Assembly: GCA_002296185.1 (NCBI GenBank)
Contig: DBHM01000006.1
Coordinates: 1,091-65,090 of the forward strand
Reading direction: 5' to 3'
Origin: Alphaproteobacteria bacterium UBA828
GTDB lineage: Bacteria; Pseudomonadota; Alphaproteobacteria; UBA828
Length of the DNA stretch: 64,000 nt
Shown here: positions 1-64,000 of the stretch, piece after piece
How the letters are laid out: every line of letters starts with the position of its first letter
How positions within the stretch are numbered: the first letter of the stretch is position 1
Notes under the pieces: model-generated
What the model saw: only the letters and a program-made list of their open reading frames with translations
Told to the model about the DNA's origin: nothing
Databases searched by the model: none
Program-made: the position numbers and the translations under genes

Positions 1-678
1 CAGAAGGAGAACTGTGGGTACAACCTCATTAACATTCCCTGGTCTTCCTATAGGTAAAGAGCGTTCCTTTGCAGCTCGCCATTCTTCTGGAATATCCATA
101 TAAAGAGGCGTATCTATAGGGCCAGGACAAATAGAATTTACTGTAATACCGTAATCAATAAGTTCATATGCTAGTGCTCGCGAGAAAGATAAAACCCCTC
201 CCTTAGAAGCACAATAATGTACCATTGTTGGCGCACCTTTGTGAGCAAGCTGTGAAGAAAAATTTATTATTCTCCCCCACCCCTTTCCCTTCATTCCTTT
301 TATTACCTCGCGTGAACAAAGAAACATAGACCGCAAATTGACTCTGATCATATTATCCCAAAGATCTAAACTCATGTCCTCAAGAAGAGAGGTAGTATCT
401 ATTCCGGCATTATTAACAAGAATATCAACTTCACCGAGTGACCCTCTCACCTTAGAAAAAGCATCTGGGACAGAAATTTCATTTCCTACATCAGCCTCTA
501 TAGAAATAGCTATACCACCACGCCCTTTAATATTTTCAGACACCTTTTCAACAGCATCAATATCTTGGTCAATGAGAGCAACAGACGCTCCTTCATCAGC
601 AAATGCTTGAGCTACACCTTGCCCTAGTCCACTACCAGCCCCTGTAACAACAGCAATTTTTCCCTGCAAAATACTCAT
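1..678 (-). CDS. short-chain dehydrogenase/reductase (SDR); 3' end cut by window edge
   Basis: Not in the ORF track because it runs off the window. My reverse-strand translation from ATG at 678-676 reads MSILQGKIAVVTGAGSGLGQGVAQAFADEGASVALID... The TGxxxGxG Rossmann motif, NNAG and YCASK (YxxxK) are present, and the frame stays open to base 1. Confidence 0.85.
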   Translation of the reverse strand, partial: MSILQGKIAVVTGAGSGLGQGVAQAFADEGASVALIDQDIDAVEKVSENIKGRGGIAISIEADVGNEISVPDAFSKVRGSLGEVDILVNNAGIDTTSLLEDMSLDLWDNMIRVNLRSMFLCSREVIKGMKGKGWGRIINFSSQLAHKGAPTMVHYCASKGGVLSFSRALAYELIDYGITVNSICPGPIDTPLYMDIPEEWRAAKERSLPIGRPGNVNEVVPTVLLL

Positions 679-754
679 AGTGATTTCTCCTATTCAGGAT
701 TAGAATCTAAATTAATTCTATTAAAAATATGTTTAGTCAAAATATTTATGTATA

Positions 755-1582
755 CTATTTAATTTTTTTCTTTGCTTTTTTAAGAAACTTTATCGTTGCA
801 CTAATTGTTTCCTCTGGACACTCAACAAGATCAGCATGACCAATATCTTTATACACCTTTAGTTCACAGTCTTTAATATTTTCAGCTACCCACTTTGAAC
901 CTGCGCCCTTTGGTCCAGTATACATTGGTGTCAACATATCTCGTGAAGCAGTAATTATTAGAGTTGGGTTCTTAATTTTTTTTACATCTTTTCTAAGATC
1001 CATATTCTCCATAGCGAGGCACGCTTGCACCACAGTTTGGGGGGAGTTTAACCCAACGACTGTACGGACCATATCTATTAGACCACTTCCATCAGGTCCA
1101 TCAAGAAAATCAGCTCCAACAGCTTGTGTTACAACGTGATCAGCAAACTCAGGACTACAACCCCAGCTTGTTGCCATATGACGCCAGGTCCTAAACATTA
1201 TTTTTCTCATAGTGTCACACTTTGCAAAAGCACAGTCACTAACTACACCAATACAACGATCTGGGTATTTTGCAGCAAACTTTAGAGCGATCATACCACC
1301 AGCAGATGTACCCATAACATGTGACCTCTCAATGTTCAGAGAATCAAGCAAGGCCGCCAAATCATCTGCCCAAAGATCTAAATCGTAGGACTGTAACGGT
1401 CTATCTGACTGCCCATACCCACGCTGATCATATGAAATTAATTGAAAATGCTTTGAAAGTCCCTCCCAAACCATTCCAAAATTTTGTCTACCGAATAAGG
1501 ACCCTCCAATTAACGCTAAAGGCTCGCCTTTACCCATTAGTTCATAGTAAATATTTATTCCGTTTGCTGATACCTTTGGCAT
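755..1582 (-). CDS. alpha/beta-fold hydrolase
   Basis: 275-aa ORF with a nucleophile elbow GxSxG (HVMGTSAGGMIAL). The length and a C-terminal His region (DIGHADL) are typical of the fold. Substrate unknown. Confidence 0.8.
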   Translation of the reverse strand: MPKVSANGINIYYELMGKGEPLALIGGSLFGRQNFGMVWEGLSKHFQLISYDQRGYGQSDRPLQSYDLDLWADDLAALLDSLNIERSHVMGTSAGGMIALKFAAKYPDRCIGVVSDCAFAKCDTMRKIMFRTWRHMATSWGCSPEFADHVVTQAVGADFLDGPDGSGLIDMVRTVVGLNSPQTVVQACLAMENMDLRKDVKKIKNPTLIITASRDMLTPMYTGPKGAGSKWVAENIKDCELKVYKDIGHADLVECPEETISATIKFLKKAKKKIK

Positions 1583-1793
1583 AATTATGTCCCCCTATTT
1601 ATTTATATACGTCCAATCAAGAAATTATTGATAATCAATAAAGATAGAATAATTCATTTAGTTACTAAATAATATGTTATAAATTATTAGCCTTTATTTT
1701 TAATATAAAAAATAAGTCGCAATTTAACATCAGAGTTCCAATGACTAAAGACACTATTTCAAATATAGTTAAGTTAAAAATTCGGTATCCGAG

Positions 1794-3422
1794 ATGATCA
1801 ACAGTAACTCACAATGCGATACCATAGGTCTTTTACCATGGCATGCAGCAAAACTTTTTGGAGATCAAGAAGCTTTATACTTTGAGGGAAAACGATGGAA
1901 TTTTAAAGAATTTTCCAAAGAAGTTGATGTTGTTGCTAAAGGACTGTTATCGCTAGGAATAAAGCCTCAAGACAAAGTTGCCCTGTGGATGGTTAATCGT
2001 GCAGAATGGCTTTTTTTAATGTACGCCACAGCTAAAATTGGTGCAATCTTGGTTCCACTTAACACACGTTATCGTTCTGAAGATGTAGCATATGCAGTCA
2101 AACAATCAGAAAGTATAGTCTGGATTGTGCAAGCTCAATCAGGACCAATTAATTTTTTAGATATGGTCTGTAAAAATCTTATAAATGTTAACAATTCAGA
2201 ACAAGGTCCTAGATGGAAGAAATTCCCAAATCTAAGTAAGGTCGTGATATTTAATGGGCCAACAAAACCCAATATGATGAATTGGGAAAAAATGTTAAAA
2301 AATGGAAAGAAAATATCAGAATCGACCCTAAATCAAAGGGCGCATGCGGTTAAAGAGAAAGATACATTCCTAATTGCTTACACCTCGGGAACTACCGGTA
2401 GTCCAAAAGGTGTTATGCATTGCCATAAGGTAATTAAGAATACAGCAGATAGGATTAATAGACTCAGAATTACTAACGATGATGTCATATTAAATAGCCT
2501 TCCCATGTTTCATCTATACGGCTACGGAGAGGGTGCAATAACGTCTATCATTAGCGGAGCAAAGCAGGTACTTACGGAGACCTTTAACGCTAATGAGAAT
2601 TTAACCCTAATCGAACAAGAATCGGTGACTATTATTCATGGATTTGATACGCACTATAAAGATATGATGGATAAACAGCTATCTAATCCCAGAATAATAT
2701 CAAGCTTAAGGCTTGGGACCTTTCCATCAGGCGCACCAAATTCTATTAGTATAGCACATAAAGCACAAAAAGAGCTGGTCCAAACAGTATCAGGTTGGGG
2801 CATGACCGAAACTTGGGCATTTGCAACCATATCTAATCCTGAAGACACAGAAGAACAACGTTGTCAGGCATCGGGATATCCTTTGCCAGGCATAGAAATA
2901 CGTATAGTTAATCCAGAAGATGGCAAAGATGTTGAAATTGGAAATCAAGGTGAGCTATGGGTAAAGAGCTATATGAATATGAAGGGTTATTTTAATAAAC
3001 CGCTAGAAACTCAAGAAGTTTTGACCAAAGATGGATGGTTAAGAACTGGGGATACCGCCATAATCCGCTCAGATGGCCATTTACAGTTTCTCGGTAGGTT
3101 CAAAGATATGTTAAAAGTGGGAGGTGAGAATGTTTCATCTTTAGAGATAGAAGCTTTTCTAAAAGGAATTAATGGGGTTGATCAAGTGGCGTTGGTTGGA
3201 TTGCCAGATGATAGACTACATGAAGTACCAGTAGCTATTATCGTTCCTGTAGAAAAATTTGAAATAACCATCGAAGATATCCAAATCTATTGCCGTAACC
3301 GTATAGCTAGTTTTAAAATACCTCACTATTTAATCTGTGTTGATAAATTACCAATGACACCTACAGGCAAAGTTCAAAAACACATATTAAGAGAACTTGC
3401 TATAAAGAGATTAAAAACCTGA
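1794..3422 (+). CDS. AMP-dependent synthetase/ligase (acyl-CoA synthetase family)
   Basis: 542-aa ORF with the AMP-binding signature YTSGTTGSPKGV, a GWLRTGD motif and a C-terminal PMTPTGKVQK catalytic-lysine region, as in ANL adenylating enzymes. Confidence 0.85.
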   Translation: MINSNSQCDTIGLLPWHAAKLFGDQEALYFEGKRWNFKEFSKEVDVVAKGLLSLGIKPQDKVALWMVNRAEWLFLMYATAKIGAILVPLNTRYRSEDVAYAVKQSESIVWIVQAQSGPINFLDMVCKNLINVNNSEQGPRWKKFPNLSKVVIFNGPTKPNMMNWEKMLKNGKKISESTLNQRAHAVKEKDTFLIAYTSGTTGSPKGVMHCHKVIKNTADRINRLRITNDDVILNSLPMFHLYGYGEGAITSIISGAKQVLTETFNANENLTLIEQESVTIIHGFDTHYKDMMDKQLSNPRIISSLRLGTFPSGAPNSISIAHKAQKELVQTVSGWGMTETWAFATISNPEDTEEQRCQASGYPLPGIEIRIVNPEDGKDVEIGNQGELWVKSYMNMKGYFNKPLETQEVLTKDGWLRTGDTAIIRSDGHLQFLGRFKDMLKVGGENVSSLEIEAFLKGINGVDQVALVGLPDDRLHEVPVAIIVPVEKFEITIEDIQIYCRNRIASFKIPHYLICVDKLPMTPTGKVQKHILRELAIKRLKT

Positions 3423-3478
3423 TAAAATACATTCTAACCAATTCTGTTAATCTACCATCAAGTTATAGGGGAATACTA

Positions 3479-4240
3479 ATGAGTAAAAGCTTTGATATAA
3501 ATATAGATTGTGGAGAAAGTCTAGGAAATTGGGTTATGGGTGCAGATGAAGCACTAATGCCACATGTAACAACAGCCAATGTTGCATGTGGGTTTCATGC
3601 TGGTGATCCAATTACTATGCAAAATACTATTAGATTAGCAAAAAATAATAATGTAGCTGTCGGTGCTCACCCCGGGCTCCCCGACTTGCTTGGATTTGGT
3701 AGACGCGTTATGTCATTAACTCCGGCAGAGATATACGCAATGACAGTATTCCAGGTCGGCTCATTAAAAGCAATGCTAGCTACAGAGTCCATGAATCTTC
3801 ATCATGTGAAGCCTCATGGGGCACTGTATCTAATGTTGAGTAAAGATGAAGAACTTGGAGAAGCATTTTGCAAAGCAATTATAGATACCAGTGAAAATCC
3901 TACGATATATTACCCAGCTCCAACTGAGCAACACGCCGTAATACAGGCTGCCAAACGAGCAGGAATTAAAATAGTTGGCGAATTATATTTTGATCTTGGC
4001 TACGCTGATGATGGTTCTTTAATAGTCAAACGTGCTAATGAGGGTGCCGATTTAGAAGATACATTAAAACGGCTGGAGTATTTTCTGTCTAACAATGAAG
4101 TAATTGCAGAAAGCGGCGCAAAAGTAAAACTTGAAGCTACCAGCATATGCCTACACGGAGATGGCCCTAATGCTGTCGATCTTGCAAAGACCATAGGAGA
4201 TGGTCTAAGGAATAATGGTTATGAGCTCGCCCCGCTGTAA
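3479..4240 (+). CDS. pxpA: 5-oxoprolinase subunit A (LamB/YcsF family)
   Basis: 253 aa. It has the N-terminal DINIDCGESLGNW, ACGFHAGDP and HVKPHGALY motifs characteristic of LamB/YcsF, and is followed directly by the B and C subunits. Confidence 0.85.
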   Translation: MSKSFDINIDCGESLGNWVMGADEALMPHVTTANVACGFHAGDPITMQNTIRLAKNNNVAVGAHPGLPDLLGFGRRVMSLTPAEIYAMTVFQVGSLKAMLATESMNLHHVKPHGALYLMLSKDEELGEAFCKAIIDTSENPTIYYPAPTEQHAVIQAAKRAGIKIVGELYFDLGYADDGSLIVKRANEGADLEDTLKRLEYFLSNNEVIAESGAKVKLEATSICLHGDGPNAVDLAKTIGDGLRNNGYELAPL

Positions 4241-4287
4241 AATATTAGAATTTAAAAAAACTTATAATTACTTGAATCAGAATTATT

Positions 4288-5166
4288 GTGATTTACAAAA
4301 AACCTAGATTTTCTCCCGGTGGGGATTGTTTTCTAATGATTGAGTTTGGTGACGATGGCGCGCTTGAACTCAACTTCATGGCCCTTGGTCTAATGCAGGC
4401 TATAGAACAATCTGAAATAGCTGGGATAATTGATAGTATACCTTCTTATAACTCACTTTTATTGGAATACGAACCAGATAAAATAAAACTTCCAGACCTT
4501 ACTGAAGAAATTCAAAACATTTTTGATAGCTTGGGTCCAATAAGTGACATAGAAATTAATAGTAGACTGGCATATCTTCCCTGCTGCTATCTTGATCCGT
4601 GGACAAAGGCAGCCATAGAAGATTATTGCCTGAAAGTAAATGAACGCGAGTTTGACCCTGATTTCGTTGCACGTATAAATGGTTTGGAGGACAAACATGA
4701 GCTAGTGAGAGTACACTCTAACACCGAGCATTGGGTGGCAAGTATTATGGCACTTCCTGGATGCGCACTTATGCGCCCCCTTGACCCAAGATGTTTGCTT
4801 GTCTCTCCAAAGTATAACCCCCCACGATTATGGACTCCAGCTAATGCAGTGTGCACAGGAGGTATGTCTACATCGATTCACACACTAAGAGTACCAGGCG
4901 GATATAACCTTATTGGCCGTACCCCTGTCCCAGTATATGAAGCTAACCCTACTTCGGATGCCTTCCGAAACGGAGTTTCACTTCTTCAACCTGGAGACCG
5001 AGTCAAATTTGTTCCTATCAGCGTCGAGGAATATAAATATATACGTTCACAAGTTAGATCAGATTCATATCAATATAATACAACTGATTATTCTAAGTTT
5101 TCAGTAAAGGAATGGGAGAAATGGTCTTTGTCTCTAACTAATCAAGGAAATACTAATGACCTATGA
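4288..5166 (+). CDS. pxpB: 5-oxoprolinase subunit B (KipI / allophanate hydrolase subunit 1 family)
   Basis: 292 aa with a GTG start and a KipI-like N-terminus (SPGGDCFLMIEFGD). Its position between pxpA and pxpC supports the call. The C-terminus looks about 45-50 aa longer than the homologues I remember. Confidence 0.75.
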   Translation: MIYKKPRFSPGGDCFLMIEFGDDGALELNFMALGLMQAIEQSEIAGIIDSIPSYNSLLLEYEPDKIKLPDLTEEIQNIFDSLGPISDIEINSRLAYLPCCYLDPWTKAAIEDYCLKVNEREFDPDFVARINGLEDKHELVRVHSNTEHWVASIMALPGCALMRPLDPRCLLVSPKYNPPRLWTPANAVCTGGMSTSIHTLRVPGGYNLIGRTPVPVYEANPTSDAFRNGVSLLQPGDRVKFVPISVEEYKYIRSQVRSDSYQYNTTDYSKFSVKEWEKWSLSLTNQGNTNDL

Positions 5167-6136
5167 CTTAGAAGTCATTAAACCTGGGCTTGAAACGACA
5201 ATTCAAGATTGGCCAGGTTTAAAGGGTGGCTTCAAATACGGTTTCAATAGATCCGGACCAATAGATCACTATTCATTCCGCATGGCTAATCTACTAGTAG
5301 GAAATCACCCCGGAGCACCAGGACTTGAGGTGCAGTTTATAGGACCGACTATTCGTTTCCTTTCTTCGCAGAAATTCGCGGTTACCGGCGCTGATATGGA
5401 AGCCAGCCTAGACGGTAATCCCCTACCCCTATGGGAAACACTTTCAGCGGAAGCGGGGCAAATACTCACCTTAGGGTCAGCAATAAAAGGAGCAAGATCT
5501 TATATAGCCTTTTCAGGTGGACTTAAGGCTAATTATTTTCTCGGATCTTACTCTACCCATACAATAGCTGAGGCAGGAGGATTTGATGGAAAGAAACTAG
5601 AGAAAGGGAATAAAATAACCATAAACCCCTCAAGTGTAATAGAAAAACTAACTCTACCAGATAAATATCAATCTATGTTTTCAAATAATGGCCAATGGAT
5701 AATTGAAATCGTACTTGGCCCTTCTAATGATTGGCTGAGTGAGGAAGGCATTGAGCTGTTTATCAACACCGATTGGATTGTTTCTCCTCGCTCTAACCGT
5801 ATGGGAATTAGGCTCGAAGGGCCGTCATTAAAATTTTCTGAGAGAGCAAAAAATAAAGCACCAGAACACGGCTCGCACCCATCAAACTGCGTAGATATAG
5901 GTTATCCATTTGGTGGAATAAATATTTGCGGAGATACTCCTGTCGTTCTCTTAAACGAAGGCTTAACTGGAGGAGGGTTTATCATACCATTTACAGTTGC
6001 AAGCTGTTCTCTCCCAAAACTAGCACAAGCTCGGCCACACGAAATTTTTAAGTTCAAAATTATATCAGTTGAAGAGGCACAAAACATTAGAAAAAATATT
6101 AATACGCTTTGTGAATCTAAGACCTTAAAATCATAA
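5156..6136 (+). CDS. pxpC: 5-oxoprolinase subunit C (KipA / allophanate hydrolase subunit 2 family)
   Basis: 326 aa with KipA-like motifs (LEVIKPGLETTIQDWPG, SNRMGIRLEG). It overlaps pxpB by 11 nt. Confidence 0.75.
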   Translation: MTYDLEVIKPGLETTIQDWPGLKGGFKYGFNRSGPIDHYSFRMANLLVGNHPGAPGLEVQFIGPTIRFLSSQKFAVTGADMEASLDGNPLPLWETLSAEAGQILTLGSAIKGARSYIAFSGGLKANYFLGSYSTHTIAEAGGFDGKKLEKGNKITINPSSVIEKLTLPDKYQSMFSNNGQWIIEIVLGPSNDWLSEEGIELFINTDWIVSPRSNRMGIRLEGPSLKFSERAKNKAPEHGSHPSNCVDIGYPFGGINICGDTPVVLLNEGLTGGGFIIPFTVASCSLPKLAQARPHEIFKFKIISVEEAQNIRKNINTLCESKTLKS

Positions 6137-6153
6137 CTTTAATTATTATCAAT

Positions 6154-7563
6154 TTAGTTCGGCTTTGAGTCTGACCAATCGCGAGCAGTTTGGAATATAT
6201 AACCAGCGCGACAAAGAAGACTTTCGCTCAAAGGTGAACCCATAAATTGTATTCCTATGGGGGCCCCATTCCCGTCAAAGCCTGCAGGCAATGAAATAGT
6301 AGGATTACCAGTTAAGTCAGCAATTGAAGTATATTTAATAAGACGTTCAACTGCATCCGCTGACTCCCCAATTTTAGCAAACTCAGCGACTGTAGGAATA
6401 GGATCAGGAAGAGTTAAGGTCATAATTAAGTCAACATCTTGATGTATTTTTTGCATCGCCCCACATAATTCTTTGCGGTGAATCGTTGCTTGAGCATACT
6501 CTGGCCCCGATATCTGCTCTCCGGCCTCTAAAAAACCACGTAATGTATCTGAATACTCATCAGCCCGGGAGGGAAATGTATTGCTATGAGCTACGACAGC
6601 TTCGGCAACACAAAGAGGTACCCATCCCCTAACAGCATCATCCGTATTTGGCATAGAAAACTCAACAATCTTCGCACCTGCTTTAGATAATGAATCTAAT
6701 GCACTATGAACAGCATCAGAAATAATTGAGTTTACACCGTTAGAACAATATGACTCGTCAAAACCAACCCTTAAACCTTCTACACCTTTATCTATTTCAG
6801 ATAAATAGTCCGGAACCTTCGCGGTAAGTGAAGTGGGATCAGATGCGTCATGACCAGCTATCACAGACAGTATAGCCGCAACATCCTCAACCTTCCTGGC
6901 CATTGGACCAACATGGTCTAAAGTATCAGATAGAGGGAAAATTCCAGACCTACTCACCCTCCCCCAGGTACCCTTAAGACCCACAATACCATTACAAAGA
7001 GAAGGAAAACGAATTGACCCCCCTGTATCACTTCCCAAAGACCCATATGTCAAACCTGCTGCTACGGAAACACCAGACCCACTAGATGATGCTCCAGACC
7101 ATCTATCATTTACCCACGGATTAACTGGCACAACAATATCTGGGTGATGCATTGCCAGAGCGCCTTCAGTCATTTGTAATTTTCCAAGCAAGATAGCTCC
7201 AGCTTCACGCAAACGAGATACAACGGTTGAATCTTCGGTAGGTATTCGATCTTGAAACATTGGCATTCCACAAGCTGTCAGAATTCCTTTAGTATCACAG
7301 AGATCCTTAACAGCAATTGGAACCCCATGAAGAGGGCCCCTAATTTTACCTGATTGAATTTCAGTATCTGCTGTTTTGGCAGCTGAAATTGCCATCTCAC
7401 TTATTACAGTCGCATATGAGTTATAGCGACGATCTAATCGCTCAATTCGTTCGAGAATATGGGAGGTGACATCAACAGAAGTGACCTCACCTGTTTGGAT
7501 TTTTCTCCCCACCTCGACTAACCCAAGAAAAGCTATATCATCCATATCTGCACCTAGATTCAT
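6154..7563 (-). CDS. amidase-signature (AS) family amidase
   Basis: 469 aa with a Gly/Ser-rich AS signature (SGASSSGSGVSVAAG...GSDTGGSIRFPS) and a PIAVKD catalytic-Lys region. Substrate unknown. Confidence 0.85.
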   Translation of the reverse strand: MNLGADMDDIAFLGLVEVGRKIQTGEVTSVDVTSHILERIERLDRRYNSYATVISEMAISAAKTADTEIQSGKIRGPLHGVPIAVKDLCDTKGILTACGMPMFQDRIPTEDSTVVSRLREAGAILLGKLQMTEGALAMHHPDIVVPVNPWVNDRWSGASSSGSGVSVAAGLTYGSLGSDTGGSIRFPSLCNGIVGLKGTWGRVSRSGIFPLSDTLDHVGPMARKVEDVAAILSVIAGHDASDPTSLTAKVPDYLSEIDKGVEGLRVGFDESYCSNGVNSIISDAVHSALDSLSKAGAKIVEFSMPNTDDAVRGWVPLCVAEAVVAHSNTFPSRADEYSDTLRGFLEAGEQISGPEYAQATIHRKELCGAMQKIHQDVDLIMTLTLPDPIPTVAEFAKIGESADAVERLIKYTSIADLTGNPTISLPAGFDGNGAPIGIQFMGSPLSESLLCRAGYIFQTARDWSDSKPN

Positions 7564-7855
7564 AAAAGGGGTTTTATATAAATTTTATTTAATAACCTAA
7601 AACACTTTTTTTAGATTATAAAGTCTATTAGCAATGCTTACCAACCCAGGGGTCAGGAATATGAATAATTTTGCTTAATTTATTTTTTCTTGTATAGTAG
7701 GATAGAACTAACGACCTTATGTAAAATATTGGAGTATATACATTTATTAGAGTTTTCCGGGGATTTACTAGTAATTATTTAATATGGTTTCGCTAAATAG
7801 CTGATACCTAAATATATAAATATAGACCACTTTGTAAAATAGGGGGTACTAGGAA

Positions 7856-10042
7856 ATGCCATCGGAAAAGAGTTATTTGAGCGTTAGTAATCTAAAAATC
7901 TCTTCAGATCTTTTTGATTTTGTAAATTCAGAGGTAATACCAGGTACTTTTGTTGATCGAGAAAATTTTTGGGAAGGCTTTAGCAAATTAATTCATGAAC
8001 TCTCTCCTGAAAATAAAAGTCTGCTTAAAAAGCGTGTAGACCTACAGAAGAAAATAGACTCTTGGCATATAAATACAAAATATAAACCATACAATCAAAG
8101 TGATTATATTAAATTTCTAAGGGATATTGGATATTTAGTTACAGAAGGACCGAATTTTAACATCCAAACTGAAAATGTGGACGAAGAGCTTTCAAAAATT
8201 TCCGGTCCACAATTAGTAGTCCCCTTAATAAACGCAAGATATTCTATCAATGCCGCTAACGCTAGGTGGGGCAGTCTTTATGATGCCCTTTATGGAACTG
8301 ATTCCATCCCAAGGGATTCCAAGTCTGATAAAAAAGAATACGATCCAGAACGAGGGAAAAAGGTAATTAAATGGTCAAAAGAATTCCTTGATGAATCTAT
8401 TCCCCTAATCGATGGAAGTCATCAAGATGCAACCTCATACAAAATTAATGACCAGCGGGTCTATATAACCTTAAGTAATGGAAAAAAAGTAGCTCTAAAA
8501 AATGAACAAAAGTTAATCGGATACACAGGGTCAGCTTCATTTCCAGAATCTATTTTGTTTAGAAATAATGGCCTACATATTCAAATAACATTTAATAAAG
8601 ACCACTCAGTAGGTAAAGATGATAAAGCTAATATAAGTGATATTATTCTTGAATCTGCAATTTCTACTATTATGGATTGTGAAGACTCAATTGCAGCTGT
8701 TGATTCAGAAGACAAAATTACAGTTTATAGAAACTGGCTAGGCCTGATGAAAGGTGACCTTAAAACTTCTTTCCAAAAAAATGGGAGAAATATTCAACGC
8801 TGTCTCAATAAAGATTTAATTTTCCAAGGAACTTGTGGATCTGAAATAACTATACCCGGACGCAGTACATTACTTATTCGTAATGTAGGTCATCTAATGA
8901 CTACAAATACAATTCTTCAGGATGATGGTTCTGAATCTCCTGAAGGAATTGTTGATGCAGTCATAACGTCTTTAATAGCCAAGCATGATCTTCTACAAAA
9001 CTCATTAGTAAAAAATAGCAAAACAGGCTCGATTTACATCGTAAAACCTAAAATGCATGGTCCTGATGAGGTCAGGTTTACAGATAAAATTTTCCAGTAT
9101 GTAGAAAAATTAATATCCCTACCTAGAAATACTTTAAAAATGGGAATTATGGATGAAGAACGGCGTACAAGTATCAATTTGAAAGAATGCATAAGAGCGG
9201 CTAAAAACCGTGTTGTCTTTATAAACACTGGATTTCTTGACCGTACAGGAGATGAAATCCATACATCTATGGAGGCAGGACCTATTATCAAAAAGGGTAA
9301 TATAAAGAAATGTGTTTGGATTAAAGCTTATGAAGATCGTAACGTTGATATTGGTTTATCCTGTGGACTTAAAGGTAAAGCACAGATAGGAAAAGGCATG
9401 TGGGCGATGCCCGACATGATGGCAGAAATGCTTAAATCCAAAATAGAACACCCTAAATCAGGTGCAACAACTGCCTGGGTGCCTTCACCCACTGCAGCAA
9501 CGCTTCACGCTACTCACTATCATAGGGTTAATGTTGAAGAATATCAGGATGTAATAAGTTCAAGAAAACATGCAAAAATAGAAGACCTTCTTACTATTCC
9601 ATTAGCAGAAGGAACTAACTGGTCTAGTGATGAAGTCCAAAGAGAATTAGAGAACAATATCCAAGGTATACTTGGATACGTTGTAAGATGGATAGATCAA
9701 GGAGTTGGATGCTCTAAAGTCCTAGATATAAATAATTTAGGATTAATGGAAGACAGAGCTACATTACGTATTTCCAGCCAACACATAGCTAATTGGCTGC
9801 GTCATGAGGTCTGTAGTGAAAATCAAGTGATAGAAACTTTAGAACGTATGGCTAAAGTAGTTGATAACCAGAACTCAAATGACCCTGAATACCAATTAAT
9901 GTCAAGAGACTTAAAAAATAATATTGCATTCAATGCTGCATCAGATCTTATTTTTGAAGGGGCAAAACAAACCAATGGATATACTGAACCAATACTTCAC
10001 AAATACAGGAGATATAAAAAAAACAATGATAGCATTAACTAA
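7856..10042 (+). CDS. glcB: malate synthase G
   Basis: 728 aa. The N-terminus (DLFDFVNSEVIPGT...FWEGFSKLIHELSPENKSLL) is collinear with the E. coli GlcB N-terminus as I recall it, and the length fits the G isoform. Confidence 0.9.
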   Translation: MPSEKSYLSVSNLKISSDLFDFVNSEVIPGTFVDRENFWEGFSKLIHELSPENKSLLKKRVDLQKKIDSWHINTKYKPYNQSDYIKFLRDIGYLVTEGPNFNIQTENVDEELSKISGPQLVVPLINARYSINAANARWGSLYDALYGTDSIPRDSKSDKKEYDPERGKKVIKWSKEFLDESIPLIDGSHQDATSYKINDQRVYITLSNGKKVALKNEQKLIGYTGSASFPESILFRNNGLHIQITFNKDHSVGKDDKANISDIILESAISTIMDCEDSIAAVDSEDKITVYRNWLGLMKGDLKTSFQKNGRNIQRCLNKDLIFQGTCGSEITIPGRSTLLIRNVGHLMTTNTILQDDGSESPEGIVDAVITSLIAKHDLLQNSLVKNSKTGSIYIVKPKMHGPDEVRFTDKIFQYVEKLISLPRNTLKMGIMDEERRTSINLKECIRAAKNRVVFINTGFLDRTGDEIHTSMEAGPIIKKGNIKKCVWIKAYEDRNVDIGLSCGLKGKAQIGKGMWAMPDMMAEMLKSKIEHPKSGATTAWVPSPTAATLHATHYHRVNVEEYQDVISSRKHAKIEDLLTIPLAEGTNWSSDEVQRELENNIQGILGYVVRWIDQGVGCSKVLDINNLGLMEDRATLRISSQHIANWLRHEVCSENQVIETLERMAKVVDNQNSNDPEYQLMSRDLKNNIAFNAASDLIFEGAKQTNGYTEPILHKYRRYKKNNDSIN

Positions 10043-10073
10043 TCAGACAGGTTATTGAAAAGTAGTCTTAATA

Positions 10074-10298
10074 CTAAGCACTAGAGTTCTTCTTTACAAA
10101 AGTTGCAGAATACCTGAGCTCACCTCTGAACATTGGATTAGGATCTCCCAAACCGTCTGTTTCGTAAAATCGATGCTTAACAATAGGCGTATCTATAGTA
10201 TATCCCTTCTCAGCCATCCTCTGACGATGGTATTCCATAGCTGCAGGAGTGAACTCCTTTGAAATAATGGTTATACTCTCTGTTCCTTCTGTATCCAT
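10074..10298 (-). CDS. hypothetical small protein (74 aa)
   Basis: A strong Shine-Dalgarno (AAGGAG) lies 7 nt upstream of the ATG. It is co-directional with, and 86 nt downstream of, the glxD-like gene. No recognisable motif. Confidence 0.45.
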   Translation of the reverse strand: MDTEGTESITIISKEFTPAAMEYHRQRMAEKGYTIDTPIVKHRFYETDGLGDPNPMFRGELRYSATFVKKNSSA

Positions 10299-10384
10299 CT
10301 AGAATGCTCCTTAAAATTTTTATATGTAATACTATTAACACAATAATAAAATACTGATGATCATAACTTAAACTTTAAACACAT

Positions 10385-11761
10385 CTAATTACTTCCAGGA
10401 ATCCAATCAGTCCCAGCAAGAGGAACACCAGCCATAGCCGCGGCCTCTACTGTAAGAGCACAAAGATCTTCAGGCTCAAGATTGTGAAGGTGACTTTTGC
10501 TACAAGCTCTTGCAAGAGTCTGTGCTTCGAGAGTCATTACCTTGAGATAGTTACTAAGTCTTTTTCCAGCTACTTCAGGATCAAGCCGGGCGGCCAAAGT
10601 ATTATTTTGTGTTGTTATACCTGCAGGGTCATCACCACGGTGCCAAGAATCGTAGGCTCCAGCGGTAGAACCGAGCTTGTTATACTCATGCTCCCACTTA
10701 GGGTGGTTATCGCCAATTGCTATTAAGGCGGCAGTTCCAATTGAAACAGCGTCTGCACCCAGAGCAAGAACCTTTGCAACGTCAGCTCCATTTCTAATAC
10801 CTCCAGATATCACCAACTGCACCTTTCTATGCATTTTCAAATCCTGTAATGCCCTTACTGCTGGACGGATACATGCAAGGGTTGGTTGCCCAACATGCTC
10901 TATAAATACATCCTGTGTAGCAGCGGTACCTCCCTGCATACCATCAAGAACAACAACATCTGCACCTGCCTTAACAGACAAAGTGGTATCAAAATATGGA
11001 CGTGTTCCTCCGATCTTAACAAAAATTGGCTTTTCCCAATTTGTTATTTCACGGAGTTCTAGGATCTTAATCTCCAAATCATCAGGGCCAGTCCAATCCG
11101 GATGACGACAAGCTGAGCGCTGATCAATACCAGTTGGCAAACATCTCATACCGGCAACTCTATCGCTAATTTTCTGTCCGAGAAGCATACCGCCGCCGCC
11201 AGGCTTTGCTCCCTGCCCCACAACAATCTCAATGGCATCACAATTACGTAAATCATCTGGATTCATCCCATAACGAGAGGGTAAATACTGATATACCAAT
11301 TTATTAGAATGTCTTCTTTCCTCTTCGGTCATGCCCCCGTCACCTGTAGTAGTAGAGGTACCTGCCATAGTAGCCCCACGACCAAGAGCCTCTTTTGCAG
11401 GACCCGATAGAGCGCCAAAGCTCATTCCCGCTATAGTTATAGGTATATCAAGCTCTACAGGGTTTTTTGCAAAACGATTACCAAGAACTACGTTAGTATC
11501 ACATCTCTCTCTATAACCCTCTAGAGGATATCTAGAGATTGATGCACCCAAAACAAGCAAGTCATCAAAGTGAGGTAATGGTCTCTTTGCTCCTCCTCCT
11601 CGAATATCATAAATACCTGTCTCAGCTGCCCTTCGAATTTCTGCCATAGTATAATCATCAAAAGTAGATGATTTCCTTGTTGGCATTGAAGTATTTCGAT
11701 TTTCACTACCTACAAAACACTCGAGTAGTTCATCGAAAAAAGACCTCTTTTTATCAGACAT
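10385..11761 (-). CDS. glutamate-synthase FMN-domain protein (GlxD / N-methylglutamate synthase subunit C-like)
   Basis: 458 aa with a GltB central-domain motif (VVGQGAKPGGGGMLLG) and a TIM-barrel FMN region (ISGGIRNGADVAKVLALGAD). It is the third gene of a GATase / GXGXG / FMN trio. Confidence 0.85.
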   Translation of the reverse strand: MSDKKRSFFDELLECFVGSENRNTSMPTRKSSTFDDYTMAEIRRAAETGIYDIRGGGAKRPLPHFDDLLVLGASISRYPLEGYRERCDTNVVLGNRFAKNPVELDIPITIAGMSFGALSGPAKEALGRGATMAGTSTTTGDGGMTEEERRHSNKLVYQYLPSRYGMNPDDLRNCDAIEIVVGQGAKPGGGGMLLGQKISDRVAGMRCLPTGIDQRSACRHPDWTGPDDLEIKILELREITNWEKPIFVKIGGTRPYFDTTLSVKAGADVVVLDGMQGGTAATQDVFIEHVGQPTLACIRPAVRALQDLKMHRKVQLVISGGIRNGADVAKVLALGADAVSIGTAALIAIGDNHPKWEHEYNKLGSTAGAYDSWHRGDDPAGITTQNNTLAARLDPEVAGKRLSNYLKVMTLEAQTLARACSKSHLHNLEPEDLCALTVEAAAMAGVPLAGTDWIPGSN

Positions 11762-11772
11762 TTCAGTCCACC

Positions 11773-12456
11773 CTAATAAGCTGCTGAGTTATCAATATCA
11801 AAATTATAAAGTTTACGAGCAGAACCAAATCTTCTGAATTCTTTTGGATCTGCTTTCACATTTTCTGACAAAAAAAACTTTTCTAAATATTCTATGTGCT
11901 CTTGCCTCATTTCCTTCTCAATGCAATCTGCACCTAGACTCTTAACGTTACCTCGGATGAATATTTTCGCCTCATACAGCGAATCACCAAGAGAATCTCC
12001 CGCATCACCTAAAACTATCAGATTACCGGCCTGAGCCATAAACGCAGACATATGACCGATATTACCATGAACGAGAATATCTATTCCCTTCATAGATATT
12101 CCGCATCTAGATGATGCGTTACCCTTAATTACCAGCAATCCACCATGCCCAGTTGCCCCTGCGCACTGGCTTACATTTCCCTCTACAATAACTTTTCCTG
12201 ACATCATATTTTCAGCAACCCCAGGACCAGCAGATCCCTTGATATTGACTGATGCCAGTTTATTCATTCCCGCACAGTAGTAACCAACATGACCGTCAAT
12301 AAGAACTTCTAAATCACTATCCAGTCCCACTGCTATTGCATGAGCACCATCAGGGTTTAAAACCTTCCACTCCCCTTCGACAAACCTTAACGATTGTGAT
12401 TGTAGAAGTTCATTTAACTCACGCAAAGTACGTTCCTGTAAATTAAATTCACGCAT
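11773..12456 (-). CDS. GXGXG-motif protein (GltB C-terminal domain-like; GlxC / N-methylglutamate synthase subunit B-like)
   Basis: It carries repeated beta-helix G-x-x-G-x-x-x-G units (VIVEGNVSQCAGATGHGGLLVIKGNASSRCG...ILVHGNIGHMSAFMAQAGNLIVLGDAGDSLG). I placed the start at ATG 12456 (MREFNLQ), 2 nt after the upstream stop, rather than at the track start of 12501. Confidence 0.8.
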   Translation of the reverse strand: MREFNLQERTLRELNELLQSQSLRFVEGEWKVLNPDGAHAIAVGLDSDLEVLIDGHVGYYCAGMNKLASVNIKGSAGPGVAENMMSGKVIVEGNVSQCAGATGHGGLLVIKGNASSRCGISMKGIDILVHGNIGHMSAFMAQAGNLIVLGDAGDSLGDSLYEAKIFIRGNVKSLGADCIEKEMRQEHIEYLEKFFLSENVKADPKEFRRFGSARKLYNFDIDNSAAY

Positions 12457-12458
12457 TT

Positions 12459-13352
12459 CTAATTTTCCCAAAAATAAACGGTTCCTGGGTCTGGCTCCCA
12501 AACCTGTGCTAAATTAATAGAGGGCAAACCGACTAGAGCTCTATATTCTGAACCAAAAGCAACATATTTTTCGGTCTCTGCTAATACAGCTGGTTTACAT
12601 GCAATGGAGTCACGAACCACTCCAAAACCTTCCCGCGTCCCAACCACAAAAGTGAAAAAACCATCAAGATCTCTAAGTGCGCTTTGCATAGCATCACTAA
12701 GAGATGACCCGTTATCCATTTTATAACTTAAATATGCAGCCGCAACCTCACTATCATTCTCAGTTTCAAATTTCATTCCATGCCTTATTAACTGATTCCT
12801 AACAGTATTGTGGTTTGATAAAGAGCCATTGTGCACTAAACACTGATCTTCTCCTGTAGAGAAAGGATGACACCCTAATGTTGTAACAGCGGATTCAGTC
12901 GCCATCCTAGTGTGCCCTATACCATGACTACCCGACATACTATTTATCGAAAAACTTCTGGATACATCAGCCGGCAGGCCTATACCCTTAAATATTTCAA
13001 TAGTAGAACCAAAGCTTAGAGTATTTATTTCTGGAAACTGTGTATCGATTAAACTCTTAACAGGCTCAAAAAATTCCTCATTAACATCTAGTATTGCACT
13101 AGTACTTTTTGTATCGATTGAAACATTATTACCCCACCTAGACTCAATCTCATCTTTCAAGTTAACAAAGCTATTAGAATCAGAAGTATGCAAACTTATC
13201 TTCAAAATCTTATTTTTTTCTGTCCCATAAATGGCTATGCCTGCACTATCAGGTCCTCTGTCAGTCATTGTCTCCAACATCTCGGATAGCATGTGACCGA
13301 GTTTTGGGTGAAGTGATTTGTCCTTAAGAAATAAGCCAACAATGCCACACAT
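12459..13352 (-). CDS. class II (Ntn) glutamine amidotransferase-like protein (GlxB / N-methylglutamate synthase subunit A-like)
   Basis: An internal MCGIVGLF provides the obligatory N-terminal Cys nucleophile directly after Met. An AAGGGGA Shine-Dalgarno lies 8 nt upstream of ATG 13352. The track's longer start at 13397 would bury the Cys. Confidence 0.8.
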   Translation of the reverse strand: MCGIVGLFLKDKSLHPKLGHMLSEMLETMTDRGPDSAGIAIYGTEKNKILKISLHTSDSNSFVNLKDEIESRWGNNVSIDTKSTSAILDVNEEFFEPVKSLIDTQFPEINTLSFGSTIEIFKGIGLPADVSRSFSINSMSGSHGIGHTRMATESAVTTLGCHPFSTGEDQCLVHNGSLSNHNTVRNQLIRHGMKFETENDSEVAAAYLSYKMDNGSSLSDAMQSALRDLDGFFTFVVGTREGFGVVRDSIACKPAVLAETEKYVAFGSEYRALVGLPSINLAQVWEPDPGTVYFWEN

Positions 13353-13380
13353 ACGAAAAATCCCCTTGAGCATGACGCAA

Positions 13381-13459
13381 ATAAGGTTAGAAACCAAATG
13401 ATGAAATCAGGGCTTATAAAAAAATAAGCACAAAATAACTACCATATGCCTAACCTTAT
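13381..13459 (-). promoter_or_regulatory. leader inverted repeat upstream of the glxB-like gene
   Basis: A perfect 10-nt inverted repeat, ATAAGGTTAG (13381-13390) / CTAACCTTAT (13450-13459), lies 29-107 nt upstream of start 13352. An inner GCTTAT/ATAAGC hairpin sits inside it. Function unknown. Confidence 0.3.
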
Positions 13460-13700
13460 GCTCTGTTCGTGTGGTGTCCAGAAAAATTTCATGAAAAGAA
13501 AGTATTTTTCCTATAATACAAAGCGGCATAGCCTAATAGATGACTATATCCTTTATATTAAAGTATTGTTTTAAATATATTTTTACTGATATCCCAATAA
13601 CTTGGATAGATCCATAATTGCCAAGATTACACTCTAAGGGCTACTGGAAAACAAGGCGCTAATTTAACGTAATTAGACTTTTGAAGAGAATCTCAAAATA

Positions 13701-14048
13701 TCAAGCAGATTTCTGCGCACAGTAGATACAATTGACCACTGCTGGATCACTTCTAAGACGTTCTATAGCTATAGGCTCCTCACAAATAACACAGTAGCCA
13801 TAATTCTTTTCTTCGATCCTAGACAGTGCAGAATTAATTAGTTTTATTGATAACTGACGACGTTGCTCTGAATCTATCTGCATAGCTTGTAATTGTATAT
13901 TATCCATTCTGCTTATTCGACCCACAGAAGATTGATCTAATAATACTGGCTGTCTGTCTGTTTGTGTTTGCTCAGAAAGTTGCATAAGAAGATTTTTTTT
14001 GCTTAGGAGACTCTCTTGGATTTCCTCAATTTGCTTATTTGTTAACAT
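13701..14048 (-). CDS. DksA/TraR-family C4 zinc-finger protein
   Basis: 115 aa with an N-terminal coiled coil and a C-terminal CxxC-x17-CxxC (CVICEEPIAIERLRSDPAVVNCIYCAQ). Confidence 0.8.
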   Translation of the reverse strand: MLTNKQIEEIQESLLSKKNLLMQLSEQTQTDRQPVLLDQSSVGRISRMDNIQLQAMQIDSEQRRQLSIKLINSALSRIEEKNYGYCVICEEPIAIERLRSDPAVVNCIYCAQKSA

Positions 14049-14101
14049 AGCGTTTATTTACTTTAATAAAAATTATGATATTTCATCAGAAACTAACGTT
14101 T

Positions 14102-15409
14102 TTATAATTTAGTAACAAGATTTCCCAAATCATCAAATTCAATATTCATTTTTTCTGAAATAACACTTCCGTAGTCTCCAAGGTCATCAACTAATGATGG
14201 AGATAGAAGAATTTCATCTAAATGTAGTGTAGATTTGATAATGCAAAGTCGTGCATTTTCTCCATCGAGTCTCCATGAAGAAGCAACTGCTGCTCTGATC
14301 GCCTGAGAGTCATCGGCTAATACTGGAGGAATACCAACTTTCTCAACTGACGTTGCAGTAGTTCCATTAAGATACATTGCATACAAGTCCAATCCATCAA
14401 CAACTCTCTTAGTCGTAAAGTCAGCCGCACCTATTCCTAAACCATTACCATGACTTTCAGGAGTAACTCCAAGAACAACCAGCTTATTAACAAAAGGACG
14501 GTCAGGGTTAGGTTTTCCACGTATTTCAGCTCTACCTGAAATAGCAGGATCCATACCACTACCTGAAATATTCTTACCTAACTCCTGAACTATAAGCACA
14601 TCTATTTGGCCAAATGGTAGTTTTGGTAATAATTCTTTTGCCTTGATAAGAAGCTGACTATCAACACTGTGAAAATCCTCAGGTTCTGCACCCTCGATAA
14701 AAGTAGCCTCGTGATGTGAATTCTCAACAATTCCTATGCCGTAGGCTATATTAGAGTTATCTATTGCGACTCTTGCACACTCTGGCAAAACATCTGAATA
14801 ACCCTTAGGACCCAACCTATGAATAAGTCGAGCACCCTTCGCTTTCCCAAGCCCAATAGCAATCATCTTAACTATCCCACTTTCAATTTCTCTGGGGAAA
14901 GATGTATGTTGCTTAACCCTATTAATGACAAGTACACCATCTGCCTCTGAAGCATTTTGATCAAAATATACAGGTATGTTATGAGAGGTTTTCCCAAGCT
15001 CAACAACATCCATAGTTGCTTTTACAGGACAACCCATTGTGTCTTCAGAAAAACCTAGTTCCTTAAGAAGCTGCATTTGTCCATCAGCAGTTGAACCACC
15101 ATGACTTCCCATACCCGGAACAATGAAGGGCTTTAACCCCCTACCTTTGAGCCAATTAATTGCTGTACGAACAATTTCTGGCTTAGACTTTATACCTCGA
15201 CTGCCGCATGTTACCGCAACACTCCCCCCTTCCGGTAGGGTATTTAGGCGCTTAGATTTTTCAAGAAGACCAATAATATGACCAGGAATATCATTTATTG
15301 GTGCTGAATAGGGATGATTTAGCTTAACTCGATAGACAAACGGCAAAGGTTCAGTTTCTGCAACTGGTAAACGTATTATTGGGAAATTAGGACTATTCTG
15401 CTTTGACAT
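14102..15409 (-). CDS. LarA N-terminal-domain-like (DUF2088-type) protein, function unknown
   Basis: 435 aa. The block VAVTCGSRGIKSKPEIVRTAINWLKGRGLKPFIVPGMGSHGGSTADGQ resembles the family I recall annotated as lactate-racemase-domain / DUF2088 proteins. The assignment is from memory only. It is co-directional with hyuAB, 39 nt downstream. Confidence 0.4.
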   Translation of the reverse strand: MSKQNSPNFPIIRLPVAETEPLPFVYRVKLNHPYSAPINDIPGHIIGLLEKSKRLNTLPEGGSVAVTCGSRGIKSKPEIVRTAINWLKGRGLKPFIVPGMGSHGGSTADGQMQLLKELGFSEDTMGCPVKATMDVVELGKTSHNIPVYFDQNASEADGVLVINRVKQHTSFPREIESGIVKMIAIGLGKAKGARLIHRLGPKGYSDVLPECARVAIDNSNIAYGIGIVENSHHEATFIEGAEPEDFHSVDSQLLIKAKELLPKLPFGQIDVLIVQELGKNISGSGMDPAISGRAEIRGKPNPDRPFVNKLVVLGVTPESHGNGLGIGAADFTTKRVVDGLDLYAMYLNGTTATSVEKVGIPPVLADDSQAIRAAVASSWRLDGENARLCIIKSTLHLDEILLSPSLVDDLGDYGSVISEKMNIEFDDLGNLVTKL

Positions 15410-15448
15410 TTCTTTTAAACCCTTCTTTCATCGAACAATATAGCATAA

Positions 15449-17269
15449 TTACTTATCACCCTTTTTTCTTAATTCTGCAGTAGCTAAATCATCAACTAGC
15501 AAATCTCCTGAATCAATGGATCCTGAAAATACTACTCCATATACATCCTCAGCTCTTTCTATAGTTTCATATTTTTCCATAACGTCATAGAGTACACGCT
15601 CTGGATCACGCTTTAGGGGACTTCCATACCCTCCCCCTCCACTTTGATTACCACGGACAATTTCACCTTTAGTTAAATTAACTATAGCTACGTTAGGTAA
15701 TTCGTCTTCGCTACCATCTTCATGAACTATAAAATGACTACAGTTTTTACCATTAAGTCCGCCCCTTACGCCCTTTGGTGGATAGTGGGTCCCATCACAC
15801 GGCCAAATCACACTCATATTATTATTTATCGGACCGTAAGCTACTTCCTGTCCAGGAGCCCCCCTGTATCTGCCCGCACCTCCGCTTCCAGGAATCAAGC
15901 GTAAAAAATGAAATAACATAGGATGCTTTAATTCATCTATTTCGATCGAATCTCTATACATCAACCCCCCAACAACCGGTATACCATATGTTATCCACCC
16001 ATCAGAGCTTGATGAAGCGGGCCCTCCGCTTGCAGCAATATGCAATTGATTTACATATGGCTTATTATCAACTCGGTGATCATCACCTGAAACTACAGCG
16101 AAACCAGCCCCCAAACCAATACCGCCTTCTGCCAGACCCCAACCATCACCTATCTGAGCAAAAGCAGCCTGAGTTATGTTGATAAGACGGTCTGCTATAT
16201 TTGTTGTAGCAACAGAACAACTATGAGGAAAACTAGGTCTCCCAACAACAGCTCCATCTTTAAGATGTAATTTAATTCTTCTAAAAGAACCAGAGTTCCG
16301 GGGTACAGACGAATCTATAGAATTGAAGACCCCGGCTATAGATGCAGCAGACGTACAAGCTTCGCTTTGATTGAATCCACAGTTTACATTAGGAGGATGG
16401 TCAGTAAGATCGAGTTTTATAATTGCTTCTTCCGGGTCTATATCCAAAGTTACCTTCAAAGGTATGCCATCTGGTAAAAGGTCGCCAAAGGGATCATGAG
16501 CTCCGCTATTAGTCAAAGTAGCCCTCGGTAACTTACCTATTGCCTGAATCATTCTTTCTTCAGAATAATCGAGCCAATGTGTAATAAAATTCTTAATTAT
16601 ATGTTTTCCATACTTACCACAAAGCTCCTTCAAACGCTTCTCACCTATACGAGCTGACCCTATACCCGCCAGGAAATCGCCATACCACTGGCTAGGCACA
16701 CGAACTCTAGATTGACACATACGTACAATATCTTGGACCATTTCATAATTTTCCTGCACCTTCACAGCCGGAAAAATGAGAGCGCCTTCTTCATATTGAT
16801 CTTTTGCACCTGCCATATAAGTTGTTGGAGCAGCATTTCCAACATCTGCCTGATGAGCTTTTGCTATTGCGGTGAAAAAATGTTCTCCATCAAAGAAAAC
16901 AGGAACTAAAAATGTATGATCTGCTGCATGAGTATTACCTGAATACGGATCATTATGCAGGTAACAGTCCCCTTCATTAATATTCCCAGAATGGAAATCA
17001 TACATAGCTTTTGTCTGTAAATGAGAACCAAAAATATGTATGGGCAGGCCTTCAGCTGAGGCTAAAAGCTGATTATCTGAAGTACAGATTGCACATGAAA
17101 AATCTCGGGCTGAATTAATAACGGCTGACCTTGCAGAACGAAGAAGCGTATTAGTCATTTCGCGTATTATACCATCAACCCTATTTGCAATTATTGCTGT
17201 CATATAAGGGTCAAATTCAGCTGACCTATCTCTAAATGAATTTATTTTTTTTATCATATGTTTACTCAA
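15449..17269 (-). CDS. hyuB: hydantoinase B / oxoprolinase family protein (beta subunit of ATP-dependent hydantoinase/lactamase)
   Basis: 606 aa with HyuB-like length and content, immediately downstream of hyuA. The start is ambiguous: TTG at 17269 overlaps the hyuA stop, or ATG at 17257. Confidence 0.8.
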   Translation of the reverse strand: MSKHMIKKINSFRDRSAEFDPYMTAIIANRVDGIIREMTNTLLRSARSAVINSARDFSCAICTSDNQLLASAEGLPIHIFGSHLQTKAMYDFHSGNINEGDCYLHNDPYSGNTHAADHTFLVPVFFDGEHFFTAIAKAHQADVGNAAPTTYMAGAKDQYEEGALIFPAVKVQENYEMVQDIVRMCQSRVRVPSQWYGDFLAGIGSARIGEKRLKELCGKYGKHIIKNFITHWLDYSEERMIQAIGKLPRATLTNSGAHDPFGDLLPDGIPLKVTLDIDPEEAIIKLDLTDHPPNVNCGFNQSEACTSAASIAGVFNSIDSSVPRNSGSFRRIKLHLKDGAVVGRPSFPHSCSVATTNIADRLINITQAAFAQIGDGWGLAEGGIGLGAGFAVVSGDDHRVDNKPYVNQLHIAASGGPASSSSDGWITYGIPVVGGLMYRDSIEIDELKHPMLFHFLRLIPGSGGAGRYRGAPGQEVAYGPINNNMSVIWPCDGTHYPPKGVRGGLNGKNCSHFIVHEDGSEDELPNVAIVNLTKGEIVRGNQSGGGGYGSPLKRDPERVLYDVMEKYETIERAEDVYGVVFSGSIDSGDLLVDDLATAELRKKGDK

Positions 17270-19344
17270 TTATTTATAACAACTAAATAATTTCCATTTT
17301 CGCTCACTGTGATAGCCATATCAGGATAGACAACTATCGTTGTAGTTGGCTCTTCTATAATAGCAGGACCCTCTATATGTTTACCAACTGTAAGACTAGA
17401 TCCCCTATACACCGGTGTATCCATCGGTTCTTGATAACCAAACCAACATACGCGATTGCCTGCCATTATTTTACTACTGTCTTTTTTATTTTTGTTATCA
17501 ATAATAGATTGACTGGAAACCTTGAGACTAAGACGAGCCTTCCAGCTCATTACCTCCACTGAGCTTCCTTCGTCTCTAACAGCAAAAACTCTTTCATGGA
17601 CCTTATGGAAAGACTCTATGAAAGCATCTAAATCTCTATTGTTTTTTAACCGGCCAGTAGTAATAGGTGTATCAAGCTCCCATACCTGACCCTCATAGCG
17701 TGCTTCTGCAGTTAACTCCATGTAGAAAGGAGAATCATTATATACAGGCATAGAATGACGAAAGATTGTTAATTTTCTTTCCAAAGAATCAAGAAGACTA
17801 TTAACCCCTTCAAAATCAAAGTTAGCTGAACTAGTAAACAAACTAGCCGACTCTTCACACACTATATCTGCAAACTGCATCCCAGCCGCAGACAAAGCAG
17901 ATGCAACTTTGGGAATAATAACTCTTTGACAACCTAATTCTTCAGCAATTTTCAAAATATTTAATCCTGCAGCGCCACCACCAGCCACAATGGTACTATC
18001 TCGCGGGTCAAATCCTTCATTAATAGTAATATCACTAATAGCCCCCATCATTAAATCACTTGCAAGATTCAGAATTTGCCAAGCCGCCAACTCAACTTGG
18101 ATTCCTATAGGATTAGACACTTTTTCTAAAACTTTATATGCAGAAGCAATATCGAGAGCCATCATCCCACCTAAGAAAAATTCTGGATTAAAGTACCCAA
18201 GAACAGCTGCGGCATCTGATACTGTCGGATCCTTACCTCCCAGGCCATAACATGCAGGCCCAGGTTTAGCGCCGGCAGACTGCGGCCCAACTCTCATCAA
18301 ACCACCCTCATCTATCCAGGCTATTGAACCACCTCCAGCACCAATCGAGCGAACATCTACTGACGAAACACCTAATAAATGTCCAGTATACGGTTGCCCC
18401 ATCCAGGAATCCCTTGAAAAAGCAAGGCGTCCAGCCCTAACAAGGCCAACATCAAACGTTGTTCCTCCAGAGTCACATACGATGACATCGTTACCCTGCC
18501 CTTCTATACTTGAAAACTCCAATCCAGCAATTGGAGCCATAGCTGGACCAGAGTTAACCGTATAAATTGGTTTATCTATTAACGTATCAATATTACTACA
18601 TCCGCCTGATACATTAGAAACCAAAATCTCACCTGAATAACCCGCACCGCGAAGATCTACTTCTAGTCCTTTTAGATGGCTTTGCATTAAAGGCTTAAGA
18701 GAAGCATCTATAGCAGTTGCAGAAGAACGTCTATACTCTCGCACTACAGGTATGAGTTTATGCGATAATGTAAAGGGAATACCTGGTAAAGTTTCCTGAA
18801 TTAGCTCACCCATTTCCTGTTCATGGGTAGGGTTAGCTATTGACCATAAAAAACATACAGCTATTGCCTCAAATTCTTTATCGCCAACTTCCAAACATAC
18901 AGATTTAGCCTTTTTATAATTAAATGGAATAACTTCCATTCCACTTGAATCAATTCTACCTTCTATCTCAAACGTGTGACGCCGAGGAATATAAGGTTTT
19001 GGAAATTCCTTTGAAAAGTCGTGTGGATTGAATTTACCCCCTTCTTTAACTACTAATGTATCTGGAAATCCAGCAGTAGTAATAAATGCCGTATTAGCTA
19101 CCTTTCCAGTAACTATAGCGTTAGTCGCTCGAGTTGTACCGTAAATTAGGATATCTGCATTACTCAGTAATTCCTTTAAGGAAATACTCAATTCTTCAGC
19201 TGCTACTTTAAGGGCATTTTCCATTCCCTCATAAATTCGTTCAGGGGTAGTTAAAGATTTACCAATAGTATAATGTCCGCTTTGGTCACTGACCACTACG
19301 TCTGTAAAAGTTCCTCCAGTATCTACAGAAATTCTATAAGACAT
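17266..19344 (-). CDS. hyuA: hydantoinase/oxoprolinase family protein (alpha subunit)
   Basis: It has the ISVDTGGTFTDVV N-terminal ATPase motif and a second ASKHA-type motif, VCDSGGTTFDV. I placed the start at ATG 19344 (MSYRISVDTGG) with a GGGAG Shine-Dalgarno; the track uses an upstream TTG at 19362. Confidence 0.85.
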   Translation of the reverse strand: MSYRISVDTGGTFTDVVVSDQSGHYTIGKSLTTPERIYEGMENALKVAAEELSISLKELLSNADILIYGTTRATNAIVTGKVANTAFITTAGFPDTLVVKEGGKFNPHDFSKEFPKPYIPRRHTFEIEGRIDSSGMEVIPFNYKKAKSVCLEVGDKEFEAIAVCFLWSIANPTHEQEMGELIQETLPGIPFTLSHKLIPVVREYRRSSATAIDASLKPLMQSHLKGLEVDLRGAGYSGEILVSNVSGGCSNIDTLIDKPIYTVNSGPAMAPIAGLEFSSIEGQGNDVIVCDSGGTTFDVGLVRAGRLAFSRDSWMGQPYTGHLLGVSSVDVRSIGAGGGSIAWIDEGGLMRVGPQSAGAKPGPACYGLGGKDPTVSDAAAVLGYFNPEFFLGGMMALDIASAYKVLEKVSNPIGIQVELAAWQILNLASDLMMGAISDITINEGFDPRDSTIVAGGGAAGLNILKIAEELGCQRVIIPKVASALSAAGMQFADIVCEESASLFTSSANFDFEGVNSLLDSLERKLTIFRHSMPVYNDSPFYMELTAEARYEGQVWELDTPITTGRLKNNRDLDAFIESFHKVHERVFAVRDEGSSVEVMSWKARLSLKVSSQSIIDNKNKKDSSKIMAGNRVCWFGYQEPMDTPVYRGSSLTVGKHIEGPAIIEEPTTTIVVYPDMAITVSENGNYLVVINN

Positions 19345-19514
19345 TATAGCGCTTACTCCCAATTGGCACTTTAGTTAAAATTATATAAGTGATACAATAC
19401 CCCTCCAAACATATATTCCAAATAATAATTATTGTAATATATAGAGTAGTAATGCCTATACTACCAATGTGTAGTTATTGTTGACTAATATCTGCATTTC
19501 AGGGGAAGACCAGC

Positions 19515-20909
19515 ATGCAAAATAGAAACTCAGCATCCGCAAGAGACGCAAAATATATGATTCATGGTTATTGCGATTTAGCTACTCAACGTAATAAAGG
19601 GCCCTCTGTGATTTCAGGAGGAAAAGGAATATTTGTATATGACGAGAATGGAACTCCCTTTCTTGAGGGTGCAGCTGGAATGTGGTGTACTGCCTTTGGC
19701 TTTGGAGATGAAGAGCTAATTCAAGCAGCAGTAGAACAACTGCATCGCCTTCCATATTATCATACATTAGCTTATAAATCAGTTAATCCTGCCATTGATT
19801 TATCTGAGCGCCTCTCAGAAATAGTACCGATTGATGAGGCAAAGGTCCACTTTGCGCTTTCCGGATCTGAGGCAAATGATTTCTTAATTAAATTCACCCG
19901 CTACTATAACAATGCTTTGGGCCGTGAAAAGAAAAAGAAAATTATTAGCCGTGTCAATGGGTTCCACGGAGCAACTATTGGAGCAGCAAGTCTTACAGGA
20001 ATACCTGTCAGCCATGAGGCATTCGATCTACCCATACCTGGCATAGTTCATGTATCTGAACCAAATTGGTTGCATAATTCTCAACCAGGAGAAAGCAAAA
20101 CTGAATACGCATCAAGACTTGCACATGAGTTAGAGGATATTATCCTGCGTGAAGGCCCAGATACCATTGCAGGGTTTATTGCTGAACCAATTACCGGCGC
20201 TGGTGGAGTAATTATTCCACCAGATACATATTACGAAAAGATACAGAAAGTACTCGACAGTTATGACATCATGTTTTTTGCTGATGAAGTCATCTGCGGT
20301 TTTGGGAGAACTGGCAATATGTGGGGATGCGAAACAATGGGAATTCGCCCCAATACCATGACTCTTGCTAAAGCCTTAACTTCTGCCTACCAACCACTAT
20401 CTGCACTTGTGATTGATAAAGAATTTTACTCTGGAATAGAAATGGGCTGCAACAAGATAGGCTACTTTGGACATGGGACTACTTATGGGGGGCACCCAGT
20501 TGCATGCGCAGTTGCTCTAAAAGTGATTGAGCTATTTGAACAGAGGAATATGTTATCTCATATAGCTCAAGTCTCAAAACATTTTAAAAGCAAAATAATG
20601 GAGTTTAAAGACCATCCCCTAGTAGGAGATGTTAGGTGTAAGGGTCTTCTAGGGGCCATAGAATTAGCCGAAGATAAAAAAAGGGGTAAATTTTTTAGCC
20701 CTGATGGATTGATTGCAAAAAGGGTTAAAGATAGAGCAGAAGAGCGTTATAAATTAATTTTCAGACAAGCTCCATGCGGTGATACATGCGCCTTTTCCCC
20801 CCCATTGATCATTAACGAAGAAGAAATAACTGAAATGTTCAAAAGATTTCGAAAAGCACTTGACGAAGTTTCATCAGAACTTCATCAAGAAGGGGTCATT
20901 GAGTTATAA
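19515..20909 (+). CDS. class III (omega) aminotransferase
   Basis: 464 aa with the FFADEVICGFGRTGNMWG motif, SGSEAND, and a PLP-Lys region (TLAKALTSAY). It is divergent from hyuAB. Confidence 0.85.
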   Translation: MQNRNSASARDAKYMIHGYCDLATQRNKGPSVISGGKGIFVYDENGTPFLEGAAGMWCTAFGFGDEELIQAAVEQLHRLPYYHTLAYKSVNPAIDLSERLSEIVPIDEAKVHFALSGSEANDFLIKFTRYYNNALGREKKKKIISRVNGFHGATIGAASLTGIPVSHEAFDLPIPGIVHVSEPNWLHNSQPGESKTEYASRLAHELEDIILREGPDTIAGFIAEPITGAGGVIIPPDTYYEKIQKVLDSYDIMFFADEVICGFGRTGNMWGCETMGIRPNTMTLAKALTSAYQPLSALVIDKEFYSGIEMGCNKIGYFGHGTTYGGHPVACAVALKVIELFEQRNMLSHIAQVSKHFKSKIMEFKDHPLVGDVRCKGLLGAIELAEDKKRGKFFSPDGLIAKRVKDRAEERYKLIFRQAPCGDTCAFSPPLIINEEEITEMFKRFRKALDEVSSELHQEGVIEL

Positions 20910-20964
20910 TAACCAATTAATACTTTTATGTTTACAAGAAATACAAAATCCACTGAATCTATAG

Positions 20965-21630
20965 TTAATCTTCGCCCCAAATTTTAATGCCAGCATGTTT
21001 AAAGGAAGTGCTTTTAGATATATTAAGTCTAATTAAAATAGGAGTCAGCGCTTCTATACAACGCGCACTTTCGGCAAGTCCACAGTTGTAAGCCTTAGCA
21101 CCAATCTTCTCTATTAAAGACATAACAGTATTTTTTGCCTCAAGGTTATTTCCACAGATCAATATATCACAATTAATTGGTTCATTAATATTATTAAGAA
21201 CTTTTGCTGAAACATTATGCAAAGCGCCTACAACATTAATATTTTCGCCAAGTAGGTTCTGGGCAGACTCAGTAGCTGACCCTTCTGGAGGCATATCAAC
21301 TTTTTTAGGATTATTTTCAGATAATGGTACTACAATATCAACTAGGATCTTACCCTCCATTGATTCCCGTATTGAATCTAATGTACTGTGATGAGCACTC
21401 CACGGTACAGATAATATAACAATTTCATGTGCTTCTTGCACAGCTTGTCGATTTTCTGCCCCTATTATCTTACTACATCTATCATTAAGCCTAGCATTAA
21501 GCGCAGCAGCCGCTTCTTTTGCTCTCTCGGCATCTCTTGAACCAATAACTACCTTTACACCAGCGCTTGCCAGGCGAAGTGCTAAGCCACTACCCTGTGG
21601 GCCACTTCCTCCAAGAATTGCTATACTCAT
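20965..21630 (-). CDS. npdG: NADPH-dependent F420 reductase
   Basis: 221 aa with N-terminus [33 protein letters not shown], typical of NpdG/Fno. Its ATG overlaps the cofE stop (ATGA at 21627-21630). Confidence 0.8.
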
Positions 21631-22397
21631 CTAAAAAGATCCTCCTTTTGTGCTCTTATAAGATCCCTAGCACTGTTATCACCAGGAATCCATTCTAAAC
21701 CACGACAAAGAATAATAGGGACCTTACCACCCTTAGTCATTAATAATCCTGATGAAGCTGCAATCTCATCTGCAAAAGCAGGTTGAGTAACACGTAATTT
21801 ATATCCGAAAGCATCTTCAGCACCCTTTAATGTGGGAGCTGCTGGAACACCTGCAAGGCCTATAGCAACATTTAGCTGGCCAATTCTCCACGCTCTCCCA
21901 AAAGTATCTGATATAATTACACCAATTGGGTTTACCCCGCTAAAATTTTCTAATTTAGAACGTAATTCTCTTGCTGATTGATCTGGATTCTGGGGTAAGA
22001 GAAGGCAGGATTCATCTTGCTCGATATTTGATTCATCTATACATGAATTTGCGCTTATAAAACCCAATTTGTGCTCGGTAATAATAACCCCTTCATCTTG
22101 ATCAGGTCGATCTATCGCGCGTATCACCTGTTTGCACTCACTTAAAATAACTTCGACCTTCCGCGGATCCTTCCTTACTTTCCTTGCAAGCTCTATGGCT
22201 CTAGAAGAAGGTTTAATATCTTTATAAGATACTATCCTCCCCTCTGACTTCGAAACTATTTTATGTGCGACAACAAAGATATCTCCTGGACAGCATTGAA
22301 TCTTTCCATTTTTAAGGGTAGCTAAAAGAATTTCACCAATATTATCATGCAAGTTAATGTTAGGAATTCCCTTTATAGCATGAAGCTCAACCTTCAT
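21627..22397 (-). CDS. cofE: coenzyme F420-0:L-glutamate ligase (stand-alone CofE, no FbiB C-terminal domain)
   Basis: It carries the [19 protein letters not shown] motif. I placed the start at ATG 22397 ([10 protein letters not shown]), which forms an ATGA overlap with the cofC stop. At 256 aa it is only the ligase domain. Confidence 0.85.
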
Positions 22398-23044
22398 GGC
22401 GATGTCAGACCCCATCTTTCGAAATAATCAATTAAGGGCCCATTAGGCATTATACGCATGTATTCTTTTACATCCTTCTTAGTATCTAAATCTAATCCAA
22501 TGCCCGGAAGACGAAGGACGGTTACGTCTGCACCTACCTTAAATGCTTCTTCCTGATGCAAAAAACTGCTATTCTTTCCATAACGGTGAGAAATAACACC
22601 TGGGGGTGACTCTAACATAGCGTTGGTACCTCCATCGCTGAAGGCTTTTGCAATAACAACTTGAGGTGGCGTAATTTTTGAATCTATTAATTCACTAAAT
22701 TCGGCCCTATCTAAAATACCTATGTCAGAGTGAACAATCAATTGCGAACTAAAACCCATAGAACAACTAATTTTTGTTGCAGAATCAACAGCTTTATTCA
22801 GCCCATGACCTGGATCTTTGAGTGGGAAGGCTCCAAATTCTTTGGCCTCTAGAGCTATATCGCTTGAGTCTGTTACAACCGTTAAATGCGTGCATGGCCA
22901 TTCACTACGAAAAAATGCAAGAGACCTTCGGTATAATAATAGTGATAGCTGTGACCTTTGTGAGTCACTCAGAAATGGGGCTAACCTATTCTTAGCCTTC
23001 TCGGGGCTGCGTACAGGCAAAACAATATTTAATTTCTTTTTCAT
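22394..23044 (-). CDS. cofC: 2-phospho-L-lactate (or related) guanylyltransferase CofC/FbiD
   Basis: 216 aa with N-terminus NIVLPVRSPEKAKNRLAPFLS, matching the CofC pattern iPvk..aKtRL. It sits between cofD and cofE. Confidence 0.75.
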   Translation of the reverse strand: MKKKLNIVLPVRSPEKAKNRLAPFLSDSQRSQLSLLLYRRSLAFFRSEWPCTHLTVVTDSSDIALEAKEFGAFPLKDPGHGLNKAVDSATKISCSMGFSSQLIVHSDIGILDRAEFSELIDSKITPPQVVIAKAFSDGGTNAMLESPPGVISHRYGKNSSFLHQEEAFKVGADVTVLRLPGIGLDLDTKKDVKEYMRIMPNGPLIDYFERWGLTSP

Positions 23045-23049
23045 AAATC

Positions 23050-23994
23050 TTATGAGGGACCTTTCCCATGGGCTCTGTCGAGAATAGCTCTTGCAAGATC
23101 CTTTTTATCCTTCCTATCATTCATGATTGTTTTCTCAACCCACACACAACAATTATAACTTTCAATAGTAGATATTAAACCCTCATCAATATAATCAATA
23201 ACTATTGCGTCGATTATATCATTATATAATTCAGTCACTCCAACTGCATCAGGTCTATGACCAAGAGAAGTCATCATTTGTGCTGCTGGACCTTTAATTG
23301 CTCTACCTCCGACTAAAGGAGACACAGCAACGCAGAGAGCGCTACTCTCAACAATTGCTTGTCTTAAACCGTTTATGGATAAAATAGGACCAATACTTAC
23401 AATAGGATTAGAAGGGGCTATGACAATTAAGCTTGCATTTTCTATAGCTATCATTGCCTCAGGTGTCAGTTTAGCCTCTTCTTGACCCAATATAGAGATA
23501 CTATTAACTACAGGTTTACATTTATCTCGAACAAAATATTCCTGGAAAGCCATAGACCCGTTAGGGGTATTTATACGTGTGTGTAAAGGGTCATCAGTCG
23601 GTAAAATTAAATCAATATTAACTCCTAAAGAGTTAGCTATATCACGTGCAATATCTGAGGGCCTATCCCCAGCATTGCGCCGGAAAGTTCTATAAATATG
23701 TAGACCAAGGTCTTGGTCACCTAACTGCATCCACGTATCATGGCCAAGCTTATCTAGGACAAAAAGAGCACGAAAAGTTTCCTCTTTGACACCCCAGCCT
23801 TTGTCTGTATCTATTAACTCAGCAAGGGTATATGTGATTGTATCAATATCTGGTGAAACCCATAGACCATGAAATTCCCAATCATCAGCAACATTTCCTA
23901 TTACTTTTAAGTCCGAAGGAGAGCAGACGTCAGCGAAGCCCTGGACCATCTTTGCTCCGCCAACGCCTCCAGCAAGCACAACAACTTTAGACAT
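23050..23994 (-). CDS. cofD: 2-phospho-L-lactate transferase CofD/FbiA
   Basis: 314 aa with N-terminus VVVLAGGVGGAKMVQGF and a typical CofD length. It lies 5 nt upstream of cofC. Confidence 0.85.
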   Translation of the reverse strand: MSKVVVLAGGVGGAKMVQGFADVCSPSDLKVIGNVADDWEFHGLWVSPDIDTITYTLAELIDTDKGWGVKEETFRALFVLDKLGHDTWMQLGDQDLGLHIYRTFRRNAGDRPSDIARDIANSLGVNIDLILPTDDPLHTRINTPNGSMAFQEYFVRDKCKPVVNSISILGQEEAKLTPEAMIAIENASLIVIAPSNPIVSIGPILSINGLRQAIVESSALCVAVSPLVGGRAIKGPAAQMMTSLGHRPDAVGVTELYNDIIDAIVIDYIDEGLISTIESYNCCVWVEKTIMNDRKDKKDLARAILDRAHGKGPS

Positions 23995-24012
23995 TTTTAG
24001 CTCTCTATACCG

Positions 24013-25296
24013 TCAGACTAACCAGGACCGACTTGCAAGAGCTTCAGTCTCGCTAGTTCCGGATCTTGCAACTAAAGGCTTGAACTCGCCAGCGTCACGA
24101 TCATTATAAGAAGCTATTTCCTTGTATAATGTGGTTCTTTGTACGGGAATCCTGCCTGCTCCACGAATAATCCCCGTCATTTCACGTGGCATTACTTCCT
24201 GCCCCCAACGTGCGCCAGCTGAACGAGATATTGACTCGTTCATCAACGTCCCGCCAAAATCGTTTGCTCCACACTTTAGTATTTTTTGCGCAAGACTTGG
24301 CCCCAATTTAACCCATGAAACCTGAATATTATCCACCCAACCCCTTAACATTAGTCTAGCGATAGCATGCATCTTAATATTCTCATCTTCTGTTGGACCC
24401 GGCCTAACCCCAGAAATATTCTTGTATAAAGGTGATTCATCATGAATAAATCCTAGTGGAACAAATTCTGTAAATCCGCCAGTATCTTTTTGTATATCTC
24501 TAATTAATGCAATATGTGATACCCAATGTTCAGGACCGTCTATATGGCCATACATTATTGTAGCCGTTGAATGGAGACCTACACCGTGCGCAGACTTAAT
24601 AATCTCCACCCATTTATCTGCACTTAATTTATTCTGAGTTAGCACTTTACGAACATTTGTATCGAGTATTTCTGCTGCTGTTCCTGGAATCGATCCAAGA
24701 CCATTTTCCTTAAGGTCACTTAAGAACTCATCGTATTCCATCCGAGATTTCTTTGCTCCATACCATATTTCAAATGGAGAAAATGCATGAATATGAATGT
24801 CTGGAACCTCTTTTTTAATTACCTGCAATATATCTTTATAATAGCTCCCAGGTATTTTCGGATTTAACCCACCTTGAATACATACCTCTGTTGCACCACG
24901 AGACCATGCCTCAGCTGCTCGACGCGCAACTTCATCCAAGGGAAGAAGCTCTGCTCCCTCCTCGTCAGACCGCTTTGCAAAATTGCAAAATTTGCATCCC
25001 ATATAACAAATATTTGTGAAATTTATATTTCGATTTACGACAAATGTCACTTTCTGACCTACCGCTTCGGATCTAAATTTATCAGCAACTGCAATAAGGG
25101 CGACATAATCAGCACCAGAACAATTAAATAGCTTTACAGCATCTTGCCTAGAAAGCTCGCCTCCATTAAGCAAACTTTCTAAGATGCTTCTTATTGGGTT
25201 TCTAGCACGCCGCAATAATATAGAAAGATCCATATTATCTATGCCCCCATTCTCGAAAAAAGATGCTAGATCATAGTTCTGTATGGAGCTTTTCAT
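24013..25296 (-). CDS. cofH: FO synthase subunit 2 (radical SAM)
   Basis: 427 aa with the radical-SAM CxxxCxxC motif (CYMGCKFCNF). There is an ATGA overlap with the cofG stop at 25293-25296. Confidence 0.85.
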   Translation of the reverse strand: MKSSIQNYDLASFFENGGIDNMDLSILLRRARNPIRSILESLLNGGELSRQDAVKLFNCSGADYVALIAVADKFRSEAVGQKVTFVVNRNINFTNICYMGCKFCNFAKRSDEEGAELLPLDEVARRAAEAWSRGATEVCIQGGLNPKIPGSYYKDILQVIKKEVPDIHIHAFSPFEIWYGAKKSRMEYDEFLSDLKENGLGSIPGTAAEILDTNVRKVLTQNKLSADKWVEIIKSAHGVGLHSTATIMYGHIDGPEHWVSHIALIRDIQKDTGGFTEFVPLGFIHDESPLYKNISGVRPGPTEDENIKMHAIARLMLRGWVDNIQVSWVKLGPSLAQKILKCGANDFGGTLMNESISRSAGARWGQEVMPREMTGIIRGAGRIPVQRTTLYKEIASYNDRDAGEFKPLVARSGTSETEALASRSWLV

Positions 25297-26429
25297 CTTA
25301 CCCTACCTTCAATTTCCGAACTTTGCATCAATACCTCAATTTTCCCAGAAAGGCCTGGATCTAAAAATTCATGAGATTTTTCTACATAACGTGGATATAC
25401 AGTCAATCTCTCAGATAATTTATAACCTTTTTCTTCTAAATCGCTAGCTAGAGTATCTATCATAGGCCAGGCACATTCAGGATTAATATAATCCATTGTT
25501 AGAGGTGAAATTCCGCCCCAGTCATTGATACCACTATCAATATAATCCAAATATTTTTCAGAGAGGTTTGGGGGCGCCTGCAGACTTATCTCTAAAGGAA
25601 GCATAAGACGCGCAACAGCGATAGTACGAAGCATATCCTCATGATCTGGCTCCTTAAAATTTTGCATAAGTGTACCAGGTTTAGCTCTAAAGTTCTGGAC
25701 AATAACTTCTTGAATATGGCCGTATCGTTTATGAAGACTAGCTATAGCTGACAAGGTCTCTAATCTTTCCAGCCAAGTCTCACCTATACCAATTAAAATA
25801 CCGGTAGTAAAAGGTACACTTAGTTTTCCAGCTCTTTCTAGGGTTCTTAATCTCTGCACGGGAACCTTATCAGGACAAGAGAAGTGAGCATTACCAGGAC
25901 GATTTAGTCGACGCGAAATATTCTCGAGCATCATTCCCATACTCGCACTTACAGGCTTTAAAAGACGTAGATCGGACTCACTCAGAGTTCCAGCATTCAC
26001 ATGGGGTAGTAAACTACTTTCTTTTAGCACCCTGGCGCAAATAGCATGCAAATATTCAATCATGGTATTAAAACCAAGTCCTGCTAGTTCCTTTCTTACT
26101 TGCTCATAACGTAATTCTGGCTTTTCCCCTAAGCTGAACAATACTTCTTTAGCTTTAACCTCCATACCACCAGATACTACTTTCATAACCTGTTCAGGTG
26201 TCATTATTCGCGCACCATCTTCACCAGGACGCTTAACGAAAGTGCAATATCCACACTCATCTCGACAATAATTTGTAAGAGGAACAAATACTTTCCTAGA
26301 ATAGGTTATTGTCTTACCCCAATATTGGTCCCTAAAAGACGCAGCCTCAGCACATATTTGTTTTAACCCGCCCCCAGTCAGCGAATCAAAATTGCTGAAT
26401 TCTTCAACATTACGTCCCATGAAGCTCAT
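25293..26429 (-). CDS. cofG: FO synthase subunit 1 (radical SAM)
   Basis: 378 aa with the CxxxCxxC motif (CRDECGYCTF). It is the first gene of the cof string. Confidence 0.85.
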   Translation of the reverse strand: MSFMGRNVEEFSNFDSLTGGGLKQICAEAASFRDQYWGKTITYSRKVFVPLTNYCRDECGYCTFVKRPGEDGARIMTPEQVMKVVSGGMEVKAKEVLFSLGEKPELRYEQVRKELAGLGFNTMIEYLHAICARVLKESSLLPHVNAGTLSESDLRLLKPVSASMGMMLENISRRLNRPGNAHFSCPDKVPVQRLRTLERAGKLSVPFTTGILIGIGETWLERLETLSAIASLHKRYGHIQEVIVQNFRAKPGTLMQNFKEPDHEDMLRTIAVARLMLPLEISLQAPPNLSEKYLDYIDSGINDWGGISPLTMDYINPECAWPMIDTLASDLEEKGYKLSERLTVYPRYVEKSHEFLDPGLSGKIEVLMQSSEIEGRVR

Positions 26430-26733
26430 TTTTTAAAATTCCATACCATTTCGATATTATTTACACTTAAAAATGGAAAAGTCGTATAGTGTTAAGACCA
26501 CCAGACCTGTCTGATATGGTCAAGTCTTTTTAGGGCTATATCATATTGATATTTAGATAAAATTATATGAAATGACAATACACAACACCTATGATCAAAT
26601 TATGTTTAAAATAGGATATAAATAACCTTAAAATACTACATAAATCTTCAAAAGTAATTCTGAAACAAAATTGAGGATTTTGGTCATATTTTAGGCCAAA
26701 TAGTCCGGAATGAATAAAAGAAGGAATATATAG

Positions 26734-27702
26734 ATGGAATTTGGATTTAACATCCCAAACGGTGGAGAGCTCGCTAATAATGAATCTATTGTATCCATTT
26801 CGCGAAAGGGAGAAGACTGTGGTTTTAACTTGCTAGCTATCCCTGATCATATAATTATCCCAAAAGCTATAGGCGATAACTATCCTTATTCTGCAGATGG
26901 GAAATTAAACTTTTCTACTCTTGCAGGTGGAATGTGCCTAGAACCGCTAGCAATGATGGCCGCAGTAGCAGCGCAAACTACAACTGCCCATATCCTGACC
27001 TCTGTAATGGTAGTTCCATATCGTGAACCAATGCTTACGGCTAAACTCATTTCTACAATTGACCACCTTTCTGGAGGAAGAACTATTCTAGGGTGTGGAG
27101 CAGGCTGGATGCCCGAAGAGTTTGATGCATTAGAAACTCCACCTTTTAAAGAAAGAGGTAAAGTTACTGATGAATATATCGATATTTTCCGTGAACTTTG
27201 GACTAAGGATGAACCTAAATTTGAAGGAGACTATCGTAAATTCAAAGATATTTATTTTTCTCCTAAACCAGTCCAAAACCCCCACCCCCCTATCTGGATT
27301 GGCGGAGAAAGCAAAGCTGCCATGCGACGTGCCGCAAAACGAGGAGATGCCTGGTTTCCAATAGGGTGCAATCCCAAAAGTCCTCTTGACACCATGAGTA
27401 AATATAAAATAGCAAGAGCTACTATACGTTCTATATGCGACATGGAAGCGCGAGACCCTGATAGCCTAGAACTTGCATATTGGTCTGTATGGACTTCTTG
27501 TGCAGGAGAACCTGTTACCCTTGAAGACGGGGAAAGAATGATGCTAACAGGCAGCATCGATACATTAGTTGATGATATTGAGGAATTAAAAGGGCTAGGT
27601 GTTAGCAAACTACTGTTTAATTTTCTTAGTGATACTGAGAACGAAACACTAGATAAAATTGAAGCGTTTAGTAAGGATGTATTATCAAAAGTTTCCGCTT
27701 AA
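26734..27702 (+). CDS. LLM-class (luciferase-like) flavin/F420-dependent oxidoreductase
   Basis: 322 aa with TIM-barrel LLM features (LAIPDH...GGRTILGCGAGWMPEEF; PPIWIGGES). It is divergent from cofG. Confidence 0.8.
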   Translation: MEFGFNIPNGGELANNESIVSISRKGEDCGFNLLAIPDHIIIPKAIGDNYPYSADGKLNFSTLAGGMCLEPLAMMAAVAAQTTTAHILTSVMVVPYREPMLTAKLISTIDHLSGGRTILGCGAGWMPEEFDALETPPFKERGKVTDEYIDIFRELWTKDEPKFEGDYRKFKDIYFSPKPVQNPHPPIWIGGESKAAMRRAAKRGDAWFPIGCNPKSPLDTMSKYKIARATIRSICDMEARDPDSLELAYWSVWTSCAGEPVTLEDGERMMLTGSIDTLVDDIEELKGLGVSKLLFNFLSDTENETLDKIEAFSKDVLSKVSA

Positions 27703-27748
27703 ATGTATTTTAATATTATTATGTGATCATATCTAAAGAGAAAAATAT

Positions 27749-27774
27749 ATCGGGATAGCCTTGGCTATCCCGAT
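27749..27774. terminator. hairpin between convergent genes
   Basis: ATCGGGATAGCC-TT-GGCTATCCCGAT has perfect 12-nt arms. On the minus-strand RNA it is followed by AUAUUUUUCUCUUU, so it is at least a terminator for the aminotransferase gene ending at 27835. Confidence 0.65.
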
Positions 27775-27834
27775 AGAAGACTCAATAAAAATTATTTATA
27801 GACTGACACTCAAATTTATCTCAAATATTTTTAC

Positions 27835-29178
27835 TTACCCGAGGACAGTCTTAGTAGATTCTGCCACAATGTTTACTATATCATCCAACGTAGATTCTTC
27901 AGTTACTATAGGAGGAGCTAAAAGATAAGCATCATTCCTTATTCGCGAAAATAATCCACGCTTTATGCATTCGGCATTAATTTTAGCGCCCACCCCATCT
28001 TCAGGCTTGAAAAGCTCTTTTGTACTTCTATCCTTAACATATTCAATACCGCACATTAACCCTAGCCCTCTAACCTCTCCAACATTAGGGTGATCAGATA
28101 AGGCATCTTTAAGGCCAACTAATAGACGCTTTCCTTTCTCAGCTGCTTGCTTTGGAAAATCTTCTTTTTCAACAAGACCTATCATTGCATTTGCGATTGC
28201 GCACCCAGTAGGGTGAGCAGAATATGTATATGCATGCATCCAAGGCTTTCCGCTCTGATTCATAGTTTCAGCAATCTCGTCGCTTACACCTATTCCGCCT
28301 AATGAAAAGTAACCAGATGTAATAGCCTTAGCAAATTGAATCATATCAGGCTTCACATCCCAATGTTCTAATCCAAACATTTTACCTGTTCGTCCAAAAC
28401 CAGTTATCACCTCATCAGAAACCATTAGAACATCGTATTTAGTGCATATTTCACGGATTCTTGCAAAATAGTCATTCTGAGGAACTATTACCCCACCCGC
28501 TCCCTGAACTGGCTCAGCAATAAACATTGCCACGGTATCTGCCCCCTCAGCTAATATTGCCTTTTCGAGTTCGTTCGCAGCGGCGATTCCCTGACTCTCT
28601 CCTTCGGGGGCGTCATAAAAATAAGGATATGGTCCAGGTATATGAGCAAATCCAGGAATACGTGGCTCAAACATTGGCCAATAATAATTCATTCCGGTTG
28701 CACACATTGCCGCAAAGGTAACTCCATGATAGCCACCAACACGAGAAATCACTTTGGTTTTTTCAGGCTTACCTCTAACTTTCCAATAATAGCGGGCCAT
28801 TTTAATGTTACTATCTGTTGATTCACCGCCACCAGACGTGAAGAAGAAATTATTGATATTGGGATAAGTTATTCTTGCTAAATTTTCCCCAAGGGCTATT
28901 GCCTGTGGGTTGGAGCTACCCGCGTAACCAGAAGCGAATGCCATTGTTTCAAGCTGAGTTTTCCCGGCCTCTATAAGCTCCCTGCGACCATTTCCAGCAG
29001 TATTATTCCAAAGCCCAGAAAGTCCGTCTATAAATTTATCGCCGTTAGCATCAACTAAATATGCGCCTTCACCTCCAATCCAAACTTTTCCTTTTGCATG
29101 AATAGTATGACTGTGAAGAGAGTGAATTAGGTGCGCAGAATCACGTTCAAGTAAGGCTGCCTCAGCATTATTAGACAT
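27835..29178 (-). CDS. class III (omega) aminotransferase
   Basis: 447 aa with MVSDEVITGFGRTGKMFG and a FAKAITSGY PLP-Lys region. It is the second paralogue in the window. Confidence 0.85.
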   Translation of the reverse strand: MSNNAEAALLERDSAHLIHSLHSHTIHAKGKVWIGGEGAYLVDANGDKFIDGLSGLWNNTAGNGRRELIEAGKTQLETMAFASGYAGSSNPQAIALGENLARITYPNINNFFFTSGGGESTDSNIKMARYYWKVRGKPEKTKVISRVGGYHGVTFAAMCATGMNYYWPMFEPRIPGFAHIPGPYPYFYDAPEGESQGIAAANELEKAILAEGADTVAMFIAEPVQGAGGVIVPQNDYFARIREICTKYDVLMVSDEVITGFGRTGKMFGLEHWDVKPDMIQFAKAITSGYFSLGGIGVSDEIAETMNQSGKPWMHAYTYSAHPTGCAIANAMIGLVEKEDFPKQAAEKGKRLLVGLKDALSDHPNVGEVRGLGLMCGIEYVKDRSTKELFKPEDGVGAKINAECIKRGLFSRIRNDAYLLAPPIVTEESTLDDIVNIVAESTKTVLG

Positions 29179-29395
29179 GTATATTCTCCTGATACTAATG
29201 TTTATTTGCCATAAAATCTAAAATTAAAACCACGATATATCTGATATTAATATATCATAGATAATTCAAATCTAAACTTATTAATATAAAATCAATAAAA
29301 AACTGAGTACCTTCTCGACCATTAATTAAATAGAAGATATAAATTTAATAATGCATTAAGATTCCCCTAAAACTTTAAGAAAGGATAGATTATCA

Positions 29396-30436
29396 ATGCA
29401 TTTGGGACTTTTTCTTGGCTATTCTGGTGCTACTTACTCTATTGATATAAAGATGATTCAAGAAGCAGAAAGTCTGGGCTATTCATCTGTTTGGACCTCT
29501 GAAGCCTACGGATCCGACTCAGTAACTCCAGCTGCCTGGATCCTTGCTCAAACAGAAAATATTAAAGTTGGAACTGCGATTATACAGATTCCTGCACGCA
29601 CACCAGCTTGTGCTGCTATGACAGCAATGACGTTACAATCACTTTCAAAAAACAGATTTATTCTTGGTGTTGGACCTTCAGGACCACAAGTTATTGAGGG
29701 CTGGCATGGAGAATCATATGACCGTCCACTAACAAGAATGCGGGAATACATAGAGATTATAAGGGATATTTTTAAACGCGAGTCACCATTGGAGTATGAT
29801 GGATACCATTATCAGTTACCATACCGCGGTGATAAAGCTACAGGTCTAGGAAAACCACTAGAAAGTATCCTACACCCAGTTGGTGAACTAGAAATTTTTA
29901 CTGCAGCAGTTGCTCCTAAAGGGATACAACTCGCAGCAGAAATCGCCGATGGGATGTTTCCAATATTTATGGCCCCTGAACGTTTTGATATATTTCAGAA
30001 GGACTTAGAAATTGGGTTTGCAAAAAGCAAAAAGGTAAATTCTATAAATACGTTCAAAGTCTCTCCTATTGTACCATTAGTAGTTGGTGAAGATATAGCA
30101 TTATGTAGGAGACCAGTAAAAAGTATGCTTGCATTATATATCGGAGGAATGGGAGCCCCCGGAAAAAACTTTTATAACGATTACGCCAAACGTTTAGGCC
30201 ACGAAGAAGCCGCAATAAAAATTCAAAAGCTTTACTTAACCGGAAATAAGTCTGAGGCTGAAGAAAGCGTACCAGATGAATTAGTTGACTCCATAGCTTT
30301 GGCAGGGCCAAAAGAACATATTAAAGAAAGACTTCAAGTATGGAAAAATGCGGCTCAAGAAGGTAAGATAGACTCCTTGTTGATATCTGGTGGTAACTTG
30401 TCATCACTCAGATTTTTAGCAGAGCTGTCACTATGA
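29396..30436 (+). CDS. LLM-class F420-dependent oxidoreductase
   Basis: 346 aa. The block LGYSSVWTSEAYGSDSVTPAAWILAQTENIKVGTAIIQIPARTP...GVGPSGPQVIEGWHG is typical of actinobacterial-type F420 LLM families as I recall them. Confidence 0.8.
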   Translation: MHLGLFLGYSGATYSIDIKMIQEAESLGYSSVWTSEAYGSDSVTPAAWILAQTENIKVGTAIIQIPARTPACAAMTAMTLQSLSKNRFILGVGPSGPQVIEGWHGESYDRPLTRMREYIEIIRDIFKRESPLEYDGYHYQLPYRGDKATGLGKPLESILHPVGELEIFTAAVAPKGIQLAAEIADGMFPIFMAPERFDIFQKDLEIGFAKSKKVNSINTFKVSPIVPLVVGEDIALCRRPVKSMLALYIGGMGAPGKNFYNDYAKRLGHEEAAIKIQKLYLTGNKSEAEESVPDELVDSIALAGPKEHIKERLQVWKNAAQEGKIDSLLISGGNLSSLRFLAELSL

Positions 30437-30525
30437 ACAATTTTGCAATAAAGTATTTAGTAAAAATTCGATTGCTTATCATATAGACAATATATTTATA
30501 AACTTTGAATTACTGGGGATTTTCA

Positions 30526-31002
30526 ATGAGCTCTAAATCAACTGCCACTAAAGAAAACAAACTTAGCGAACAAGAGGTTAATGAACGACTATCTGCTCGT
30601 GGCTATGCACACTTTGCTAGCTATAGGCCAGATGGGATGATTCACTTAACTCCTATATGGTATAATTGGAACGGTAGTCAATTTAGATTGACTTTAGGTG
30701 CTGGGAGAATTCATTTAAAAAACCTTGCCTTAGATCCTCGATGCTCAATATTAGTTGATGAGGACCCTCGAGTAACAGAAGGCCTAGCAGCAGGAGCTTG
30801 GGCAATAATGTGCCGCGGTAATGCAGAGCTTTCTCAAGATCCAGATCTAATCAAAGAAGTTACACATGCTGTTCTATCAAAAACCCTAGGGCCGAAAGAT
30901 GCAGATGAATATACTGTGCCAATTATGGCCGAAGGCAGAACTATAGTTACTATAACACCAAAAGATTGGTTAACCTGGGATTACAACAAAGGAGAAGATT
31001 AA
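30526..31002 (+). CDS. PPOX-class (pyridoxamine-5'-phosphate-oxidase-fold) probable F420-dependent enzyme
   Basis: The block RPDGMIHLTPIWYNWNGSQFRLTLGAGRIHLKNLALDPRCSILVDED matches the split-barrel PPOX pattern. I placed the start at ATG 30526 with a GGGGA Shine-Dalgarno; the track uses TTG at 30505. Confidence 0.7.
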   Translation: MSSKSTATKENKLSEQEVNERLSARGYAHFASYRPDGMIHLTPIWYNWNGSQFRLTLGAGRIHLKNLALDPRCSILVDEDPRVTEGLAAGAWAIMCRGNAELSQDPDLIKEVTHAVLSKTLGPKDADEYTVPIMAEGRTIVTITPKDWLTWDYNKGED

Positions 31003-31042
31003 TTCTTTTTTAATCCTAAATACCACTAAAATAACAATTTGA

Positions 31043-31084
31043 GGGGAGGTTATTGCCACCAATCCTGCCGACAAAAACCTCCCC
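31043..31084. terminator. candidate bidirectional hairpin between convergent genes
   Basis: GGGGAGGTT (31043-31051) pairs with AACCTCCCC (31076-31084), giving a 9-bp stem and a 24-nt loop. Both flanks are T-rich. Confidence 0.45.
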
Positions 31085-31098
31085 ATTTATCAATTTAT

Positions 31099-32115
31099 TT
31101 AATTCGAAACCTTTGCTGCACGCGGAGGCGCCGAAAGTTTTGGGGTTGTTGCTTTATCGGGACTGTCATGGTCTCTAGTTAACATCTCCACGTCATCACG
31201 GGCCCCTTCTGGATCATTGACCCATTTATCGTAGAACTCGAAGGGATTTTTTGCATGTCCACCAGGTTCAGATGTAAAACCACGGTGAACTAGATTATAT
31301 AAATGATTTTCAGCCGTCCAATTTCTCCTAGCATCTCTAATTGTAGTTAAAGATAGAGTTGCATAGGTCGCCTCATCAGGACCTGTACCGCACTCAGCCA
31401 GCACACTACCGTCAAAGTCAACTATATTTGAATGACCAAAGTATGAATAAACCAGGTCCCGGCCAGCCATATTTGCGACTGCAACATAAGTTAAGTTTTC
31501 CCAGGCTCTTACTTGAGCAATTTGCCTCTGTTGTTCCTTTGAAGGATACATGTAACCCTGAATTCTAACTACAAGCTCAGCACCTTTCATAACAGTATCA
31601 CGAACAATTTCTGGCATATTACAATCATAGCATATCGTACCACCAACCATGAGTCCTTTCGGCCCTTCTGCCACAGCTGTTTCATGACCGGCTGTCCAGG
31701 GCTCTTGAGGAGTCCAGGGGAAAATCTTTCTATACACTAAACATGTTTCACCCTGATCATTAATCATCACTAAAGTATTATAAGGATTCAAACCATCCGG
31801 ATGTTCTTCGCCAGTTAACGAGAAAATCCCATACACTCCATTTTTCTTACATGCTTCAGAGAAAATCTGCATCTCATCTCCAGTAAGAGTTGTAGTAAGG
31901 TCAGACCATTTTGTTGGATGAAACCCCTGAGTAGTATATTCTGGGAAAACTATCAGATCTAATCCTGGATAGCCCCTTTTCATCCCATCTATAAAACCTG
32001 ATATTCTTTTGCAATTGTCAATTACCTGGCTCTTAGTCTCAACTACTGGAACTTGGTAATTAACTACAGCAACACCAACTGCATCATCACTAGAAGATAT
32101 CGATCCCTGTGGCAT
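31099..32115 (-). CDS. nitrilase-superfamily aliphatic amidase / formamidase (AmiE/AmiF-like)
   Basis: 338 aa. It is collinear with AmiF/AmiE as I recall them: VAVVNYQVPVV; GLDLIVFPEYTTQG, which holds the catalytic Glu; KIFPWTP; and ICYDCNMPE, which holds the catalytic Cys. Confidence 0.8.
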   Translation of the reverse strand: MPQGSISSSDDAVGVAVVNYQVPVVETKSQVIDNCKRISGFIDGMKRGYPGLDLIVFPEYTTQGFHPTKWSDLTTTLTGDEMQIFSEACKKNGVYGIFSLTGEEHPDGLNPYNTLVMINDQGETCLVYRKIFPWTPQEPWTAGHETAVAEGPKGLMVGGTICYDCNMPEIVRDTVMKGAELVVRIQGYMYPSKEQQRQIAQVRAWENLTYVAVANMAGRDLVYSYFGHSNIVDFDGSVLAECGTGPDEATYATLSLTTIRDARRNWTAENHLYNLVHRGFTSEPGGHAKNPFEFYDKWVNDPEGARDDVEMLTRDHDSPDKATTPKLSAPPRAAKVSN

Positions 32116-32257
32116 TTAATTACTCCCTAATATTGATTTTACATACATCTATATCTATCAGAGATTATGGCTCTTGTTCAGCCTTGTGTCCAACTTCTAA
32201 ATAAGAATATTTTTTTAGAGAAAAAGGCATATTTTTGACAAGAATTATTAGCATTTA

Positions 32258-32533
32258 TTATTTTTTACCTAAAAAAATCTCAGCTGTATTTGTGGCCCGC
32301 CGGATGAACCCATTCAAACCTTCACCTTCGAGGTAGCTACTAAACCTCTGTGATTCCTTATTAATTTGGGCTCTAACATCACCTATAGACACATCGTTTA
32401 TATTCGTCATATTTAACACAATGGACTCTAAAGCAAGTAACCGTGATGCCTGATCAACTAAGAGCATTTCTAGTGCTAGTATGACTTCATCTCTTTTCGC
32501 AAATTCTTCTTGGATAGCTCTCTCTATTTCCAT
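32258..32533 (-). CDS. hypothetical protein (91 aa, predicted helical)
   Basis: A strong Shine-Dalgarno (AAGGAGAAGGAAT) lies directly upstream of the ATG. No recognisable motif. Confidence 0.45.
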   Translation of the reverse strand: MEIERAIQEEFAKRDEVILALEMLLVDQASRLLALESIVLNMTNINDVSIGDVRAQINKESQRFSSYLEGEGLNGFIRRATNTAEIFLGKK

Positions 32534-32604
32534 ATTCCTTCTCCTTACTACTTAAGTTTTAGTTAGCCTATAATCATCTTTAAAAAATAATACAGGACAC
32601 TAAA

Positions 32605-33081
32605 GTGCAAAAAAATTCTAACAAAAAGAAGCCCAAAAGCACTAGAAAACGTTGGATAATATTTAGCGCAATATTATTAATATTTATAGTAATAGTTGCG
32701 TTATATGAAACTCAACAAGAGTTAAAACGAAATCAAAATCAATCTATACAACCAAATTTAACATTACTCGAACGCTCTCAGAAAGCTATATCATCTCTAA
32801 AAAAGTATTATCGCTACCATGACCTTCCAGTTGACTGGGAAGTAGGGGAAATTATAGCAGAAGGTATACCTGAATCTCCAAAAATAACTACATCATTATA
32901 TTTCACACCTAGCTTAAGATCTAGCAGGCATGGACAAGCATCAACACCAGGAGAGATTACTTCAATTATTGCTTGCCCAAAAAGCGAGGCTCCCTGGAAA
33001 GATTTTAGTGAATTTCAAATTATAATAGAGTTGAATGATAAAAATGGATTTGTAGAAAAATTTAAATGTATAAATCTATGA
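32605..33081 (+). CDS. hypothetical membrane-anchored protein (158 aa)
   Basis: It has a GTG start and a basic N-terminus followed by a hydrophobic helix (WIIFSAILLIFIVIVALY). No family recognised. Confidence 0.4.
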   Translation: MQKNSNKKKPKSTRKRWIIFSAILLIFIVIVALYETQQELKRNQNQSIQPNLTLLERSQKAISSLKKYYRYHDLPVDWEVGEIIAEGIPESPKITTSLYFTPSLRSSRHGQASTPGEITSIIACPKSEAPWKDFSEFQIIIELNDKNGFVEKFKCINL

Positions 33082-33087
33082 GATGAA

Positions 33088-33828
33088 CTATTCAGGTAAT
33101 GGCGTAAATACGGCAGAGCCTCCGCTTGAACCATGCTGCGACCTCCACATTTCCACTAACTTCATACCCGCAGCTTTTTCATCAGATGACATTTCACCTA
33201 TGACTTTTTCTAATGCAGTTAACGCGCTACCTATACCATGTTGACTTGCTAAAGATAGCCAGAGGTAAGCTTCGACTCGATCTTTCTTAACGCCATCACC
33301 AACATGATACATGTGCCCTAATCTACCCTGAGATTGATGATGCCCATTTTCAGCTCCTTTACGATACCATTCGGCTGCCTTAGTTGGGTTTTGTTTAACA
33401 CCATCACCCTTTGTATATAGTACTGCCATATTGAATTGAGCATTTGCATCTCCATTTCTCGCCGCTCTACGTATCCAACGTACAGCCTCAGCCATATCTT
33501 GACCAACCCCCTGACCCATTGCATAGAGAGCGCCAACGTTTGCCTGAGCTTGAGGGTTTCCCCCTTTTGCAGACCTAAGATACCATTGGAATGCGACAGA
33601 TGGATCTATTTTCACACCATCCCCATTGGCATAAAGCGAACCCACCCATGCCTGAGCCTCAACATCGCCGTTTTCAGCTAAAGGAAGCCAAGTATTCATA
33701 GCTTGATCAAAATCCCCTTTCATATATGCCTTGCGCCCATACTCCAGGGTTTCCAAGCGCAAGGATTCGCGCTTGTCGTCTGATGTAGTTTTCTTATGGC
33801 TTTGTTCTGTCACTTTTTTTGTAGACAT
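33088..33828 (-). CDS. Sel1-repeat (TPR-like) protein
   Basis: It has at least five Sel1-type repeats (AQAWVGSLYANGDGV, AQANVGALYAMGQGV, AQFNMAVLYTKGDGV, SQGRLGHMYHVGDGV). The start is uncertain: 33870 GTG, 33849 or 33828. None has a convincing Shine-Dalgarno and all overlap the upstream ORF. Confidence 0.7.
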   Translation of the reverse strand: MSTKKVTEQSHKKTTSDDKRESLRLETLEYGRKAYMKGDFDQAMNTWLPLAENGDVEAQAWVGSLYANGDGVKIDPSVAFQWYLRSAKGGNPQAQANVGALYAMGQGVGQDMAEAVRWIRRAARNGDANAQFNMAVLYTKGDGVKQNPTKAAEWYRKGAENGHHQSQGRLGHMYHVGDGVKKDRVEAYLWLSLASQHGIGSALTALEKVIGEMSSDEKAAGMKLVEMWRSQHGSSGGSAVFTPLPE

Positions 33829-34099
33829 ATATACAGTCCATATCTTCATCACCTTTCTTAACAGACTCACCGTCTGTACCTAGGCGATCGAGAAAGTAGT
33901 TTTGAATTGTACGAGCAGCATAAAAAGTTAATGCTTGTTTATATAACCATGGATCATCGTTTTCATCTAGACCATGGTTTTCAAATAGTGTTTTTTTCGG
34001 ATCAGCAGAAATACCTACATAGTAATCTGAAAAGTCCCCCCCAAACTCTTTGATATAAGCAAGAACTTCATATTTTATCTGCTGAACGCTGAAAACCAT
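33794..34099 (-). CDS. hypothetical protein (101 aa), possibly the N-terminal part of a frameshifted fusion with the Sel1 ORF
   Basis: The ORF starts 26 nt after the oxygenase-like gene and ends inside the Sel1 ORF, in the frame one nucleotide off. An A7 run on the coding strand (T7 at 33814-33820) lies in the overlap. Confidence 0.4.
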   Translation of the reverse strand: MVFSVQQIKYEVLAYIKEFGGDFSDYYVGISADPKKTLFENHGLDENDDPWLYKQALTFYAARTIQNYFLDRLGTDGESVKKGDEDMDCIYVYKKSDRTKP

Positions 34100-34125
34100 A
34101 TTATTACCTACTTATAGTTTACCTT

Positions 34126-35292
34126 CTAACGCCTTGCATTCGAATACAATGGCGCATTCCATACATATTCATAATCTGTTAAAAGTTTGTTAATTATATA
34201 CTGTTGAAATATATAACCAGGGCCAGAGGGCCCCTTCGGTAATATTTCATTCGATGTTCCGGGACTATGTGGAGTCCCCCATGCCTCATAAACTCTATGG
34301 TTCTTAATGGAAATAGTGTTTGCTTCTTCCAGACGGTCACGCCATAAAGCATTATAAATGTCAAATTCTCGATCTATTAACTTTGCACTAGGATCTTGCA
34401 AGAATCGAACTCTAATAAGCGCCTCATCAAGGCCGGTTGGCTGAACAATAATTGTTGTAGAAAATTCCTCTGAAAATTCTATCAATGTATTAGGAAAAAT
34501 CCAAATCAAAGTGAATGGTCTTTCTGATCGAGAACCATTTAATACCAAATACTCTGGCGCCTCAGATTTATCATATTTTTTTGCAGAAAGCTCCTCCCAG
34601 TGATGAACCAAGCCGAGCTCGTTACCAATTGCCTCGATAATGGCTGGCATAAGAACTTTCCAATTACCATCTAATGGCATCCAAAATCCTGATAGATCTA
34701 TAAAACTATCCAGTTTTTTATTCGCACTCTCATCCAGGCCACTTAATTGTTCAACAAGACTATTTGAATTTTGATCTACGTTTACAAATACACGCCCTGC
34801 CCAGGTTTCAACTCTTATAGGAAGCATTCTTTCAGGCATGTCTCCAACAAAGTGTCTCAGGGTAGGTGTATCTTTATCAACATCAGAGATCTTTAGAATA
34901 TCTCTGTCTCTACTATAACCGCAGGATGTATAAGAGCACTTTGTTTTTTTTCCAGTTTGACACTGTGCGGGGACAAAACGGCAACCTCCATGTTGCGCGA
35001 AGTTAAAACGTCCAGATAATTGACCCTTATTAAGCTGAACATGTATACCGTGATTTCCTAGTGTGTAAGGTAAAAGATCACCTTCTTCTGACAACTGATT
35101 TTTGTTGCCAATACAACACCACTTACGTGTCCAAACTTTTTCATCTTCTAATTCAGAAAAAATACGCGACCTATAAGCAACTGGAGGTAAAATGTTTGCT
35201 ATTCCCTCTTTTGCTATAGATCCATCGTATATTGCAGGATCTGTTAGATCTAGACCTTCATCAAAATAACCAAGTTCTGGATGTAGAGCCAT
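34126..35292 (-). CDS. ring-hydroxylating-oxygenase alpha-subunit-like protein with non-canonical Rieske site
   Basis: The N-terminal pattern LPPVAYRSRIFSELEDEKVWTRKWCCIGNKNQLSEEGD follows the Rieske-oxygenase alpha layout. The cluster-ligand boxes, however, read QHGGCRFV and KCSYTSCGYS instead of CxH and CxxH. I placed the start at ATG 35292 with a GAGGA Shine-Dalgarno. Confidence 0.5.
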   Translation of the reverse strand: MALHPELGYFDEGLDLTDPAIYDGSIAKEGIANILPPVAYRSRIFSELEDEKVWTRKWCCIGNKNQLSEEGDLLPYTLGNHGIHVQLNKGQLSGRFNFAQHGGCRFVPAQCQTGKKTKCSYTSCGYSRDRDILKISDVDKDTPTLRHFVGDMPERMLPIRVETWAGRVFVNVDQNSNSLVEQLSGLDESANKKLDSFIDLSGFWMPLDGNWKVLMPAIIEAIGNELGLVHHWEELSAKKYDKSEAPEYLVLNGSRSERPFTLIWIFPNTLIEFSEEFSTTIIVQPTGLDEALIRVRFLQDPSAKLIDREFDIYNALWRDRLEEANTISIKNHRVYEAWGTPHSPGTSNEILPKGPSGPGYIFQQYIINKLLTDYEYVWNAPLYSNARR

Positions 35293-35371
35293 TGTTTCCT
35301 CAGAGCATAAATGTAGCAACAGTAACCCCGGCACTATTACACTCAGGTGTTCTCATATGTAATAGTGCAGA

Positions 35372-35400
35372 AAGGTGGAGTAAATAAACTACCCCACCTT
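35372..35400 (-). terminator. weak hairpin after the DMFase-like large-subunit gene
   Basis: AAGGTGG (35372-35378) pairs with CCACCTT (35394-35400), giving a 7-bp stem and a 15-nt loop. There is no clear U tract, so it could be an attenuator or nothing. Confidence 0.25.
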
Positions 35401-35417
35401 CCCATTCATGCACGTCA

Positions 35418-37814
35418 CTATTTACGTTGTTTATTCATAGGCGGATCATAGTCTGCACGTCCACGATGAATAACTGAATCCTCTGGAGCATCAGGTAAAG
35501 GACCATCCTGTGAAAAACGGTCAAGAACATTGCCCACAAGCTTAGATATATTATTATCACCGTTATTCCATGGTAAAGAACCACAGAAAGCAATAGAACT
35601 AAATGCAAAACATGCACCACCATTAGGTGTCTCATGATACGCAATGTCCGAGCGTACCCTAGGATGCTGTGTTCCGTCTAAACCTTGCTGATTAAATCCG
35701 AAGTCTTCCATAACCAAAAGGTAGCCCTCAGTATGCCTACCAGCTGAAGTTGCAACAATAAGGGTATGAGGAGGTGAACCAAGCATAGTATCAACTATAT
35801 CAAGTTCAGTACCTGCTGCTCCACCGCCAACTAGGCCAAAGTTTCCTAGCTTTTCATCATACTCAATACCTTCAAATGCCCAAGCAACCCGTGGATCGTT
35901 AGACTCAGGAGTCCTAGAATAATAACTAGATATATCAAAGCCCTCAGATGACATCCCTGTTCCAGCAACTGAGTGGAGATACCTTCCTCTATAACGCCAC
36001 ATACCTCCAAGTTCACCCGTGCTCTGGTGATAATACTCTCCAGGATCAGCGCGCCAGGTTCTAATACCTGACTCGCATCGACGCATTTCAGTAACTATCC
36101 CCCTACCCAGATGATCGTAAGCTGGATGGAATGAATGAACCCAATACCATGCGTCTGCGCCCATGTACATTAGGCGGCCACCACGTTGCGTGTAATCATG
36201 CAGGGCATCTAGTTGAGGTCCTGAATTATGCTCAGGATGGGAACCAGTAATAATAACATTATAATTTTCTATACGTGCAAGTCCGTCATAGTTGACATCC
36301 TCATCTGTTATAATGTCATATTTATAGCCCATCTGATTAAGCCAATAGATTAGGTGTAGGTCAGCAGGATACTGCCACGGTGCCTGCATAAGGAAGTGAT
36401 CATATTGAGGTCTTATACTTAGTATAGGCCTCAGTCGTGACGATAAGCACAAACCACTACCATCCGTATGAGTATCGTAAATGGAACCACCATACTCTCG
36501 GTGTTCAGCTAAAAACATATTTTGATGTTGCATTATTGGAACTCTATATACTAGAAGCTCCGCGCCACCTGCATTGTTTGCCAAATGCTCATTAGCATAT
36601 GCCATATAGCTTATTGTCGGTATCATTACAGCGATTTTTGACTGTTCTTCGCCAACGCGTGGGACAACCCAAAATGGAATATAGTCCTCGTCGCCTTCTG
36701 AGGTTGTAACTTTTACACAGTAGTTATCACTTTCATAGCCCTCAGGGACATCCCAATCGAAACTCACTTCCCATCTTGCATCATCAACATCATCATCATG
36801 AAAATGGATTGCCCCATACTCTTGAGGTGCATGCTTCCAATCAAAGTTATGGCCAGTGAAGTTATGGCCAGTTAAAGCACGAGTTGGGCAATTTACGATC
36901 TGCGCATCAAACACATAAGGACCATGATCCTTTCCTACTATGGTATTAATTCCATCGGAAAAATCCCATGCAGCCACAATACACTTTGACAGCTCTCCTG
37001 TAGGACCCGCATTCCTACGCTCAGTTAGACCTCTCTGAGCACCCTGTTTCATTGTCTCAATATCCGCCCTACTTAGAGCACGATCGCAGATCCTTGGGCT
37101 GTCAATCTTTCCGTTGTAGTGACCATTTATAACTATGCCGCTAGGAACAGAAGATTTTGCTGTTGGATCGTTACTATGCTCTCCTGTATAACCAGCAATA
37201 ACAACAGGACTACCATCATGTTTTATAGGACCACTTACTTTCTTACTTACCGGAGGAATAACTGGATCTAAAGCATAAACTACTTGAGGCTCGTGGTATA
37301 ATATAGCCTCTCCTGTTTGTGCATCATAACTTGCAGCTAAGAAATGCCATGCATGATCACGAATTGGAGCTCCCGTAGTTATTTTTTCTCCATTAATACG
37401 TAGTTCAGCACATCCGTCTTCATTTATAAAAATCCCATAACCCGTGTCCTGATGCCATTTAGTTACCAGGCCCTGAGCACCATGTTTCCAATACTTAGGG
37501 TGAGTTTTCGGGGTTGTTGGCCAAACCCAACACTGAATTGTAAAACTGTCTACACGGAATTGTTTTTTATCTTCAACAAAACCATACGAACCACTGTGTA
37601 TAGTCTGCTTTTGCCCATTATGAGTTCCATTAAAGGATGCATCAAGATCGTGCTCAATTACACCCGGACCTCGGGGATTTGTATCACCATGAATCATCTT
37701 AACCAATTGCGCATCAAACTTGCCAGGTCCATCGCAATTTACATAGAATTTAATTTTATCTCCTGGGTGCACACCAAACTTGTCAGCGTATCCAGTCAGT
37801 CTCATCCAAGACAT
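35418..37814 (-). CDS. N,N-dimethylformamidase large (beta) subunit-like protein
   Basis: 798 aa. Long collinear blocks match the DmfA2 sequence as I recall it: LVKMIHGDTNPRGPG, EDYIPFWVVP, TISYMAYANEH, PADLHLIYWLNQMGYKYDIITDED, VIITGSHPEH, VGGGAAGTELD and NNISKLVGNVLDRF. Confidence 0.85.
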   Translation of the reverse strand: MSWMRLTGYADKFGVHPGDKIKFYVNCDGPGKFDAQLVKMIHGDTNPRGPGVIEHDLDASFNGTHNGQKQTIHSGSYGFVEDKKQFRVDSFTIQCWVWPTTPKTHPKYWKHGAQGLVTKWHQDTGYGIFINEDGCAELRINGEKITTGAPIRDHAWHFLAASYDAQTGEAILYHEPQVVYALDPVIPPVSKKVSGPIKHDGSPVVIAGYTGEHSNDPTAKSSVPSGIVINGHYNGKIDSPRICDRALSRADIETMKQGAQRGLTERRNAGPTGELSKCIVAAWDFSDGINTIVGKDHGPYVFDAQIVNCPTRALTGHNFTGHNFDWKHAPQEYGAIHFHDDDVDDARWEVSFDWDVPEGYESDNYCVKVTTSEGDEDYIPFWVVPRVGEEQSKIAVMIPTISYMAYANEHLANNAGGAELLVYRVPIMQHQNMFLAEHREYGGSIYDTHTDGSGLCLSSRLRPILSIRPQYDHFLMQAPWQYPADLHLIYWLNQMGYKYDIITDEDVNYDGLARIENYNVIITGSHPEHNSGPQLDALHDYTQRGGRLMYMGADAWYWVHSFHPAYDHLGRGIVTEMRRCESGIRTWRADPGEYYHQSTGELGGMWRYRGRYLHSVAGTGMSSEGFDISSYYSRTPESNDPRVAWAFEGIEYDEKLGNFGLVGGGAAGTELDIVDTMLGSPPHTLIVATSAGRHTEGYLLVMEDFGFNQQGLDGTQHPRVRSDIAYHETPNGGACFAFSSIAFCGSLPWNNGDNNISKLVGNVLDRFSQDGPLPDAPEDSVIHRGRADYDPPMNKQRK

Positions 37815-37895
37815 ATTTAACTCCCTTCCCCCACCTGTGCTCTAGTAAGACATAAGCTGATAATAACATCCATGAATCTTGCACAAGGCGAACTA

Positions 37896-37915
37896 TTTAA
37901 TTTAATTTAATTTAA
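37896..37915. repeat. (TTTAA)x4 pentanucleotide microsatellite in the dmfA1-like/dmfA2-like spacer
   Basis: Four perfect tandem TTTAA units are read directly at 37896-37915. Confidence 0.9.
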
Positions 37916-37934
37916 TTTTTCTCCTCAGAATAAC

Positions 37935-38375
37935 TTAGGTGGCTGCCCACCCATCGTCACGACGCTTCCAACCTTCATGATAGTGTTCTGGGTATCCGTC
38001 ATTCTCAGAAAATTCATCGAGACGCATCAAGAAAATATCATGTTGTGGATCTTGTTCATTGTCATAAATTTTATCATTAACAAACTCTGGAGGAACACCG
38101 CGGATACCAGATGCTCGGCCAATTCTCCACTCCTTTTCAACCTTAGTACAAATCACTAGCAGTTTCCCCTTAGCAGGCTGGGCGCGCATACGTAAAAGGA
38201 CACGATTAAGAAGATGATCCTCGTGGATTCCTCCAGAAACATCGGTTGTATCCCCAGGCGTAGCGCAGCGTAAAATTGTACACCCAGGCACACCATGCAT
38301 GGATTCAATACATGCTTTGTGCTCGGCTATCAGGCGACCTCTTTCGTTACTCCCCTCTGGCGGTATGCGTATCAT
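37935..38375 (-). CDS. N,N-dimethylformamidase small (alpha) subunit-like protein
   Basis: 146 aa, in the position (immediately upstream of the large subunit) and size class expected for DmfA1. There is loose similarity to the remembered DmfA1 (RMRAQPAKGK...EKEWRIGRA; HDIFLMRLDEF). Its RBS context (AGGGAGTTAAA) is the same as that of the large-subunit gene. Confidence 0.5.
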   Translation of the reverse strand: MIRIPPEGSNERGRLIAEHKACIESMHGVPGCTILRCATPGDTTDVSGGIHEDHLLNRVLLRMRAQPAKGKLLVICTKVEKEWRIGRASGIRGVPPEFVNDKIYDNEQDPQHDIFLMRLDEFSENDGYPEHYHEGWKRRDDGWAAT

Positions 38376-38453
38376 ATTTTTAACTCCCTATCCATAAGCT
38401 CTAAAAACTTTTAATAAAATACTTAATTACTAATATTTCAATTTTGAAACTAT

Positions 38454-39152
38454 TTATAAAGTTAGATACTTGTCGACTATTTCATCAGTGAGCTCCCCAA
38501 TAACCCCCCTCTCAGCTATCCTTCCATTATCCATTATAACAAAAGCATGAGATAGCTCTCTAGCTACCCTTATATGCTGTTCAGTTAGGACTAAGGTAAG
38601 TCCAACTTCTTTATTTAGGCGAAGAATAGTTGCCTCAATCTCTTGAACAATATTCGGCTGAATACCCTCTGTAGGCTCATCTAATAAAAGTATCTTAGGA
38701 TCAGTTGCCAATGCTCTCGCTATAGCTAACTGTTGCTGTTGTCCTCCAGAGAGTGTTCCAGCCCTTTTATCTAAGTTCTCAGCAAGGTAAGGAAAAAGTT
38801 CAAGGCACATGTCTGGAATTGATCTTTGATTATCAGCTCTAGCGAAAGTACCTAAGAGTATATTTTCCTTAACAGTAAACTTCGGAAGAATACCGCGGCC
38901 CTGGGGTATATAACCAACACCAGCTGCTGAACGCTCATGAGTTTGGCTATTTGTAACCTCTTCCCCGGCAATATGCATTTCTCCTGTCATCCGTGTGGTG
39001 AGACCCATTATTGTTCTGACAAGAGTTGTTTTTCCAACACCATTCCTACCCAGAACTGCCAGACAGTGACCATCCTCAACACCTACGTCAATATTCTGTA
39101 GTATTGGTGTTTTACCATAAAACGAGGTGACATCCTTTAGTTCAAGCAGCAT
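38454..39152 (-). CDS. ABC transporter ATP-binding protein, UrtE/LivF-like
   Basis: 232 aa with Walker A GRNGVGKTT, signature LSGGQQQQ and Walker B LLLDEP. Confidence 0.85.
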   Translation of the reverse strand: MLLELKDVTSFYGKTPILQNIDVGVEDGHCLAVLGRNGVGKTTLVRTIMGLTTRMTGEMHIAGEEVTNSQTHERSAAGVGYIPQGRGILPKFTVKENILLGTFARADNQRSIPDMCLELFPYLAENLDKRAGTLSGGQQQQLAIARALATDPKILLLDEPTEGIQPNIVQEIEATILRLNKEVGLTLVLTEQHIRVARELSHAFVIMDNGRIAERGVIGELTDEIVDKYLTL

Positions 39153-39897
39153 CTGTTATCCCCTCACTACCCAGATAAACCTCTCGAACTTTTGGGTCAT
39201 TCTCAACCTGATCCATTGGACCCTCGGCAAGTGTTTTGCCCAAGTGCATCAATGTAATAATATCTGCAATTTCTCTAACAAAGGCCATGTCATGTTCAAC
39301 AACAATTAGAGTGTGCTCGCCCTTAAGACGATTGAAAATATCAGAAGTTTTCTGTGTCTCTTGCTCTGTCATACCAGCTGTTGGCTCGTCCATTAGCAAG
39401 AGTTTTGGGTTCTGTGTTAACACCATACCAATCTCAAGCCATTGAGTTTCTCCATGGCTAAGGTTACCAGACAACTCGTCAAGCCTTTCTTGCAGCCCAA
39501 CTAATTCGACAACTTGCTGAAGGCGCTCTCGGCCAGAACCCCTTCCAAACTCAATCATATTCATGAATGGATTAGTTGTACGAGTCAAAGCAACCCTTAG
39601 ATTTTCCTGAACTGTTAGATCCTTAAAAACTGCAGGAATCTGGAATTTTCTGCCAATACCCTGTTGACAGATTCTATGCTCACTCATACCTGATATCTTA
39701 CGTCCCTGGAAAACCACCTTACCACTTGTCATCTTTTGACGACCGGTAATTAAATCCATGGTCGTTGTTTTACCAGCACCATTTGGCCCAAGTAAGCACC
39801 TTAGCTCGCCCTCATTTACTGTCAAATTAAAGTTATCAACAACCGTATAGGCGTCATAAGCCTTAGTTACTCCATGTAATTCAAGGATGGCACTCAA
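39142..39897 (-). CDS. ABC transporter ATP-binding protein, UrtD-like
   Basis: 251 aa with Walker A GPNGAGKTT. The signature LSHGETQWLEIGMVL resembles the UrtD-type LSHGQKQWLEIGM rather than LivG. Confidence 0.85.
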   Translation of the reverse strand: MSAILELHGVTKAYDAYTVVDNFNLTVNEGELRCLLGPNGAGKTTTMDLITGRQKMTSGKVVFQGRKISGMSEHRICQQGIGRKFQIPAVFKDLTVQENLRVALTRTTNPFMNMIEFGRGSGRERLQQVVELVGLQERLDELSGNLSHGETQWLEIGMVLTQNPKLLLMDEPTAGMTEQETQKTSDIFNRLKGEHTLIVVEHDMAFVREIADIITLMHLGKTLAEGPMDQVENDPKVREVYLGSEGITDAA

Positions 39898-39921
39898 TTT
39901 TCTTGCTCTCCTTTCACAGTA

Positions 39922-41022
39922 TTACTTTTGTTGACCAGAGATGAGGCTTCTACTTGGAGGTAGGGGATTCGGCACAAAACTTATTGCGTACTCAAATAAC
40001 CCTGCAAAACCCTTGGGGAGAAACCGAACCACTACGATAAAAACAGTACCTAAAATAATGAACCACGTAGCCTGGAACTCATCTCCAACATAACTCTGAG
40101 CGGCATTAATAAATATTGCTCCGAATATAGCTCCAAATAACGACATACGCCCACCTACGGCTGCCCATATAACTATCGTTATACTAAAGAAAATCTCCAA
40201 GGCTGTAGGTGATACATATTGAACAATTATAACCCAAACCATTCCCCCAAGAGCAGCGATCAAACCACCCAATGCAAAAACTACGACCTGGTAAAAAGCA
40301 ACGTTATAACCTAAGAATCTCGCCCTTTCAGAGTCATCTCGTATTGCCTGGATTATTGTCCCAAATTTACTTTGAAGTAATAACTTGGTTAAAAGAGTAA
40401 GTGCTGCTAGGACACCTAAAGAGACCCAGTAAATCATACTACTATATGGGTCAACTTCGACGCCGAAGGCCTGAAATGCATTCGGTGGAGATATACCATT
40501 AAAGCCAGCTGTAAATGGCTGCATGTCATATGCCATATTGTACCAAGCACCAAGCATAGCGAGGGTCATAATTGCAACAAAGGCCCCAGCTAGCCTTGCC
40601 TGAAACATTAGCAAACCAAACAAAACGAAAAAAACAACCGGTATACCCATTGCAAGTATGAGACCTACTGAGGTATGCCAAAAGGGCTCCCAAACAGTTG
40701 GTAAAGCAGTTAGCTCATTAGTTAACATAAAACTTGGTATAGGATCATTTACAGGATCCTGATATTGCATTTGCATAGTAGCTGCCATCCCGTAGGCGGC
40801 CATGCCAAAAGCGATACCCTGACCCAAACTAAGTATGCCCCCGAAACCCCAAACAAGACTGACAGACAACGCTAAAATACCAAATACTCCATATCGAGCA
40901 TACTGATTAAGCGTAAATGGGTCATCACCCATCCAAACTGGTATTAGAGCTAGCACCCCAAAAGCTACTAGATACACTGCCCATTGAGCACGCTTATCAT
41001 GATAAAGGTTACGTTTTTCCAC
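39922..41022 (-). CDS. HAAT-family ABC permease, UrtC-like
   Basis: 366 aa, polytopic and hydrophobic, in the operon position of UrtC. Confidence 0.8.
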   Translation of the reverse strand: MEKRNLYHDKRAQWAVYLVAFGVLALIPVWMGDDPFTLNQYARYGVFGILALSVSLVWGFGGILSLGQGIAFGMAAYGMAATMQMQYQDPVNDPIPSFMLTNELTALPTVWEPFWHTSVGLILAMGIPVVFFVLFGLLMFQARLAGAFVAIMTLAMLGAWYNMAYDMQPFTAGFNGISPPNAFQAFGVEVDPYSSMIYWVSLGVLAALTLLTKLLLQSKFGTIIQAIRDDSERARFLGYNVAFYQVVVFALGGLIAALGGMVWVIIVQYVSPTALEIFFSITIVIWAAVGGRMSLFGAIFGAIFINAAQSYVGDEFQATWFIILGTVFIVVVRFLPKGFAGLFEYAISFVPNPLPPSRSLISGQQK

Positions 41023-41048
41023 TGCTATATACCCCTACCCAAACAGCT

Positions 41049-41951
41049 CTATCGCCTAGCCATGCTAGGAGTAAATATTCCTTGAGGACGGAACCTAAGG
41101 AATATCACAATTAAAACAAACAGCACGAAACGGGCAAAAGTGTCATTAGTAAAGTATGAGAATATCGAGAACATTTCACCCATGATACCAGCGGTTGCTA
41201 GACTACCAAATAACTCCCCACCGCCTGTAACAACTACAAGAAATGCCTCCACCACGTATCCGAGTCCCATATCAGGAAAAATTGTTTTTAAACCGGAGAA
41301 CATAGCCCCAGAGATACCTGCAAGACCAGCACCATAAGCAAAGGTTAGACCATACACTTTACTAGAATTTATACCAAAAGATGCAGCCATTTCCCTATTC
41401 TGCATCACCGCTCTAACTTGAACCCCAAAATTAGATTTATACAGGAGGAGCCATGTAAGACCAACAAGCCCTAGGGCAAGACCAAAAATGAATATTCTTA
41501 TTGATGGTATGTACACAAAACCTATTTCTATTACAGATTTCAACCATTCTGGAGTATCAATGTACTGAGGTTCCCCCCCAAATATAAGTCTTATACTTTG
41601 TATGAAAACAAGAGAGACCCCCCAGGTCGCAAGAAGGGTATCAAGAGGTCTCTCGTACAAATGTCGAATCAAACCACGTTCGACAAGCCAACCTATAAAA
41701 CCCACCACGACAAACGATATCGGCAGACATAACAGCCAAGGGAAACCTAAAAAATACTGCAATATCCATGTAATATAGGCGCCCAGCATAATAAACTCGC
41801 CATGTGCCATATTTATGACACCCATAGTTCCATAAATTATGGTCAAGCCGAGCGCTGCCACCAGCCATATACTGGCAAGACTGAGGCCTATTATTAACGC
41901 ATTAATAAATGGCTCTAATGCAAAAGGAGTCCAAAAGTCATGGACGCTCAT
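41049..41951 (-). CDS. HAAT-family ABC permease, UrtB-like
   Basis: 300 aa, polytopic. The YGTMGVINMAHGEF motif is typical of LivH/UrtB permeases. Confidence 0.8.
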   Translation of the reverse strand: MSVHDFWTPFALEPFINALIIGLSLASIWLVAALGLTIIYGTMGVINMAHGEFIMLGAYITWILQYFLGFPWLLCLPISFVVVGFIGWLVERGLIRHLYERPLDTLLATWGVSLVFIQSIRLIFGGEPQYIDTPEWLKSVIEIGFVYIPSIRIFIFGLALGLVGLTWLLLYKSNFGVQVRAVMQNREMAASFGINSSKVYGLTFAYGAGLAGISGAMFSGLKTIFPDMGLGYVVEAFLVVVTGGGELFGSLATAGIMGEMFSIFSYFTNDTFARFVLFVLIVIFLRFRPQGIFTPSMARR

Positions 41952-42066
41952 ACCTGATAACCCTACTGCCTAATATAAAAAAACTTTTAAATAACATACT
42001 AATAAATCTCAAAAAAGCGACGGGACAGAAGTATTTAAACTTCTGCCCCGAAACCCCATTAGTGAC

Positions 42067-43410
42067 TTATAAAACGTCCTTCTGGATTGTCCCATCTGGC
42101 TTATGTAGTCCATCAGCCTTACAGACACCACGATCAGGATAGATTGCAAAAGGATCTGGGCCAACATGCTCAGGAGCCTCCTTAACAATAGTGAACTGAC
42201 CGTTAGACCCACACTGTCCAATTTTTGGCTTAAGCCAAATATTAAAGTTATCTGGGTCAATCCAAACCTTACCTTCTGGAGACTCTTCATCCGTAAGACC
42301 AACAGGACCTTGGCCATTCCAGTTTCCTGAAACGTCACGAATCATCCTTGGAGTAATGGCTTCCCAATCACCACCTGCCTCTTCAAGAGCACGTTCAACG
42401 CCCTTTTTCCAGATGAGAATTCCAAGATAAGTCTCTTCCATGTTGTAGTGAGTAACTCCACCGCCACCATACTTACTAGATAGATAAGCGTCCACAAACC
42501 ATTCATTTGTTGGATTTTTAAGGTCCTGGAAGTAAGGAGCAGATAAGAAGTGACCAGCTCCAGCCTCATGACCCATGGCGGCTGTCTCAATCTCACCAGT
42601 AGTCAAAGCGGCGATCGGCATCTTATCAGATTTGAAACCCTCTTGAAGGAACTGCCTATGAAGGGCAATGTCTGAATCTCCAACTACAGTTGACATAATC
42701 CAGTCGGGTTTTTGCTGACGAATTTTGTTGAAGACAGGTGAGAACTCAGAACCACCAAGTGGCACATAATCTTCACCAACTACTTCACCACCAGCTCTCT
42801 CTAACCATACTTTAACGTTCTTGTTAGACTCTTTTGGCCAAATATAGTTTGAGCCAACAAGATAAACCTTCGGTCCAAATTCTTTAACCATATAAGGCAC
42901 AAGATCGTAAGAGTGCTGATTAGCCAATGGACCAGTATTAATAATATTCTGCATACATTCGCGACCCTCATAACAAGTCGGATAGTAATACAGGTGATTC
43001 CACTTCATGATAATTGGCATCACAGCTCGACGACTGGCAGAAGTGTAACTCCCATGAACGGTAGCGACCCGATCACGAAGAATAAGCTGGGTCATTTTCT
43101 CAGAATAAACTTTAATATCGGATTTTGCATCGACCACTACTGGCTCGATTTGTTTACCAGCAATACCACCTTCTGCATTCAACTTATCTATTGCAAAAAG
43201 TGATACTTGAGTGGAGTCGTTTTCTACAACTGACAAGTTTCCTGTTAGTGACCAGAGAAGTCCGACTTTAACGTTGCCGTCCTTCGTTATCCAGGGCTTC
43301 GCACCCCAGGCCTGGCCGTGATCCTTAATATACATCTGCGGAAATGCAGCAGCGACGCCAGCAGCACCAACTGCTGCGCCCTTTACAAAGTTTCGACGGC
43401 TAACTCGCAT
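42067..43410 (-). CDS. Tat-exported periplasmic binding protein of the urea / short-chain-amide (UrtA/FmdD/AmiC) type
   Basis: 447 aa with a twin-arginine signal (MRVSRRNFVKGAAVGAAGVAAA). Blocks match the UrtA pattern I recall: GLLWSLTGNLSVVE, NAEGGIAGKQIEPVVVD, SYTSASRRAVMPI and YYYPTCYEG. Confidence 0.8.
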   Translation of the reverse strand: MRVSRRNFVKGAAVGAAGVAAAFPQMYIKDHGQAWGAKPWITKDGNVKVGLLWSLTGNLSVVENDSTQVSLFAIDKLNAEGGIAGKQIEPVVVDAKSDIKVYSEKMTQLILRDRVATVHGSYTSASRRAVMPIIMKWNHLYYYPTCYEGRECMQNIINTGPLANQHSYDLVPYMVKEFGPKVYLVGSNYIWPKESNKNVKVWLERAGGEVVGEDYVPLGGSEFSPVFNKIRQQKPDWIMSTVVGDSDIALHRQFLQEGFKSDKMPIAALTTGEIETAAMGHEAGAGHFLSAPYFQDLKNPTNEWFVDAYLSSKYGGGGVTHYNMEETYLGILIWKKGVERALEEAGGDWEAITPRMIRDVSGNWNGQGPVGLTDEESPEGKVWIDPDNFNIWLKPKIGQCGSNGQFTIVKEAPEHVGPDPFAIYPDRGVCKADGLHKPDGTIQKDVL

Positions 43411-43498
43411 ATTTTATAGCCTCCCTAGTGCTATTTTTATGGCGCATTTAACTCACGCCCATCCTATAAATCACCACGACCTATAGAATATTGTTGGA

Positions 43499-43516
43499 TA
43501 TACCCATTAGGGTATA
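43499..43516. promoter_or_regulatory. palindromic operator candidate upstream of the transporter operon
   Basis: TATACCC-ATTA-GGGTATA has 7-bp inverted arms and a 4-nt spacer. It is centred about 97 nt upstream of the binding-protein start codon. Confidence 0.35.
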
Positions 43517-43530
43517 GCATTTAGTAAAAA

Positions 43531-43585
43531 ATATTCATGTGGTAACAATTTTATTCATTTGCTTAATATTTTATTCATGTGCTTA
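43531..43585. promoter_or_regulatory. three phased direct repeats (20-nt period) upstream of the transporter operon
   Basis: ATATTCATGTGGTAA (43531), TTATTCATTTGCTTA (43551) and TTATTCATGTGCTTA (43571) start exactly 20 nt apart. The last two units, extended to 18 nt, differ at one base. Confidence 0.4.
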
Positions 43586-43685
43586 TCATATAGGCAAGCC
43601 CCTCAAGCACTTTTTTTCTCCCCCATAATTTTTTACCCTATCTCAGACCATCATATGATAGTAAGTCCATGCATGAAAGAGAAAA

Positions 43686-44969
43686 TTAATCCACAGGGTA
43701 AACATCGAAAGCTATCCCAATTCTCTCTCCACTTACCGAGAAAGGGATAGTCCCATGGAAAAAATATGAAGGAAAACAACGCGCTATGCCTACTATCGGG
43801 GGTAAAGAAATAGTTTTTGGGCTAAAATCAGCAGGTAATATATAGTCAGGACGCCCAAATTCTAACCAACCATCCTGATCACTTTCAGGATTTAAGGCAG
43901 AAACTTGTTCATTTACAGCCTCATAATTAATTAATGGAGAATTGACATAATAAACACCGCTTAACCATGCAGCCTCATGAAGGTGAGGGGGATGCCAGCC
44001 ACCCGCCTTTAATATGGATGCAATAAATTTAAGCTTATAATTGCTAGGTATGCGGTTTAAAAAAGGATGGTCAATTTCAGGTTCCAATGATTTTATCCAT
44101 TGATCAATCGACACCCTTAAAGCCTTCTCAAACTCTTGAATAGCTCGGTCTGGCTTTAACAACATATTATCAGTAACAGCTCCATTTTGAGTAACTCTGT
44201 TCAGAGGCTCCCAATTTAATGTTGGACAAACTTTCACTGCCTCAGAGAGTGCGTAGTTAAAATCATCATCTGACTCGTAACCTACAGGACACTCCACTCG
44301 AGGGGAATAAACAAGGCGACTAAAGTCTTGAAGCACATCAGCCTCCCCCTGCCTATCTAATAGTTGTAGTGCCATTACTTTTGCTGCCAGAGCGTTTTGA
44401 CACCACTGATTAATAGCTAAACATCTTTCAGCTTCAACGAGCGCATCACAAGCTTTTCCAAGACCAAGTAAAGTTGTTGCAAGTCGATAACTAGGCTCTA
44501 AAGCTTGATCATCAATTTCTATAGCTCGCCTGAAAGAAATTTCTGCATCCTCTAGATCACCATTACCAATTAAGGCCTCTCCCAAATTTGTATGCGCATT
44601 GGCATAACTGGGCTGAAGACTTATTGACTTATTATAACAATTTATAGCTAGGTTATAATTTCTCTCTTCGAGATAAATATTTCCAAGACTATTTTGAGCC
44701 TCAGCATACTCAGGGGCTATTTCTATAGCTTTGATGAGTTCTTCTTTAGCAGCGACATAATCACCTGACTGATAGTTTGCTACGCCCAAAAAATGTATAG
44801 ACGTTGCATCATCAGGAGCTTGCTTAACAGCCCTTGTCAAAAGTTGTTTTGCCCGATCTGGCCTTCCAGCACTTAAATGCTTAACAGCTGTCTTAATTAA
44901 TTCCTGGTGTTTTTGGTCATGGCGCATGACTTTGCTTTTACGTCTGCGCTCCATTCTATTCATACGCAA
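43686..44969 (-). CDS. TPR-repeat protein with C-terminal 2OG-Fe(II)-oxygenase-like domain (TIGR02466-like)
   Basis: 427 aa. The N-terminal half has several TPR units (AEAQNSLGNIYLEERNYNLAINCYNKSISLQP...). The C-terminal half has GWHPPHLHEAAWLSGVYYV and FFHGTIPF motifs, as I recall for that family. Confidence 0.65.
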   Translation of the reverse strand: MRMNRMERRRKSKVMRHDQKHQELIKTAVKHLSAGRPDRAKQLLTRAVKQAPDDATSIHFLGVANYQSGDYVAAKEELIKAIEIAPEYAEAQNSLGNIYLEERNYNLAINCYNKSISLQPSYANAHTNLGEALIGNGDLEDAEISFRRAIEIDDQALEPSYRLATTLLGLGKACDALVEAERCLAINQWCQNALAAKVMALQLLDRQGEADVLQDFSRLVYSPRVECPVGYESDDDFNYALSEAVKVCPTLNWEPLNRVTQNGAVTDNMLLKPDRAIQEFEKALRVSIDQWIKSLEPEIDHPFLNRIPSNYKLKFIASILKAGGWHPPHLHEAAWLSGVYYVNSPLINYEAVNEQVSALNPESDQDGWLEFGRPDYILPADFSPKTISLPPIVGIARCFPSYFFHGTIPFSVSGERIGIAFDVYPVD

Positions 44970-45047
44970 TTCCCTTTTGTGAAACTAATACCCATCAGTC
45001 GAGTCAAAAGGCGTTGCATAAATGATACCGTTATCTGAAACTTATAA

Positions 45048-45230
45048 CTATCTCGCCGTTAGGCCCACATTAACCCAAGGGTTACTTATAGCTGAACCCA
45101 AAATGATCATTAGCGCTAAAAATGCCCAGAAAATATTATCAGCTATCAACTGAGCTACTTTCCTTCCAGTCGGAGACATCCGGAGCGCTGCAGGTACTTC
45201 CAATTTAACTTTCTGAATTTTTTCCGACAT
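45048..45230 (-). CDS. small single-pass membrane protein (60 aa)
   Basis: A strong Shine-Dalgarno (AAAGGTGGGGG) lies just upstream of the ATG. It has one hydrophobic helix (IFWAFLALMIILGSAI). Confidence 0.45.
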   Translation of the reverse strand: MSEKIQKVKLEVPAALRMSPTGRKVAQLIADNIFWAFLALMIILGSAISNPWVNVGLTAR

Positions 45231-45387
45231 TGGCCCCCACCTTTATCTCCTAGATATTTATTATAAACCTTGATTAGGGTATACTATAGATTAGTTGAAC
45301 TCGTAAGCCTATTTATCCAGTTATAATACAAAAACGCAACTAATAGCTTTATTGAAAAAAATAAATTGAAAGCAATCTGCAAAGATT

Positions 45388-46107
45388 TTAGGCAAAAAGC
45401 CAATTAAAAGTAGCTGATGAAGCCTCACTTAGAACCCAAAATCCAATACCAACAGATATAATTCCAAGCGTAAAAATCATATAATTGTAACCCCAAGAAA
45501 GTCGTTTCATTAGACTCCTAAGCGGTACAGCAATTACAACAGTCAGTAATGCCATGCCTGTCATGGCACCCAACCCAAAAAGACCAATGTAAACCAGACC
45601 AGTCCAAATACTTTCAAAATTATCTATAGCAAAAATTAGAAGAGCAGCTGACCCGGCCATCCCATGCATTAACCCAACTAAAAAAGCTCTGAGAGTAGGT
45701 CGACGTAAATGCTGATGATTATGGTCTATATTTTTATGCGGAGTTTGAATACCGTGAGAATGTGCATGAAAATGAACAGTTCCATCTGAATGTCGATGGG
45801 AATGAAAATGAATACGTGCTTTTTTCAATCTTAATATTACGTCTATTCCTAGCCAAACCAGCATTAACCCCACTAAAAATTGGAGTAAATATGATATATT
45901 AGTGGGTAGAAAAGTATCGAAGGACATAACAATTATTCCAACGGCACAAAGAGTAAGAGCGTGACCACCACCCCAGGCAAAGCCCATCTTTAAAGCTTCT
46001 TTAGGCTTTTGATTGCCTGATGCAAGCGTTGCAACAGCTGCCAGATGATCAGCATCTAAAGCATGACGTAAACCAAGAAGAAAACCAAAAAATAATGCAC
46101 TACCCAT
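45388..46107 (-). CDS. NicO/RcnA-type nickel/cobalt transporter
   Basis: 239 aa with the signature GLRHALDADHLAAV (the HxxxxDH box of nickel/cobalt transporters). It also has a His-rich loop, HFHSHRHSDGTVHFHAHSHGIQTPHKNIDHNHQH. Confidence 0.75.
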   Translation of the reverse strand: MGSALFFGFLLGLRHALDADHLAAVATLASGNQKPKEALKMGFAWGGGHALTLCAVGIIVMSFDTFLPTNISYLLQFLVGLMLVWLGIDVILRLKKARIHFHSHRHSDGTVHFHAHSHGIQTPHKNIDHNHQHLRRPTLRAFLVGLMHGMAGSAALLIFAIDNFESIWTGLVYIGLFGLGAMTGMALLTVVIAVPLRSLMKRLSWGYNYMIFTLGIISVGIGFWVLSEASSATFNWLFA

Positions 46108-46204
46108 TAAAAAAACCTATTAATAGAAATGTTTAATTTAAGCTAAAATATATGCAACACCTACTAATGGTAAATATACTAGTTCAATAATTAATTCTAT
46201 ATAC

Positions 46205-47251
46205 TTACCAATTACCAGAGAATTTTTTAAACTCAGTGGGAATTTCTTTGATTTCTTGAATTAAGTCTGAGGGCAAAGTAGATGGCTTATCTATTGAAGT
46301 GCTCCCGTATATTGAATCAGCAACACCAATAAATCTAGTCTTTATAGCTGCTACAATTTCATCATATCTACCTACAGCAGAAAATAAATAGACAAGGTCA
46401 TCAGATACCTCAGCAGACATTTTATCCCAGAGTCCTTCTTTAGTCATTTTGTTTAATTTCCTTCCCAAGTCCCCATATCCATGGTGTTCCAGAACAGGCC
46501 AGTATGATGGAGTGGAGGCATAGAAAGCAATTCTATATCTCACCCATTCAATTGAAGAAGCAACCTCCTGGTCTGTTGCCCCAGTTGCTAAAAATCCCCC
46601 CCCAGTTACCTCAAAGTTCTCACGGGATAACCCTCTTTCATCAAGTTCTGTTTCTATAATTTTTAAAGCAACCTGCTTAGCATAAGAGTGAGTGCAAAAA
46701 GGGTGTAATCTAACTCCATCAGAGCAAGATCCAGCTAATCTTAATGAGTGCTTGCCAACAGCGGCGATAGTTATAGGAATAGGCGGATGACCATCTGAAG
46801 GTGGAACAAAATTTGGTGGCATTAAAGTAAAGGTATAGTGATCACCTTCAAAAAAGAGTTTTTCGCCTTTTTCCCAAGAAGACCAAATTGCCCGTAAGGC
46901 TTGAATATATTCGCGCAATCTAGGCACAGGAGCAGACCAGGGAACAGAAAATCTTTTTTCATTGTGAGGCTTTATTTGCGGCCCAAGACCAAGCACAAAT
47001 CTTCCCTTACTTGCTAACTGCAAATCCCAGCATGTATTTGCTACAACCATAGGGCTTCTAGGAAAAGCTATCGCAACGGCTGTACCTATTGAAATTGAAG
47101 TACTTGATACAGCAGCTAAACCAAGGGCAAGAAACGGATCATGGCGATTTTCCATTGTAACAACCATATCATAGCCATTTTCCTCAGCTGCCTTTACAGC
47201 CCTACCTACATCGCTAAGCATATTTTGGGGAATAGTTTGGAGGATTCTCAT
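46205..47251 (-). CDS. LLM-class (probable F420-dependent) oxidoreductase
   Basis: 348 aa with LLM features (ENGYDMVVTMENRHDPF...GRFVLGLGPQIKPHNEKRF). Its ATG overlaps the stop of the LarE-like gene (ATGA at 47248-47251). Confidence 0.75.
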   Translation of the reverse strand: MRILQTIPQNMLSDVGRAVKAAEENGYDMVVTMENRHDPFLALGLAAVSSTSISIGTAVAIAFPRSPMVVANTCWDLQLASKGRFVLGLGPQIKPHNEKRFSVPWSAPVPRLREYIQALRAIWSSWEKGEKLFFEGDHYTFTLMPPNFVPPSDGHPPIPITIAAVGKHSLRLAGSCSDGVRLHPFCTHSYAKQVALKIIETELDERGLSRENFEVTGGGFLATGATDQEVASSIEWVRYRIAFYASTPSYWPVLEHHGYGDLGRKLNKMTKEGLWDKMSAEVSDDLVYLFSAVGRYDEIVAAIKTRFIGVADSIYGSTSIDKPSTLPSDLIQEIKEIPTEFKKFSGNW

Positions 47252-48120
47252 ATTTTTTTCTGATCATTAATGGTCGATTGACGATCGGCCTCTAGCAAAA
47301 AAGCACTGCCCATACAATATGGCTCGATATAAATTACAGGCTCACCAAAAAATGGTTTAGCTATTTGGAATGCATGATCTGTTATATATGCCTTTAAATT
47401 AGTATCAATTTTCTTCAGGCTAGGTTCATCAATTTCAATAACGATCCCCTTGCTGCGCACACGGCACCTAACAATTGATAAACAAACCTTCTCAGCTAAC
47501 ATTGTTTCAATAGAATCAATCATCGTTAAATAAGATGACTCAATTCTCAGTCCTGTCTCCATGCGACTTGATAAGCACGGGGAAGCTGGTAACTCAGATA
47601 ATCCATGAAGACCGATCTCTTTTGATAATTTTCTAATCATTGCCTTACTTATGTTGGACTCAACAAATGGATGCCTTACAGAGTTGTTCTTAGCCGCATC
47701 TAACCCTGGACGATAATCAAGTAGATCGTTTGTATTAGCACCAGAGCAGATCTGAAATTCTGGGAATTGCCTAGCTATACTTCCATAAAGGTTTTTCTTA
47801 CAATAGAAACATCTATTCACGGGGTTTTTGAGATAATCTTCGTCAGAAAACTCACCAGCGTTAATACAGATTAAGTCCCATCTATATTTTTCAGCATATT
47901 CCTTAACAAGGGATGTTGATCTTTTAGGAACAGCTGGAGAAATAGCATGAACCATTTTTGCTTTTGATCCGACTACAAAGTGAGCTATGTGCGCCAGAGT
48001 CATACTATCTATACCCCCTGAAACAGCTACAACTAATTGAGACATCTGCCTCAAACAGATTTCTAATGTGTTATATTTTTGTTGGAGATCCGTTGCTTCT
48101 TTCATAGAGAGTCTACTCAT
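47248..48120 (-). CDS. PP-loop ATP pyrophosphatase, LarE-like (TIGR00268-type)
   Basis: 290 aa with the PP-loop VAVSGGIDSMTLA. ASPCLSSRMETG aligns with the remembered LarE Cys176 region (SCSVSSRFPYG). It has an additional CxxC (NRCFYCKKNLY) where Lactobacillus LarE has none. Confidence 0.65.
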   Translation of the reverse strand: MSRLSMKEATDLQQKYNTLEICLRQMSQLVVAVSGGIDSMTLAHIAHFVVGSKAKMVHAISPAVPKRSTSLVKEYAEKYRWDLICINAGEFSDEDYLKNPVNRCFYCKKNLYGSIARQFPEFQICSGANTNDLLDYRPGLDAAKNNSVRHPFVESNISKAMIRKLSKEIGLHGLSELPASPCLSSRMETGLRIESSYLTMIDSIETMLAEKVCLSIVRCRVRSKGIVIEIDEPSLKKIDTNLKAYITDHAFQIAKPFFGEPVIYIEPYCMGSAFLLEADRQSTINDQKKI

Positions 48121-48127
48121 AATGTTT

Positions 48128-48931
48128 TTAGGAATAATCAGATACTAAAAAATTTTCATTTTCATCATAAAGGATATTAATACGTGCAACATATTTTGGA
48201 ATTTCACCAAGCACAGGAGCGCCTGCGTGAAGAACGGTATCATGTGTATGTCCATGTCTAAATACTAAAGCACTACCTTTTTTTGGCGGAACTATTTTTA
48301 CAACTCTTCCTTTATCATAAATAACTGTCTCCCCCCCCTCTACACCATCAGAAATACCATTTAAATATAAAACAAGACTTAGTTTTGACCTTACACAAGG
48401 TATCTCAATCATACTTTCACCATCATCACTCAAATCAAATCCAGGCCAATCTCCATCTATATGTGGATTAAAAACATCACCTTTGTCGTAGCGATACATA
48501 TTTATCCTCGCGCTTAAGCATGATGCTAAAGGCCTCCCATCAATCTCCTGAGGCAATACTGGAGATAAACGATTAAAAAATACTTTCATGATCTTATTCT
48601 CAGCTAACCAATGTACTGATTTATTTTTCCTTAAACCTGGCGCAGTAACTATTCCAGGCGCCTCTGGTCTATATCCTAGAGATTCTGTTATCTCTATTAT
48701 TTTATTTGCCTCATCATGCGTAAGGAGGTCCTCAATTAAAAAAACCAATTTACCATCTACACCTAAATCAATGCGTTTGGCTGATTGTAATGATTTATTA
48801 AGGGGATCAAGGAACTGACCACACTGTACTGCATAGATAGGTGTGCCCGGCATTACACCCCCATCCGGAGTAGATCCATCCAGCCAAGCAACTGGTTTCG
48901 ACTTTATTTGGTCTTTAGTAATAGTAACCAT
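48128..48931 (-). CDS. 2OG-Fe(II) oxygenase, prolyl-4-hydroxylase-like
   Basis: 267 aa with a HxD...H facial-triad pattern (FNPHIDGD ... TVLHAGAPV) and a P4H-like beta-sheet core. It lies 7 nt upstream of the LarE-like gene. Confidence 0.7.
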   Translation of the reverse strand: MVTITKDQIKSKPVAWLDGSTPDGGVMPGTPIYAVQCGQFLDPLNKSLQSAKRIDLGVDGKLVFLIEDLLTHDEANKIIEITESLGYRPEAPGIVTAPGLRKNKSVHWLAENKIMKVFFNRLSPVLPQEIDGRPLASCLSARINMYRYDKGDVFNPHIDGDWPGFDLSDDGESMIEIPCVRSKLSLVLYLNGISDGVEGGETVIYDKGRVVKIVPPKKGSALVFRHGHTHDTVLHAGAPVLGEIPKYVARINILYDENENFLVSDYS

Positions 48932-48984
48932 GGAATCTCTGACTGTAAATTTAGTATAATAGTTAGCATAAACATTGCAAAAGT

Positions 48985-49023
48985 ATAAAAAAATTCCTTA
49001 CCCAAACTCATGGACAAGGAATT
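48985..49023 (-). terminator. rho-independent terminator after the PstS-like gene
   Basis: On the minus-strand RNA, AAUUCCUU pairs with AAGGAAUU. On the plus strand the arms are 48992-48999 and 49016-49023, with a 16-nt loop. A UUUUUUA tract follows the stem. Confidence 0.65.
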
Positions 49024-49042
49024 CCAAAGTTTTTTAGCGAGA

Positions 49043-50101
49043 TTACATTTTAAGTGGTGTTAAAGATAATACTGTATTCTTTATTTCCTGACGATCACCC
49101 TCAGGCAATGAGATCAAACCTTTATCCCCAAGATACCCAAAATCACCCCAAGTATCTTCATCTGTAAATTCAGCTAAATATTCCTTAATTCCTGGCACAA
49201 ACCCAACATGTGCATTCTTAACATAGAAAAATAAAGAGCGAGAAATAGGGTAAGTCGAGTCAGAAATATTGTCGAAACTCGGAACTGCTTCATTTACCTT
49301 GGACCCCTTAACTTTATCTTTATTTTGTTCAAGGAAGCTATAACCAAATACACCAAATGCAGATGGGTTAGCATCAAGTTTTTGAACAATCAGATTATCA
49401 TTTTCTCCTGCCTCAACAAACCGACCATCTTCACGAATTGTGTGGCAAACACTTTTAAATGCTTTTTTATCAGTCTTTTTCATTGCAGCAATTTCTGTGA
49501 AAGTTTTGCACCCCCCTTCCATCGCAAGCTCAACAAAAGCATCACGAGTTCCAGAAGTAGGAGGAGGGCCTAAAACTTCAATATTTAAATCTGGAAGAGA
49601 TAAATCAATATCCTTCCACTTTTTATATGGATTATTTACTAAATTACCACTTGAATCAGGAACACGCTCTGCTAAAGCCAACCAGATGTAGCGTAGGGAC
49701 AGATTTATATCAGGACCTTTTAATGAATTGGCGATTACTATTCCATCAAAACCAATTTTGACTTCTGTTATTTCACTTATTCCATTCTCATTACAACGGT
49801 CTACTTCTGATTTTTTTATCCTACGCGATGAGTTTGTTATATCGGGGTGCTCCACACCGACACCAGCGCAAAATAACTTTAAACCACCACCAGATCCTGT
49901 ACTCTCAATAACTGGAGTCTTGAATCCTGTTTTTTTACCAAATTCCTCTGCTACTGCCGCCGCAAAAGGATAGACAGTTGACGACCCAACAATACGCAAC
50001 TGATCACGGGCATAAGAATCGCTAGAATTTAATGAGTACATACCTAAGGCTAAGACAAAGACAATCGTTAATATAAATATATTTTTAGAGTTCTTTTTCA
50101 T
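49043..50101 (-). CDS. PstS-family (PBP-like 2) periplasmic substrate-binding protein, orphan
   Basis: 352 aa with a signal peptide. The block LRIVGSSTVYPFAAAVAEEFGKKTGFKTPVIESTGSGGGLKLFCAG is typical of phosphate-binding-protein-like domains. No pstCAB genes are adjacent. Confidence 0.75.
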   Translation of the reverse strand: MKKNSKNIFILTIVFVLALGMYSLNSSDSYARDQLRIVGSSTVYPFAAAVAEEFGKKTGFKTPVIESTGSGGGLKLFCAGVGVEHPDITNSSRRIKKSEVDRCNENGISEITEVKIGFDGIVIANSLKGPDINLSLRYIWLALAERVPDSSGNLVNNPYKKWKDIDLSLPDLNIEVLGPPPTSGTRDAFVELAMEGGCKTFTEIAAMKKTDKKAFKSVCHTIREDGRFVEAGENDNLIVQKLDANPSAFGVFGYSFLEQNKDKVKGSKVNEAVPSFDNISDSTYPISRSLFFYVKNAHVGFVPGIKEYLAEFTDEDTWGDFGYLGDKGLISLPEGDRQEIKNTVLSLTPLKM

Positions 50102-50261
50102 AATTTCCTCAAAATATTTGAACTTTTAGTTCATTAATGAACTAAAAAATTAGTACAATGTTTCTACTAGATGGGATCTATAGGATTGTTATTACAATTA
50201 TATTACATAAATATTAAAGTTATATTACATAGTTAATTAAACAGGATGATAAGTTTGAACC

Positions 50262-50735
50262 TCAATTGCTATCAGACTGCATCCTTTCAGTGAAATCCCA
50301 TGAGAAAATTTTTACCGGGTCTATAGATATAGCAACTTCAGCACTTGAGCGGGAGAGCAACCATTTAGCTAGAGATGTCTCACGGCTTGCTAAATATTTA
50401 TCGATTACGGAATGAAGTATTCTTTCACCCTCATTATCATGAACCTTAATAATTCCCCTACCTCGGACACCCTGATACGGCGGTTTATCAGAAGAGACCT
50501 CAAAGGCACAGCGGTCGGTCTCCAACAGGGCCTTGACTATATGTGCCGACTTTGGAGTAGCCAACCATAGCTTCTCACCCTCCAGTATAAACCAAAGTGA
50601 CACAATAACAGGCCAACCGCTTGGGAGGACAACAGAAAGTCTTATTGGGATAGAAATAGAATCCAAATAATTGATAATTTCGGAGCGACTCCATGGTCCA
50701 GTTGTTTGGAAATTCGATCTATCAGATGGTGACAT
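50262..50735 (-). CDS. PPOX-fold (pyridoxamine-5'-phosphate-oxidase-like) protein
   Basis: 157 aa with a split-barrel pattern (LSVVLPSGWPVIVSLWFILEGEKLWLATPKSAHIVKALLETDRCAFEV). The cofactor (FMN or F420) cannot be determined from sequence. Confidence 0.55.
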   Translation of the reverse strand: MSPSDRSNFQTTGPWSRSEIINYLDSISIPIRLSVVLPSGWPVIVSLWFILEGEKLWLATPKSAHIVKALLETDRCAFEVSSDKPPYQGVRGRGIIKVHDNEGERILHSVIDKYLASRETSLAKWLLSRSSAEVAISIDPVKIFSWDFTERMQSDSN

Positions 50736-50805
50736 TTTAAATCCTATGTTTTAATGACAGACTTTGTATGTAATAATTTTTTATCGTAAATCAAATTTCT
50801 ATAAT

Positions 50806-51783
50806 TTATTCAACTCCATTTACAGCATAGTCTTCACATTTTACCTTATTTTTAATGCCATCCCCCTCCATCAGTTTAATCTCCACAATAGCTCGTCGAT
50901 CTCGCTCTTCTCTCTGGCCATCCCTTATACTAAATTTAGCACTTAATTCTCCATGAGCGCTGATCCATATATTTTTGGGGCTTGCTCCAAGACCTATTAG
51001 ATATTGCCAAACATTATAGGCCCTCTGAAATGAGAGATTCAAATTTAGGTCATCTGAGCCTGATCTGTCAGTATGGCCACTAACCATTATCGTATAAGCC
51101 TTACCTGAATCTATGTAATTAATAGAATTATCCAAGGTACTTTGGACCTCATCACTAAGCCCCGCAAGACCGTGGGGGAAATGAAGTGTAAACAAACTTT
51201 TTTTATCAGAGATTTTTCCTTCTTTAATGCATATTTCTTTTCTTTTTAGAGATTCTGATACTACAGAAGTAATACTAGTGGAGATTTCTTTATTAGTTTC
51301 TTTAAGTTCCTCAAAACTCTGTATAGCTAAATCAAATTTTTTCTTACATTCAGCTATATGATCAAGTTGCCAGCCCTCCTCCAATTGCTCAAGCCAGCAG
51401 TCAAATGAAACCTGAGCTGAGGCAGCTTTGTAAGGATACAAACTGTAAGAGGAATTGGATAATATTTCATTAAGCCTAACATGAGCATCTTTCACAACCT
51501 CACGATCTGTAGGTAGTAAATTCCAATTATCAGGATCTTCAGGAGGAGTAGTCTGATTTTTATATGCCGACAATGCTTTCCTCGCGAACTTCCTTGCGTC
51601 AAACCAATCGTACATTTGGTCTGCTTCATATAATGCAAAATCTCTATATGCAGAGGAGAGCTCAGATTTAAAATTACCAGATTTTGGAGTAATTTTCCTA
51701 ACCTCTGCAATTTCAGACATACAAGCAACAAGTGTTGAGGAAATAAAGACAATAATTAAGACTTTGAATCCCAGCATTTTCAT
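50806..51783 (-). CDS. OmpA-family lipoprotein
   Basis: 325 aa with a lipobox (STLVAC) after a hydrophobic signal. It has a C-terminal OmpA-like peptidoglycan-binding domain (VSGHTDRSGSDDLNLNLSFQRAYNVWQYLIGLG). Confidence 0.8.
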   Translation of the reverse strand: MKMLGFKVLIIVFISSTLVACMSEIAEVRKITPKSGNFKSELSSAYRDFALYEADQMYDWFDARKFARKALSAYKNQTTPPEDPDNWNLLPTDREVVKDAHVRLNEILSNSSYSLYPYKAASAQVSFDCWLEQLEEGWQLDHIAECKKKFDLAIQSFEELKETNKEISTSITSVVSESLKRKEICIKEGKISDKKSLFTLHFPHGLAGLSDEVQSTLDNSINYIDSGKAYTIMVSGHTDRSGSDDLNLNLSFQRAYNVWQYLIGLGASPKNIWISAHGELSAKFSIRDGQREERDRRAIVEIKLMEGDGIKNKVKCEDYAVNGVE

Positions 51784-52169
51784 TTTCCATGTTCCTTTCT
51801 ATCAGAATGTTTATGTAAATGAATTTTTGTCTGGCTTCGTACTAATATTGACAAAGTATTTGATCGTTGACGAAGTCCCCTTAGACACATTAGTGAGTTG
51901 TCTATTTCATCATGTGAGCGCAGCTGATTTTCTGCCGAACTATTTAAAAAGTATCGACTCCTTAAATTCAGTATTGATTGAAATAGATTTGTCTTTTGGA
52001 AACCAACTCTCAAAAATTCACTTAATTTAAAAAACATTTGCAGCCTCTCAATGTATTTGAGATAGCTTTTAATATTTTAGTTTGTCGAGAATTGGTCGAT
52101 ACAATGGCAAAAAAATGGCAAGGGGTAATTTTTTATAGTTCTGTCAATTATATCAAATAACTTTTAAAA

Positions 52170-53060
52170 TTATAAAATTTTTGGCTTGTAAAGCTGCCTT
52201 CCAGCGCAATTAATTTGCAATTCCTCTAACTGACATGTGCCTAAATCTGTAACTACAGCTCCACCATCCAAGTGCTCATAGAAAGCAATATTTGTCGGTC
52301 TTTTTCCGTTTGTAATTATTCTTCTATAAACATTACCCGAAGAATCTAATACTGTGACATTTCCCTGACCAAATACCGTACAATATAGGTTTCCATCATC
52401 ACCAAATGCCATACCATCAGGTCCAACAAAATCTTCGGGCTCACCTTCTATAACATTTCCGAAGGTCTCTTTCTGGGAGTCTTTATAAGAAAAAATATCG
52501 TAGACATATATATTTCCGGTTATAGTCTCATTTACATAAAGTCTATTCTGGTCATCAAATGCGATACCATTTGTAAATTTTAAATTTCTATCAATAACTC
52601 TTATAATATTTCCTTTTTTTGGATCAATCTCAAAAACACGGCCATTAAATGGACACGTCTTATAGTCTCCTCTGATACTCTGTCCATCTATGAAATCATC
52701 AGGCAGAATCCCGCTATCAGTCATATACAACAGACCATTAGGGCCAAACACGAGATCATTAGGCCATAAAAATGGGTCGCCTTTTGGGCCCTGAAAAGCC
52801 TTAATAATATCTCCATTTGGATGCATACATACTAAGGTTTCCCCCTCTCCCCCAGCAATCCATAAATTATTGTCACCATCTATTGTAAGCCCGTTTGGCC
52901 TACCTCCAGGAGATCCCACCTCATGCCGAATCCCCTGCTTATCTACACGAGAGACACATGACCTTTTCTTTGCCATTTCAACTAAATATATTTCACCAGT
53001 TGGTAGACACACGGGACCCTCAGGCTCTAATACTCCGTCGCAAATTACAGGACCTGCCAT
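52170..53060 (-). CDS. SMP-30/gluconolactonase/LRE-family beta-propeller protein
   Basis: 296 aa with repeated propeller blades carrying PNGL/NGIAFD/GPDGMAFGDDGNLY motifs. Confidence 0.75.
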   Translation of the reverse strand: MAGPVICDGVLEPEGPVCLPTGEIYLVEMAKKRSCVSRVDKQGIRHEVGSPGGRPNGLTIDGDNNLWIAGGEGETLVCMHPNGDIIKAFQGPKGDPFLWPNDLVFGPNGLLYMTDSGILPDDFIDGQSIRGDYKTCPFNGRVFEIDPKKGNIIRVIDRNLKFTNGIAFDDQNRLYVNETITGNIYVYDIFSYKDSQKETFGNVIEGEPEDFVGPDGMAFGDDGNLYCTVFGQGNVTVLDSSGNVYRRIITNGKRPTNIAFYEHLDGGAVVTDLGTCQLEELQINCAGRQLYKPKIL

Positions 53061-53140
53061 TTTTTAACCTCCATTAAATCTCTCTTCTAAAGAATAAGTA
53101 ACAAATCTATATAATAAAAACCTATTCTTTAGATAAATAA

Positions 53141-53851
53141 TTAAGTAATTCCAATAAATTCATCTATTACTTCTGGATCATCAAGTTGACCTGGCAGCAA
53201 CTGCCCAGTTAAAATACCTCGACGAATTATATATACCCTCTGCGCCACATCGGCCACAAATTCTAAATTTTGTTCGACAAGTACTATAGTCAATTTTTTT
53301 GATAGTCTCAGATTATTCAAAACTTCAGAAATCTCATCTACGATGGAAGGCTGAATGCCTTCTGTTGGCTCATCAAGTAGTAATAAGCTTGGACTTCCGC
53401 ACAAACACCTAGCCAAAGCTAATATTTGCTGCTCTCCACCACTCAATACACCCCCGCTTCTTTCTAAGAGCGGTTTTAAACGCGGTAAATACAAGAGTAT
53501 CTCATCTAAAATTTCATTTTCCCGTTTACGTGAACTTTCATGCATTAGAATACCAGTTCTTAGATTTTCCCTGACTGTCAAATTTGGAAAAATATCTCTA
53601 GATTGAGATACATAACCCACACCAGATAAATTTCTTTTATGTGAAGGAAGAGTTGTGATATCGAGACCTGCAAAATTTATAATGCCCTGCTCTGCCTTTA
53701 ATAAGCCAGCTAAAGACTTTAAGAGAGTTGTTTTGCCCATCCCGTTATTACCAAGAATCCCAACCGCCTCACCTTTAGAGACATTGAAGTTTACTCCCAT
53801 TAAAATTGGGATCCGGCCATAAGAAACTCTCAAATCTTTCACTACTAACAT
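53141..53851 (-). CDS. ABC transporter ATP-binding protein, UrtE/LivF-like (orphan pair)
   Basis: 236 aa with Walker A GNNGMGKTT, signature LSGGEQQ and Walker B LLLDEP. Confidence 0.85.
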   Translation of the reverse strand: MLVVKDLRVSYGRIPILMGVNFNVSKGEAVGILGNNGMGKTTLLKSLAGLLKAEQGIINFAGLDITTLPSHKRNLSGVGYVSQSRDIFPNLTVRENLRTGILMHESSRKRENEILDEILLYLPRLKPLLERSGGVLSGGEQQILALARCLCGSPSLLLLDEPTEGIQPSIVDEISEVLNNLRLSKKLTIVLVEQNLEFVADVAQRVYIIRRGILTGQLLPGQLDDPEVIDEFIGIT

Positions 53852-53856
53852 TCTAT

Positions 53857-54582
53857 CTAGGCACCCTTCTTGCCTAAATAAACATCCCTTACCAGAGAGT
53901 TATTCATTATAACATCAACCTTACCCTCAGCTAAAATAGTACCTTGATGAAAAACAGTTACTATATCAGCTATTGATCTCACAAAATGCATGTCATGTTC
54001 GACAATGATAAGTGAAGCAGATTTTTTAATTTCCTGGACAAGATAGGCAGTTTTTTCAGTTTCCTGTTTAGTCATTCCAGCGGTAGGCTCATCTAAAAGT
54101 ATTAGTTCTGGATTGCCACTCAAAACCATACCAATTTCAACCCATTGCCTATCACCATGTGATAACTGGCCAACTAAAGAGGACCTGAGATGAGTCACTC
54201 CAACTTTTTCCATAATACTATCGGTTAACTCATCAGCTGATCGCCCACCACAGAATCTACTGGCAGCTAACCAAATATTCTCCCTAACAGAAATTGCGTC
54301 GAAAACACTAGGTATCTGAGTTTTTATGCCAATTCCTAGATCTGATATTTGGTGGGTATGCAGCTTAGTAATATCACGCTCTTTAAAAAAAATCTGGCCT
54401 GAGCTAGATTTCTCCTGATGTGTTAAACACCTAAAAAAAGTACTCTTCCCTGCTCCATTTGGGCCAATCAGACAACGTAATTCTTTAGAAAAAATTTTGA
54501 AATTAACATTCTCAACAGCTGAAACCCCCCCAAATCTCTTGGTTAGGCCTTTGGTTTCAAGAAGGATATTCTCGCGACTCAT
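53857..54582 (-). CDS. ABC transporter ATP-binding protein, UrtD-like (orphan pair)
   Basis: 241 aa with Walker A GPNGAGKST and a UrtD-type signature (LSHGDRQWVEIGMVL). No permease or binding-protein gene is adjacent. Confidence 0.85.
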   Translation of the reverse strand: MSRENILLETKGLTKRFGGVSAVENVNFKIFSKELRCLIGPNGAGKSTFFRCLTHQEKSSSGQIFFKERDITKLHTHQISDLGIGIKTQIPSVFDAISVRENIWLAASRFCGGRSADELTDSIMEKVGVTHLRSSLVGQLSHGDRQWVEIGMVLSGNPELILLDEPTAGMTKQETEKTAYLVQEIKKSASLIIVEHDMHFVRSIADIVTVFHQGTILAEGKVDVIMNNSLVRDVYLGKKGA

Positions 54583-54947
54583 GAATATAATCTTTCAATA
54601 TCCGCTAGTTTATTAAGTAGTTAAGGCAATAAGATTGGCAAATAATATGCTATCAGAGTAATTATGTAAAAGATTTGTAAGTTAATAGGAGTGCTGAAAT
54701 ATTCTCAGATAATACAAATTACCAAGGTTGGTTAAAGTTTCTAAGAAAGATCCCATTACATAAGCAGTAAATTTGTATTTATAACTAATCATATAACTGC
54801 CAAAATAAACATAAATAATATTCATTATAAAATCTACATTTCGTATATTCTAAACATACGCTTAAGAAGTTAAAATAAAGTTGTTATATTTTGGTTATTT
54901 GATCAACATAACTAAATATATCCACCCGAGGTAAAGCGGAGATAAGA

Positions 54948-56387
54948 GTGGTAGGAATAAAAAAATTCGGGGCATACCTTCCTCAACGCCGACTGATTCG
55001 ATCATCAATAGCATCAGCTAATGCTTGGTTTGAGCCCTCATTATCTAGCTTATCTAGGGGTGAAAGAACAATGAGTAGCTGGGATGAGGACTCAATCACG
55101 ATGGCCGTAGAGGCAGCGAGAGATATGGGCAACTTAGAATCAATCACACAGATTATACTTGCATCTACCACTCACCCATTTTCCATTCGACAAAATTCTG
55201 TAATTGCTGCTGAGGCATTAAATCTAAAAACTAGCGTTAGATCAGCTGATGTTGGCGGATCATTAAGGTCATCAACATCAGCAATACTTAGTGGGCTAGA
55301 TAGCTCTAGAGCTAACTCCGAAGATACCTTAATTTTAACATCAGACAAACGTGTCGCTTTAGCGGGAAGCCCCACAGAAATGCTTTCAGGTGATGGAGCG
55401 GCGGGGTTTGTTGTTGGAAAAAATAACGTTATTGCCTCATACCTTGGTAGCTCCTCTTTATCCGCTGATTTTGTCGATCAGTTTCGTGCAAGTAATGAAC
55501 GTTATGACTATCTTTGGGAGGATCGATGGGTACGTGAAGAAGGATGGTTAAAACTCATTCCCCCAACCATCTCAAAGGCCTTAGAAAAGTCTGATGTCGA
55601 CCCATCGAAAGTTGATCATCTGATAATACCCAGCCAATTCCCTAGAGTAGCTGAGAAAATAGCTAAGATATGTGGCATCGAAGAAAAAGCACTTTGTGAG
55701 ACTCTTATGAATGAAGTGGGACAATGCGGAACTGCACACCCAGCTATTCTTTTGAGTCTAGTCCTCTCATCAGCAAAGCCAAATCAAATTATAGTAGCTA
55801 TAGGATTTGGGCAAGGTTGTGATGTCTTAGTGTTTAAGACTACAAATGAGATAAATAACTACAAACCATTAACAGGAGTAGAGGGTTGGCTAGCCAACAG
55901 AGTAGAGGAAACTAATTATGATAAATTTCTAACCTTTAATAATCTGATTCAAAGAGACCTTGGCAAAAGAGCAGAATTAGACAGGCCCCCTGCTTTGACT
56001 GCACAGTTCAGAAATAGAGAGGGGGTTACCGGTTTCCGTGGGGGAAGATGTAAAAAGTGCGAGACGATTCAGTATCCAAAATCTATATACTGCGTTAATC
56101 CAGAATGCAGAGCAAAAGATAGCCAAGGAGACTATCCTTTCTCAGAACTAAAAGGATATGTAAAAACTTTTACTGCTGACCATCTTGTATTTTCTATAGA
56201 CCCCCCTTCTTATTTTGGTTTAGTAGAATTTATCGGTGGTGGAAGAATGATGGTTGAATTTGCTGATGTTAATAATTCTGATTTTGATGTAGGTAAAGCT
56301 GTGAAAATGAGATTTAGAATTAAACATTTAGATGATAGACGAAATACACGGCAATATTTTTGGAAAGCCTGCCCAGTAAAAGAATAG
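54948..56387 (+). CDS. fusion protein: HMG-CoA-synthase/KAS-III-like thiolase-fold domain lacking the nucleophile Cys, plus C-terminal DUF35 zinc-ribbon/OB-fold domain
   Basis: 479 aa with a GTG start and a GGAG Shine-Dalgarno. The N-terminus (VGIKKFGAYLPQRRL...SWDEDSITMAVEAAR...ILASTTHPFSIRQNS...DVGGSLRSSTSAI) is collinear with archaeal-type HMGCS as I recall it. There is no Cys in residues 1-241. The C-terminus has CKKCETIQYPKSIYCVNPEC plus an OB-fold-like tail typical of DUF35. Confidence 0.65.
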   Translation: MVGIKKFGAYLPQRRLIRSSIASANAWFEPSLSSLSRGERTMSSWDEDSITMAVEAARDMGNLESITQIILASTTHPFSIRQNSVIAAEALNLKTSVRSADVGGSLRSSTSAILSGLDSSRANSEDTLILTSDKRVALAGSPTEMLSGDGAAGFVVGKNNVIASYLGSSSLSADFVDQFRASNERYDYLWEDRWVREEGWLKLIPPTISKALEKSDVDPSKVDHLIIPSQFPRVAEKIAKICGIEEKALCETLMNEVGQCGTAHPAILLSLVLSSAKPNQIIVAIGFGQGCDVLVFKTTNEINNYKPLTGVEGWLANRVEETNYDKFLTFNNLIQRDLGKRAELDRPPALTAQFRNREGVTGFRGGRCKKCETIQYPKSIYCVNPECRAKDSQGDYPFSELKGYVKTFTADHLVFSIDPPSYFGLVEFIGGGRMMVEFADVNNSDFDVGKAVKMRFRIKHLDDRRNTRQYFWKACPVKE

Positions 56388-56406
56388 ACAACTAGAGGTA
56401 AAAGAT

Positions 56407-57609
56407 ATGCCTGAAGGTATAAGAGATAAAGTTGCGATTATAGGAATGGGTTGCTCCAAATTTGGAGAACACTGGGACTTAGAACCATCAGATTTGATGT
56501 CAGAGGCCTTTGAGGAATGTCTTTTAGATAGTGGAATTGAGCGGTCCCAGATTGATGCTGCATGGCTCAGTACGGCTTTTGATGCTGTAAATGTTGGACC
56601 AAGCGCAATACCATTAGCAACGTCTCTTAGACTAGGTTATATTCCAGTTACACACGTAGAAAATATGTGCGCAAGTGGCACTGAGGCCTTTCGCGGAGCC
56701 TGCTATGCCGTAGCATCTGGAGCAGCAGAGTTTGCACTAGCTCTTGGAGTTGAAAAACTGAAAGATACTGGCTACGGAGGACTACCAGCCCGTACTCGAG
56801 GAGTAACAAACGACCTATTCTCGCCAACAGTTTCAGCACCGGGAGCTTTCGCTCAATTAGCATCGGGTTATCGCGGAACTCATAACGTAAGTCAATCAGA
56901 CTTAAAGCGCGCCATGGCACACGTTTCCGTTAAAAGTCATGCGAATGGTACGCTTAATTCTAAAGCTCATCTAAGACGAGAAATTACTATTGAACAAGCA
57001 TTAAAAGCACCAATGGTGGCTGACCCTATAGGACTTTTTGATTGCTGTGGAGTAAGTGATGGCGCAGCATGCGCAATTGTTACAACTCCAGAGATAGCAA
57101 TGCAATTAGGTAAATCTAATGTAATTTCAGTAAAAGCCTTACAACTCAGCGTATCTAATGGCGAAGAGTCGGGATTTAGTTCATGGGATGCCTCAAATTT
57201 TAAAACCACTCAAATTGCTGCTAATCGGGCTTATAAAGAAGCTAAGATAACAGATCCCATTTCAGAAATAAGTATGACAGAGGTACACGATTGTTTTTCA
57301 ATAACTGAATTAGTAACTATGGAGGACCTGGGACTAGCAAAAAAAGGTGAGGCATGGAAATCTATTCTTGACGGTGACTTTGATTCTTCAGGCCACACTC
57401 CCTGTCAAATTGATGGAGGATTAAAATGTTTTGGCCATCCAATTGGCGCCTCTGGTCTTCGAATGCTCTATGAAATATATCTCCAATTCAATAATCGTGC
57501 GGAAAAAAGACAGCTTAAAAACGTTAATTACGGGCTAACCCATAACCTTGGCGGACATCCAATTCAAAATGTTTGCAGCGTGGCAATTGTTGGATATTTC
57601 GACGGGTAA
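56407..57609 (+). CDS. SCPx-type (nonspecific lipid-transfer-protein-like) thiolase
   Basis: 400 aa with the catalytic Cys motif NMCASGTEAF, the His motif EVHDCFS and the C-terminal GGLKCFGHPIGASG. Confidence 0.8.
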   Translation: MPEGIRDKVAIIGMGCSKFGEHWDLEPSDLMSEAFEECLLDSGIERSQIDAAWLSTAFDAVNVGPSAIPLATSLRLGYIPVTHVENMCASGTEAFRGACYAVASGAAEFALALGVEKLKDTGYGGLPARTRGVTNDLFSPTVSAPGAFAQLASGYRGTHNVSQSDLKRAMAHVSVKSHANGTLNSKAHLRREITIEQALKAPMVADPIGLFDCCGVSDGAACAIVTTPEIAMQLGKSNVISVKALQLSVSNGEESGFSSWDASNFKTTQIAANRAYKEAKITDPISEISMTEVHDCFSITELVTMEDLGLAKKGEAWKSILDGDFDSSGHTPCQIDGGLKCFGHPIGASGLRMLYEIYLQFNNRAEKRQLKNVNYGLTHNLGGHPIQNVCSVAIVGYFDG

Positions 57610-57663
57610 TTTTTATATTTAACAGAAACTTGTTTAAAAAAATATTTTGGAAAGCCTAATTGA

Positions 57664-58503
57664 ATGGATTATAATGCATTAATAAATTTCAAAATTCCCC
57701 AAAAAAGGCAGAAAATAAATCCCTTAAATGCCGTTCAATACGCACTATCGATTGGATTAGGTCAAGACCCGATAGACACGTGGGAACTTCAATTTGTCGA
57801 TGAGGGCAATGGGCCAGAAATGATCCCGTCATACTGCACAGTACTTGGCCACCCAGGGTTCTGGCTATCCGACCCTAAGACTACTGTAGATTCTCAAAAA
57901 GTAGTCCATGTAGATCAAAAAATTAATATTAAAGGCTCTATACCAAAGTCTGGAATAGTCGTAGGTAAAACAAGAATAATTGAATTAGTTGATAAGGGCC
58001 TAGATAAAGGTGCACTCCTCTACTTGGAGAAGATTCTATCCAACGAGGATACTGGAGAAATAATTGCCATAGAAAACCGAACTCTCATGTTACGTGGCGA
58101 CGGAGGATATAATGGACCGAGCGGAAAAGCTAAGACAGTTGATAAATTCCCAACAGATAATCCAGATCATGTTATAGAAATTAACACCCGGCCAGAGCAG
58201 GCTCTAATCTATAGACTTAATGGTGACCCAAATCGCTTACATATTGATCCGGCGCATGCAAAAAAGGCCGGGTTTGAGAAACCAATCTTACACGGTCTAT
58301 GCACTTTTGGGATTGTCTGCCAAATACTACTGCGCACCTTACACAAAAATAATCATAGAAATTTTAGAGATATGTCAGCAAGATTTTCAAAGCCTGTATT
58401 CCCTGGAGAGCTAATAGAAATTAGTATATGGGAAAATGGTCACTTTAATGCAAAAGTAAAAGAACGTGATGTAATTGTATTAAGTAATGGTTTTATATCT
58501 TAG
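57664..58503 (+). CDS. MaoC-like (R)-specific enoyl-CoA hydratase 2, double hot-dog
   Basis: 279 aa with a hydratase-2 motif region (YRLNGDPNRLHIDPAHAKKAGF). The length fits an N-terminal non-catalytic plus a C-terminal catalytic hot-dog. Confidence 0.75.
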   Translation: MDYNALINFKIPQKRQKINPLNAVQYALSIGLGQDPIDTWELQFVDEGNGPEMIPSYCTVLGHPGFWLSDPKTTVDSQKVVHVDQKINIKGSIPKSGIVVGKTRIIELVDKGLDKGALLYLEKILSNEDTGEIIAIENRTLMLRGDGGYNGPSGKAKTVDKFPTDNPDHVIEINTRPEQALIYRLNGDPNRLHIDPAHAKKAGFEKPILHGLCTFGIVCQILLRTLHKNNHRNFRDMSARFSKPVFPGELIEISIWENGHFNAKVKERDVIVLSNGFIS

Positions 58504-58533
58504 ATCAATTTCAAGATAAAATAGGAGGATAGG

Positions 58534-59439
58534 GTGAACAACGGTAAAGTAGCAATTGTTTCAGGTGCAGGTGGTGGTATCGGAAGGGAGATTGCTCTAG
58601 AATTGGCTAGAACAAATGCTTCAGTAGTTATAAATGATATTGGCGTATCAGTTACAGGAGAAGGTGGCTCATCCAATCCCGCTGAAGAAACAAAAGCCCT
58701 ATTAGATGAATTGCGTGTCAAATCTGTCGTAGATACTAATTCCGTAGATACTTGGGAAGGCGCTCAATCAATCGTAGAAACCGCACTCAAAACATTTGGA
58801 CGAATTGATATCATAGTTAACAATGCTGGTATTTTAAGAGATACAATTTTTCACAAGATGACTCCTGAACAATGGCTATCAGTTATAAATGTACATCTAA
58901 ATGGAAGTTTTTTTCTAAGTAGGTCTGCAGCAGAGCACTTTAGAAATCAACAATCAGGCTCCTACGTACACATGACAAGTACGTCAGGCCTAATAGGAAA
59001 TTTTGGGCAGGCGAACTACTCAGCTGCAAAACTTGGTATCTGTGCACTTTCAAAATCTATAGCCCTTGATATGAAAAGATTTAATGTCCACTCAAATTGT
59101 ATAGCACCTTTTGCATGGAGCCGAATGACAAACGAAATACCAGCTGACAGTGAAGAACAAAAACTAAGAGTTGAGAAACTTAAGAAAATGACTCCATCCA
59201 AAAACGCACCCCTTGCAGCCTTCTTAGCATCAGATAATGCCAAAAAAATAACTGGTCAAATTTTTGGCGTAAGAAATAATGAAATCTTTCTATTCAACGC
59301 CAATAGGCCTATAAGGAGCGTACAACGTAATGAAGGATGGGATTTGGAATCTATAGAGGAACATGCAATTCCTTCTCTTAAAGGCAACTTTGTTCCATTG
59401 GATCGATCAGGGGACATATTCAGCTGGGATCCAATATAG
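58534..59439 (+). CDS. SDR, MFE-2-type (3R)-hydroxyacyl-CoA dehydrogenase-like
   Basis: 301 aa with a GTG start and VAIVSGAGGGIGREIA. The block FGRIDIIVNNAGILRDTIF...TSTSGLIGNFGQANYSAAKLG is nearly collinear with the HSD17B4 dehydrogenase domain as I recall it. Confidence 0.85.
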   Translation: MNNGKVAIVSGAGGGIGREIALELARTNASVVINDIGVSVTGEGGSSNPAEETKALLDELRVKSVVDTNSVDTWEGAQSIVETALKTFGRIDIIVNNAGILRDTIFHKMTPEQWLSVINVHLNGSFFLSRSAAEHFRNQQSGSYVHMTSTSGLIGNFGQANYSAAKLGICALSKSIALDMKRFNVHSNCIAPFAWSRMTNEIPADSEEQKLRVEKLKKMTPSKNAPLAAFLASDNAKKITGQIFGVRNNEIFLFNANRPIRSVQRNEGWDLESIEEHAIPSLKGNFVPLDRSGDIFSWDPI

Positions 59440-59478
59440 TTGGAAAGCAAATAGCAGTAGCGCCGCTCAATACATGAG

Positions 59479-59778
59479 CTATTCAATCAACTCTACCATT
59501 AACCCCTTCTCCCATTTACCTTTGATTACACTACCGTCAAATTTTATCTCAATGCCAAGACCATCTTTTTTCCCATCTAAAAACTCTCCATAATAAGTAC
59601 CGGCTAGTCCTGCTCGCAAAACCCCAAAGCATTTAGTCCATTTAGTATGGTCTCCACCCATACATCTTGTGACTTCAGAGCTTTCTACTTGAGCTGCAGA
59701 TAGTATAAGAAAAGCTCCAAGAACTAATAAAATATACCTTGAAACCATCTGCCATGAAACTGGTAAGCTTTTTATCAT
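59479..59778 (-). CDS. secreted MORN-repeat protein
   Basis: 99 aa with an N-terminal signal-like helix and MORN-type units (YYGEFLDGKKDGLGIEIKFDGSVIKGKWEKG). Confidence 0.55.
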   Translation of the reverse strand: MIKSLPVSWQMVSRYILLVLGAFLILSAAQVESSEVTRCMGGDHTKWTKCFGVLRAGLAGTYYGEFLDGKKDGLGIEIKFDGSVIKGKWEKGLMVELIE

Positions 59779-59832
59779 ATTTCCTTACTACCCTTCATTT
59801 ATAAACCCAACTAAGATCTAATACCCAAAGAA

Positions 59833-60453
59833 TTAATATTCAACCGGCTCAGGATCTAAAAATCTCCAAAGATACCAGGTGGCAACAGATCGCCATGGCC
59901 TCCATTTATCTGCGATTAATAAAATATCATTATCATCCAAAATATTTTTTTTGGAGTAAAGTTCGGTTATGGCTCGGCGCAACCCCAAATCACTCATTGG
60001 TAAAATATCAGGCCGAGCTAAATAAAAAATTAAGAACATCTCCGCTGTCCACCTACCAATACCTCGATATAACGTTAATTCCTTTATAATGGATTCATCA
60101 TCTTGATTATCCCAAATTTCTGGTTTTATTTTCCCGCTTTCAAATGATTCAGCCAACATATAAATATAAGTACTTTTCTGCCTTGTAATACCACATTCCC
60201 TTAATATATCTCGACCAGCTTGTAATACCAAACTAGGCGTCACCTCATGCAAGCGCCCCTCAAGACGCGACCAAATTGCAGATGCTGATCTCACAGAAAT
60301 TTGTTGTCCAACAATTGATCTCACTAAGGTGAAGAAAGGGTCCCCTCTTGAAACCAAAAAAACATCCGGATTATCAAAAATAATTTTAGAAAGAATACAG
60401 TCCGAATTACTTAGATCAATGATTGCACTCTTCCAATAATCTGGTTCGCTCAT
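59833..60453 (-). CDS. HhH-GPD DNA glycosylase (DNA-3-methyladenine glycosylase II-like)
   Basis: 206 aa with a helix-hairpin-helix (LYRGIGRWTAEMFLIF) followed by a catalytic-Asp region (LPMSDLGLRRAI). Confidence 0.8.
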   Translation of the reverse strand: MSEPDYWKSAIIDLSNSDCILSKIIFDNPDVFLVSRGDPFFTLVRSIVGQQISVRSASAIWSRLEGRLHEVTPSLVLQAGRDILRECGITRQKSTYIYMLAESFESGKIKPEIWDNQDDESIIKELTLYRGIGRWTAEMFLIFYLARPDILPMSDLGLRRAITELYSKKNILDDNDILLIADKWRPWRSVATWYLWRFLDPEPVEY

Positions 60454-60496
60454 AGATTAATTACACTTCATTAAAAAATTCATATTACTAATATTT

Positions 60497-61318
60497 TTAT
60501 TTCTTTATTATTTTTTTCTTTGTTTTTTTCTTTGGAACTTTTTTTTGACATTTATTTTGAAAATTTTCTACCTGTGCCTGCGCTGCATTTGCTAATAACT
60601 TAGTATCACTTCCAGCAATAACAAATTGGAAACCCTTACGATAAGTCCATTCTGTTGTTTTACCAGGACGTGTTACAGTGCCTAAAAATTTCCCTGTTTC
60701 TAGCATTCTAGATTCACACTTTGTATAAAGTCGCTTTACGGTCGGGTCCTCAGCCTTAAGTACTTTACCTATACTTGCTGAAATATCGCTTGGCCCCATA
60801 AAAAGCATGTCCACCCCTGGTACAGCGGCAATTTCTGGAATATTGTTGATGGCTTCTTCTGTCTCGATCTGACAAATTACAATTATCTTTTCTTTCAGTT
60901 CAGATAAATACTCATCTAACCTCATACCCCACCTTGAACAACGAGCCGCATGAGGTGCAACACCACGGATTCCATCAGGTGGATAATGACATGCTGCAAC
61001 AGCTGCACGGGCTTCATCAGCATTTTGAACATATGGTACAATTATTCCCATAACGCCAATATCAAGTGCTCTCTTTATATAAACAGAGTCATTCCAAGGT
61101 ACACGCATGATAGGGGTGGGGCCATCTTCACCCAAAGCTTGAAGTATACTTATTGCTCCTTGGAGATGGCCAGGGCCGTGCTCATGGTCAATTACAACAG
61201 CATCATAACCAGCAGTCGCAACAATTTCAGCATTGATTGGATTCCCTGAAGATAGCCAACACCCAATTACTGGATTACCTCTTTTTAACTTCTTTTTGAA
61301 TGTATTATTGAGTGACAT
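60497..61318 (-). CDS. HpcH/HpaI-family aldolase
   Basis: GCWLSSGNPINAEIVATAGYDAVVIDHEHG and MRVPWND are typical of the family. I placed the start at ATG 61318 with an AAGGAA Shine-Dalgarno. It has an unusual Lys-rich C-terminal tail. Confidence 0.8.
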   Translation of the reverse strand: MSLNNTFKKKLKRGNPVIGCWLSSGNPINAEIVATAGYDAVVIDHEHGPGHLQGAISILQALGEDGPTPIMRVPWNDSVYIKRALDIGVMGIIVPYVQNADEARAAVAACHYPPDGIRGVAPHAARCSRWGMRLDEYLSELKEKIIVICQIETEEAINNIPEIAAVPGVDMLFMGPSDISASIGKVLKAEDPTVKRLYTKCESRMLETGKFLGTVTRPGKTTEWTYRKGFQFVIAGSDTKLLANAAQAQVENFQNKCQKKVPKKKTKKKIIKK

Positions 61319-61418
61319 AGTTAAGTTCCTTATCAATTTCATTTAATGTAAAATAAAACGTCTGCTTGTTACTTTCAACTTATGAAGATAGCATCCTAAT
61401 CTGCAAGGAGGAAATACA

Positions 61419-61904
61419 ATGAATTATATTGTCACTCGCAGAGCCAAAACTACCCATCTTACTGACCCAACTTCAGTCTTTTTAATCGACGAAAGCACAG
61501 CTCATCTTGCAACATTAACCGCAAGATTCTTCAGTAAAGCCCTTAATACACGTATGTCTTCGTATGGTGTCTCATCAGGCCAATTACCACTACTACTCCA
61601 CCTTTGGGAAGACAATGGAATATCGCAAAAGGACCTAAGTCGGCGTGTAAATATAGAAGAACCCACCGCAGCTAATACGCTAAATCGCATGGAGCGTGAT
61701 GGACTTATTGAAAGAAAACGGAACCCTTTAGACCGAAGAGAGATTAGAGTGCATTTAACTGAAAAAGGAGAAAGTTTAAAAAATGATATAATTCCTTTTG
61801 CTAAAGAGGTTAATAGCCTTGCAACTCACGGTATGTCACCCGAAGATAAAAAACGACTGAACAGCTTACTTGCATATGTAATCTCAAGACTTGCCTCTAT
61901 TTAA
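61419..61904 (+). CDS. MarR-family transcriptional regulator
   Basis: 161 aa with a winged-helix region (ISQKDLSRRVNIEEPTAANTLNRMERDGLIERKRNPLDRREIRVHLTEKG). It is divergent from the aldolase gene. Confidence 0.85.
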   Translation: MNYIVTRRAKTTHLTDPTSVFLIDESTAHLATLTARFFSKALNTRMSSYGVSSGQLPLLLHLWEDNGISQKDLSRRVNIEEPTAANTLNRMERDGLIERKRNPLDRREIRVHLTEKGESLKNDIIPFAKEVNSLATHGMSPEDKKRLNSLLAYVISRLASI

Positions 61905-61948
61905 TTGTAATAATACTTAACGTTCTTAGTTCAATTATGATCAAAATT

Positions 61949-62950
61949 CTAATTTAGCTCTGGCATACTAAAGATTTGTCCTGGATAAATGAGATTAGGG
62001 TCACGAATTAAATCCCTATTCGCCTCATAGATTATAGTATAATTAATTCCCCCGCCATAAGCACGACGAGCAATACGCCATAAACTATTTCCTGGTTGCA
62101 CGACAACACTAGCGCTGCCAAGAACTACCTCTTCCAGCCTCATCCGAGTTAAGGGTGTCTCTATACGACCGAGCACATCTCCAAATTCATTTACGCGATC
62201 AACACGAAATGTATGTTTTCCTGGCATTATTTTCTTACCTGGCCTCAACTCCCAGAGTCCAGATTCATCAATTCGAACTGTACCCAAATACTTATCGTTA
62301 ACATAAATATTTAGTGCTGAACCCGGCTTGCCCCTACCAGCGATTATCATTTCACCCGCATCATCATAATCAATACTTTCAATTCCAACTTCTGCATTAC
62401 TATTTTTTAAATCTTGTGGGATCTCTTCTAGATTAGAACTAGGGGCCTGAAGAACTCTGCTCGGTTCTTTACTATCACGCGGCGAAAGAACAACCAGACC
62501 CTGATCATTATTATTTTCTAAATATTCAGGTATTGAAATAATTACTTCCTTGTTTGACTCAATTACAACACCATCTTGACGTGTTTCAATTAGTGTCAAA
62601 GTTCTATTTCCAGAAGCCAAAGGTTTAGAAGGAAGTAAAACCCACTCACCACGTGAATCTGCAATCACAGACCCTATTTCGATCCCACCATCAAGAACAG
62701 TTACCTTTGCACCAGCAGTTGCCCTTCCGGCTATAACCGCATCTCCTTTTGGATTGACCCTCACAACATCAAAGGCTGGAAGAGCCTCCCTTTCAATAGA
62801 GAGTGGAATTTCTACTTTACCAGTAGAAGATTGGATCTCGGTCTCAAGATTTCTATCAAGGCTACCTTCAGGAAGAACGACGGCCAAAATAATTGCTGCA
62901 GCTATTGCTAATACCGCTAATGCTATATAGAGAAGAAAATTACGGTTCAC
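61949..62950 (-). CDS. membrane-anchored LysM-domain protein
   Basis: 333 aa with an N-terminal TM helix (LLYIALAVLAIAAAIILAVVL) and a C-terminal LysM (VVQPGNSLWRIARRAYGGGINYTIIYEANRDLIRDPNLIYPGQIFSMP). Confidence 0.75.
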   Translation of the reverse strand: MNRNFLLYIALAVLAIAAAIILAVVLPEGSLDRNLETEIQSSTGKVEIPLSIEREALPAFDVVRVNPKGDAVIAGRATAGAKVTVLDGGIEIGSVIADSRGEWVLLPSKPLASGNRTLTLIETRQDGVVIESNKEVIISIPEYLENNNDQGLVVLSPRDSKEPSRVLQAPSSNLEEIPQDLKNSNAEVGIESIDYDDAGEMIIAGRGKPGSALNIYVNDKYLGTVRIDESGLWELRPGKKIMPGKHTFRVDRVNEFGDVLGRIETPLTRMRLEEVVLGSASVVVQPGNSLWRIARRAYGGGINYTIIYEANRDLIRDPNLIYPGQIFSMPELN

Positions 62951-63145
62951 TTATAATACCCCAGAATGAGTTACTTGTAGTAGAATACACCAGACAAGAC
63001 CATACGAACAGAAAATCACACAAAATAAAAACCTTAACTTTTGTTATAACCGCAATAGATTTAGAGTTCTTAATGATAATTTAACAAATTAATAATTATA
63101 AATTCTTAGTAAAATTGCCTAATAACAGTATTTAGGGGAATAAGC

Positions 63146-63691
63146 ATGGTTGCTGTTAGTAGTTTATGCGTTTTTTGCGGATCACTAAATGGATCCAATC
63201 AGAATTATCACAAACTTACCCAAAAAGTAGGAAAAATGGCAGCACATAATGATATGAGAATAATCTATGGTGGAGCTAACATAGGGTTAATGAAAATTTT
63301 AGCTGATTCTTGTTTAAAAAATGGTGGTAATGTAATGGGAATCATACCAAAGGCTCTATACGAAAAAGAATTGGCACATAAACAGCTCCATACCCTAAAA
63401 GTCACAGAATCAATGCAACAACGAAAAGCATTGATGTTTAAAGAGGCCGAAGCTTTCCTCATTCTTCCTGGTGGCTTTGGCACTCTTGATGAACTTTTTG
63501 AAATAGCAACATATCGACATATAGGACTTCATAACAAACCGATTTATCTACTCAATTGTGAGAATTATTGGAAACCACTAATATTATTACTAAATCATGT
63601 AAAACTATCCGGGTTTTTTGACAACGATATAGCAGATCTAATAACTGTAGTAGATGGTGTTGATGAACTTTTCTCTCTATTAAAGCATTAA
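63146..63691 (+). CDS. LOG-family protein (TIGR00730; nucleotide 5'-monophosphate nucleosidase / cytokinin riboside phosphoribohydrolase-like)
   Basis: 181 aa with the PGGFGTLDELFE motif and GGANIGLMK. Confidence 0.85.
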   Translation: MVAVSSLCVFCGSLNGSNQNYHKLTQKVGKMAAHNDMRIIYGGANIGLMKILADSCLKNGGNVMGIIPKALYEKELAHKQLHTLKVTESMQQRKALMFKEAEAFLILPGGFGTLDELFEIATYRHIGLHNKPIYLLNCENYWKPLILLLNHVKLSGFFDNDIADLITVVDGVDELFSLLKH

Positions 63692-63825
63692 AATTAATGT
63701 ATATTTCTATATCATTAGCGGATCATTAGATACGATAACGTTAATTGACCAGCTGCAAACTGATGCTATTCTCATAAGGTATATTGGTTTAATGACAGAA
63801 ACACCAAATTTCCGAGGGTAAATTT

Positions 63826-64000
63826 ATGAATAAGATAAAAGTGGCTAAACCAATTGTAGAGCTAGACGGTGACGAAATGACCCGCATATTATGGGATTGG
63901 ATCAAAGACCGGCTTATTTACCCTTATTTAGATATAGATCTGCACTATTATGATCTAGGCATTGAATATCGGGACAAGACAGAGGACCAAGTAACTGTAG
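63826..64000 (+). CDS. icd: NADP-dependent isocitrate dehydrogenase (homodimeric, eukaryote-like type); 5' part only
   Basis: Not in the ORF track because it runs off the window. My translation from ATG 63826 reads [58 protein letters not shown], the classic N-terminus of this IDH type. Confidence 0.85.

Follow-up and report, generated by a model that had tools for sequence, protein, structure and literature searches.

Six minus-strand genes in the window, a 64,000-nucleotide stretch of DNA from an uncultured marine alphaproteobacterium, form what is by its sequence one translationally coupled, intact operon for making and recharging coenzyme F420. Our overall explanation, which we hold at a probability of about 60%, is that this coupled operon was inherited vertically, that the side chain of its product derives from 2-phospho-L-lactate (2-PL) or phosphoenolpyruvate (PEP), and that classical lactyl-F420 is the likeliest form made. 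That the operon yields an F420-type cofactor is almost certain.

A coupled six-gene operon

As proposed from the sequence alone, the operon is complete and runs cofG-cofH-cofD-cofC-cofE-npdG. Family calls were made with curated NCBIfam equivalog cut-offs, which all six genes exceeded, and all six are also supported by Pfam. The cofC, cofD and cofE calls passed these profile searches, so the refutation that the sequence-only reading had itself named, failure of those three calls, fails.

25293..26429, minus strand: cofG, FO synthase radical-SAM subunit, 378 aa, first in the operon (TIGR03550, 456 bits, cut-off 213)
24013..25296, minus strand: cofH, FO synthase radical-SAM subunit, 427 aa (TIGR03551, 511 bits, cut-off 374)
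23050..23994, minus strand: cofD, phospholactyl/enolpyruvyl transferase, 314 aa (TIGR01819, 286 bits, cut-off 257)
22394..23044, minus strand: cofC, guanylyltransferase, 216 aa, with a 2-PL/PEP-type pocket (TIGR03552, 122 bits, cut-off 105)
21627..22397, minus strand: cofE, F420-0:glutamate ligase, ligase domain only, 256 aa (TIGR01916, 236 bits, cut-off 181)
20965..21630, minus strand: npdG/fno, NADPH-dependent F420 reductase, 221 aa (TIGR01915, 219 bits, cut-off 150)
20859..20889, minus strand: terminator-like hairpin 3' of npdG, within the 3' end of a convergent aminotransferase gene (pattern scan only; 12-pair stem and T-rich tail)
26430..26733, no strand: divergent intergenic region of 304 nt from cofG to the LLM gene at 26734-27702

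Every junction proved to be as first described, with ATGA start/stop overlaps at cofG/cofH (25296-25293), cofC/cofE (22397-22394) and cofE/npdG (21630-21627), an 18-nt spacer between cofH and cofD (24012-23995) and a 5-nt spacer between cofD and cofC (23049-23045). Both FO-synthase halves contain the radical-SAM CxxxCxxC motif attributed to them (CRDECGYC in CofG and CYMGCKFC in CofH). A pattern scan of the minus strand within the operon detected no terminator-like sites, and the region 26430-26733 gave no Rfam match at E<=1 and no promoter-like matches above shuffled expectation. The gene content of the operon is ordinary. Judged by family membership, CofG and CofH would make the deazaflavin FO, CofC would activate a three-carbon phospho-acid with GTP, CofD would transfer the activated moiety to FO, CofE would add the gamma-glutamyl tail, and NpdG/Fno would reduce the finished cofactor with NADPH.

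F420-using enzymes in the window and the genome

Reduced F420 would then serve numerous LLM and PPOX-class enzymes, whose genes lie both within the window and in other parts of the genome.

26734..27702, plus strand: TIGR03619-family F420-dependent LLM oxidoreductase, divergent from cofG (231 bits, cut-off 167)
29396..30436, plus strand: TIGR03559-family F420-dependent LLM oxidoreductase (387 bits, cut-off 335)
46205..47251, minus strand: TIGR03617-family F420-dependent LLM oxidoreductase, with a start/stop overlap with larE (367 bits, cut-off 278)
30505..31002, plus strand: PPOX-class (FDOR-B-like) protein, probable F420H2-dependent reductase (Pfam PNPOx_N, 45.6 bits)

The three LLM genes recognised earlier in the window thus each match a family of their own. 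Of the two PPOX-fold genes proposed with them, the one at 30505-31002 is upheld by PNPOx_N (it scores 67 bits against TIGR03618, under the cut-off of 79), whereas the candidate at 50262-50735 was seen in iterative searches only and matched no Pfam or NCBIfam family. The metagenome-assembled genome (MAG) holds 19 LLM-superfamily ORFs, at least 6 of which pass F420-specific family cut-offs; because F420-type LLM genes are so many, the product is likely to be F420 and not just FO, in line with the F420-dependent metabolism originally suggested.

F420 synthesis across the family

When the spread of the operon in related genomes was examined, a check that the sequence-only reading had recommended, cofD was found in 40 of the 44 genomes of the GTDB family, in 23/23 of the high-quality ones and in none of five sister-family genomes. 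F420 is therefore a trait of this family, in which its synthesis is universal, and not a sporadic acquisition of the kind that had been supposed for proteobacteria. Two xenologous F420 gene sets occur in the family, the split cofG/cofH operon of the window (type A) and a classical cofE-cofD plus cofC-fbiC set (type B), and none of the family genomes has two cofD matches. CofD, CofE and CofH of the type-A operon group apart from the classical type of the same family, and npdG is orthologous across the whole family in both gene-set types. The operon appears to have been inherited vertically within this alphaproteobacterial family.

Absence of a known dehydro-F420-0 reductase

CofE is, as had been stated, a 256-residue protein with the ligase domain only. 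The longest cofE ORF (21627-22415, with an alternative ATG at 22415) encodes 262 aa; CofE of the nearest relatives starts 5 residues ahead of the conserved A-x-x-G-I-P, which fits the ATG at 22397. On the full-length FbiB model PRK13294 (449 positions) CofE covers only positions 10-243, and since the match stops at the N-terminal half, CofE has no C-terminal domain.

The known dehydro-F420-0 reductases, the FbiB C-terminal domain and the stand-alone FbiE type, are absent from the lineage. The operon had been read as lacking an FbiB-type enzyme, with advice to look elsewhere in the genome, and we found neither type in the operon, in the 77%-complete MAG or in the 44 family genomes, closed genomes included. 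TIGR03553 gave no match above 43.5 bits across the 44 genomes and, in five closed family genomes of a single contig each, zero matches at E<=1e-4; five Anaerolineae genomes have stand-alone genes to which it gives 103-158 bits, and two of these genes, those of L044 and L065, adjoin cofD. The MAG has two nitroreductase-fold proteins, both rejected as FbiB-type reductases: one is NfnB-like (226 bits to PDB 3GR3 versus 24.6 bits to FbiB, 4XOM) and the other YdjA-like (PRK10828). A stand-alone CofE is less special than had been implied, as outside Actinobacteria CofE usually lacks the reductase domain (PMC7253369), and the reductase gap is general, being common to Paracoccus, Oligotropha and other Gram-negative bacteria.

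CofC pocket residues

Alignment to PDB 7P97, 6BWG and 2I5E identified Leu82, Val86, Gly138, Thr140, Gly156, Ser159 and Asp107/185/187 in CofC. At the sites governing 3-phosphoglycerate (3-PG) use, which were defined experimentally by Hasan et al. 2022 (PMC8764529), CofC has Gly156 in place of the diagnostic Ser162, Gly138 at His145, Leu82 at Met91 and Val86 at Cys95, and Gly occupies the diagnostic site in 8/8 type-A CofC sequences. Gly, and not Ser/Thr, at this residue makes 3PG-F420 unlikely under a rule that is based on few enzymes and in which three archaeal CofCs with Ser/Thr merely tolerated 3-PG. To our knowledge, lack of the diagnostic Ser has never been shown to rule out 3-PG use; CofD, too, acts as a substrate filter, one for which we know of no sequence determinant. 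The pocket residues suggest that the side chain comes from 2-PL or PEP and not from 3-PG. Of the three precursors between which the sequence-only reading left the choice, 3-PG thus drops back, while 2-PL and PEP are not separable by sequence.

Routes to the cofactor

Classical lactyl-F420 is probably the end product, by analogy with other CofE-only Alphaproteobacteria: F420 has been found in Oligotropha carboxidovorans as well as in Paracoccus denitrificans (review PMC8498797). It might be reached from 2-PL directly or from PEP with a non-homologous reductase. The first of these routes, possible if somewhat doubtful, is of archaeal type, with 2-PL made by an unrecognised enzyme and used directly by CofC and CofD, so that a reductase is needless. 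The CofCs of the same two species favoured 2-PL in vitro, although this preference may be an artefact of the Methanocaldococcus jannaschii CofD (PMC8764529). The pocket residues described above are compatible with 2-PL, and a split cofG/cofH with a ligase-only cofE is an archaeal-style layout; however, the conserved neighbourhood hints at no 2-PL-forming enzyme. Counting further against this route, we know of no such enzyme in any organism.

PEP, by comparison, is always available, and PEP use with no reductase would on chemistry make dehydro-F420 the default product, which counts against classical F420. The enolpyruvyl group would then stay unreduced and dehydro-F420-n would be the working cofactor and main product, an outcome that we consider unlikely; we know of no natural organism with dehydro-F420 only. 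PEP is generally accepted by CofC enzymes (PMC8764529), 2-PL is no known bacterial metabolite (PMC6450877) and no bacterial source of it is known (PMC6450877, PMC7253369). The lack of FbiB C-terminal and FbiE homologues in MAG and family fits an unreduced product, as does the lack of the F420-linked PPOX TIGR03668 in marine genera g1, g5 and g6 (it is kept by the rest of the family), and dehydro-F420 is stated to have the same redox properties as F420 (PMC7253369). Yet the saturated forms are reported to be more stable than dehydro-F420 (PMC8764529), and F420, not dehydro-F420, is reported from other CofE-only Alphaproteobacteria (PMC8498797).

The second route to classical F420, PEP with an unrecognised, non-homologous dehydro-F420-0 reductase, seems improbable. 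Its candidates are the LLM protein at 26734-27702, the PPOX protein at 30505-31002 and the NfnB-like nitroreductase on contig C21, the last a clear NfnB/3GR3 orthologue, which counts against it. The LLM gene adjoins cofG in all type-A relatives examined, from three genera, and TIGR03619-type LLMs adjoin cof genes in type-B relatives and Dehalococcoidia too. However, the LLMs adjoining cof genes fall into three separate clades, one each for type A, type B and Dehalococcoidia, and two MAG paralogs are closer to LLM 26734-27702, which has its own clade, than the type-B LLMs are; this suits substrate-diversified cofactor users over one conserved biosynthetic enzyme. An adjacent LLM is also missing from the Luminiphilus/Halieaceae operons, likewise without a full-length FbiB C-terminal match, and from the copy of the present operon type in Devosiaceae (L010). 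Among F420 enzymes, PPOX-class FDORs are those typically responsible for C=C bond reduction, and in its favour the PPOX candidate keeps 71-80% identity across the family and adjoins cofD in three type-B genomes.

Production of 3PG-F420, as in Mycetohabitans, is very improbable: its enzyme 7P97 is the best match among solved CofC structures (50.4 bits, 29.9% identity) and lies beside the type-A clade in the CofC tree, but this sister placement is unsupported (42/0) and all type-A sequences have Gly/Gly/Leu/Val at the Ser162/His145/Met91/Cys95 sites.

Comparison with known F420 systems

The CofE-only Gram-negatives, namely P. denitrificans, O. carboxidovorans and the marine Luminiphilus/Halieaceae and SAR86, have the same FO synthase, CofC, CofD, ligase-only CofE and Fno, likewise lack the FbiB C-terminal domain and pose the same question of side-chain precursor (PMC8498797, PMC8764529). 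Their clusters differ in that fbiC is fused and the genes run npdG-cofE-cofD-cofC-fbiC (loci L072-L081). Mycetohabitans (Paraburkholderia) rhizoxinica also has a ligase-only CofE and no reductase, and is set apart by the CofC residues that confer 3-PG use. The mycobacterial fbiC/fbiD/fbiA/fbiB pathway uses homologous chemistry to make FO and for guanylylation, transfer and glutamylation, and the Asp triad of CofC is conserved, as are its Ser and Thr ligands of the carboxylate; unlike that pathway, the present system has no fused FbiC and no FbiB C-terminal FMN reductase domain, and its genes, fno included, lie in a single operon.

Chloroflexota give the next-best CofD matches (42-45% identity), and in their loci, too, cofG and cofH are split and precede cofD-cofC, with an LLM gene alongside, the arrangement being cofG-cofH-cofD-cofC-LLM in Dehalococcoidia/SAR202 and npdG-cofE-PPOX-fbiE-cofD-cofC-LLM in Anaerolineae. 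In contrast to the alphaproteobacterial lineage, Anaerolineae have a clear stand-alone FbiE, located between cofE and cofD in the operons examined, Thermomicrobium roseum has a stand-alone FbiE, and Dehalococcoidia have full-length nitroreductases of 46-63 bits elsewhere in the genome. The type-A clade is sister to the Chloroflexota groups and not nested within them.

A compact operon for F420 synthesis and reduction

Six minus-strand open reading frames (ORFs) follow one another at 20965–26429, and the tight packing seen in the sequence-only reading was borne out in each particular: ATGA start/stop overlaps join cofG to cofH (25296–25293), cofC to cofE (22397–22394) and cofE to npdG (21630–21627), and the spacers between cofH and cofD and between cofD and cofC are 18 nt and 5 nt long, respectively. 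Profile searches, to which the earlier cofC, cofD and cofE calls were also put, placed all six genes over the curated NCBIfam cut-offs:

cofG, minus strand: TIGR03550, 456 bits (cut-off 213)
cofH, minus strand: TIGR03551, 511 bits (cut-off 374)
cofD, minus strand: TIGR01819, 286 bits (cut-off 257)
cofC, 22394–23044, minus strand: TIGR03552, 122 bits (cut-off 105)
cofE, minus strand: TIGR01916, 236 bits (cut-off 181)
npdG, minus strand: TIGR01915, 218.9 bits (cut-off 149.8), positions 1–217 of 221
20889–20859, minus strand: hairpin with a T-rich tail, 3′ of npdG (pattern scan)

The equivalog profiles of CofG, CofH, CofD, CofC and CofE were covered essentially end to end, and Pfam agreed for all six genes (F420_oxidored on NpdG, Radical_SAM on CofG and CofH). 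NpdG, with its N-terminal Rossmann fold and its score over the equivalog cut-off, is a member of the Fno/NpdG NADPH:F420 oxidoreductases. Both halves of the FO synthase carry the radical-SAM CxxxCxxC motif first read from the sequence, as CRDECGYC in CofG and CYMGCKFC in CofH. The longest ORF for CofE has 262 aa, and a start at the ATG at 22397 gives 256 aa together with the ATGA overlap; since the nearest relatives start five residues upstream of the conserved A-x-x-G-I-P, we favour the latter start, and with it the length originally proposed. PRK13294, the full-length FbiB model, aligns to CofE over profile positions 10–243 of 449 only, and the protein is therefore, as had been claimed, the ligase domain only. 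The fused C-terminal FMN-binding nitroreductase-fold domain of FbiB is not present in CofE, whose stop codon is overlapped by the npdG start (ATGA).

On the coding strand, the pattern scan detected no terminator-like site inside the operon. No Rfam match at E≤1 was found in the 304 nt between cofG and the divergent gene for a luciferase-like monooxygenase-type F420 enzyme (LLM), and a riboswitch or another RNA element there was rejected; promoter-like matches in this region were no commoner than in shuffled sequences.

Overall, the operon belongs to the F420 pathway by every available sequence test; it is judged real, intact and vertically inherited, and is predicted to encode F420 biosynthesis together with an NADPH:F420 reductase. 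It lies outside the FbiB/FbiE route, the 3-phosphoglycerate (3-PG) route and the classical fused-fbiC proteobacterial layout: whereas the classical proteobacterial cluster has a fused fbiC and is arranged in cofE-cofD and cofC-fbiC units, cofG and cofH are separate here. The closest loci are from uncultured marine Alphaproteobacteria (with one labelled Rhodospirillaceae and one, mislabelled, Gammaproteobacteria), and the operon and its flanks are common to them gene for gene. Within this syntenic block, the protein of an aliphatic amidase gene (31099–32115) is 95–97% identical to its counterpart in genus g5 of the host's GTDB family (loci L003 and L007), whereas the adjoining cof proteins are 49–73% identical, which points to very uneven divergence across the block.

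Two xenologous gene sets in one family

The taxonomic distribution of the F420 genes, a check proposed with the sequence-only reading, was examined across the host's family, which comprises 44 genomes in ten genera (g1–g10, the host in g1). A cofD gene was found in 40 of the 44 genomes, including 23 of the 23 of high quality; the order has only one sister family, and none of its five genomes has the gene. Two gene sets were recognised from 26 fetched family loci:

Type A (genera g1, which holds the host MAG, g5, g6 and g9): divergent TIGR03619 LLM, then cofG-cofH-cofD-cofC-cofE-npdG
Type B (genera g2, g3, g4, g8 and g10): PPOX, LLM, TIGR03668 PPOX, cofE, cofD

Where the fetched type-B stretch extended far enough (g3 and g8), npdG and cofC with a fused fbiC lie a few kb away. 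Closed genomes of 3.3–6.2 Mb from genera g4 and g10, probably those of isolates, have the type-B set. No family genome has more than one cofD match. In the CofD tree, type A forms a clade with one Devosiaceae MAG (support 99), and type B stands apart and groups with Anaerolineae. Forcing types A and B together, as groups set beforehand from gene order and the CofD tree, was rejected by the AU test for CofE (p = 1.9e-4) and CofH (p = 7.6e-87); the window-type CofD, CofE and CofH thus differ from those of the classical type in the same family in not forming one clade with them. NpdG of the two types is a single clade at 63–65% identity and the PPOX-fold protein encoded at 30505–31002 is 71–80% identical across them, and both genes are orthologous between the types.

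With the sister family as root, the RpoB tree has g9 branching first and then g1 with g5, and the type-B genera form one derived clade (support 89). The sole rpoB match of one family genome (G055:C108:864–4889, locus L121) is only 64% identical to host RpoB, against 73–85% for the others compared, and is without the split match pattern of the other family members compared; its contig probably entered that MAG as contamination.

Under the most parsimonious reading, F420 use would be ancestral to the family and type A would probably be the older gene set; the ancestor of the type-B genera would have exchanged its biosynthetic genes en bloc, keeping npdG and at least one enzyme of the F420 type. 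The two xenologous sets do look like a block replacement of the cofactor-synthesis module, the direction of which, as read here, is not secure. Chloroflexota as the direct donor was rejected, since type-A CofD branches as the sister of the group of Chloroflexota and type B rather than from within it. The F420 synthesis module could then be exchanged in one piece while the enzymes that rely on the cofactor stay undisturbed, as npdG and at least one F420-type enzyme would have done.

Absence of an FbiB- or FbiE-type reductase

The MAG to which the window belongs, as contig C30, measures 1.61 Mb in 30 contigs (77% complete, ~1% contaminated, 36–41% G+C), and only two nitroreductase-fold (PF00881) proteins are encoded in it. 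Neither qualifies as FbiE, the stand-alone dehydro-F420-0 reductase: the NfnB-like protein on contig C21 scores 226 bits with PDB 3GR3 and 103 with M. smegmatis NfnB, against 24.6 with FbiB (4XOM), and is matched by TIGR03553 over its first ~60 residues only, and the protein on contig C28 is YdjA/PRK10828-like. The best TIGR03553 match in this incomplete MAG reached 22.7 bits, at the N-terminus only. Because the MAG is incomplete, the search was taken across the family: TIGR03553 scores did not exceed 43.5 bits in the 44 genomes and 10 genera, and five closed single-contig family genomes gave no match at E≤1e-4. The same profile scored 103–158 bits on stand-alone genes of five Anaerolineae genomes, two of which (loci L044 and L065) have the gene between cofE and cofD, and 46–63 bits over the full length of Dehalococcoidia proteins; the search therefore detects FbiE where it is present. 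The missing FbiB-type domain that the sequence-only reading had pointed out in the operon thus extends to the genome and the family, and the absence of FbiE and of the FbiB C-terminal domain is a property of the lineage, not an assembly gap.

Non-homologous candidates were considered as well. The LLM adjoining cofG (26734–27702, plus strand) holds the same position in all the type-A genomes examined. In the LLM tree, however, LLMs encoded next to cof genes fall into three distinct clades (type A, type B and Dehalococcoidia), and the MAG itself has two paralogs that are nearer to the cofG-adjacent LLM than the type-B LLMs are. The idea that one conserved LLM linked to the cof genes supplies the missing step was accordingly downgraded to an improbable rival, and the role of a cofactor user appears to fit this gene better than that of a conserved biosynthetic enzyme. 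In those type-B loci for which the gap from LLM to cofE was read, it is occupied by the TIGR03668 (Rv0121-family) PPOX gene (L104:8052–8510, with equivalent positions in, for example, L105, L110, L113 and L117). This gene is found in 34 of the 44 family genomes and none of 14 control genomes; g9 has it at another place in the genome. So tight a link with cofE hints at a role in F420 maturation or one specific to F420, and in mycobacteria the protein (Rv0121c) co-occurs with FbiB. It was not found in the host MAG or in the marine members g1, g5 and g6, and therefore cannot be the missing reductase of the host operon. Nothing in the conserved neighbourhood of the operon stands out as a reductase candidate.

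The question of how the side chain is completed, raised by the sequence-only reading, is a legitimate one, but it is general to bacteria with a ligase-only CofE and not peculiar to this locus. Most F420 producers outside mycobacteria have a CofE without the FbiB C-terminal domain, according to Grinter et al. 2020 (PMC7253369), and F420 has been detected in Alphaproteobacteria with a ligase-only CofE (2021 review, PMC8498797). Our literature searches, which ran up to 2026, turned up no publication in which the missing step is identified for such bacteria. Since the six-gene operon is compact and without auxiliary genes, it offers a clean test case for how the lactyl side chain is finished, if it is finished at all, in bacteria that have a ligase-only CofE but lack FbiE.

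The side-chain precursor

The sequence-only reading had left three precursors open, namely 2-phospho-L-lactate (2-PL), PEP and 3-PG. Hasan et al. 2022 (PMC8764529) showed, through mutagenesis and the 7P97 structure, that use of 3-PG needs Ser/Thr at position 162 of Mrhiz-CofC, assisted by His145, Met91 and Cys95. Aligned to 7P97 with phmmer (offset of +27 in the chain numbering, verified on K20, K26, R28, H145, T147, N148, S162 and S165), the CofC of the window has Gly156, Gly138, Leu82 and Val86 at the Ser162, His145, Met91 and Cys95 sites, respectively, so that neither the diagnostic Ser/Thr nor the accompanying set of the Mycetohabitans-type enzyme is found. The same pocket pattern occurs in all members of the type-A operon (MAFFT, 54 CofC sequences). 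With Gly at the diagnostic site in a non-3-PG pocket, 3PG-F420 is therefore unlikely.

The metal-binding Asp triad and the carboxylate-binding Ser/Thr of CofC are kept (Asp107, Asp185, Asp187, Ser159 and Thr140, equivalent to D116, D188, D190, S166 and T148 of Mtb FbiD), as is the second Lys (K26 in 7P97), here Lys18. The first N-terminal Lys (K17 of Mtb FbiD) is Arg12 in the host MAG and in both g5 genomes; all other aligned CofCs have Lys at this position except one Tepidiformia sequence, which has Asn. A caveat to the reading against 3-PG is that 7P97 is the best-scoring solved relative (29.9% identity; Mtb FbiD 27.5%, M. mazei CofC 23.5%) and lies beside the type-A clade in the CofC tree, a placement without support (42/0).

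According to PMC8764529, in vitro CofC assays fail to separate 2-PL from PEP and the cognate CofD acts as a second substrate filter; CofD residues that separate LPPG from EPPG are not described in the accessible text of that paper or of PMC7253369. Sequence therefore does not choose between 2-PL and PEP, one of which is the predicted precursor, and the original three-way choice is narrowed to these two.

The likely product and its users

F420 carries hydride at low potential and attracts interest both in biocatalysis and in efforts to understand how recalcitrant compounds are broken down in the ocean. Since cofC, cofD, cofE and fno are present, F420, not FO alone, is the expected product, and the abundance of LLM genes is in keeping with the F420-dependent metabolism proposed from the sequence. 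The MAG has 19 LLM-superfamily ORFs, at least six of which pass F420-specific NCBIfam cut-offs (TIGR03619, four; TIGR03559, one; TIGR03617, one); among these are the three LLM genes first noticed in the window. The two PPOX-fold genes noticed with them held up unequally, that at 30505–31002 being clear and that at 50262–50735 being detected by iterative search only. Committed F420 users would now include a whole alphaproteobacterial family, small-genome marine members among them (~19 LLM genes per 1.6 Mb). A distant PPOX-like ORF and an LLM ORF also lie side by side on contig C8 (29361–30700), another such pair in the MAG.

Classical F420 is the most likely product (probability about 0.65). 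As an alternative, unreduced dehydro-F420 has to be taken seriously, although we consider it unlikely. A more specific form of this reading, which is more doubtful still, concerns the streamlined marine members g1, g5 and g6. These would have lost, or never had, every known or suspected side-chain reductase (the FbiB C-terminal domain, FbiE, and the F420-linked TIGR03668 PPOX, which is retained in the remainder of the family), and would therefore depend for their many LLM and PPOX enzymes on dehydro-F420 obtained straight from PEP. If so, they would be the first organisms known to have it as a physiological cofactor rather than an intermediate.

Other observations

In several Dehalococcoidia loci fetched for comparison, two small minus-strand ORFs of 131 and 100 aa, PIN-domain toxin/antitoxin-like by eye, lie between cofH and cofD (L012:7232–7926, and the same place in L011, L016, L020 and L026), as if they had been inserted into the operon. 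Elsewhere in the window, larE (47248–48120) start/stop-overlaps an F420-type LLM gene (46205–47251), the pair being flanked by a NicO-like nickel transporter (45388–46107) and a 2OG-Fe(II) oxygenase (48128–48931), and a nickel-pincer-cofactor isomerase of the LarA family (group 22; 14102–15409) closes a hyuAB operon. Together these genes could make up a nickel-pincer enzyme system with a link to F420 chemistry.

Follow-up and report, generated by a model that had tools for sequence, protein, structure and literature searches.

A conserved marine gene cluster encoding an N,N-dimethylformamidase-family enzyme and a Urt-type importer with an AmiC-like binding protein

Introduction

The best-described relative of the enzyme considered here is the N,N-dimethylformamidase (DMFase) of Paracoccus sp. 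DMF (PDB 6LVB; pAMI2 DmfA1/DmfA2), a two-subunit enzyme whose small-subunit gene lies directly upstream of the large-subunit gene and whose large subunit combines LamG and DMFA2_C domains. Its active site has been defined as the iron ligands Y399, Y440 and E521 together with H519, E657 and F693, and the Asn547 alanine mutant is inactive on DMF (PMC7686228). The same large-subunit family includes an N-acetyl-(R)-beta-phenylalanine acylase (PDB 8I5A/8HUY), which shows that this family hydrolyses amides besides formamides.

Three further systems bear on the proteins encoded around such an enzyme. UrtABCDE and FmdDEF, the latter the short-chain amide-urea transporter of Methylophilus, are HAAT-type ABC importers. 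The amiEBCRS genes of Pseudomonas aeruginosa encode the AmiC sensor, the AmiR antiterminator, the AmiS channel and AmiE, an amidase of the nitrilase superfamily. CntA, Stc2 and GbcA are Rieske non-haem iron oxygenases that act on quaternary-amine or N-methyl substrates. Here we compare a marine bacterial gene cluster with each of these.

Results and Discussion

The cluster lies on the minus strand of the window, by which we mean the whole 64,000-nt stretch of DNA that was analysed (Table 1). A preliminary description listed nine co-directional genes, and their order and spacers were reproduced exactly: 115, 26 and 24 nt, an 11-nt overlap between the UrtD- and UrtE-type genes, then 78, 120, 125 (with the ATG start of the Rieske-like gene) and 26 nt. 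The extent of the unit required revision, however, since a tenth co-directional gene, encoding a Sel1-repeat protein and overlapping the 101-aa ORF by 35 nt, also belongs to it. Conservation counts were drawn from 80 retained genome loci, with denominators of 60, 67 or 77 depending on the gene. The small-subunit gene is directly upstream of the large-subunit gene in 76/77 loci, and a survey of importer co-occurrence found the DMFase-like genes immediately preceded by the ABC genes in 53/60. The Rieske-like and Sel1 genes each accompany the enzyme in 67/67 loci and the 101-aa ORF in 65/67. The arrangement exceeds chance: the whole layout recurs across the 80 loci.

Table 1. Features of the cluster and of its surroundings, in window coordinates.
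Feature	Position	Strand	Evidence
Binding protein, 447 aa, twin-arginine signal, AmiC-like amide pocket	42067-43410	-	PF13433 1e-107; TIGR01409
12-bp GC-rich hairpin then T-run, between binding-protein and permease genes	42021-42050	-	z -3.9
UrtB-type permease, 300 aa	41049-41951	-	TIGR03409 326.6 bits vs cut-off 250
UrtC-type permease, 366 aa	39922-41022	-	TIGR03408 307.3 bits vs cut-off 296
UrtD-type ATPase, 251 aa	39142-39897	-	TIGR03411 322.6 bits vs cut-off 304
UrtE-type ATPase, 232 aa	38454-39152	-	TIGR03410 291.5 bits vs cut-off 286
DMFase-type small (alpha) subunit homologue, 146 aa	37935-38375	-	hhalign, 6lvb_B, Pfam DMF_alpha
DMFase-family large (beta) subunit, 798 aa, Asp547 clade	35418-37814	-	PF20254 3e-87; 6lvb_A 4e-155
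Two adjacent stable hairpins, directly 3' of large-subunit stop codon	35331-35403	-	MFE -48.7 kcal/mol, z -5.8
Degenerate Rieske-oxygenase alpha-subunit-like protein, 388 aa	34126-35292 (ATG start; 35334 if GTG)	-	CntA profile 6e-17
101-aa alpha/beta protein	33794-34099	-	AF2 pLDDT 93
Sel1-repeat protein, 246 aa	33088-33828	-	PF08238 1e-38
Aliphatic amidase AmiE, 338 aa, outside core unit	31099-32115	-	NF009802 440 bits vs cut-off 427

The 798-aa protein has the LamG and DMFA2_C (PF20254) domains of DMFase and matches the DMFase large subunit across residues 5-775; the acylase is also matched over the full length (E 2e-111) but is more distant from it than DMFase is. For the 146-aa protein the best PDB match is the weak one to 6lvb_B (E 0.058). 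Profile comparison with pAMI2 DmfA1 by hhalign gave a probability of 88% and an E of 3e-6, and the precomputed Pfam assignment is DMF_alpha; alignment with the DMFase small subunit is limited to the C-terminal half. The initial identification of the two ORFs as counterparts of DmfA2 and DmfA1 is thus upheld, and by homology the pair is predicted to form a two-subunit enzyme of the DMFase family. The 2-Tyr-1-Glu iron ligands are intact: Y399, Y440 and E521, as well as H519, E657 and F693, are kept in 81/81 clade members. The same 81 members all have Asp in place of Asn547, a residue retained in four other clades and in 12 outgroup representatives, and the DMFase motif GNGFYW reads ADAWYW here.

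Sequence comparison assigns the enzyme to an orthogroup within the DMFA2 family that is uncharacterised and clearly distinct from DMFase. The large subunit is ~40% identical to 6LVB and pAMI2 DmfA2, and three other clades are at least as close to it; its own clade forms one cluster at 50% identity, and the next family representative is 47% identical. Orthogroup members retain 70-92% identity across alpha-, beta- and gamma-proteobacteria and are present in 193 stretches of a one-genome-per-species collection. Many of the named hosts are methylotrophs, and open-ocean metagenomes are rich in the clade. The preliminary picture of an enzyme known from a handful of isolates holds only for DMFase proper; what we see is a widespread, strongly conserved cluster. 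It is described in no paper of the literature searched. Other clades of the family likewise combine DMFase-family enzymes with a HAAT/Urt-type ABC importer. DMFase itself is linked to a LuxR regulator alone and does not have the Rieske-like, Sel1 and 101-aa partners conserved here.

Members of the orthogroup are routinely auto-annotated as DMFase or LamG-domain protein. Read literally, the name 'N,N-dimethylformamidase' that most database annotations suggest for its relatives, together with DMFase as the best PDB match and the full set of iron ligands, would make this a genuine operon for DMF. We consider that highly improbable. The low identity to characterised DMFase argues against it, as does the Asp at the position where substitution by alanine abolishes activity on DMF. 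In print, the orthologue on pAMI5 of Paracoccus aminophilus (70% identical) is called 'not linked to DMF utilization': it does not support growth on DMF, and once pAMI2 has been cured the strain is unable to use this compound. Moreover, the clade abounds in the open ocean, where we assume DMF to be an unexpected nutrient, and the AmiC-like pocket of the binding protein (see below) appears too small and too dependent on hydrogen-bond donors for a tertiary amide. What pAMI5 provides, however, is evidence on growth rather than on enzyme activity, and the genes may simply not be DMF-induced.

The five transport genes share the five-gene HAAT-type layout of UrtABCDE, and the importer may also resemble FmdDEF of Methylophilus. 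UrtB, UrtC, UrtD and UrtE all score above the NCBIfam urea-transporter equivalog cut-offs, and the twin-arginine signal of the binding protein passes its model (22.8 bits vs cut-off 16.7), in agreement with the Tat-exported Urt/Fmd-type importer first proposed for this locus. The binding protein itself, however, departs from UrtA. It falls well below the NCBIfam UrtA cut-off (316 bits vs 493), has C and V at the urea contacts Q144 and N246, and lacks the W120 contact. These three residues are reported to be strictly conserved among UrtAs, and Q144 and N246 belong to a set of four at which mutations weaken urea binding or eliminate it. The pocket signature of the binding protein, YSYTCEYWTVLT, is as in acetamide-binding AmiC at 10/12 positions, a level of agreement seen in 51/54 orthologues. 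Such residues cannot tell apart formamide, acetamide, N-methylformamide and small urea derivatives.

These features bear on a urea-related reading, in which the enzyme would be a nickel-independent, iron-dependent hydrolase of urea or of a derivative such as N-methylurea or N-formylurea, sharing a product or substrate pool with urease, while urea uptake by the cell would be the task of the transporter. The UrtB-E scores fit this scheme, and so do the urease genes (ureE-F-AB-C-D) that directly adjoin ~18/80 loci in several lineages; both are points against an amide-only reading. An AmiS/UreI-family channel stands beside the enzyme genes on pAMI5, in place of the ABC system, and a substrate bearing N-H groups might be favoured by the exchange of Asn547 for Asp. 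On the other side stand the UrtA score and missing urea contacts of the binding protein, the absence of urease genes near most loci, the window included, and the lack of activity of Paracoccus DMFase on urea. We judge the urea-related reading unlikely.

Homologues of AmiR, AmiC, AmiS/UreI and AmiE flank the module in various genomes. AmiR antiterminators occur near the cluster, an AmiC-like protein accompanies AmiR in Methyloversatilis, and sets of a binding protein, a hybrid kinase and a LuxR regulator stand beside it at 29 of the 80 loci. Unlike the AmiC sensor, the AmiC-like protein of the cluster is an exported transport component, and the hydrolase is an iron DMFase-family enzyme rather than a nitrilase-superfamily amidase. 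An AmiE equivalog does lie 1.7 kb downstream in the window, and its substrates would fit the AmiC-like pocket, so that the importer could mainly feed AmiE, with the DMFase-like module a passenger acting on an unrelated substrate. This is very unlikely: an opposite-strand gene separates AmiE from the cluster, an AmiE homologue is found within 10 kb in only 7/80 loci, and it is the DMFase-like genes that the importer directly precedes. AmiE is possibly linked in function, not a core member.

The preliminary description implied that the Rieske-like protein is an oxygenase acting in the pathway. Its AF2 model (pLDDT 81) has CntA and Stc2 as best Foldseek matches (E 1e-15), and the overall alpha-subunit fold is that of CntA, Stc2 and GbcA. 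Two of the four Rieske ligands are nevertheless lost, the set C-H-C-H having become A-H-C-T (Cys1 to Ala, His2 to Thr), and where the 2-His-1-carboxylate site would lie, the alignment of the catalytic domain shows no conserved His, Asp or Glu. An importer-enzyme-oxygenase pathway is unlikely because of these losses. A two-step route in which the amidase step is preceded or followed by an active oxygenase, such as an N-demethylase, would account for the kinship with quaternary-amine and N-methyl oxygenases and for the strict co-occurrence with the enzyme, and Fe-S cluster binding by an invariant His+Cys4 motif, with three new invariant Cys, is still conceivable. Set against the missing ligands, the poorly conserved C-terminal domain and a conserved unit with no reductase or ferredoxin gene, this route seems quite improbable. 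The 101-aa protein has no Pfam or PDB match, and its AF2 model finds nothing better than E 0.2 in Foldseek. We read the Sel1-repeat protein as cytoplasmic, with no signal peptide seen. The strict co-inheritance of these three genes could reflect chemistry not visible here.

With moderate confidence, we favour a role in importing and hydrolysing a small, neutral amide of natural origin as a source of nitrogen and, in methylotrophs, of C1 units; the system of import and cleavage first suggested for the locus is kept, less its oxygenase. The Tat-exported binding protein would capture the amide in the periplasm, and the UrtBC-type permeases with the UrtDE-type ATPases would import it. A cytoplasmic heteromeric enzyme may then cleave the C-N bond to formate or another short acid and ammonia or methylamine, at a putative 2-Tyr-1-Glu Fe(III) site with essential His519 and Glu657 and the clade-specific Asp, the large subunit presumably being stabilised by the small one. 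Formamide or N-methylformamide would be the most likely substrate, followed by primary amides of the acetamide class, a ranking that we infer solely from pocket similarity and gene neighbours; DMF is an unlikely one. We infer that the three clade-specific proteins, namely the Rieske-fold, Sel1-repeat and 101-aa proteins, serve as accessory, partner or maturation factors and not as a second catalytic step.

Two features may bear on expression. The 12-bp hairpin after the binding-protein gene would act as an intra-operon attenuator or stabiliser; a hairpin also recurs, with different sequence, behind the large-subunit gene in most related loci. Together the two hairpin sites, both conserved, probably grade expression along the unit. 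The 11-mer AGGGAGTTAAA does precede both subunit ATGs, as had been noted, but its reading as a device for stoichiometric translation was not sustained: the 11-mer is not kept even in a 92%-identical relative, and its GGGAG Shine-Dalgarno core is found ahead of two further genes, those for the binding protein and AmiE. The match arises locally by coincidence, from a strong Shine-Dalgarno sequence combined with an AT-rich spacer.

A conserved two-subunit enzyme of the DMFase family with an altered active site

All nine minus-strand ORFs of the preliminary description, and every spacer it gave, were recovered in the window, which has a G+C content of about 40%. The 125-nt spacer needs an ATG start at 35292, which gives the Rieske-like protein a length of 388 aa and is also the start used in the public gene call. 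A Sel1-repeat gene makes a tenth member of the cluster (see the table).

Features in and around the amide cluster, with window coordinates
Feature	Position	Strand	Remarks
Region rich in C-N hydrolases	755-19362
PxpABC-like 5-oxoprolinase genes	3479-6136
Amidase-signature enzyme	6154-7563
MgsABC-like genes	10385-13397
Nickel-pincer genes	14102-15409, 45388-46107, 47248-48120		Flank the amide cluster
Caprolactamase-like hydantoinase A/B genes	15449-19362
F420 genes and companions	20965-26429, 26734-27702, 29396-31002, 46205-47251
AmiE equivalog	31099-32115		1.7 kb downstream of cluster; 440 bits, cut-off 427
158-aa membrane protein	32605-33081	opposite to cluster	Downstream of cluster
Sel1-repeat protein, tenth gene	33088-33828	minus	Co-directional; 35-nt overlap with 101-aa ORF
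Adjacent pair of very stable hairpins	35331-35403		3' of large-subunit stop codon; -48.7 kcal/mol, z -5.8
Spacer between small- and large-subunit genes	37895-37919		About 5 tandem AAATT copies
12-bp GC-rich hairpin with T-run	42021-42050		Between binding-protein and permease genes
TPR protein	43686-44969		Upstream of cluster

The 798-aa protein had been likened to the large subunit of N,N-dimethylformamidase (DMFase) over long collinear blocks. This is borne out: it carries the Pfam domain DMFA2_C (PF20254, 3e-87) along with a LamG domain, and residues 5-775 align with the large subunit of the Paracoccus enzyme (6lvb_A, 4e-155). A second solved relative, N-acetyl-(R)-beta-phenylalanine acylase, is more distant than DMFase. 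According to the DMFase structure paper, Fe(III) is held by Y399, Y440 and E521, each of H519, E657 and N547 is essential, and F693 lines the pocket; the N547A mutant is inactive on DMF (PMC7686228). We aligned the window protein with 80 relatives, 6LVB, DmfA2 of the Paracoccus aminophilus plasmid pAMI2 and members of two other clades. The 2-Tyr-1-carboxylate ligands are kept in the window protein and all 80 relatives, and H519, E657 and F693 are likewise conserved across the whole alignment. N547 is the sole defined residue that differs. It is Asp in 81/81 members of what we call the Asp547 clade, within the motif ADAWYW, and Asn in 6LVB, pAMI2, plasmid p1 of Aminobacter niigataensis and the Agrobacterium pAt plasmid; 12 further outgroup representatives also keep Asn547, inside the motif GNGFYW. 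Lacking Asn547, the window protein probably falls outside N,N-dimethylformamidase sensu stricto (EC 3.5.1.56). Asp at this position may suit a substrate carrying an N-H.

Paracoccus aminophilus carries both kinds of enzyme. The true DMFase on pAMI2 is 38% identical to the window large subunit, and an Asp547-clade orthologue on pAMI5 is 70% identical. The pAMI5 genes run small subunit, large subunit, Rieske-like, 101-aa homologue and AmiS/UreI-family channel, with a divergent set of binding protein, kinase and response regulator alongside. The pAMI5 orthologue reportedly has no link to DMF utilisation, and a strain cured of pAMI2 cannot use DMF. A true DMFase role for the clade, which the intact iron site would allow, is unlikely in view of Asp547 and of these observations on pAMI5.

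Compared as a single sequence with the PDB, the 146-aa protein matches the solved small subunit weakly (E 0.058). A profile of 16 orthologues aligns by hhalign with pAMI2 DmfA1 at 88% probability (E 3e-6) over the C-terminal 72 columns, and the precomputed Pfam assignment is DMF_alpha. Its gene lies directly upstream of that of the large subunit, and its identification as the small subunit holds. H19, C22, C37 and C76 are invariant in the 16 orthologues and lie in the N-terminal half, which fails to align with DmfA1; this pattern of conservation may mark a clade-specific metal or disulfide site. The locus first described does exist, and at the level of the family its core interpretation is correct. 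The enzyme is an uncharacterised, highly conserved member of a known family, set apart by a distinctive active-site change and by its partner proteins.

Distribution and gene neighborhood of the Asp547 clade

DMFase had been described as known from a handful of soil and wastewater isolates, a picture of rarity that needs correcting for this clade: in a scan of one genome per species, 193 stretches encode relatives. The best 80 of the 193, which we kept for locus counts, span the alpha-, beta- and gamma-proteobacteria at 76-92% identity to the query. Named hosts among these 80 are largely methylotrophs (Methylopila, Hansschlegelia, Methyloligella, Hyphomicrobium, Methyloversatilis, Ancylobacter, Xanthobacter and Methylobacterium), and the marine members include Planktomarina and many MAGs. 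A protein search adds Bradyrhizobium, Mesorhizobium, Bosea, Aminobacter and Paraburkholderia. The exact 798-aa sequence is on record on six contigs; three of these belong to metagenome assemblies, one from TARA Oceans, one from JGI and another from ENA. A metaproteome study of the Pacific detected DmfA proteins, so named by annotation, from alpha- and gamma-proteobacteria (PMC9477243). Clustering of a library at 50% identity leaves the clade with a single full-length representative, at 77%, and the next full-length family member stands at 47%; the whole family amounts to 1066 clusters at E 1e-30 or better. Within the family, structures have been solved only for DMFase and the beta-phenylalanine acylase. 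These are also, to our knowledge, the only characterised activities in the family.

Among loci with enough flanking sequence, five ABC genes lie directly upstream in 53/60 and the small-subunit gene is present in 76/77. The Rieske-like and Sel1 genes each accompany the enzyme in 67/67 testable loci, and the 101-aa gene in 65 of 67. The clades of the pAMI2 DMFase, of Aminobacter niigataensis DMFA1 (plasmid p1) and of Agrobacterium pAt are without the Rieske-like, Sel1 and 101-aa genes; HAAT-type ABC transporters adjoin two of these three. A search of the literature turned up no publication that describes the cluster. The TPR and 158-aa membrane-protein genes adjoin the cluster only in closer, mostly marine, relatives (15 and 26 loci, respectively). 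In about 12 loci (L026-L041, L038, L077), the 101-aa gene and that of the sensor binding protein are separated by a gene for an uncharacterised protein of 450-470 aa, which has a membrane segment at its N terminus and no match in Pfam.

The partner proteins

The 388-aa protein had been taken for an oxygenase. A 40-sequence profile matches Rieske oxygenase alpha subunits, best of all carnitine monooxygenase CntA (6e-17), and the closest structural matches of the AlphaFold model (pLDDT 81) are CntA and stachydrine demethylase (Foldseek 1.5e-15 for CntA); the alpha-subunit fold, a Rieske domain plus a helix-grip catalytic domain, is present. The ligands are not. When aligned to CntA, the CxH...CxxH [2Fe-2S] set has Ala for its first Cys and Thr for its second His, and the residues invariant instead are H101, C104, C111, C119 and C124 (388-aa numbering). 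In sets of 40 and 82 homologues, the catalytic domain holds no conserved His, Asp or Glu for a 2-His-1-carboxylate iron site, and conservation of this C-terminal domain is poor overall. No reductase or ferredoxin gene lies within the conserved unit. With two Rieske ligands and the mononuclear iron site gone, we rejected the protein as a working oxygenase, and an oxygenase-coupled pathway is unlikely.

The 101-aa protein has no match in Pfam or in a PDB profile search. Its AF2 model is a confident alpha/beta structure (pLDDT 93), for which Foldseek returned no significant neighbor, only a weak resemblance to RidA/YjgF (E >= 0.2). The three accessory genes are strictly co-inherited, and we infer that the Rieske-like, Sel1 and 101-aa proteins are partner or maturation factors. 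For protein evolution, the rewired metal ligands of the Rieske-fold protein are interesting in their own right.

An importer with an amide-type pocket

The permeases and ATPases all pass the NCBIfam equivalog cut-offs for urea transporters, three of the four narrowly: UrtB scores 326.6 bits (cut-off 250), UrtC 307.3 (296), UrtD 322.6 (304) and UrtE 291.5 (286). These scores speak for a urea-related role of the system, which is a real alternative. The binding protein speaks against it. Its score with the UrtA model is 316 bits, below the cut-off of 493, and its pocket departs from that of the urea-binding proteins. A study of Prochlorococcus UrtA lists the residues that contact urea and reports eight as strictly conserved among UrtAs. 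There, mutation of S122, Q144, Y190 or N246 significantly reduced or abolished urea binding and W120A abolished it; Q144 and N246 are the two polar side chains that hold one urea amino group. When we checked W120, S122, Y141, Q144, E146, Y190, N246 and S274 in the binding protein, the set proved broken, with W120 replaced by Tyr, Q144 by Cys, N246 by Val and S274 by Thr (51/54 orthologues). On score and pocket residues together, we rejected identification of the protein as a urea-specific UrtA.

The pocket resembles instead that of AmiC, the acetamide-binding sensor of the Pseudomonas aeruginosa amidase operon. Across twelve pocket columns mapped via PDB alignments, the signature is YSYTCEYWTVLT in the window protein, YSYTPEYYTVLT in AmiC with acetamide (1PEA) and WSYIQEYFTNYS in UrtA (7S6E). 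Ten of the 12 positions are identical to AmiC, the differences being P107 to Cys and Y152 to Trp, and AmiC too has Val at the position of UrtA N246. The window signature is common to 51/54 distinct orthologues, and paralogous binding proteins beside sensor kinases in related loci mostly have the same or a closely similar one. By these AmiC-like residues the importer would best be described as a short-chain-amide (Fmd/Ami-type) rather than a urea-specific system. Tat export of the binding protein, as proposed earlier, agrees with a twin-arginine signal that passes TIGR01409 (22.8 bits, cut-off 16.7); the Pfam TAT_signal match, at 19.1 bits, is under its cut-off of 22.7.

Function of the system

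Neighboring genes were counted in the best 80 loci by tblastn. A binding protein with a hybrid kinase and a LuxR-type regulator occurs in 29, an AmiR-type antiterminator (AmiR_N plus ANTAR) in 7 and an aliphatic amidase homologue in 7; in Methyloversatilis the AmiR gene is paired with one for an AmiC-like protein. Urease structural or accessory genes directly adjoin the cluster in about 18, and these, like the UrtB-E scores, favor the urea alternative. The urease genes beside the cluster run ureE-ureF-ureAB (fused gamma/beta)-ureC-(gap)-ureD at loci L039, L049, L062, L064, L067, L070, L073-L075 and L078-L082, which differs from the common urease gene order ureDABCEFG.

The best-supported reading is the uptake and hydrolysis of a small natural amide. 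Such hydrolysis would supply nitrogen and, in methylotrophs, C1 as well. The characterised DMFase hydrolyses DMF, formamide, N-methylformamide and N-ethylformamide but not acetamide or urea, and from this range our first guess at the substrate is formamide or N-methylformamide; acetamide-class amides rank second because of the AmiC-like pocket. If the first guess is right, small amides would enter marine nitrogen and C1 cycling by a new route through this system.

The usual picture of DMFase is of an enzyme that degrades a synthetic solvent, has an unusual iron site and lacks a clear natural role. The Asp547 clade, tightly conserved and found in methylotrophs and marine bacteria, is wired to an amide importer, amide-sensing regulators, an aliphatic amidase and urease. 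This suggests a natural function for DMFase-like enzymes, one that is open to direct experiment. Labels of "N,N-dimethylformamidase" on the clade, and counts of "DMF degraders" built on them, are probably wrong. A wider proposal, which we offer tentatively and consider rather doubtful, is that the Asp547 clade, its His+Cys4 Rieske-fold partner, Sel1 and the 101-aa protein form an unrecognised multi-component iron amidohydrolase system for a globally distributed natural small amide (N-methylformamide, formamide) or urea derivative. It would represent the natural lineage alongside which the xenobiotic DMFase arose, and would give the ocean and methylotrophs a so far neglected pathway that turns dissolved organic nitrogen into ammonium or methylamine.

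Expression signals

The 11-mer AGGGAGTTAAA precedes both subunit genes and has exactly two copies in the window, and had been read as a device for matched stoichiometry. It is not conserved in the 92%-identical relative or further afield. Its GGGAG core stands 5' of the binding-protein and AmiE genes too and serves as the genome's general Shine-Dalgarno sequence; the stoichiometry reading does not survive. A hairpin just 3' of the large-subunit stop occurs in most related loci (including L004-L048), with structure and position kept and sequence different, and in several it is followed by a T-run; z is below -2 in 46/78 distinct 70-nt segments. The window has no second copy, and we rejected a dispersed REP-like repeat. 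The hairpin suggests graded expression between enzyme and accessory genes, so that the single nine-gene operon of the preliminary description is plausible but probably attenuated internally. No known RNA element was found in the window by an Rfam scan at the gathering threshold or by a tRNA scan.

Other genes in the window

Genes upstream of the cluster for NicO-like, LarE and TPR proteins were considered as parts of the system and rejected. The TPR gene, whose product resembles a TIGR02466-like C-terminal region weakly and below threshold, is conserved among close marine relatives only. LarE, a sulfur transferase, together with a LarA-family protein ("NPN isomerase group 22", 473 bits), points to an unrelated nickel-pincer cofactor set, to which the weak NicO-like nickel/cobalt transporter is also assigned; these genes appear unrelated to the amide cluster.

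The C-N hydrolase-rich region also encodes malate synthase G. Within it, an amidotransferase, a GXGXG protein and an FMN glutamate-synthase-like protein have a layout like that of N-methylglutamate synthase MgsABC of the methylamine pathway; they have no NCBIfam equivalog match, and gmaS and mgd genes were not found among the scanned window ORFs. The window further holds a full-looking set for coenzyme F420 biosynthesis (CofC, CofD, F420 ligase, two radical-SAM CofG/H-like genes and an F420-dependent NADP oxidoreductase), accompanied by four F420-type LLM oxidoreductases and a PPOX-class F420 enzyme, which is unusual for a marine proteobacterium.

Follow-up and report, generated by a model that had tools for sequence, protein, structure and literature searches.

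An HMG-CoA synthase-like/DUF35 fusion protein lacking the catalytic tetrad, and its thiolase neighbour, in a predicted beta-oxidation operon of the alphaproteobacterium UBA828

Described complexes of thiolases with DUF35 partners

Thiolases that work with a DUF35 protein are known from several settings, which differ in the presence and the state of a third, HMG-CoA synthase (HMGCS or HMGS)-like module. In archaea, a complex of thiolase, HMGCS and DUF35 (PDB 6esq) channels acetoacetyl-CoA to HMG-CoA for the mevalonate pathway; its HMGCS is active (E82, C114, H238, N270), with DUF35 on a chain of its own. PhlACB (PpATase of Pseudomonas protegens) and MucABC (SmaATase of Streptococcus macacae), with PDB entries 5m3k/5mg5, 9skh and 9vbo/9vbt between them, also consist of three separate proteins, are encoded in antibiotic gene clusters, and carry out Friedel-Crafts acetylation of small molecules with thiolase subunits (PhlC, MucB) that lack HDxF. 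PhlA and MucA, in which the catalytic Glu and Cys have been lost, are non-catalytic assembly subunits yet are needed for assembly and solubility, and in both complexes the DUF35 protein forms the bridge to the thiolase. In a further group (BbsAB, and Ltp2/Sal with ChsH2/Shy), a degradative SCP2-type thiolase-fold enzyme requires a DUF35 partner, free (BbsA) or fused to MaoC (ChsH2, Shy), in beta-oxidation-like operons; the HMGS-like domain is absent, and Ltp2 and Sal are aldolases.

A one-chain arrangement was described by Liao et al. (Nat Commun 2026;17:2196; PMC12960953) in P. fluorescens, where an HMGS-DUF35 fusion without the E-C-H-N tetrad is encoded adjacent to a thiolase, PfACAT, that keeps Cys, HDxF and GHx. 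The purified PfACAT/HMGS-DUF35 catalyzed acetoacetyl-CoA thiolysis but formed neither HMG-CoA nor a condensation product from acetyl-CoA, the H294Y substitution in PfACAT abolished activity, and about 1,000 such bacterial loci were counted (PMC12960953).

Here we analyze a locus in a 64,000-nt stretch of DNA (the window) from Alphaproteobacteria bacterium UBA828. An earlier note, made from the letters of the window, had suggested that it would be an undescribed variant of the thiolase/DUF35 system; this is not the case, as a paper of January 2026 had already reported the architecture, the missing catalytic residues and the thiolytic activity (PMC12960953), and the UBA828 locus is an ordinary further case. 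Compared by published description, both loci encode a dead HMGS domain and DUF35 on one chain, both have an adjacent ACAT/SCP2-type thiolase with Cys, HDxF and GHx (the His being residue 294 in each), and both are without nearby PKS/NRPS genes. The UBA828 locus differs in that its operon includes a hydratase and a dehydrogenase of MFE-2 type, a context absent from that paper's discussion, and its fusion protein differs from the family at large in lacking a conserved Cys43.

The fusion protein and the adjacent thiolase

The two genes and the parts of the fusion protein are as follows.

54948-56387, + strand: fusion gene, dead HMGS-like domain plus DUF35 (GTG start, upstream GGAG ribosome-binding site; product of 479 aa)
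54948-55862, + strand: HMGCS/PhlA-like thiolase-fold domain (residues 1-305; from phmmer alignments, family columns and Foldseek)
55863-56030, + strand: linker and helical lead-in of the DUF35 module (residues 306-361)
56031-56123, + strand: rubredoxin-like zinc ribbon (residues 362-392; Pfam zf-ChsH2, 6esq_E match)
56124-56384, + strand: DUF35 OB-fold (residues 393-479; Pfam OB_ChsH2_C, 6esq_E, beta-rich model)
56407-57609, + strand: SCP2/archaeal-type thiolase, 400 aa (NF004810; own GAGG ribosome-binding site)

The archaeal-HMGCS layout that the earlier note saw in the N-terminal part is borne out by both sequence and fold. The NCBIfam archaeal HMGCS model NF003274 spans residues 2-335 (142.8 bits vs a cut-off of 244), PhlA and 6esq_I are matched in the PDB over residues 2-305, and Foldseek places the predicted structure at TM 0.80-0.86 to PhlA, the archaeal HMGCS 6esq_I and MucA. 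The nearest relatives with solved structures are PhlA and MucA (E 1e-20, TM 0.80-0.83), with the archaeal HMGCS at E 5e-17 and TM 0.85. A true archaeal-type HMG-CoA synthase was rejected, as the scores are below the equivalog cut-offs (TIGR00748, 95.7 bits vs 353) and four catalytic positions are replaced; KAS III/FabH was likewise rejected, as the score is far below the cut-off (TIGR00747, 28.7 bits vs 292) and the nucleophile position holds no Cys. Pfam recognizes ACP_syn_III_C, zf-ChsH2 (25.3 bits vs a cut-off of 23.2) and OB_ChsH2_C (26.7 bits, marginally below its cut-off of 27.1) in the 479-aa protein.

The C-terminal four-Cys ribbon and OB-like DUF35 tail, also proposed beforehand, are recovered by Pfam, by the alignment of the DUF35 protein 6esq_E to residues 362-479 (E 8.5e-4), and by the AlphaFold monomer, which is a single compact model (pLDDT 89, pTM 0.92) with a beta-barrel over residues 393-476. 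Both hallmarks of DUF35, a rubredoxin-like ribbon with four Cys and an OB fold after it, are thus present. The ribbon, CKKCETIQYPKSIYCVNPEC, occupies residues 368-387, and its C368, C371, C382 and C387 are invariant across 70 homologues. The linker and lead-in are also conserved, with N323, Y324, G339, R341, E343 and R355 invariant in the same 70 sequences; the pLDDT of the model drops at about residues 340-360.

In phmmer alignments to 6esq_I and PhlA, every member of the HMGCS tetrad falls on a different residue in the fusion protein: Glu82 on T74 (nt 55167-55169), the first T of the ASTT at residues 72-75; Cys114 on L106 (nt 55263-55265), the L of GGSLRSS; His238 on P228 (nt 55629-55631); and Asn270 on Q259 (nt 55722-55724). 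The alignment thus confirms, at the level of sequence, that the whole E-C-H-N tetrad is lost, Asn included, where the earlier note had expected the loss of Glu, Cys and His. That note had the right residues at both the Glu site (ASTT) and the Cys site (GGSLRSS), but its coordinates for the latter (55257-55277) were 3 nt off, as residues 103-109 occupy nt 55254-55274. None of the 70 homologues has a catalytic residue at the tetrad positions, with T at column 74 in all of them, Q, L or M at 106, P, A or T at 228, and a variable residue at 259.

The protein has Cys only at positions 242, 250, 260, 291, 368, 371, 382, 387 and 475, and the statement that residues 1-241 contain none is therefore exact, 242 being the first. 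At position 43, a non-canonical site, 67 of the 70 family members have Cys; the UBA828 protein has Ser (nt 55074-55076), as seen in 23 independent contigs, and some other members have Ala or Gly. Because 67 of 70 members keep Cys43, an N-terminal domain free of Cys is a trait of this lineage and not of the family. Cys43, the sole highly conserved Cys of the N-terminal domain, was also the only candidate for a catalytic Cys supplied from a shifted position, which the earlier note had named as an observation that would speak against its reading. The natural S43 variant argues against such a relocated nucleophile, as do the Ala and Gly found elsewhere; the residue is dispensable, and its role as an essential nucleophile was rejected. 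Selenocysteine was also considered and rejected, since the "TGA inside" flag on one relative proved to be an upstream stop codon.

The extent of conservation in the dead domain bears on whether it is inert. Thirty-six of its residues are invariant among the 70 homologues, with the most conserved stretches at 42-59 and 186-202, and besides the invariant T74, R107, beside the former Cys site, is kept in 69 of 70. These residues would be consistent with a remodelled pocket (T74, R107, D149, DYxWEERW) that binds CoA, an acyl part or a second ligand, by which the domain sets the specificity of the thiolase, regulates it, or even has a new activity. The dead-HMGS complexes PpATase and SmaATase keep a shared interfacial CoA chamber, and the monomer model is disordered in one part only, which holds the most conserved motif, as if this segment became ordered upon binding a partner or ligand. 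We nevertheless regard this as quite improbable: DED, P-F/Y, DxxDFxR, R193 and K202 also occur in active archaeal HMGCS and may be merely structural, Cys43 is dispensable, and in the PhlACB structures the substrate contacts the thiolase subunit only. A non-catalytic scaffold fused to DUF35, the earlier note's central proposal, is well supported by the lost residues, the position upstream of a thiolase, and the precedent of the PhlA and MucA assembly subunits. As a separate observation, the dead domain is more conserved than a passive scaffold would strictly need, and it may bind a ligand or CoA.

The thiolase gene starts 19 nt past the stop codon of the fusion gene (20 nt had been reported), and the protein matches NF004810 with 650 bits (cut-off 403). 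Its motifs are intact, as had been claimed: the nucleophile C88 in C-A-S (nt 56668-56670), H294-D-C-F (nt 57286-57297) and G343-H344-P345 (nt 57433-57441). The best PDB matches are the archaeal ACATs 7yvy and 6esq_A (the latter at E 3e-52), followed by SCP2 thiolases and BbsB (E 1e-35); unlike Ltp2 and Sal, the enzyme is a thiolase and not an aldolase. These matches also bear on the idea that the pair is a Friedel-Crafts-type C-acyltransferase acting on a small-molecule acceptor, in the manner of PhlACB and MucABC. PhlA is indeed the best match of the N-terminal domain in both sequence and structure, but the thiolase keeps the HDxF lost from PhlC and MucB, aligns to those subunits weakly (E 1e-13 to 1e-14) compared with archaeal ACATs (E 1e-52 to 1e-54), and is not accompanied by PKS/NRPS or further secondary-metabolite genes at its locus, making this activity extremely unlikely.

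Distribution of the gene pair and operon context

A database survey, as the earlier note had proposed, found the same fusion in more than 2,000 database proteins and in at least 598 species genomes. Although common in Proteobacteria, the family has a patchy occurrence (4 carriers among 300 genomes sampled from the phylum). Of 75 informative loci, drawn from many proteobacterial orders, at least 61 have a thiolase gene immediately downstream in the same orientation, while in ten further loci of the 75 it is nearby or was miscounted owing to over-extended ORFs. Median identity is 68% for the thiolase vs 46% for its fusion partner.

In UBA828 the pair is followed by two more genes, and the order fusion, thiolase, hydratase 2, SDR runs on the + strand over 54948-59439.

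57664-58503, + strand: MFE-2-type (R)-specific enoyl-CoA hydratase 2, double hot-dog fold (Pfam MFE-2_hydrat-2_N and MaoC)
58534-59439, + strand: MFE-2/17beta-HSD4-type (3R)-hydroxyacyl-CoA dehydrogenase, SDR (NF005861, 246 bits)

The hydratase contains the motif YRLNGDPNRLHIDP, and its top PDB match is the human MFE-2 hydratase 1s9c (E 3e-43). The SDR has the catalytic motif S...YSAAK and matches the (3R)-hydroxyacyl-CoA dehydrogenase 2et6 best (E 1e-92), then 1gz6 and 1zbq. The Asp of VVINDIG in this SDR predicts a preference for NAD over NADPH. Among solved structures, those of the peroxisomal MFE-2 and SCPx system thus rank at or near the top for all three enzymes (hydratase 2, (3R)-dehydrogenase and SCP2-type thiolase); the eukaryotic proteins differ in that MFE-2 fuses hydratase and dehydrogenase, the thiolase is fused to SCP2, and a DUF35 or HMGS-like partner is lacking.

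The neighbors of the gene pair include ABC ATPases, an SGL lactonase-like protein, MaoC, an SDR, HhH-GPD, an HpaI-type aldolase and a MarR regulator. The four-gene operon contains no acyl-CoA dehydrogenase or ligase, and a promoter/terminator scan of 54500-59900 gave counts at the level of shuffled sequence. A CoA-lyase link through the HpcH-family gene at 60497-61342 was rejected, as the product is an HpaI-type 4-hydroxy-2-oxoacid aldolase and not CitE. A CitE/mesaconyl-CoA context does occur at the Marinobacter locus, and a mesaconyl-CoA isomerase orthologue is absent from the UBA828 genome (77% completeness). The CoA-transferase-III neighbors at gammaproteobacterial loci, which had suggested AMACR, are mesaconyl-CoA isomerase-like and not racemase-like.

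At other loci, orthologues of the SDR lie within 6 kb in 27 of 75 cases and MaoC in 21 of 75, in permuted orders (for example SDR-MaoC-fusion-thiolase in Sphingomonas paeninsulae); acyl-CoA dehydrogenases, acyl-CoA ligases and CoA-transferases are recurrent neighbors, and crotonases also occur. The partnership with beta-oxidation genes is not universal, the SDR/MaoC linkage being seen in only about one third of the loci.

The same set of genes could in principle run towards biosynthesis: the thiolase/DUF35 pair would condense an acyl-CoA and acetyl-CoA, and reduction and dehydration of the product on CoA would fall to the SDR and MaoC proteins, either as in the ACP-independent fatty-acid synthase of Sulfolobus acidocaldarius or to supply (R)-3-hydroxyacyl-CoA for PHA. 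The archaeal synthase combines a ketothiolase/DUF35 pair with an (R)-specific SDR and a MaoC dehydratase, and the operon enzymes share its (R) stereochemistry. We consider this direction unlikely, however, as the operon contains no enoyl reductase, the Asp of the SDR predicts use of NAD and not NADPH, the acyl-CoA dehydrogenase, acyl-CoA ligase and CoA-transferase neighbors elsewhere are a catabolic signature, and PfACAT/HMGS-DUF35 made no condensation product from acetyl-CoA (PMC12960953).

Predicted role of the gene pair

Together, we propose that the 479-aa protein is probably a non-catalytic partner of the thiolase, serving thiolysis of a 3-oxoacyl-CoA within a peroxisome-like beta-oxidation module. 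The HMGS-like domain retains the thiolase fold without the E-C-H-N residues, and the fused DUF35 may act as the clamp that joins HMGS-like and thiolase dimers, as in the archaeal, PhlACB and MucABC complexes; a physical complex of the two UBA828 proteins is expected by this analogy. All of the chemistry would then fall to the thiolase (Cys88, the His and Cys of HDCF, and His344), while the dead domain might present or gate its substrate. By analogy to PfACAT/HMGS-DUF35, the predicted reaction is thiolytic cleavage of 3-oxoacyl-CoA rather than condensation, and both direction and substrate are to be read as predictions. Acetoacetyl-CoA, the sole substrate assayed (in another species), need not be the physiological one. 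As the pair heads a predicted operon with an (R)-specific hydratase 2 and an NAD-type (3R)-hydroxyacyl-CoA dehydrogenase, the four genes may form an MFE-2/SCPx-type beta-oxidation module, whose acyl-CoA would probably be branched or otherwise awkward.

A more speculative extension, which we think doubtful, is that the dead domain, far from being a vestige of evolution, determines the specificity of the pair as one half of the enzyme, and that the module is the bacterial counterpart of MFE-2/SCPx in streamlined marine genomes. If so, its pocket (T74, R107 and the DYxWEERWIRDEG segment) would face a shared CoA chamber and bind part of a bulky, branched or carboxylated 3-oxoacyl-CoA, and the module would serve isoprenoid-derived (e.g. 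phytol, pristanate) or alkyl-dicarboxylate carbon. To the published family, the UBA828 locus adds a natural variant without the conserved Cys43 and, from a small marine genome, a clean operon of four genes that includes MFE-2-type enzymes.

Replacement of catalytic residues in the HMGCS-like domain

Four genes are considered here:
54948-56387, +, fusion protein of an HMGCS/PhlA-like domain and a C-terminal DUF35 (479 aa; GTG start, GGAG ribosome-binding site 5' of it)
56407-57609, +, thiolase (19 nt 3' of the fusion gene; own GAGG ribosome-binding site)
57664-58503, +, MFE-2-type hydratase 2
58534-59439, +, SDR

The top PDB match of the fusion protein is PhlA of the PhlACB acyltransferase (9skh_A and 5m3k_A, E ~1e-20), with MucA of Streptococcus macacae (9vbo_A) and archaeal HMGCS (6esq_I, E 5e-17) also among the top matches; residues 362-479 align with the archaeal DUF35 chain 6esq_E. 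Pfam places ACP_syn_III_C at residues 212-291, zf-ChsH2 at 363-390 and OB_ChsH2_C at 402-457, and the NCBIfam archaeal HMG-CoA synthase model covers residues 2-335 at 142.8 bits, below its cut-off of 244. High-confidence phmmer alignments of archaeal HMGCS with the fusion protein allowed the catalytic tetrad positions to be read directly.

Tetrad positions: archaeal HMGCS (6esq_I numbering), fusion protein (phmmer), and 70 homologues (family alignment)
Glu82 (GSESHPY); Thr74 (ASTTHPF); Thr in 70/70
Cys114 (EFACKAGT); Leu106 (GGSLRSST); Gln 44, Leu 23, Met 3
His238 (CVFHQPN); Pro228 (LIIPSQF); Pro 58, Ala 11, Thr 1
Asn270 (LGNTYSG); Gln259 (VGQCGTA); variable

The corresponding residues of PhlA are C, G, Q and D. 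An AlphaFold2 model built from the 70-homologue alignment (pLDDT 89.3, pTM 0.92) gave target-normalised Foldseek TM scores of 0.80-0.86 to PhlA, archaeal HMGCS and MucA, with bacterial HMGCS and FabH ranking behind. Sequence alignments and structure model agree, therefore confirming both the thiolase fold and the loss of the triad proposed in the earlier note. The features read there also hold: GGSLRSS spans residues 103-109 (nt 55254-55274), ASTT residues 72-75 and the four-Cys ribbon residues 368-387, and residues 1-241 contain no Cys, the translated sequence having Cys only at 242, 250, 260, 291, 368, 371, 382, 387 and 475.

A catalytic Cys relocated within the HMGCS-like domain, named beforehand as evidence that would count against this reading, was ruled out. 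A non-canonical Cys43 (motif xMCNWDED) is nearly invariant in the family (67/70), the window's species has Ser there (AGT, nt 55074-55076; the same on all 23 independent contigs), and the remaining exceptions carry Ala or Gly. Because these substitutions are tolerated, the conserved Cys is dispensable, and no shifted Cys rescues catalysis.

Of the domain's residues 36 are invariant, conservation being densest at 42-59 and 186-202; the second of these segments lies within the sole disordered stretch of the monomer model. These features would suit a pocket that binds ligand or sets specificity, but many of the invariant residues are common to active HMGCS, and we regard such a role as quite improbable. 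The low-confidence stretch itself (residues 171-205, nt 55458-55562) bears DFxDxFR...DYxWEERWIRDEG, among the domain's two best-conserved motifs; this coincidence suggests that the stretch may become ordered upon contact with a partner or ligand.

The partner thiolase and its operon

The thiolase scores 650 bits on NF004810 (cut-off 403), and its catalytic motifs (C88-A-S, H294-D-C-F, G343-H344-P345) are intact, as noted earlier. Among solved structures it is closest to archaeal acetoacetyl-CoA thiolases (7yvy and 6esq_A, E 1e-52 to 1e-54); SCP2 thiolases and BbsB come next, and PhlC and MucB match weakly (E ~1e-13 to 1e-14). That the module is a Friedel-Crafts acylase is very improbable: HDCF is intact, and no PKS/NRPS genes lie nearby.

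The hydratase, 54 nt past the thiolase, is a double hot-dog protein containing YRLNGDPNRLHIDP, and best matches the hydratase-2 domain of human MFE-2 (1s9c, E 3e-43). After a further 30 nt follows the SDR, whose best matches are the (3R)-hydroxyacyl-CoA dehydrogenase of Candida MFE-2 (2et6, E 1e-92) and 17beta-HSD4. Its beta-strand 2 ends in Asp (VVINDIG), a residue that predicts use of NAD over NADP. A convergent gene comes next, which limits the operon to these four genes; the identical fusion protein and gene arrangement occur on 23 independent marine metagenome contigs.

Upstream and divergent (52170-54582, -), beyond a 365-nt AT-rich spacer (54583-54947), are two ABC ATPase genes resembling UrtD/UrtE, unaccompanied by a permease or binding protein, and an SMP-30/gluconolactonase-like gene. 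Two genes beyond the operon (60497-61904), a 4-hydroxy-2-oxoacid aldolase is divergent from a MarR-family regulator; we rejected a CitE-type CoA-ester lyase in favor of the HpaI type (225 bits on TIGR02311, under the cut-off of 369). The genome (G000) encodes a second SCP2-type thiolase on contig C4 (L082, 1501-2736, -, 411 aa) with NACASAS, KGHPIGATG and HDAT where the first has HDCF; it lies close to a contig end, and no DUF35 gene is visible in the available sequence.

Comparison with characterized complexes

Liao et al. (Nat Commun 2026, PMC12960953) mined 1,030 bacterial HMGS/ACAT/DUF35 loci, 1,001 of them without secondary-metabolite genes, and assayed the P. fluorescens complex PfACAT/HMGS-DUF35, which formed neither HMG-CoA nor acetoacetyl-CoA from acetyl-CoA and cleaved acetoacetyl-CoA thiolytically; H294Y in HDxF abolished thiolysis, and their mut4 variant introduced C, G, Q and D, as found in PhlA. 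The HDCF His of the window's thiolase is likewise numbered 294, and we treat the proteins as orthologous on shared defining features rather than direct alignment. In PhlACB structures PhlC residues alone contact substrate, Gly115 and Cys83 of PhlA standing where the catalytic Cys and Glu would be; PhlA and PhlB are required for a folded, functional dodecamer, and MucB by itself is insoluble and inactive. The structural part of the earlier interpretation, a non-catalytic HMGCS-like scaffold fused to DUF35, is thus borne out by the replaced tetrad and by the PhlACB, MucABC and PfACAT precedents, but the arrangement is not an undescribed variant, having already been described and assayed (PMC12960953). 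By analogy, the fusion protein would serve the thiolase as assembly and clamp subunit, and the thiolase would carry out thiolysis via Cys88, the His and Cys of HDCF, and His344.

A biosynthetic direction resembling archaeal FAS is unlikely: there is no enoyl reductase, the SDR is predicted to be NAD-type, the neighbors are catabolic, and PfACAT performed no condensation (PMC12960953).

Distribution and predicted pathway

The database survey proposed earlier found the fused architecture to be common (>2,282 proteins, the best 120 all 436-499 aa with identical domain sets in nearly all), with relatives in at least 598 species-representative genomes and 34 plasmid or chromid records (Sphingobium, Rhodococcus, Novosphingobium, Variovorax, Azoarcus and others). 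Its distribution is patchy: 4/300 sampled genomes of the phylum and 7/18 of the window's own family. Among 75 loci with sufficient downstream sequence, at least 61 have an orthologous thiolase immediately 3' in the same orientation; in 10 more it is nearby or was miscounted through over-extended ORFs, and four have none. The thiolase is much better conserved than its fusion partner (median identity to the window's proteins 68% versus 46%). SDR and hydratase orthologs lie within 6 kb in 27 and 21 of the 75 loci, respectively, in variable order. On a Sphingomonas paeninsulae megaplasmid (L089, NZ_CP032828.1, 7211-11665) the four genes are permuted to SDR-MaoC-fusion-thiolase, near a phytanoyl-CoA dioxygenase family gene and enoyl-CoA hydratases.

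Gammaproteobacterial fusion and thiolase loci occur in Marinobacter litoralis (L027, 726-13446) and Vreelandella arctica (L032, 2244-10939), surrounded by three acyl-CoA dehydrogenases, a family-III CoA-transferase, a MaoC-like gene, a CitE/RipC-like lyase and a mesaconyl-CoA isomerase-like gene (TIGR04253; PDB 8apq, E 1e-145). Such surroundings suggest a pathway whose last steps lead from C5-dicarboxylyl-CoA through citramalyl-CoA to pyruvate and acetyl-CoA; the isomerase-like gene was not found in the window's genome.

Genes for acyl-CoA dehydrogenases, crotonases, acyl-CoA ligases and family-III CoA-transferases also recur around fusion loci, a catabolic signature. We consider it likely that the fusion protein and the thiolase form a degradative complex in which the former is the assembly and clamp subunit; in the window's genome this complex would close an (R)-specific, MFE-2/SCPx-like beta-oxidation cycle.
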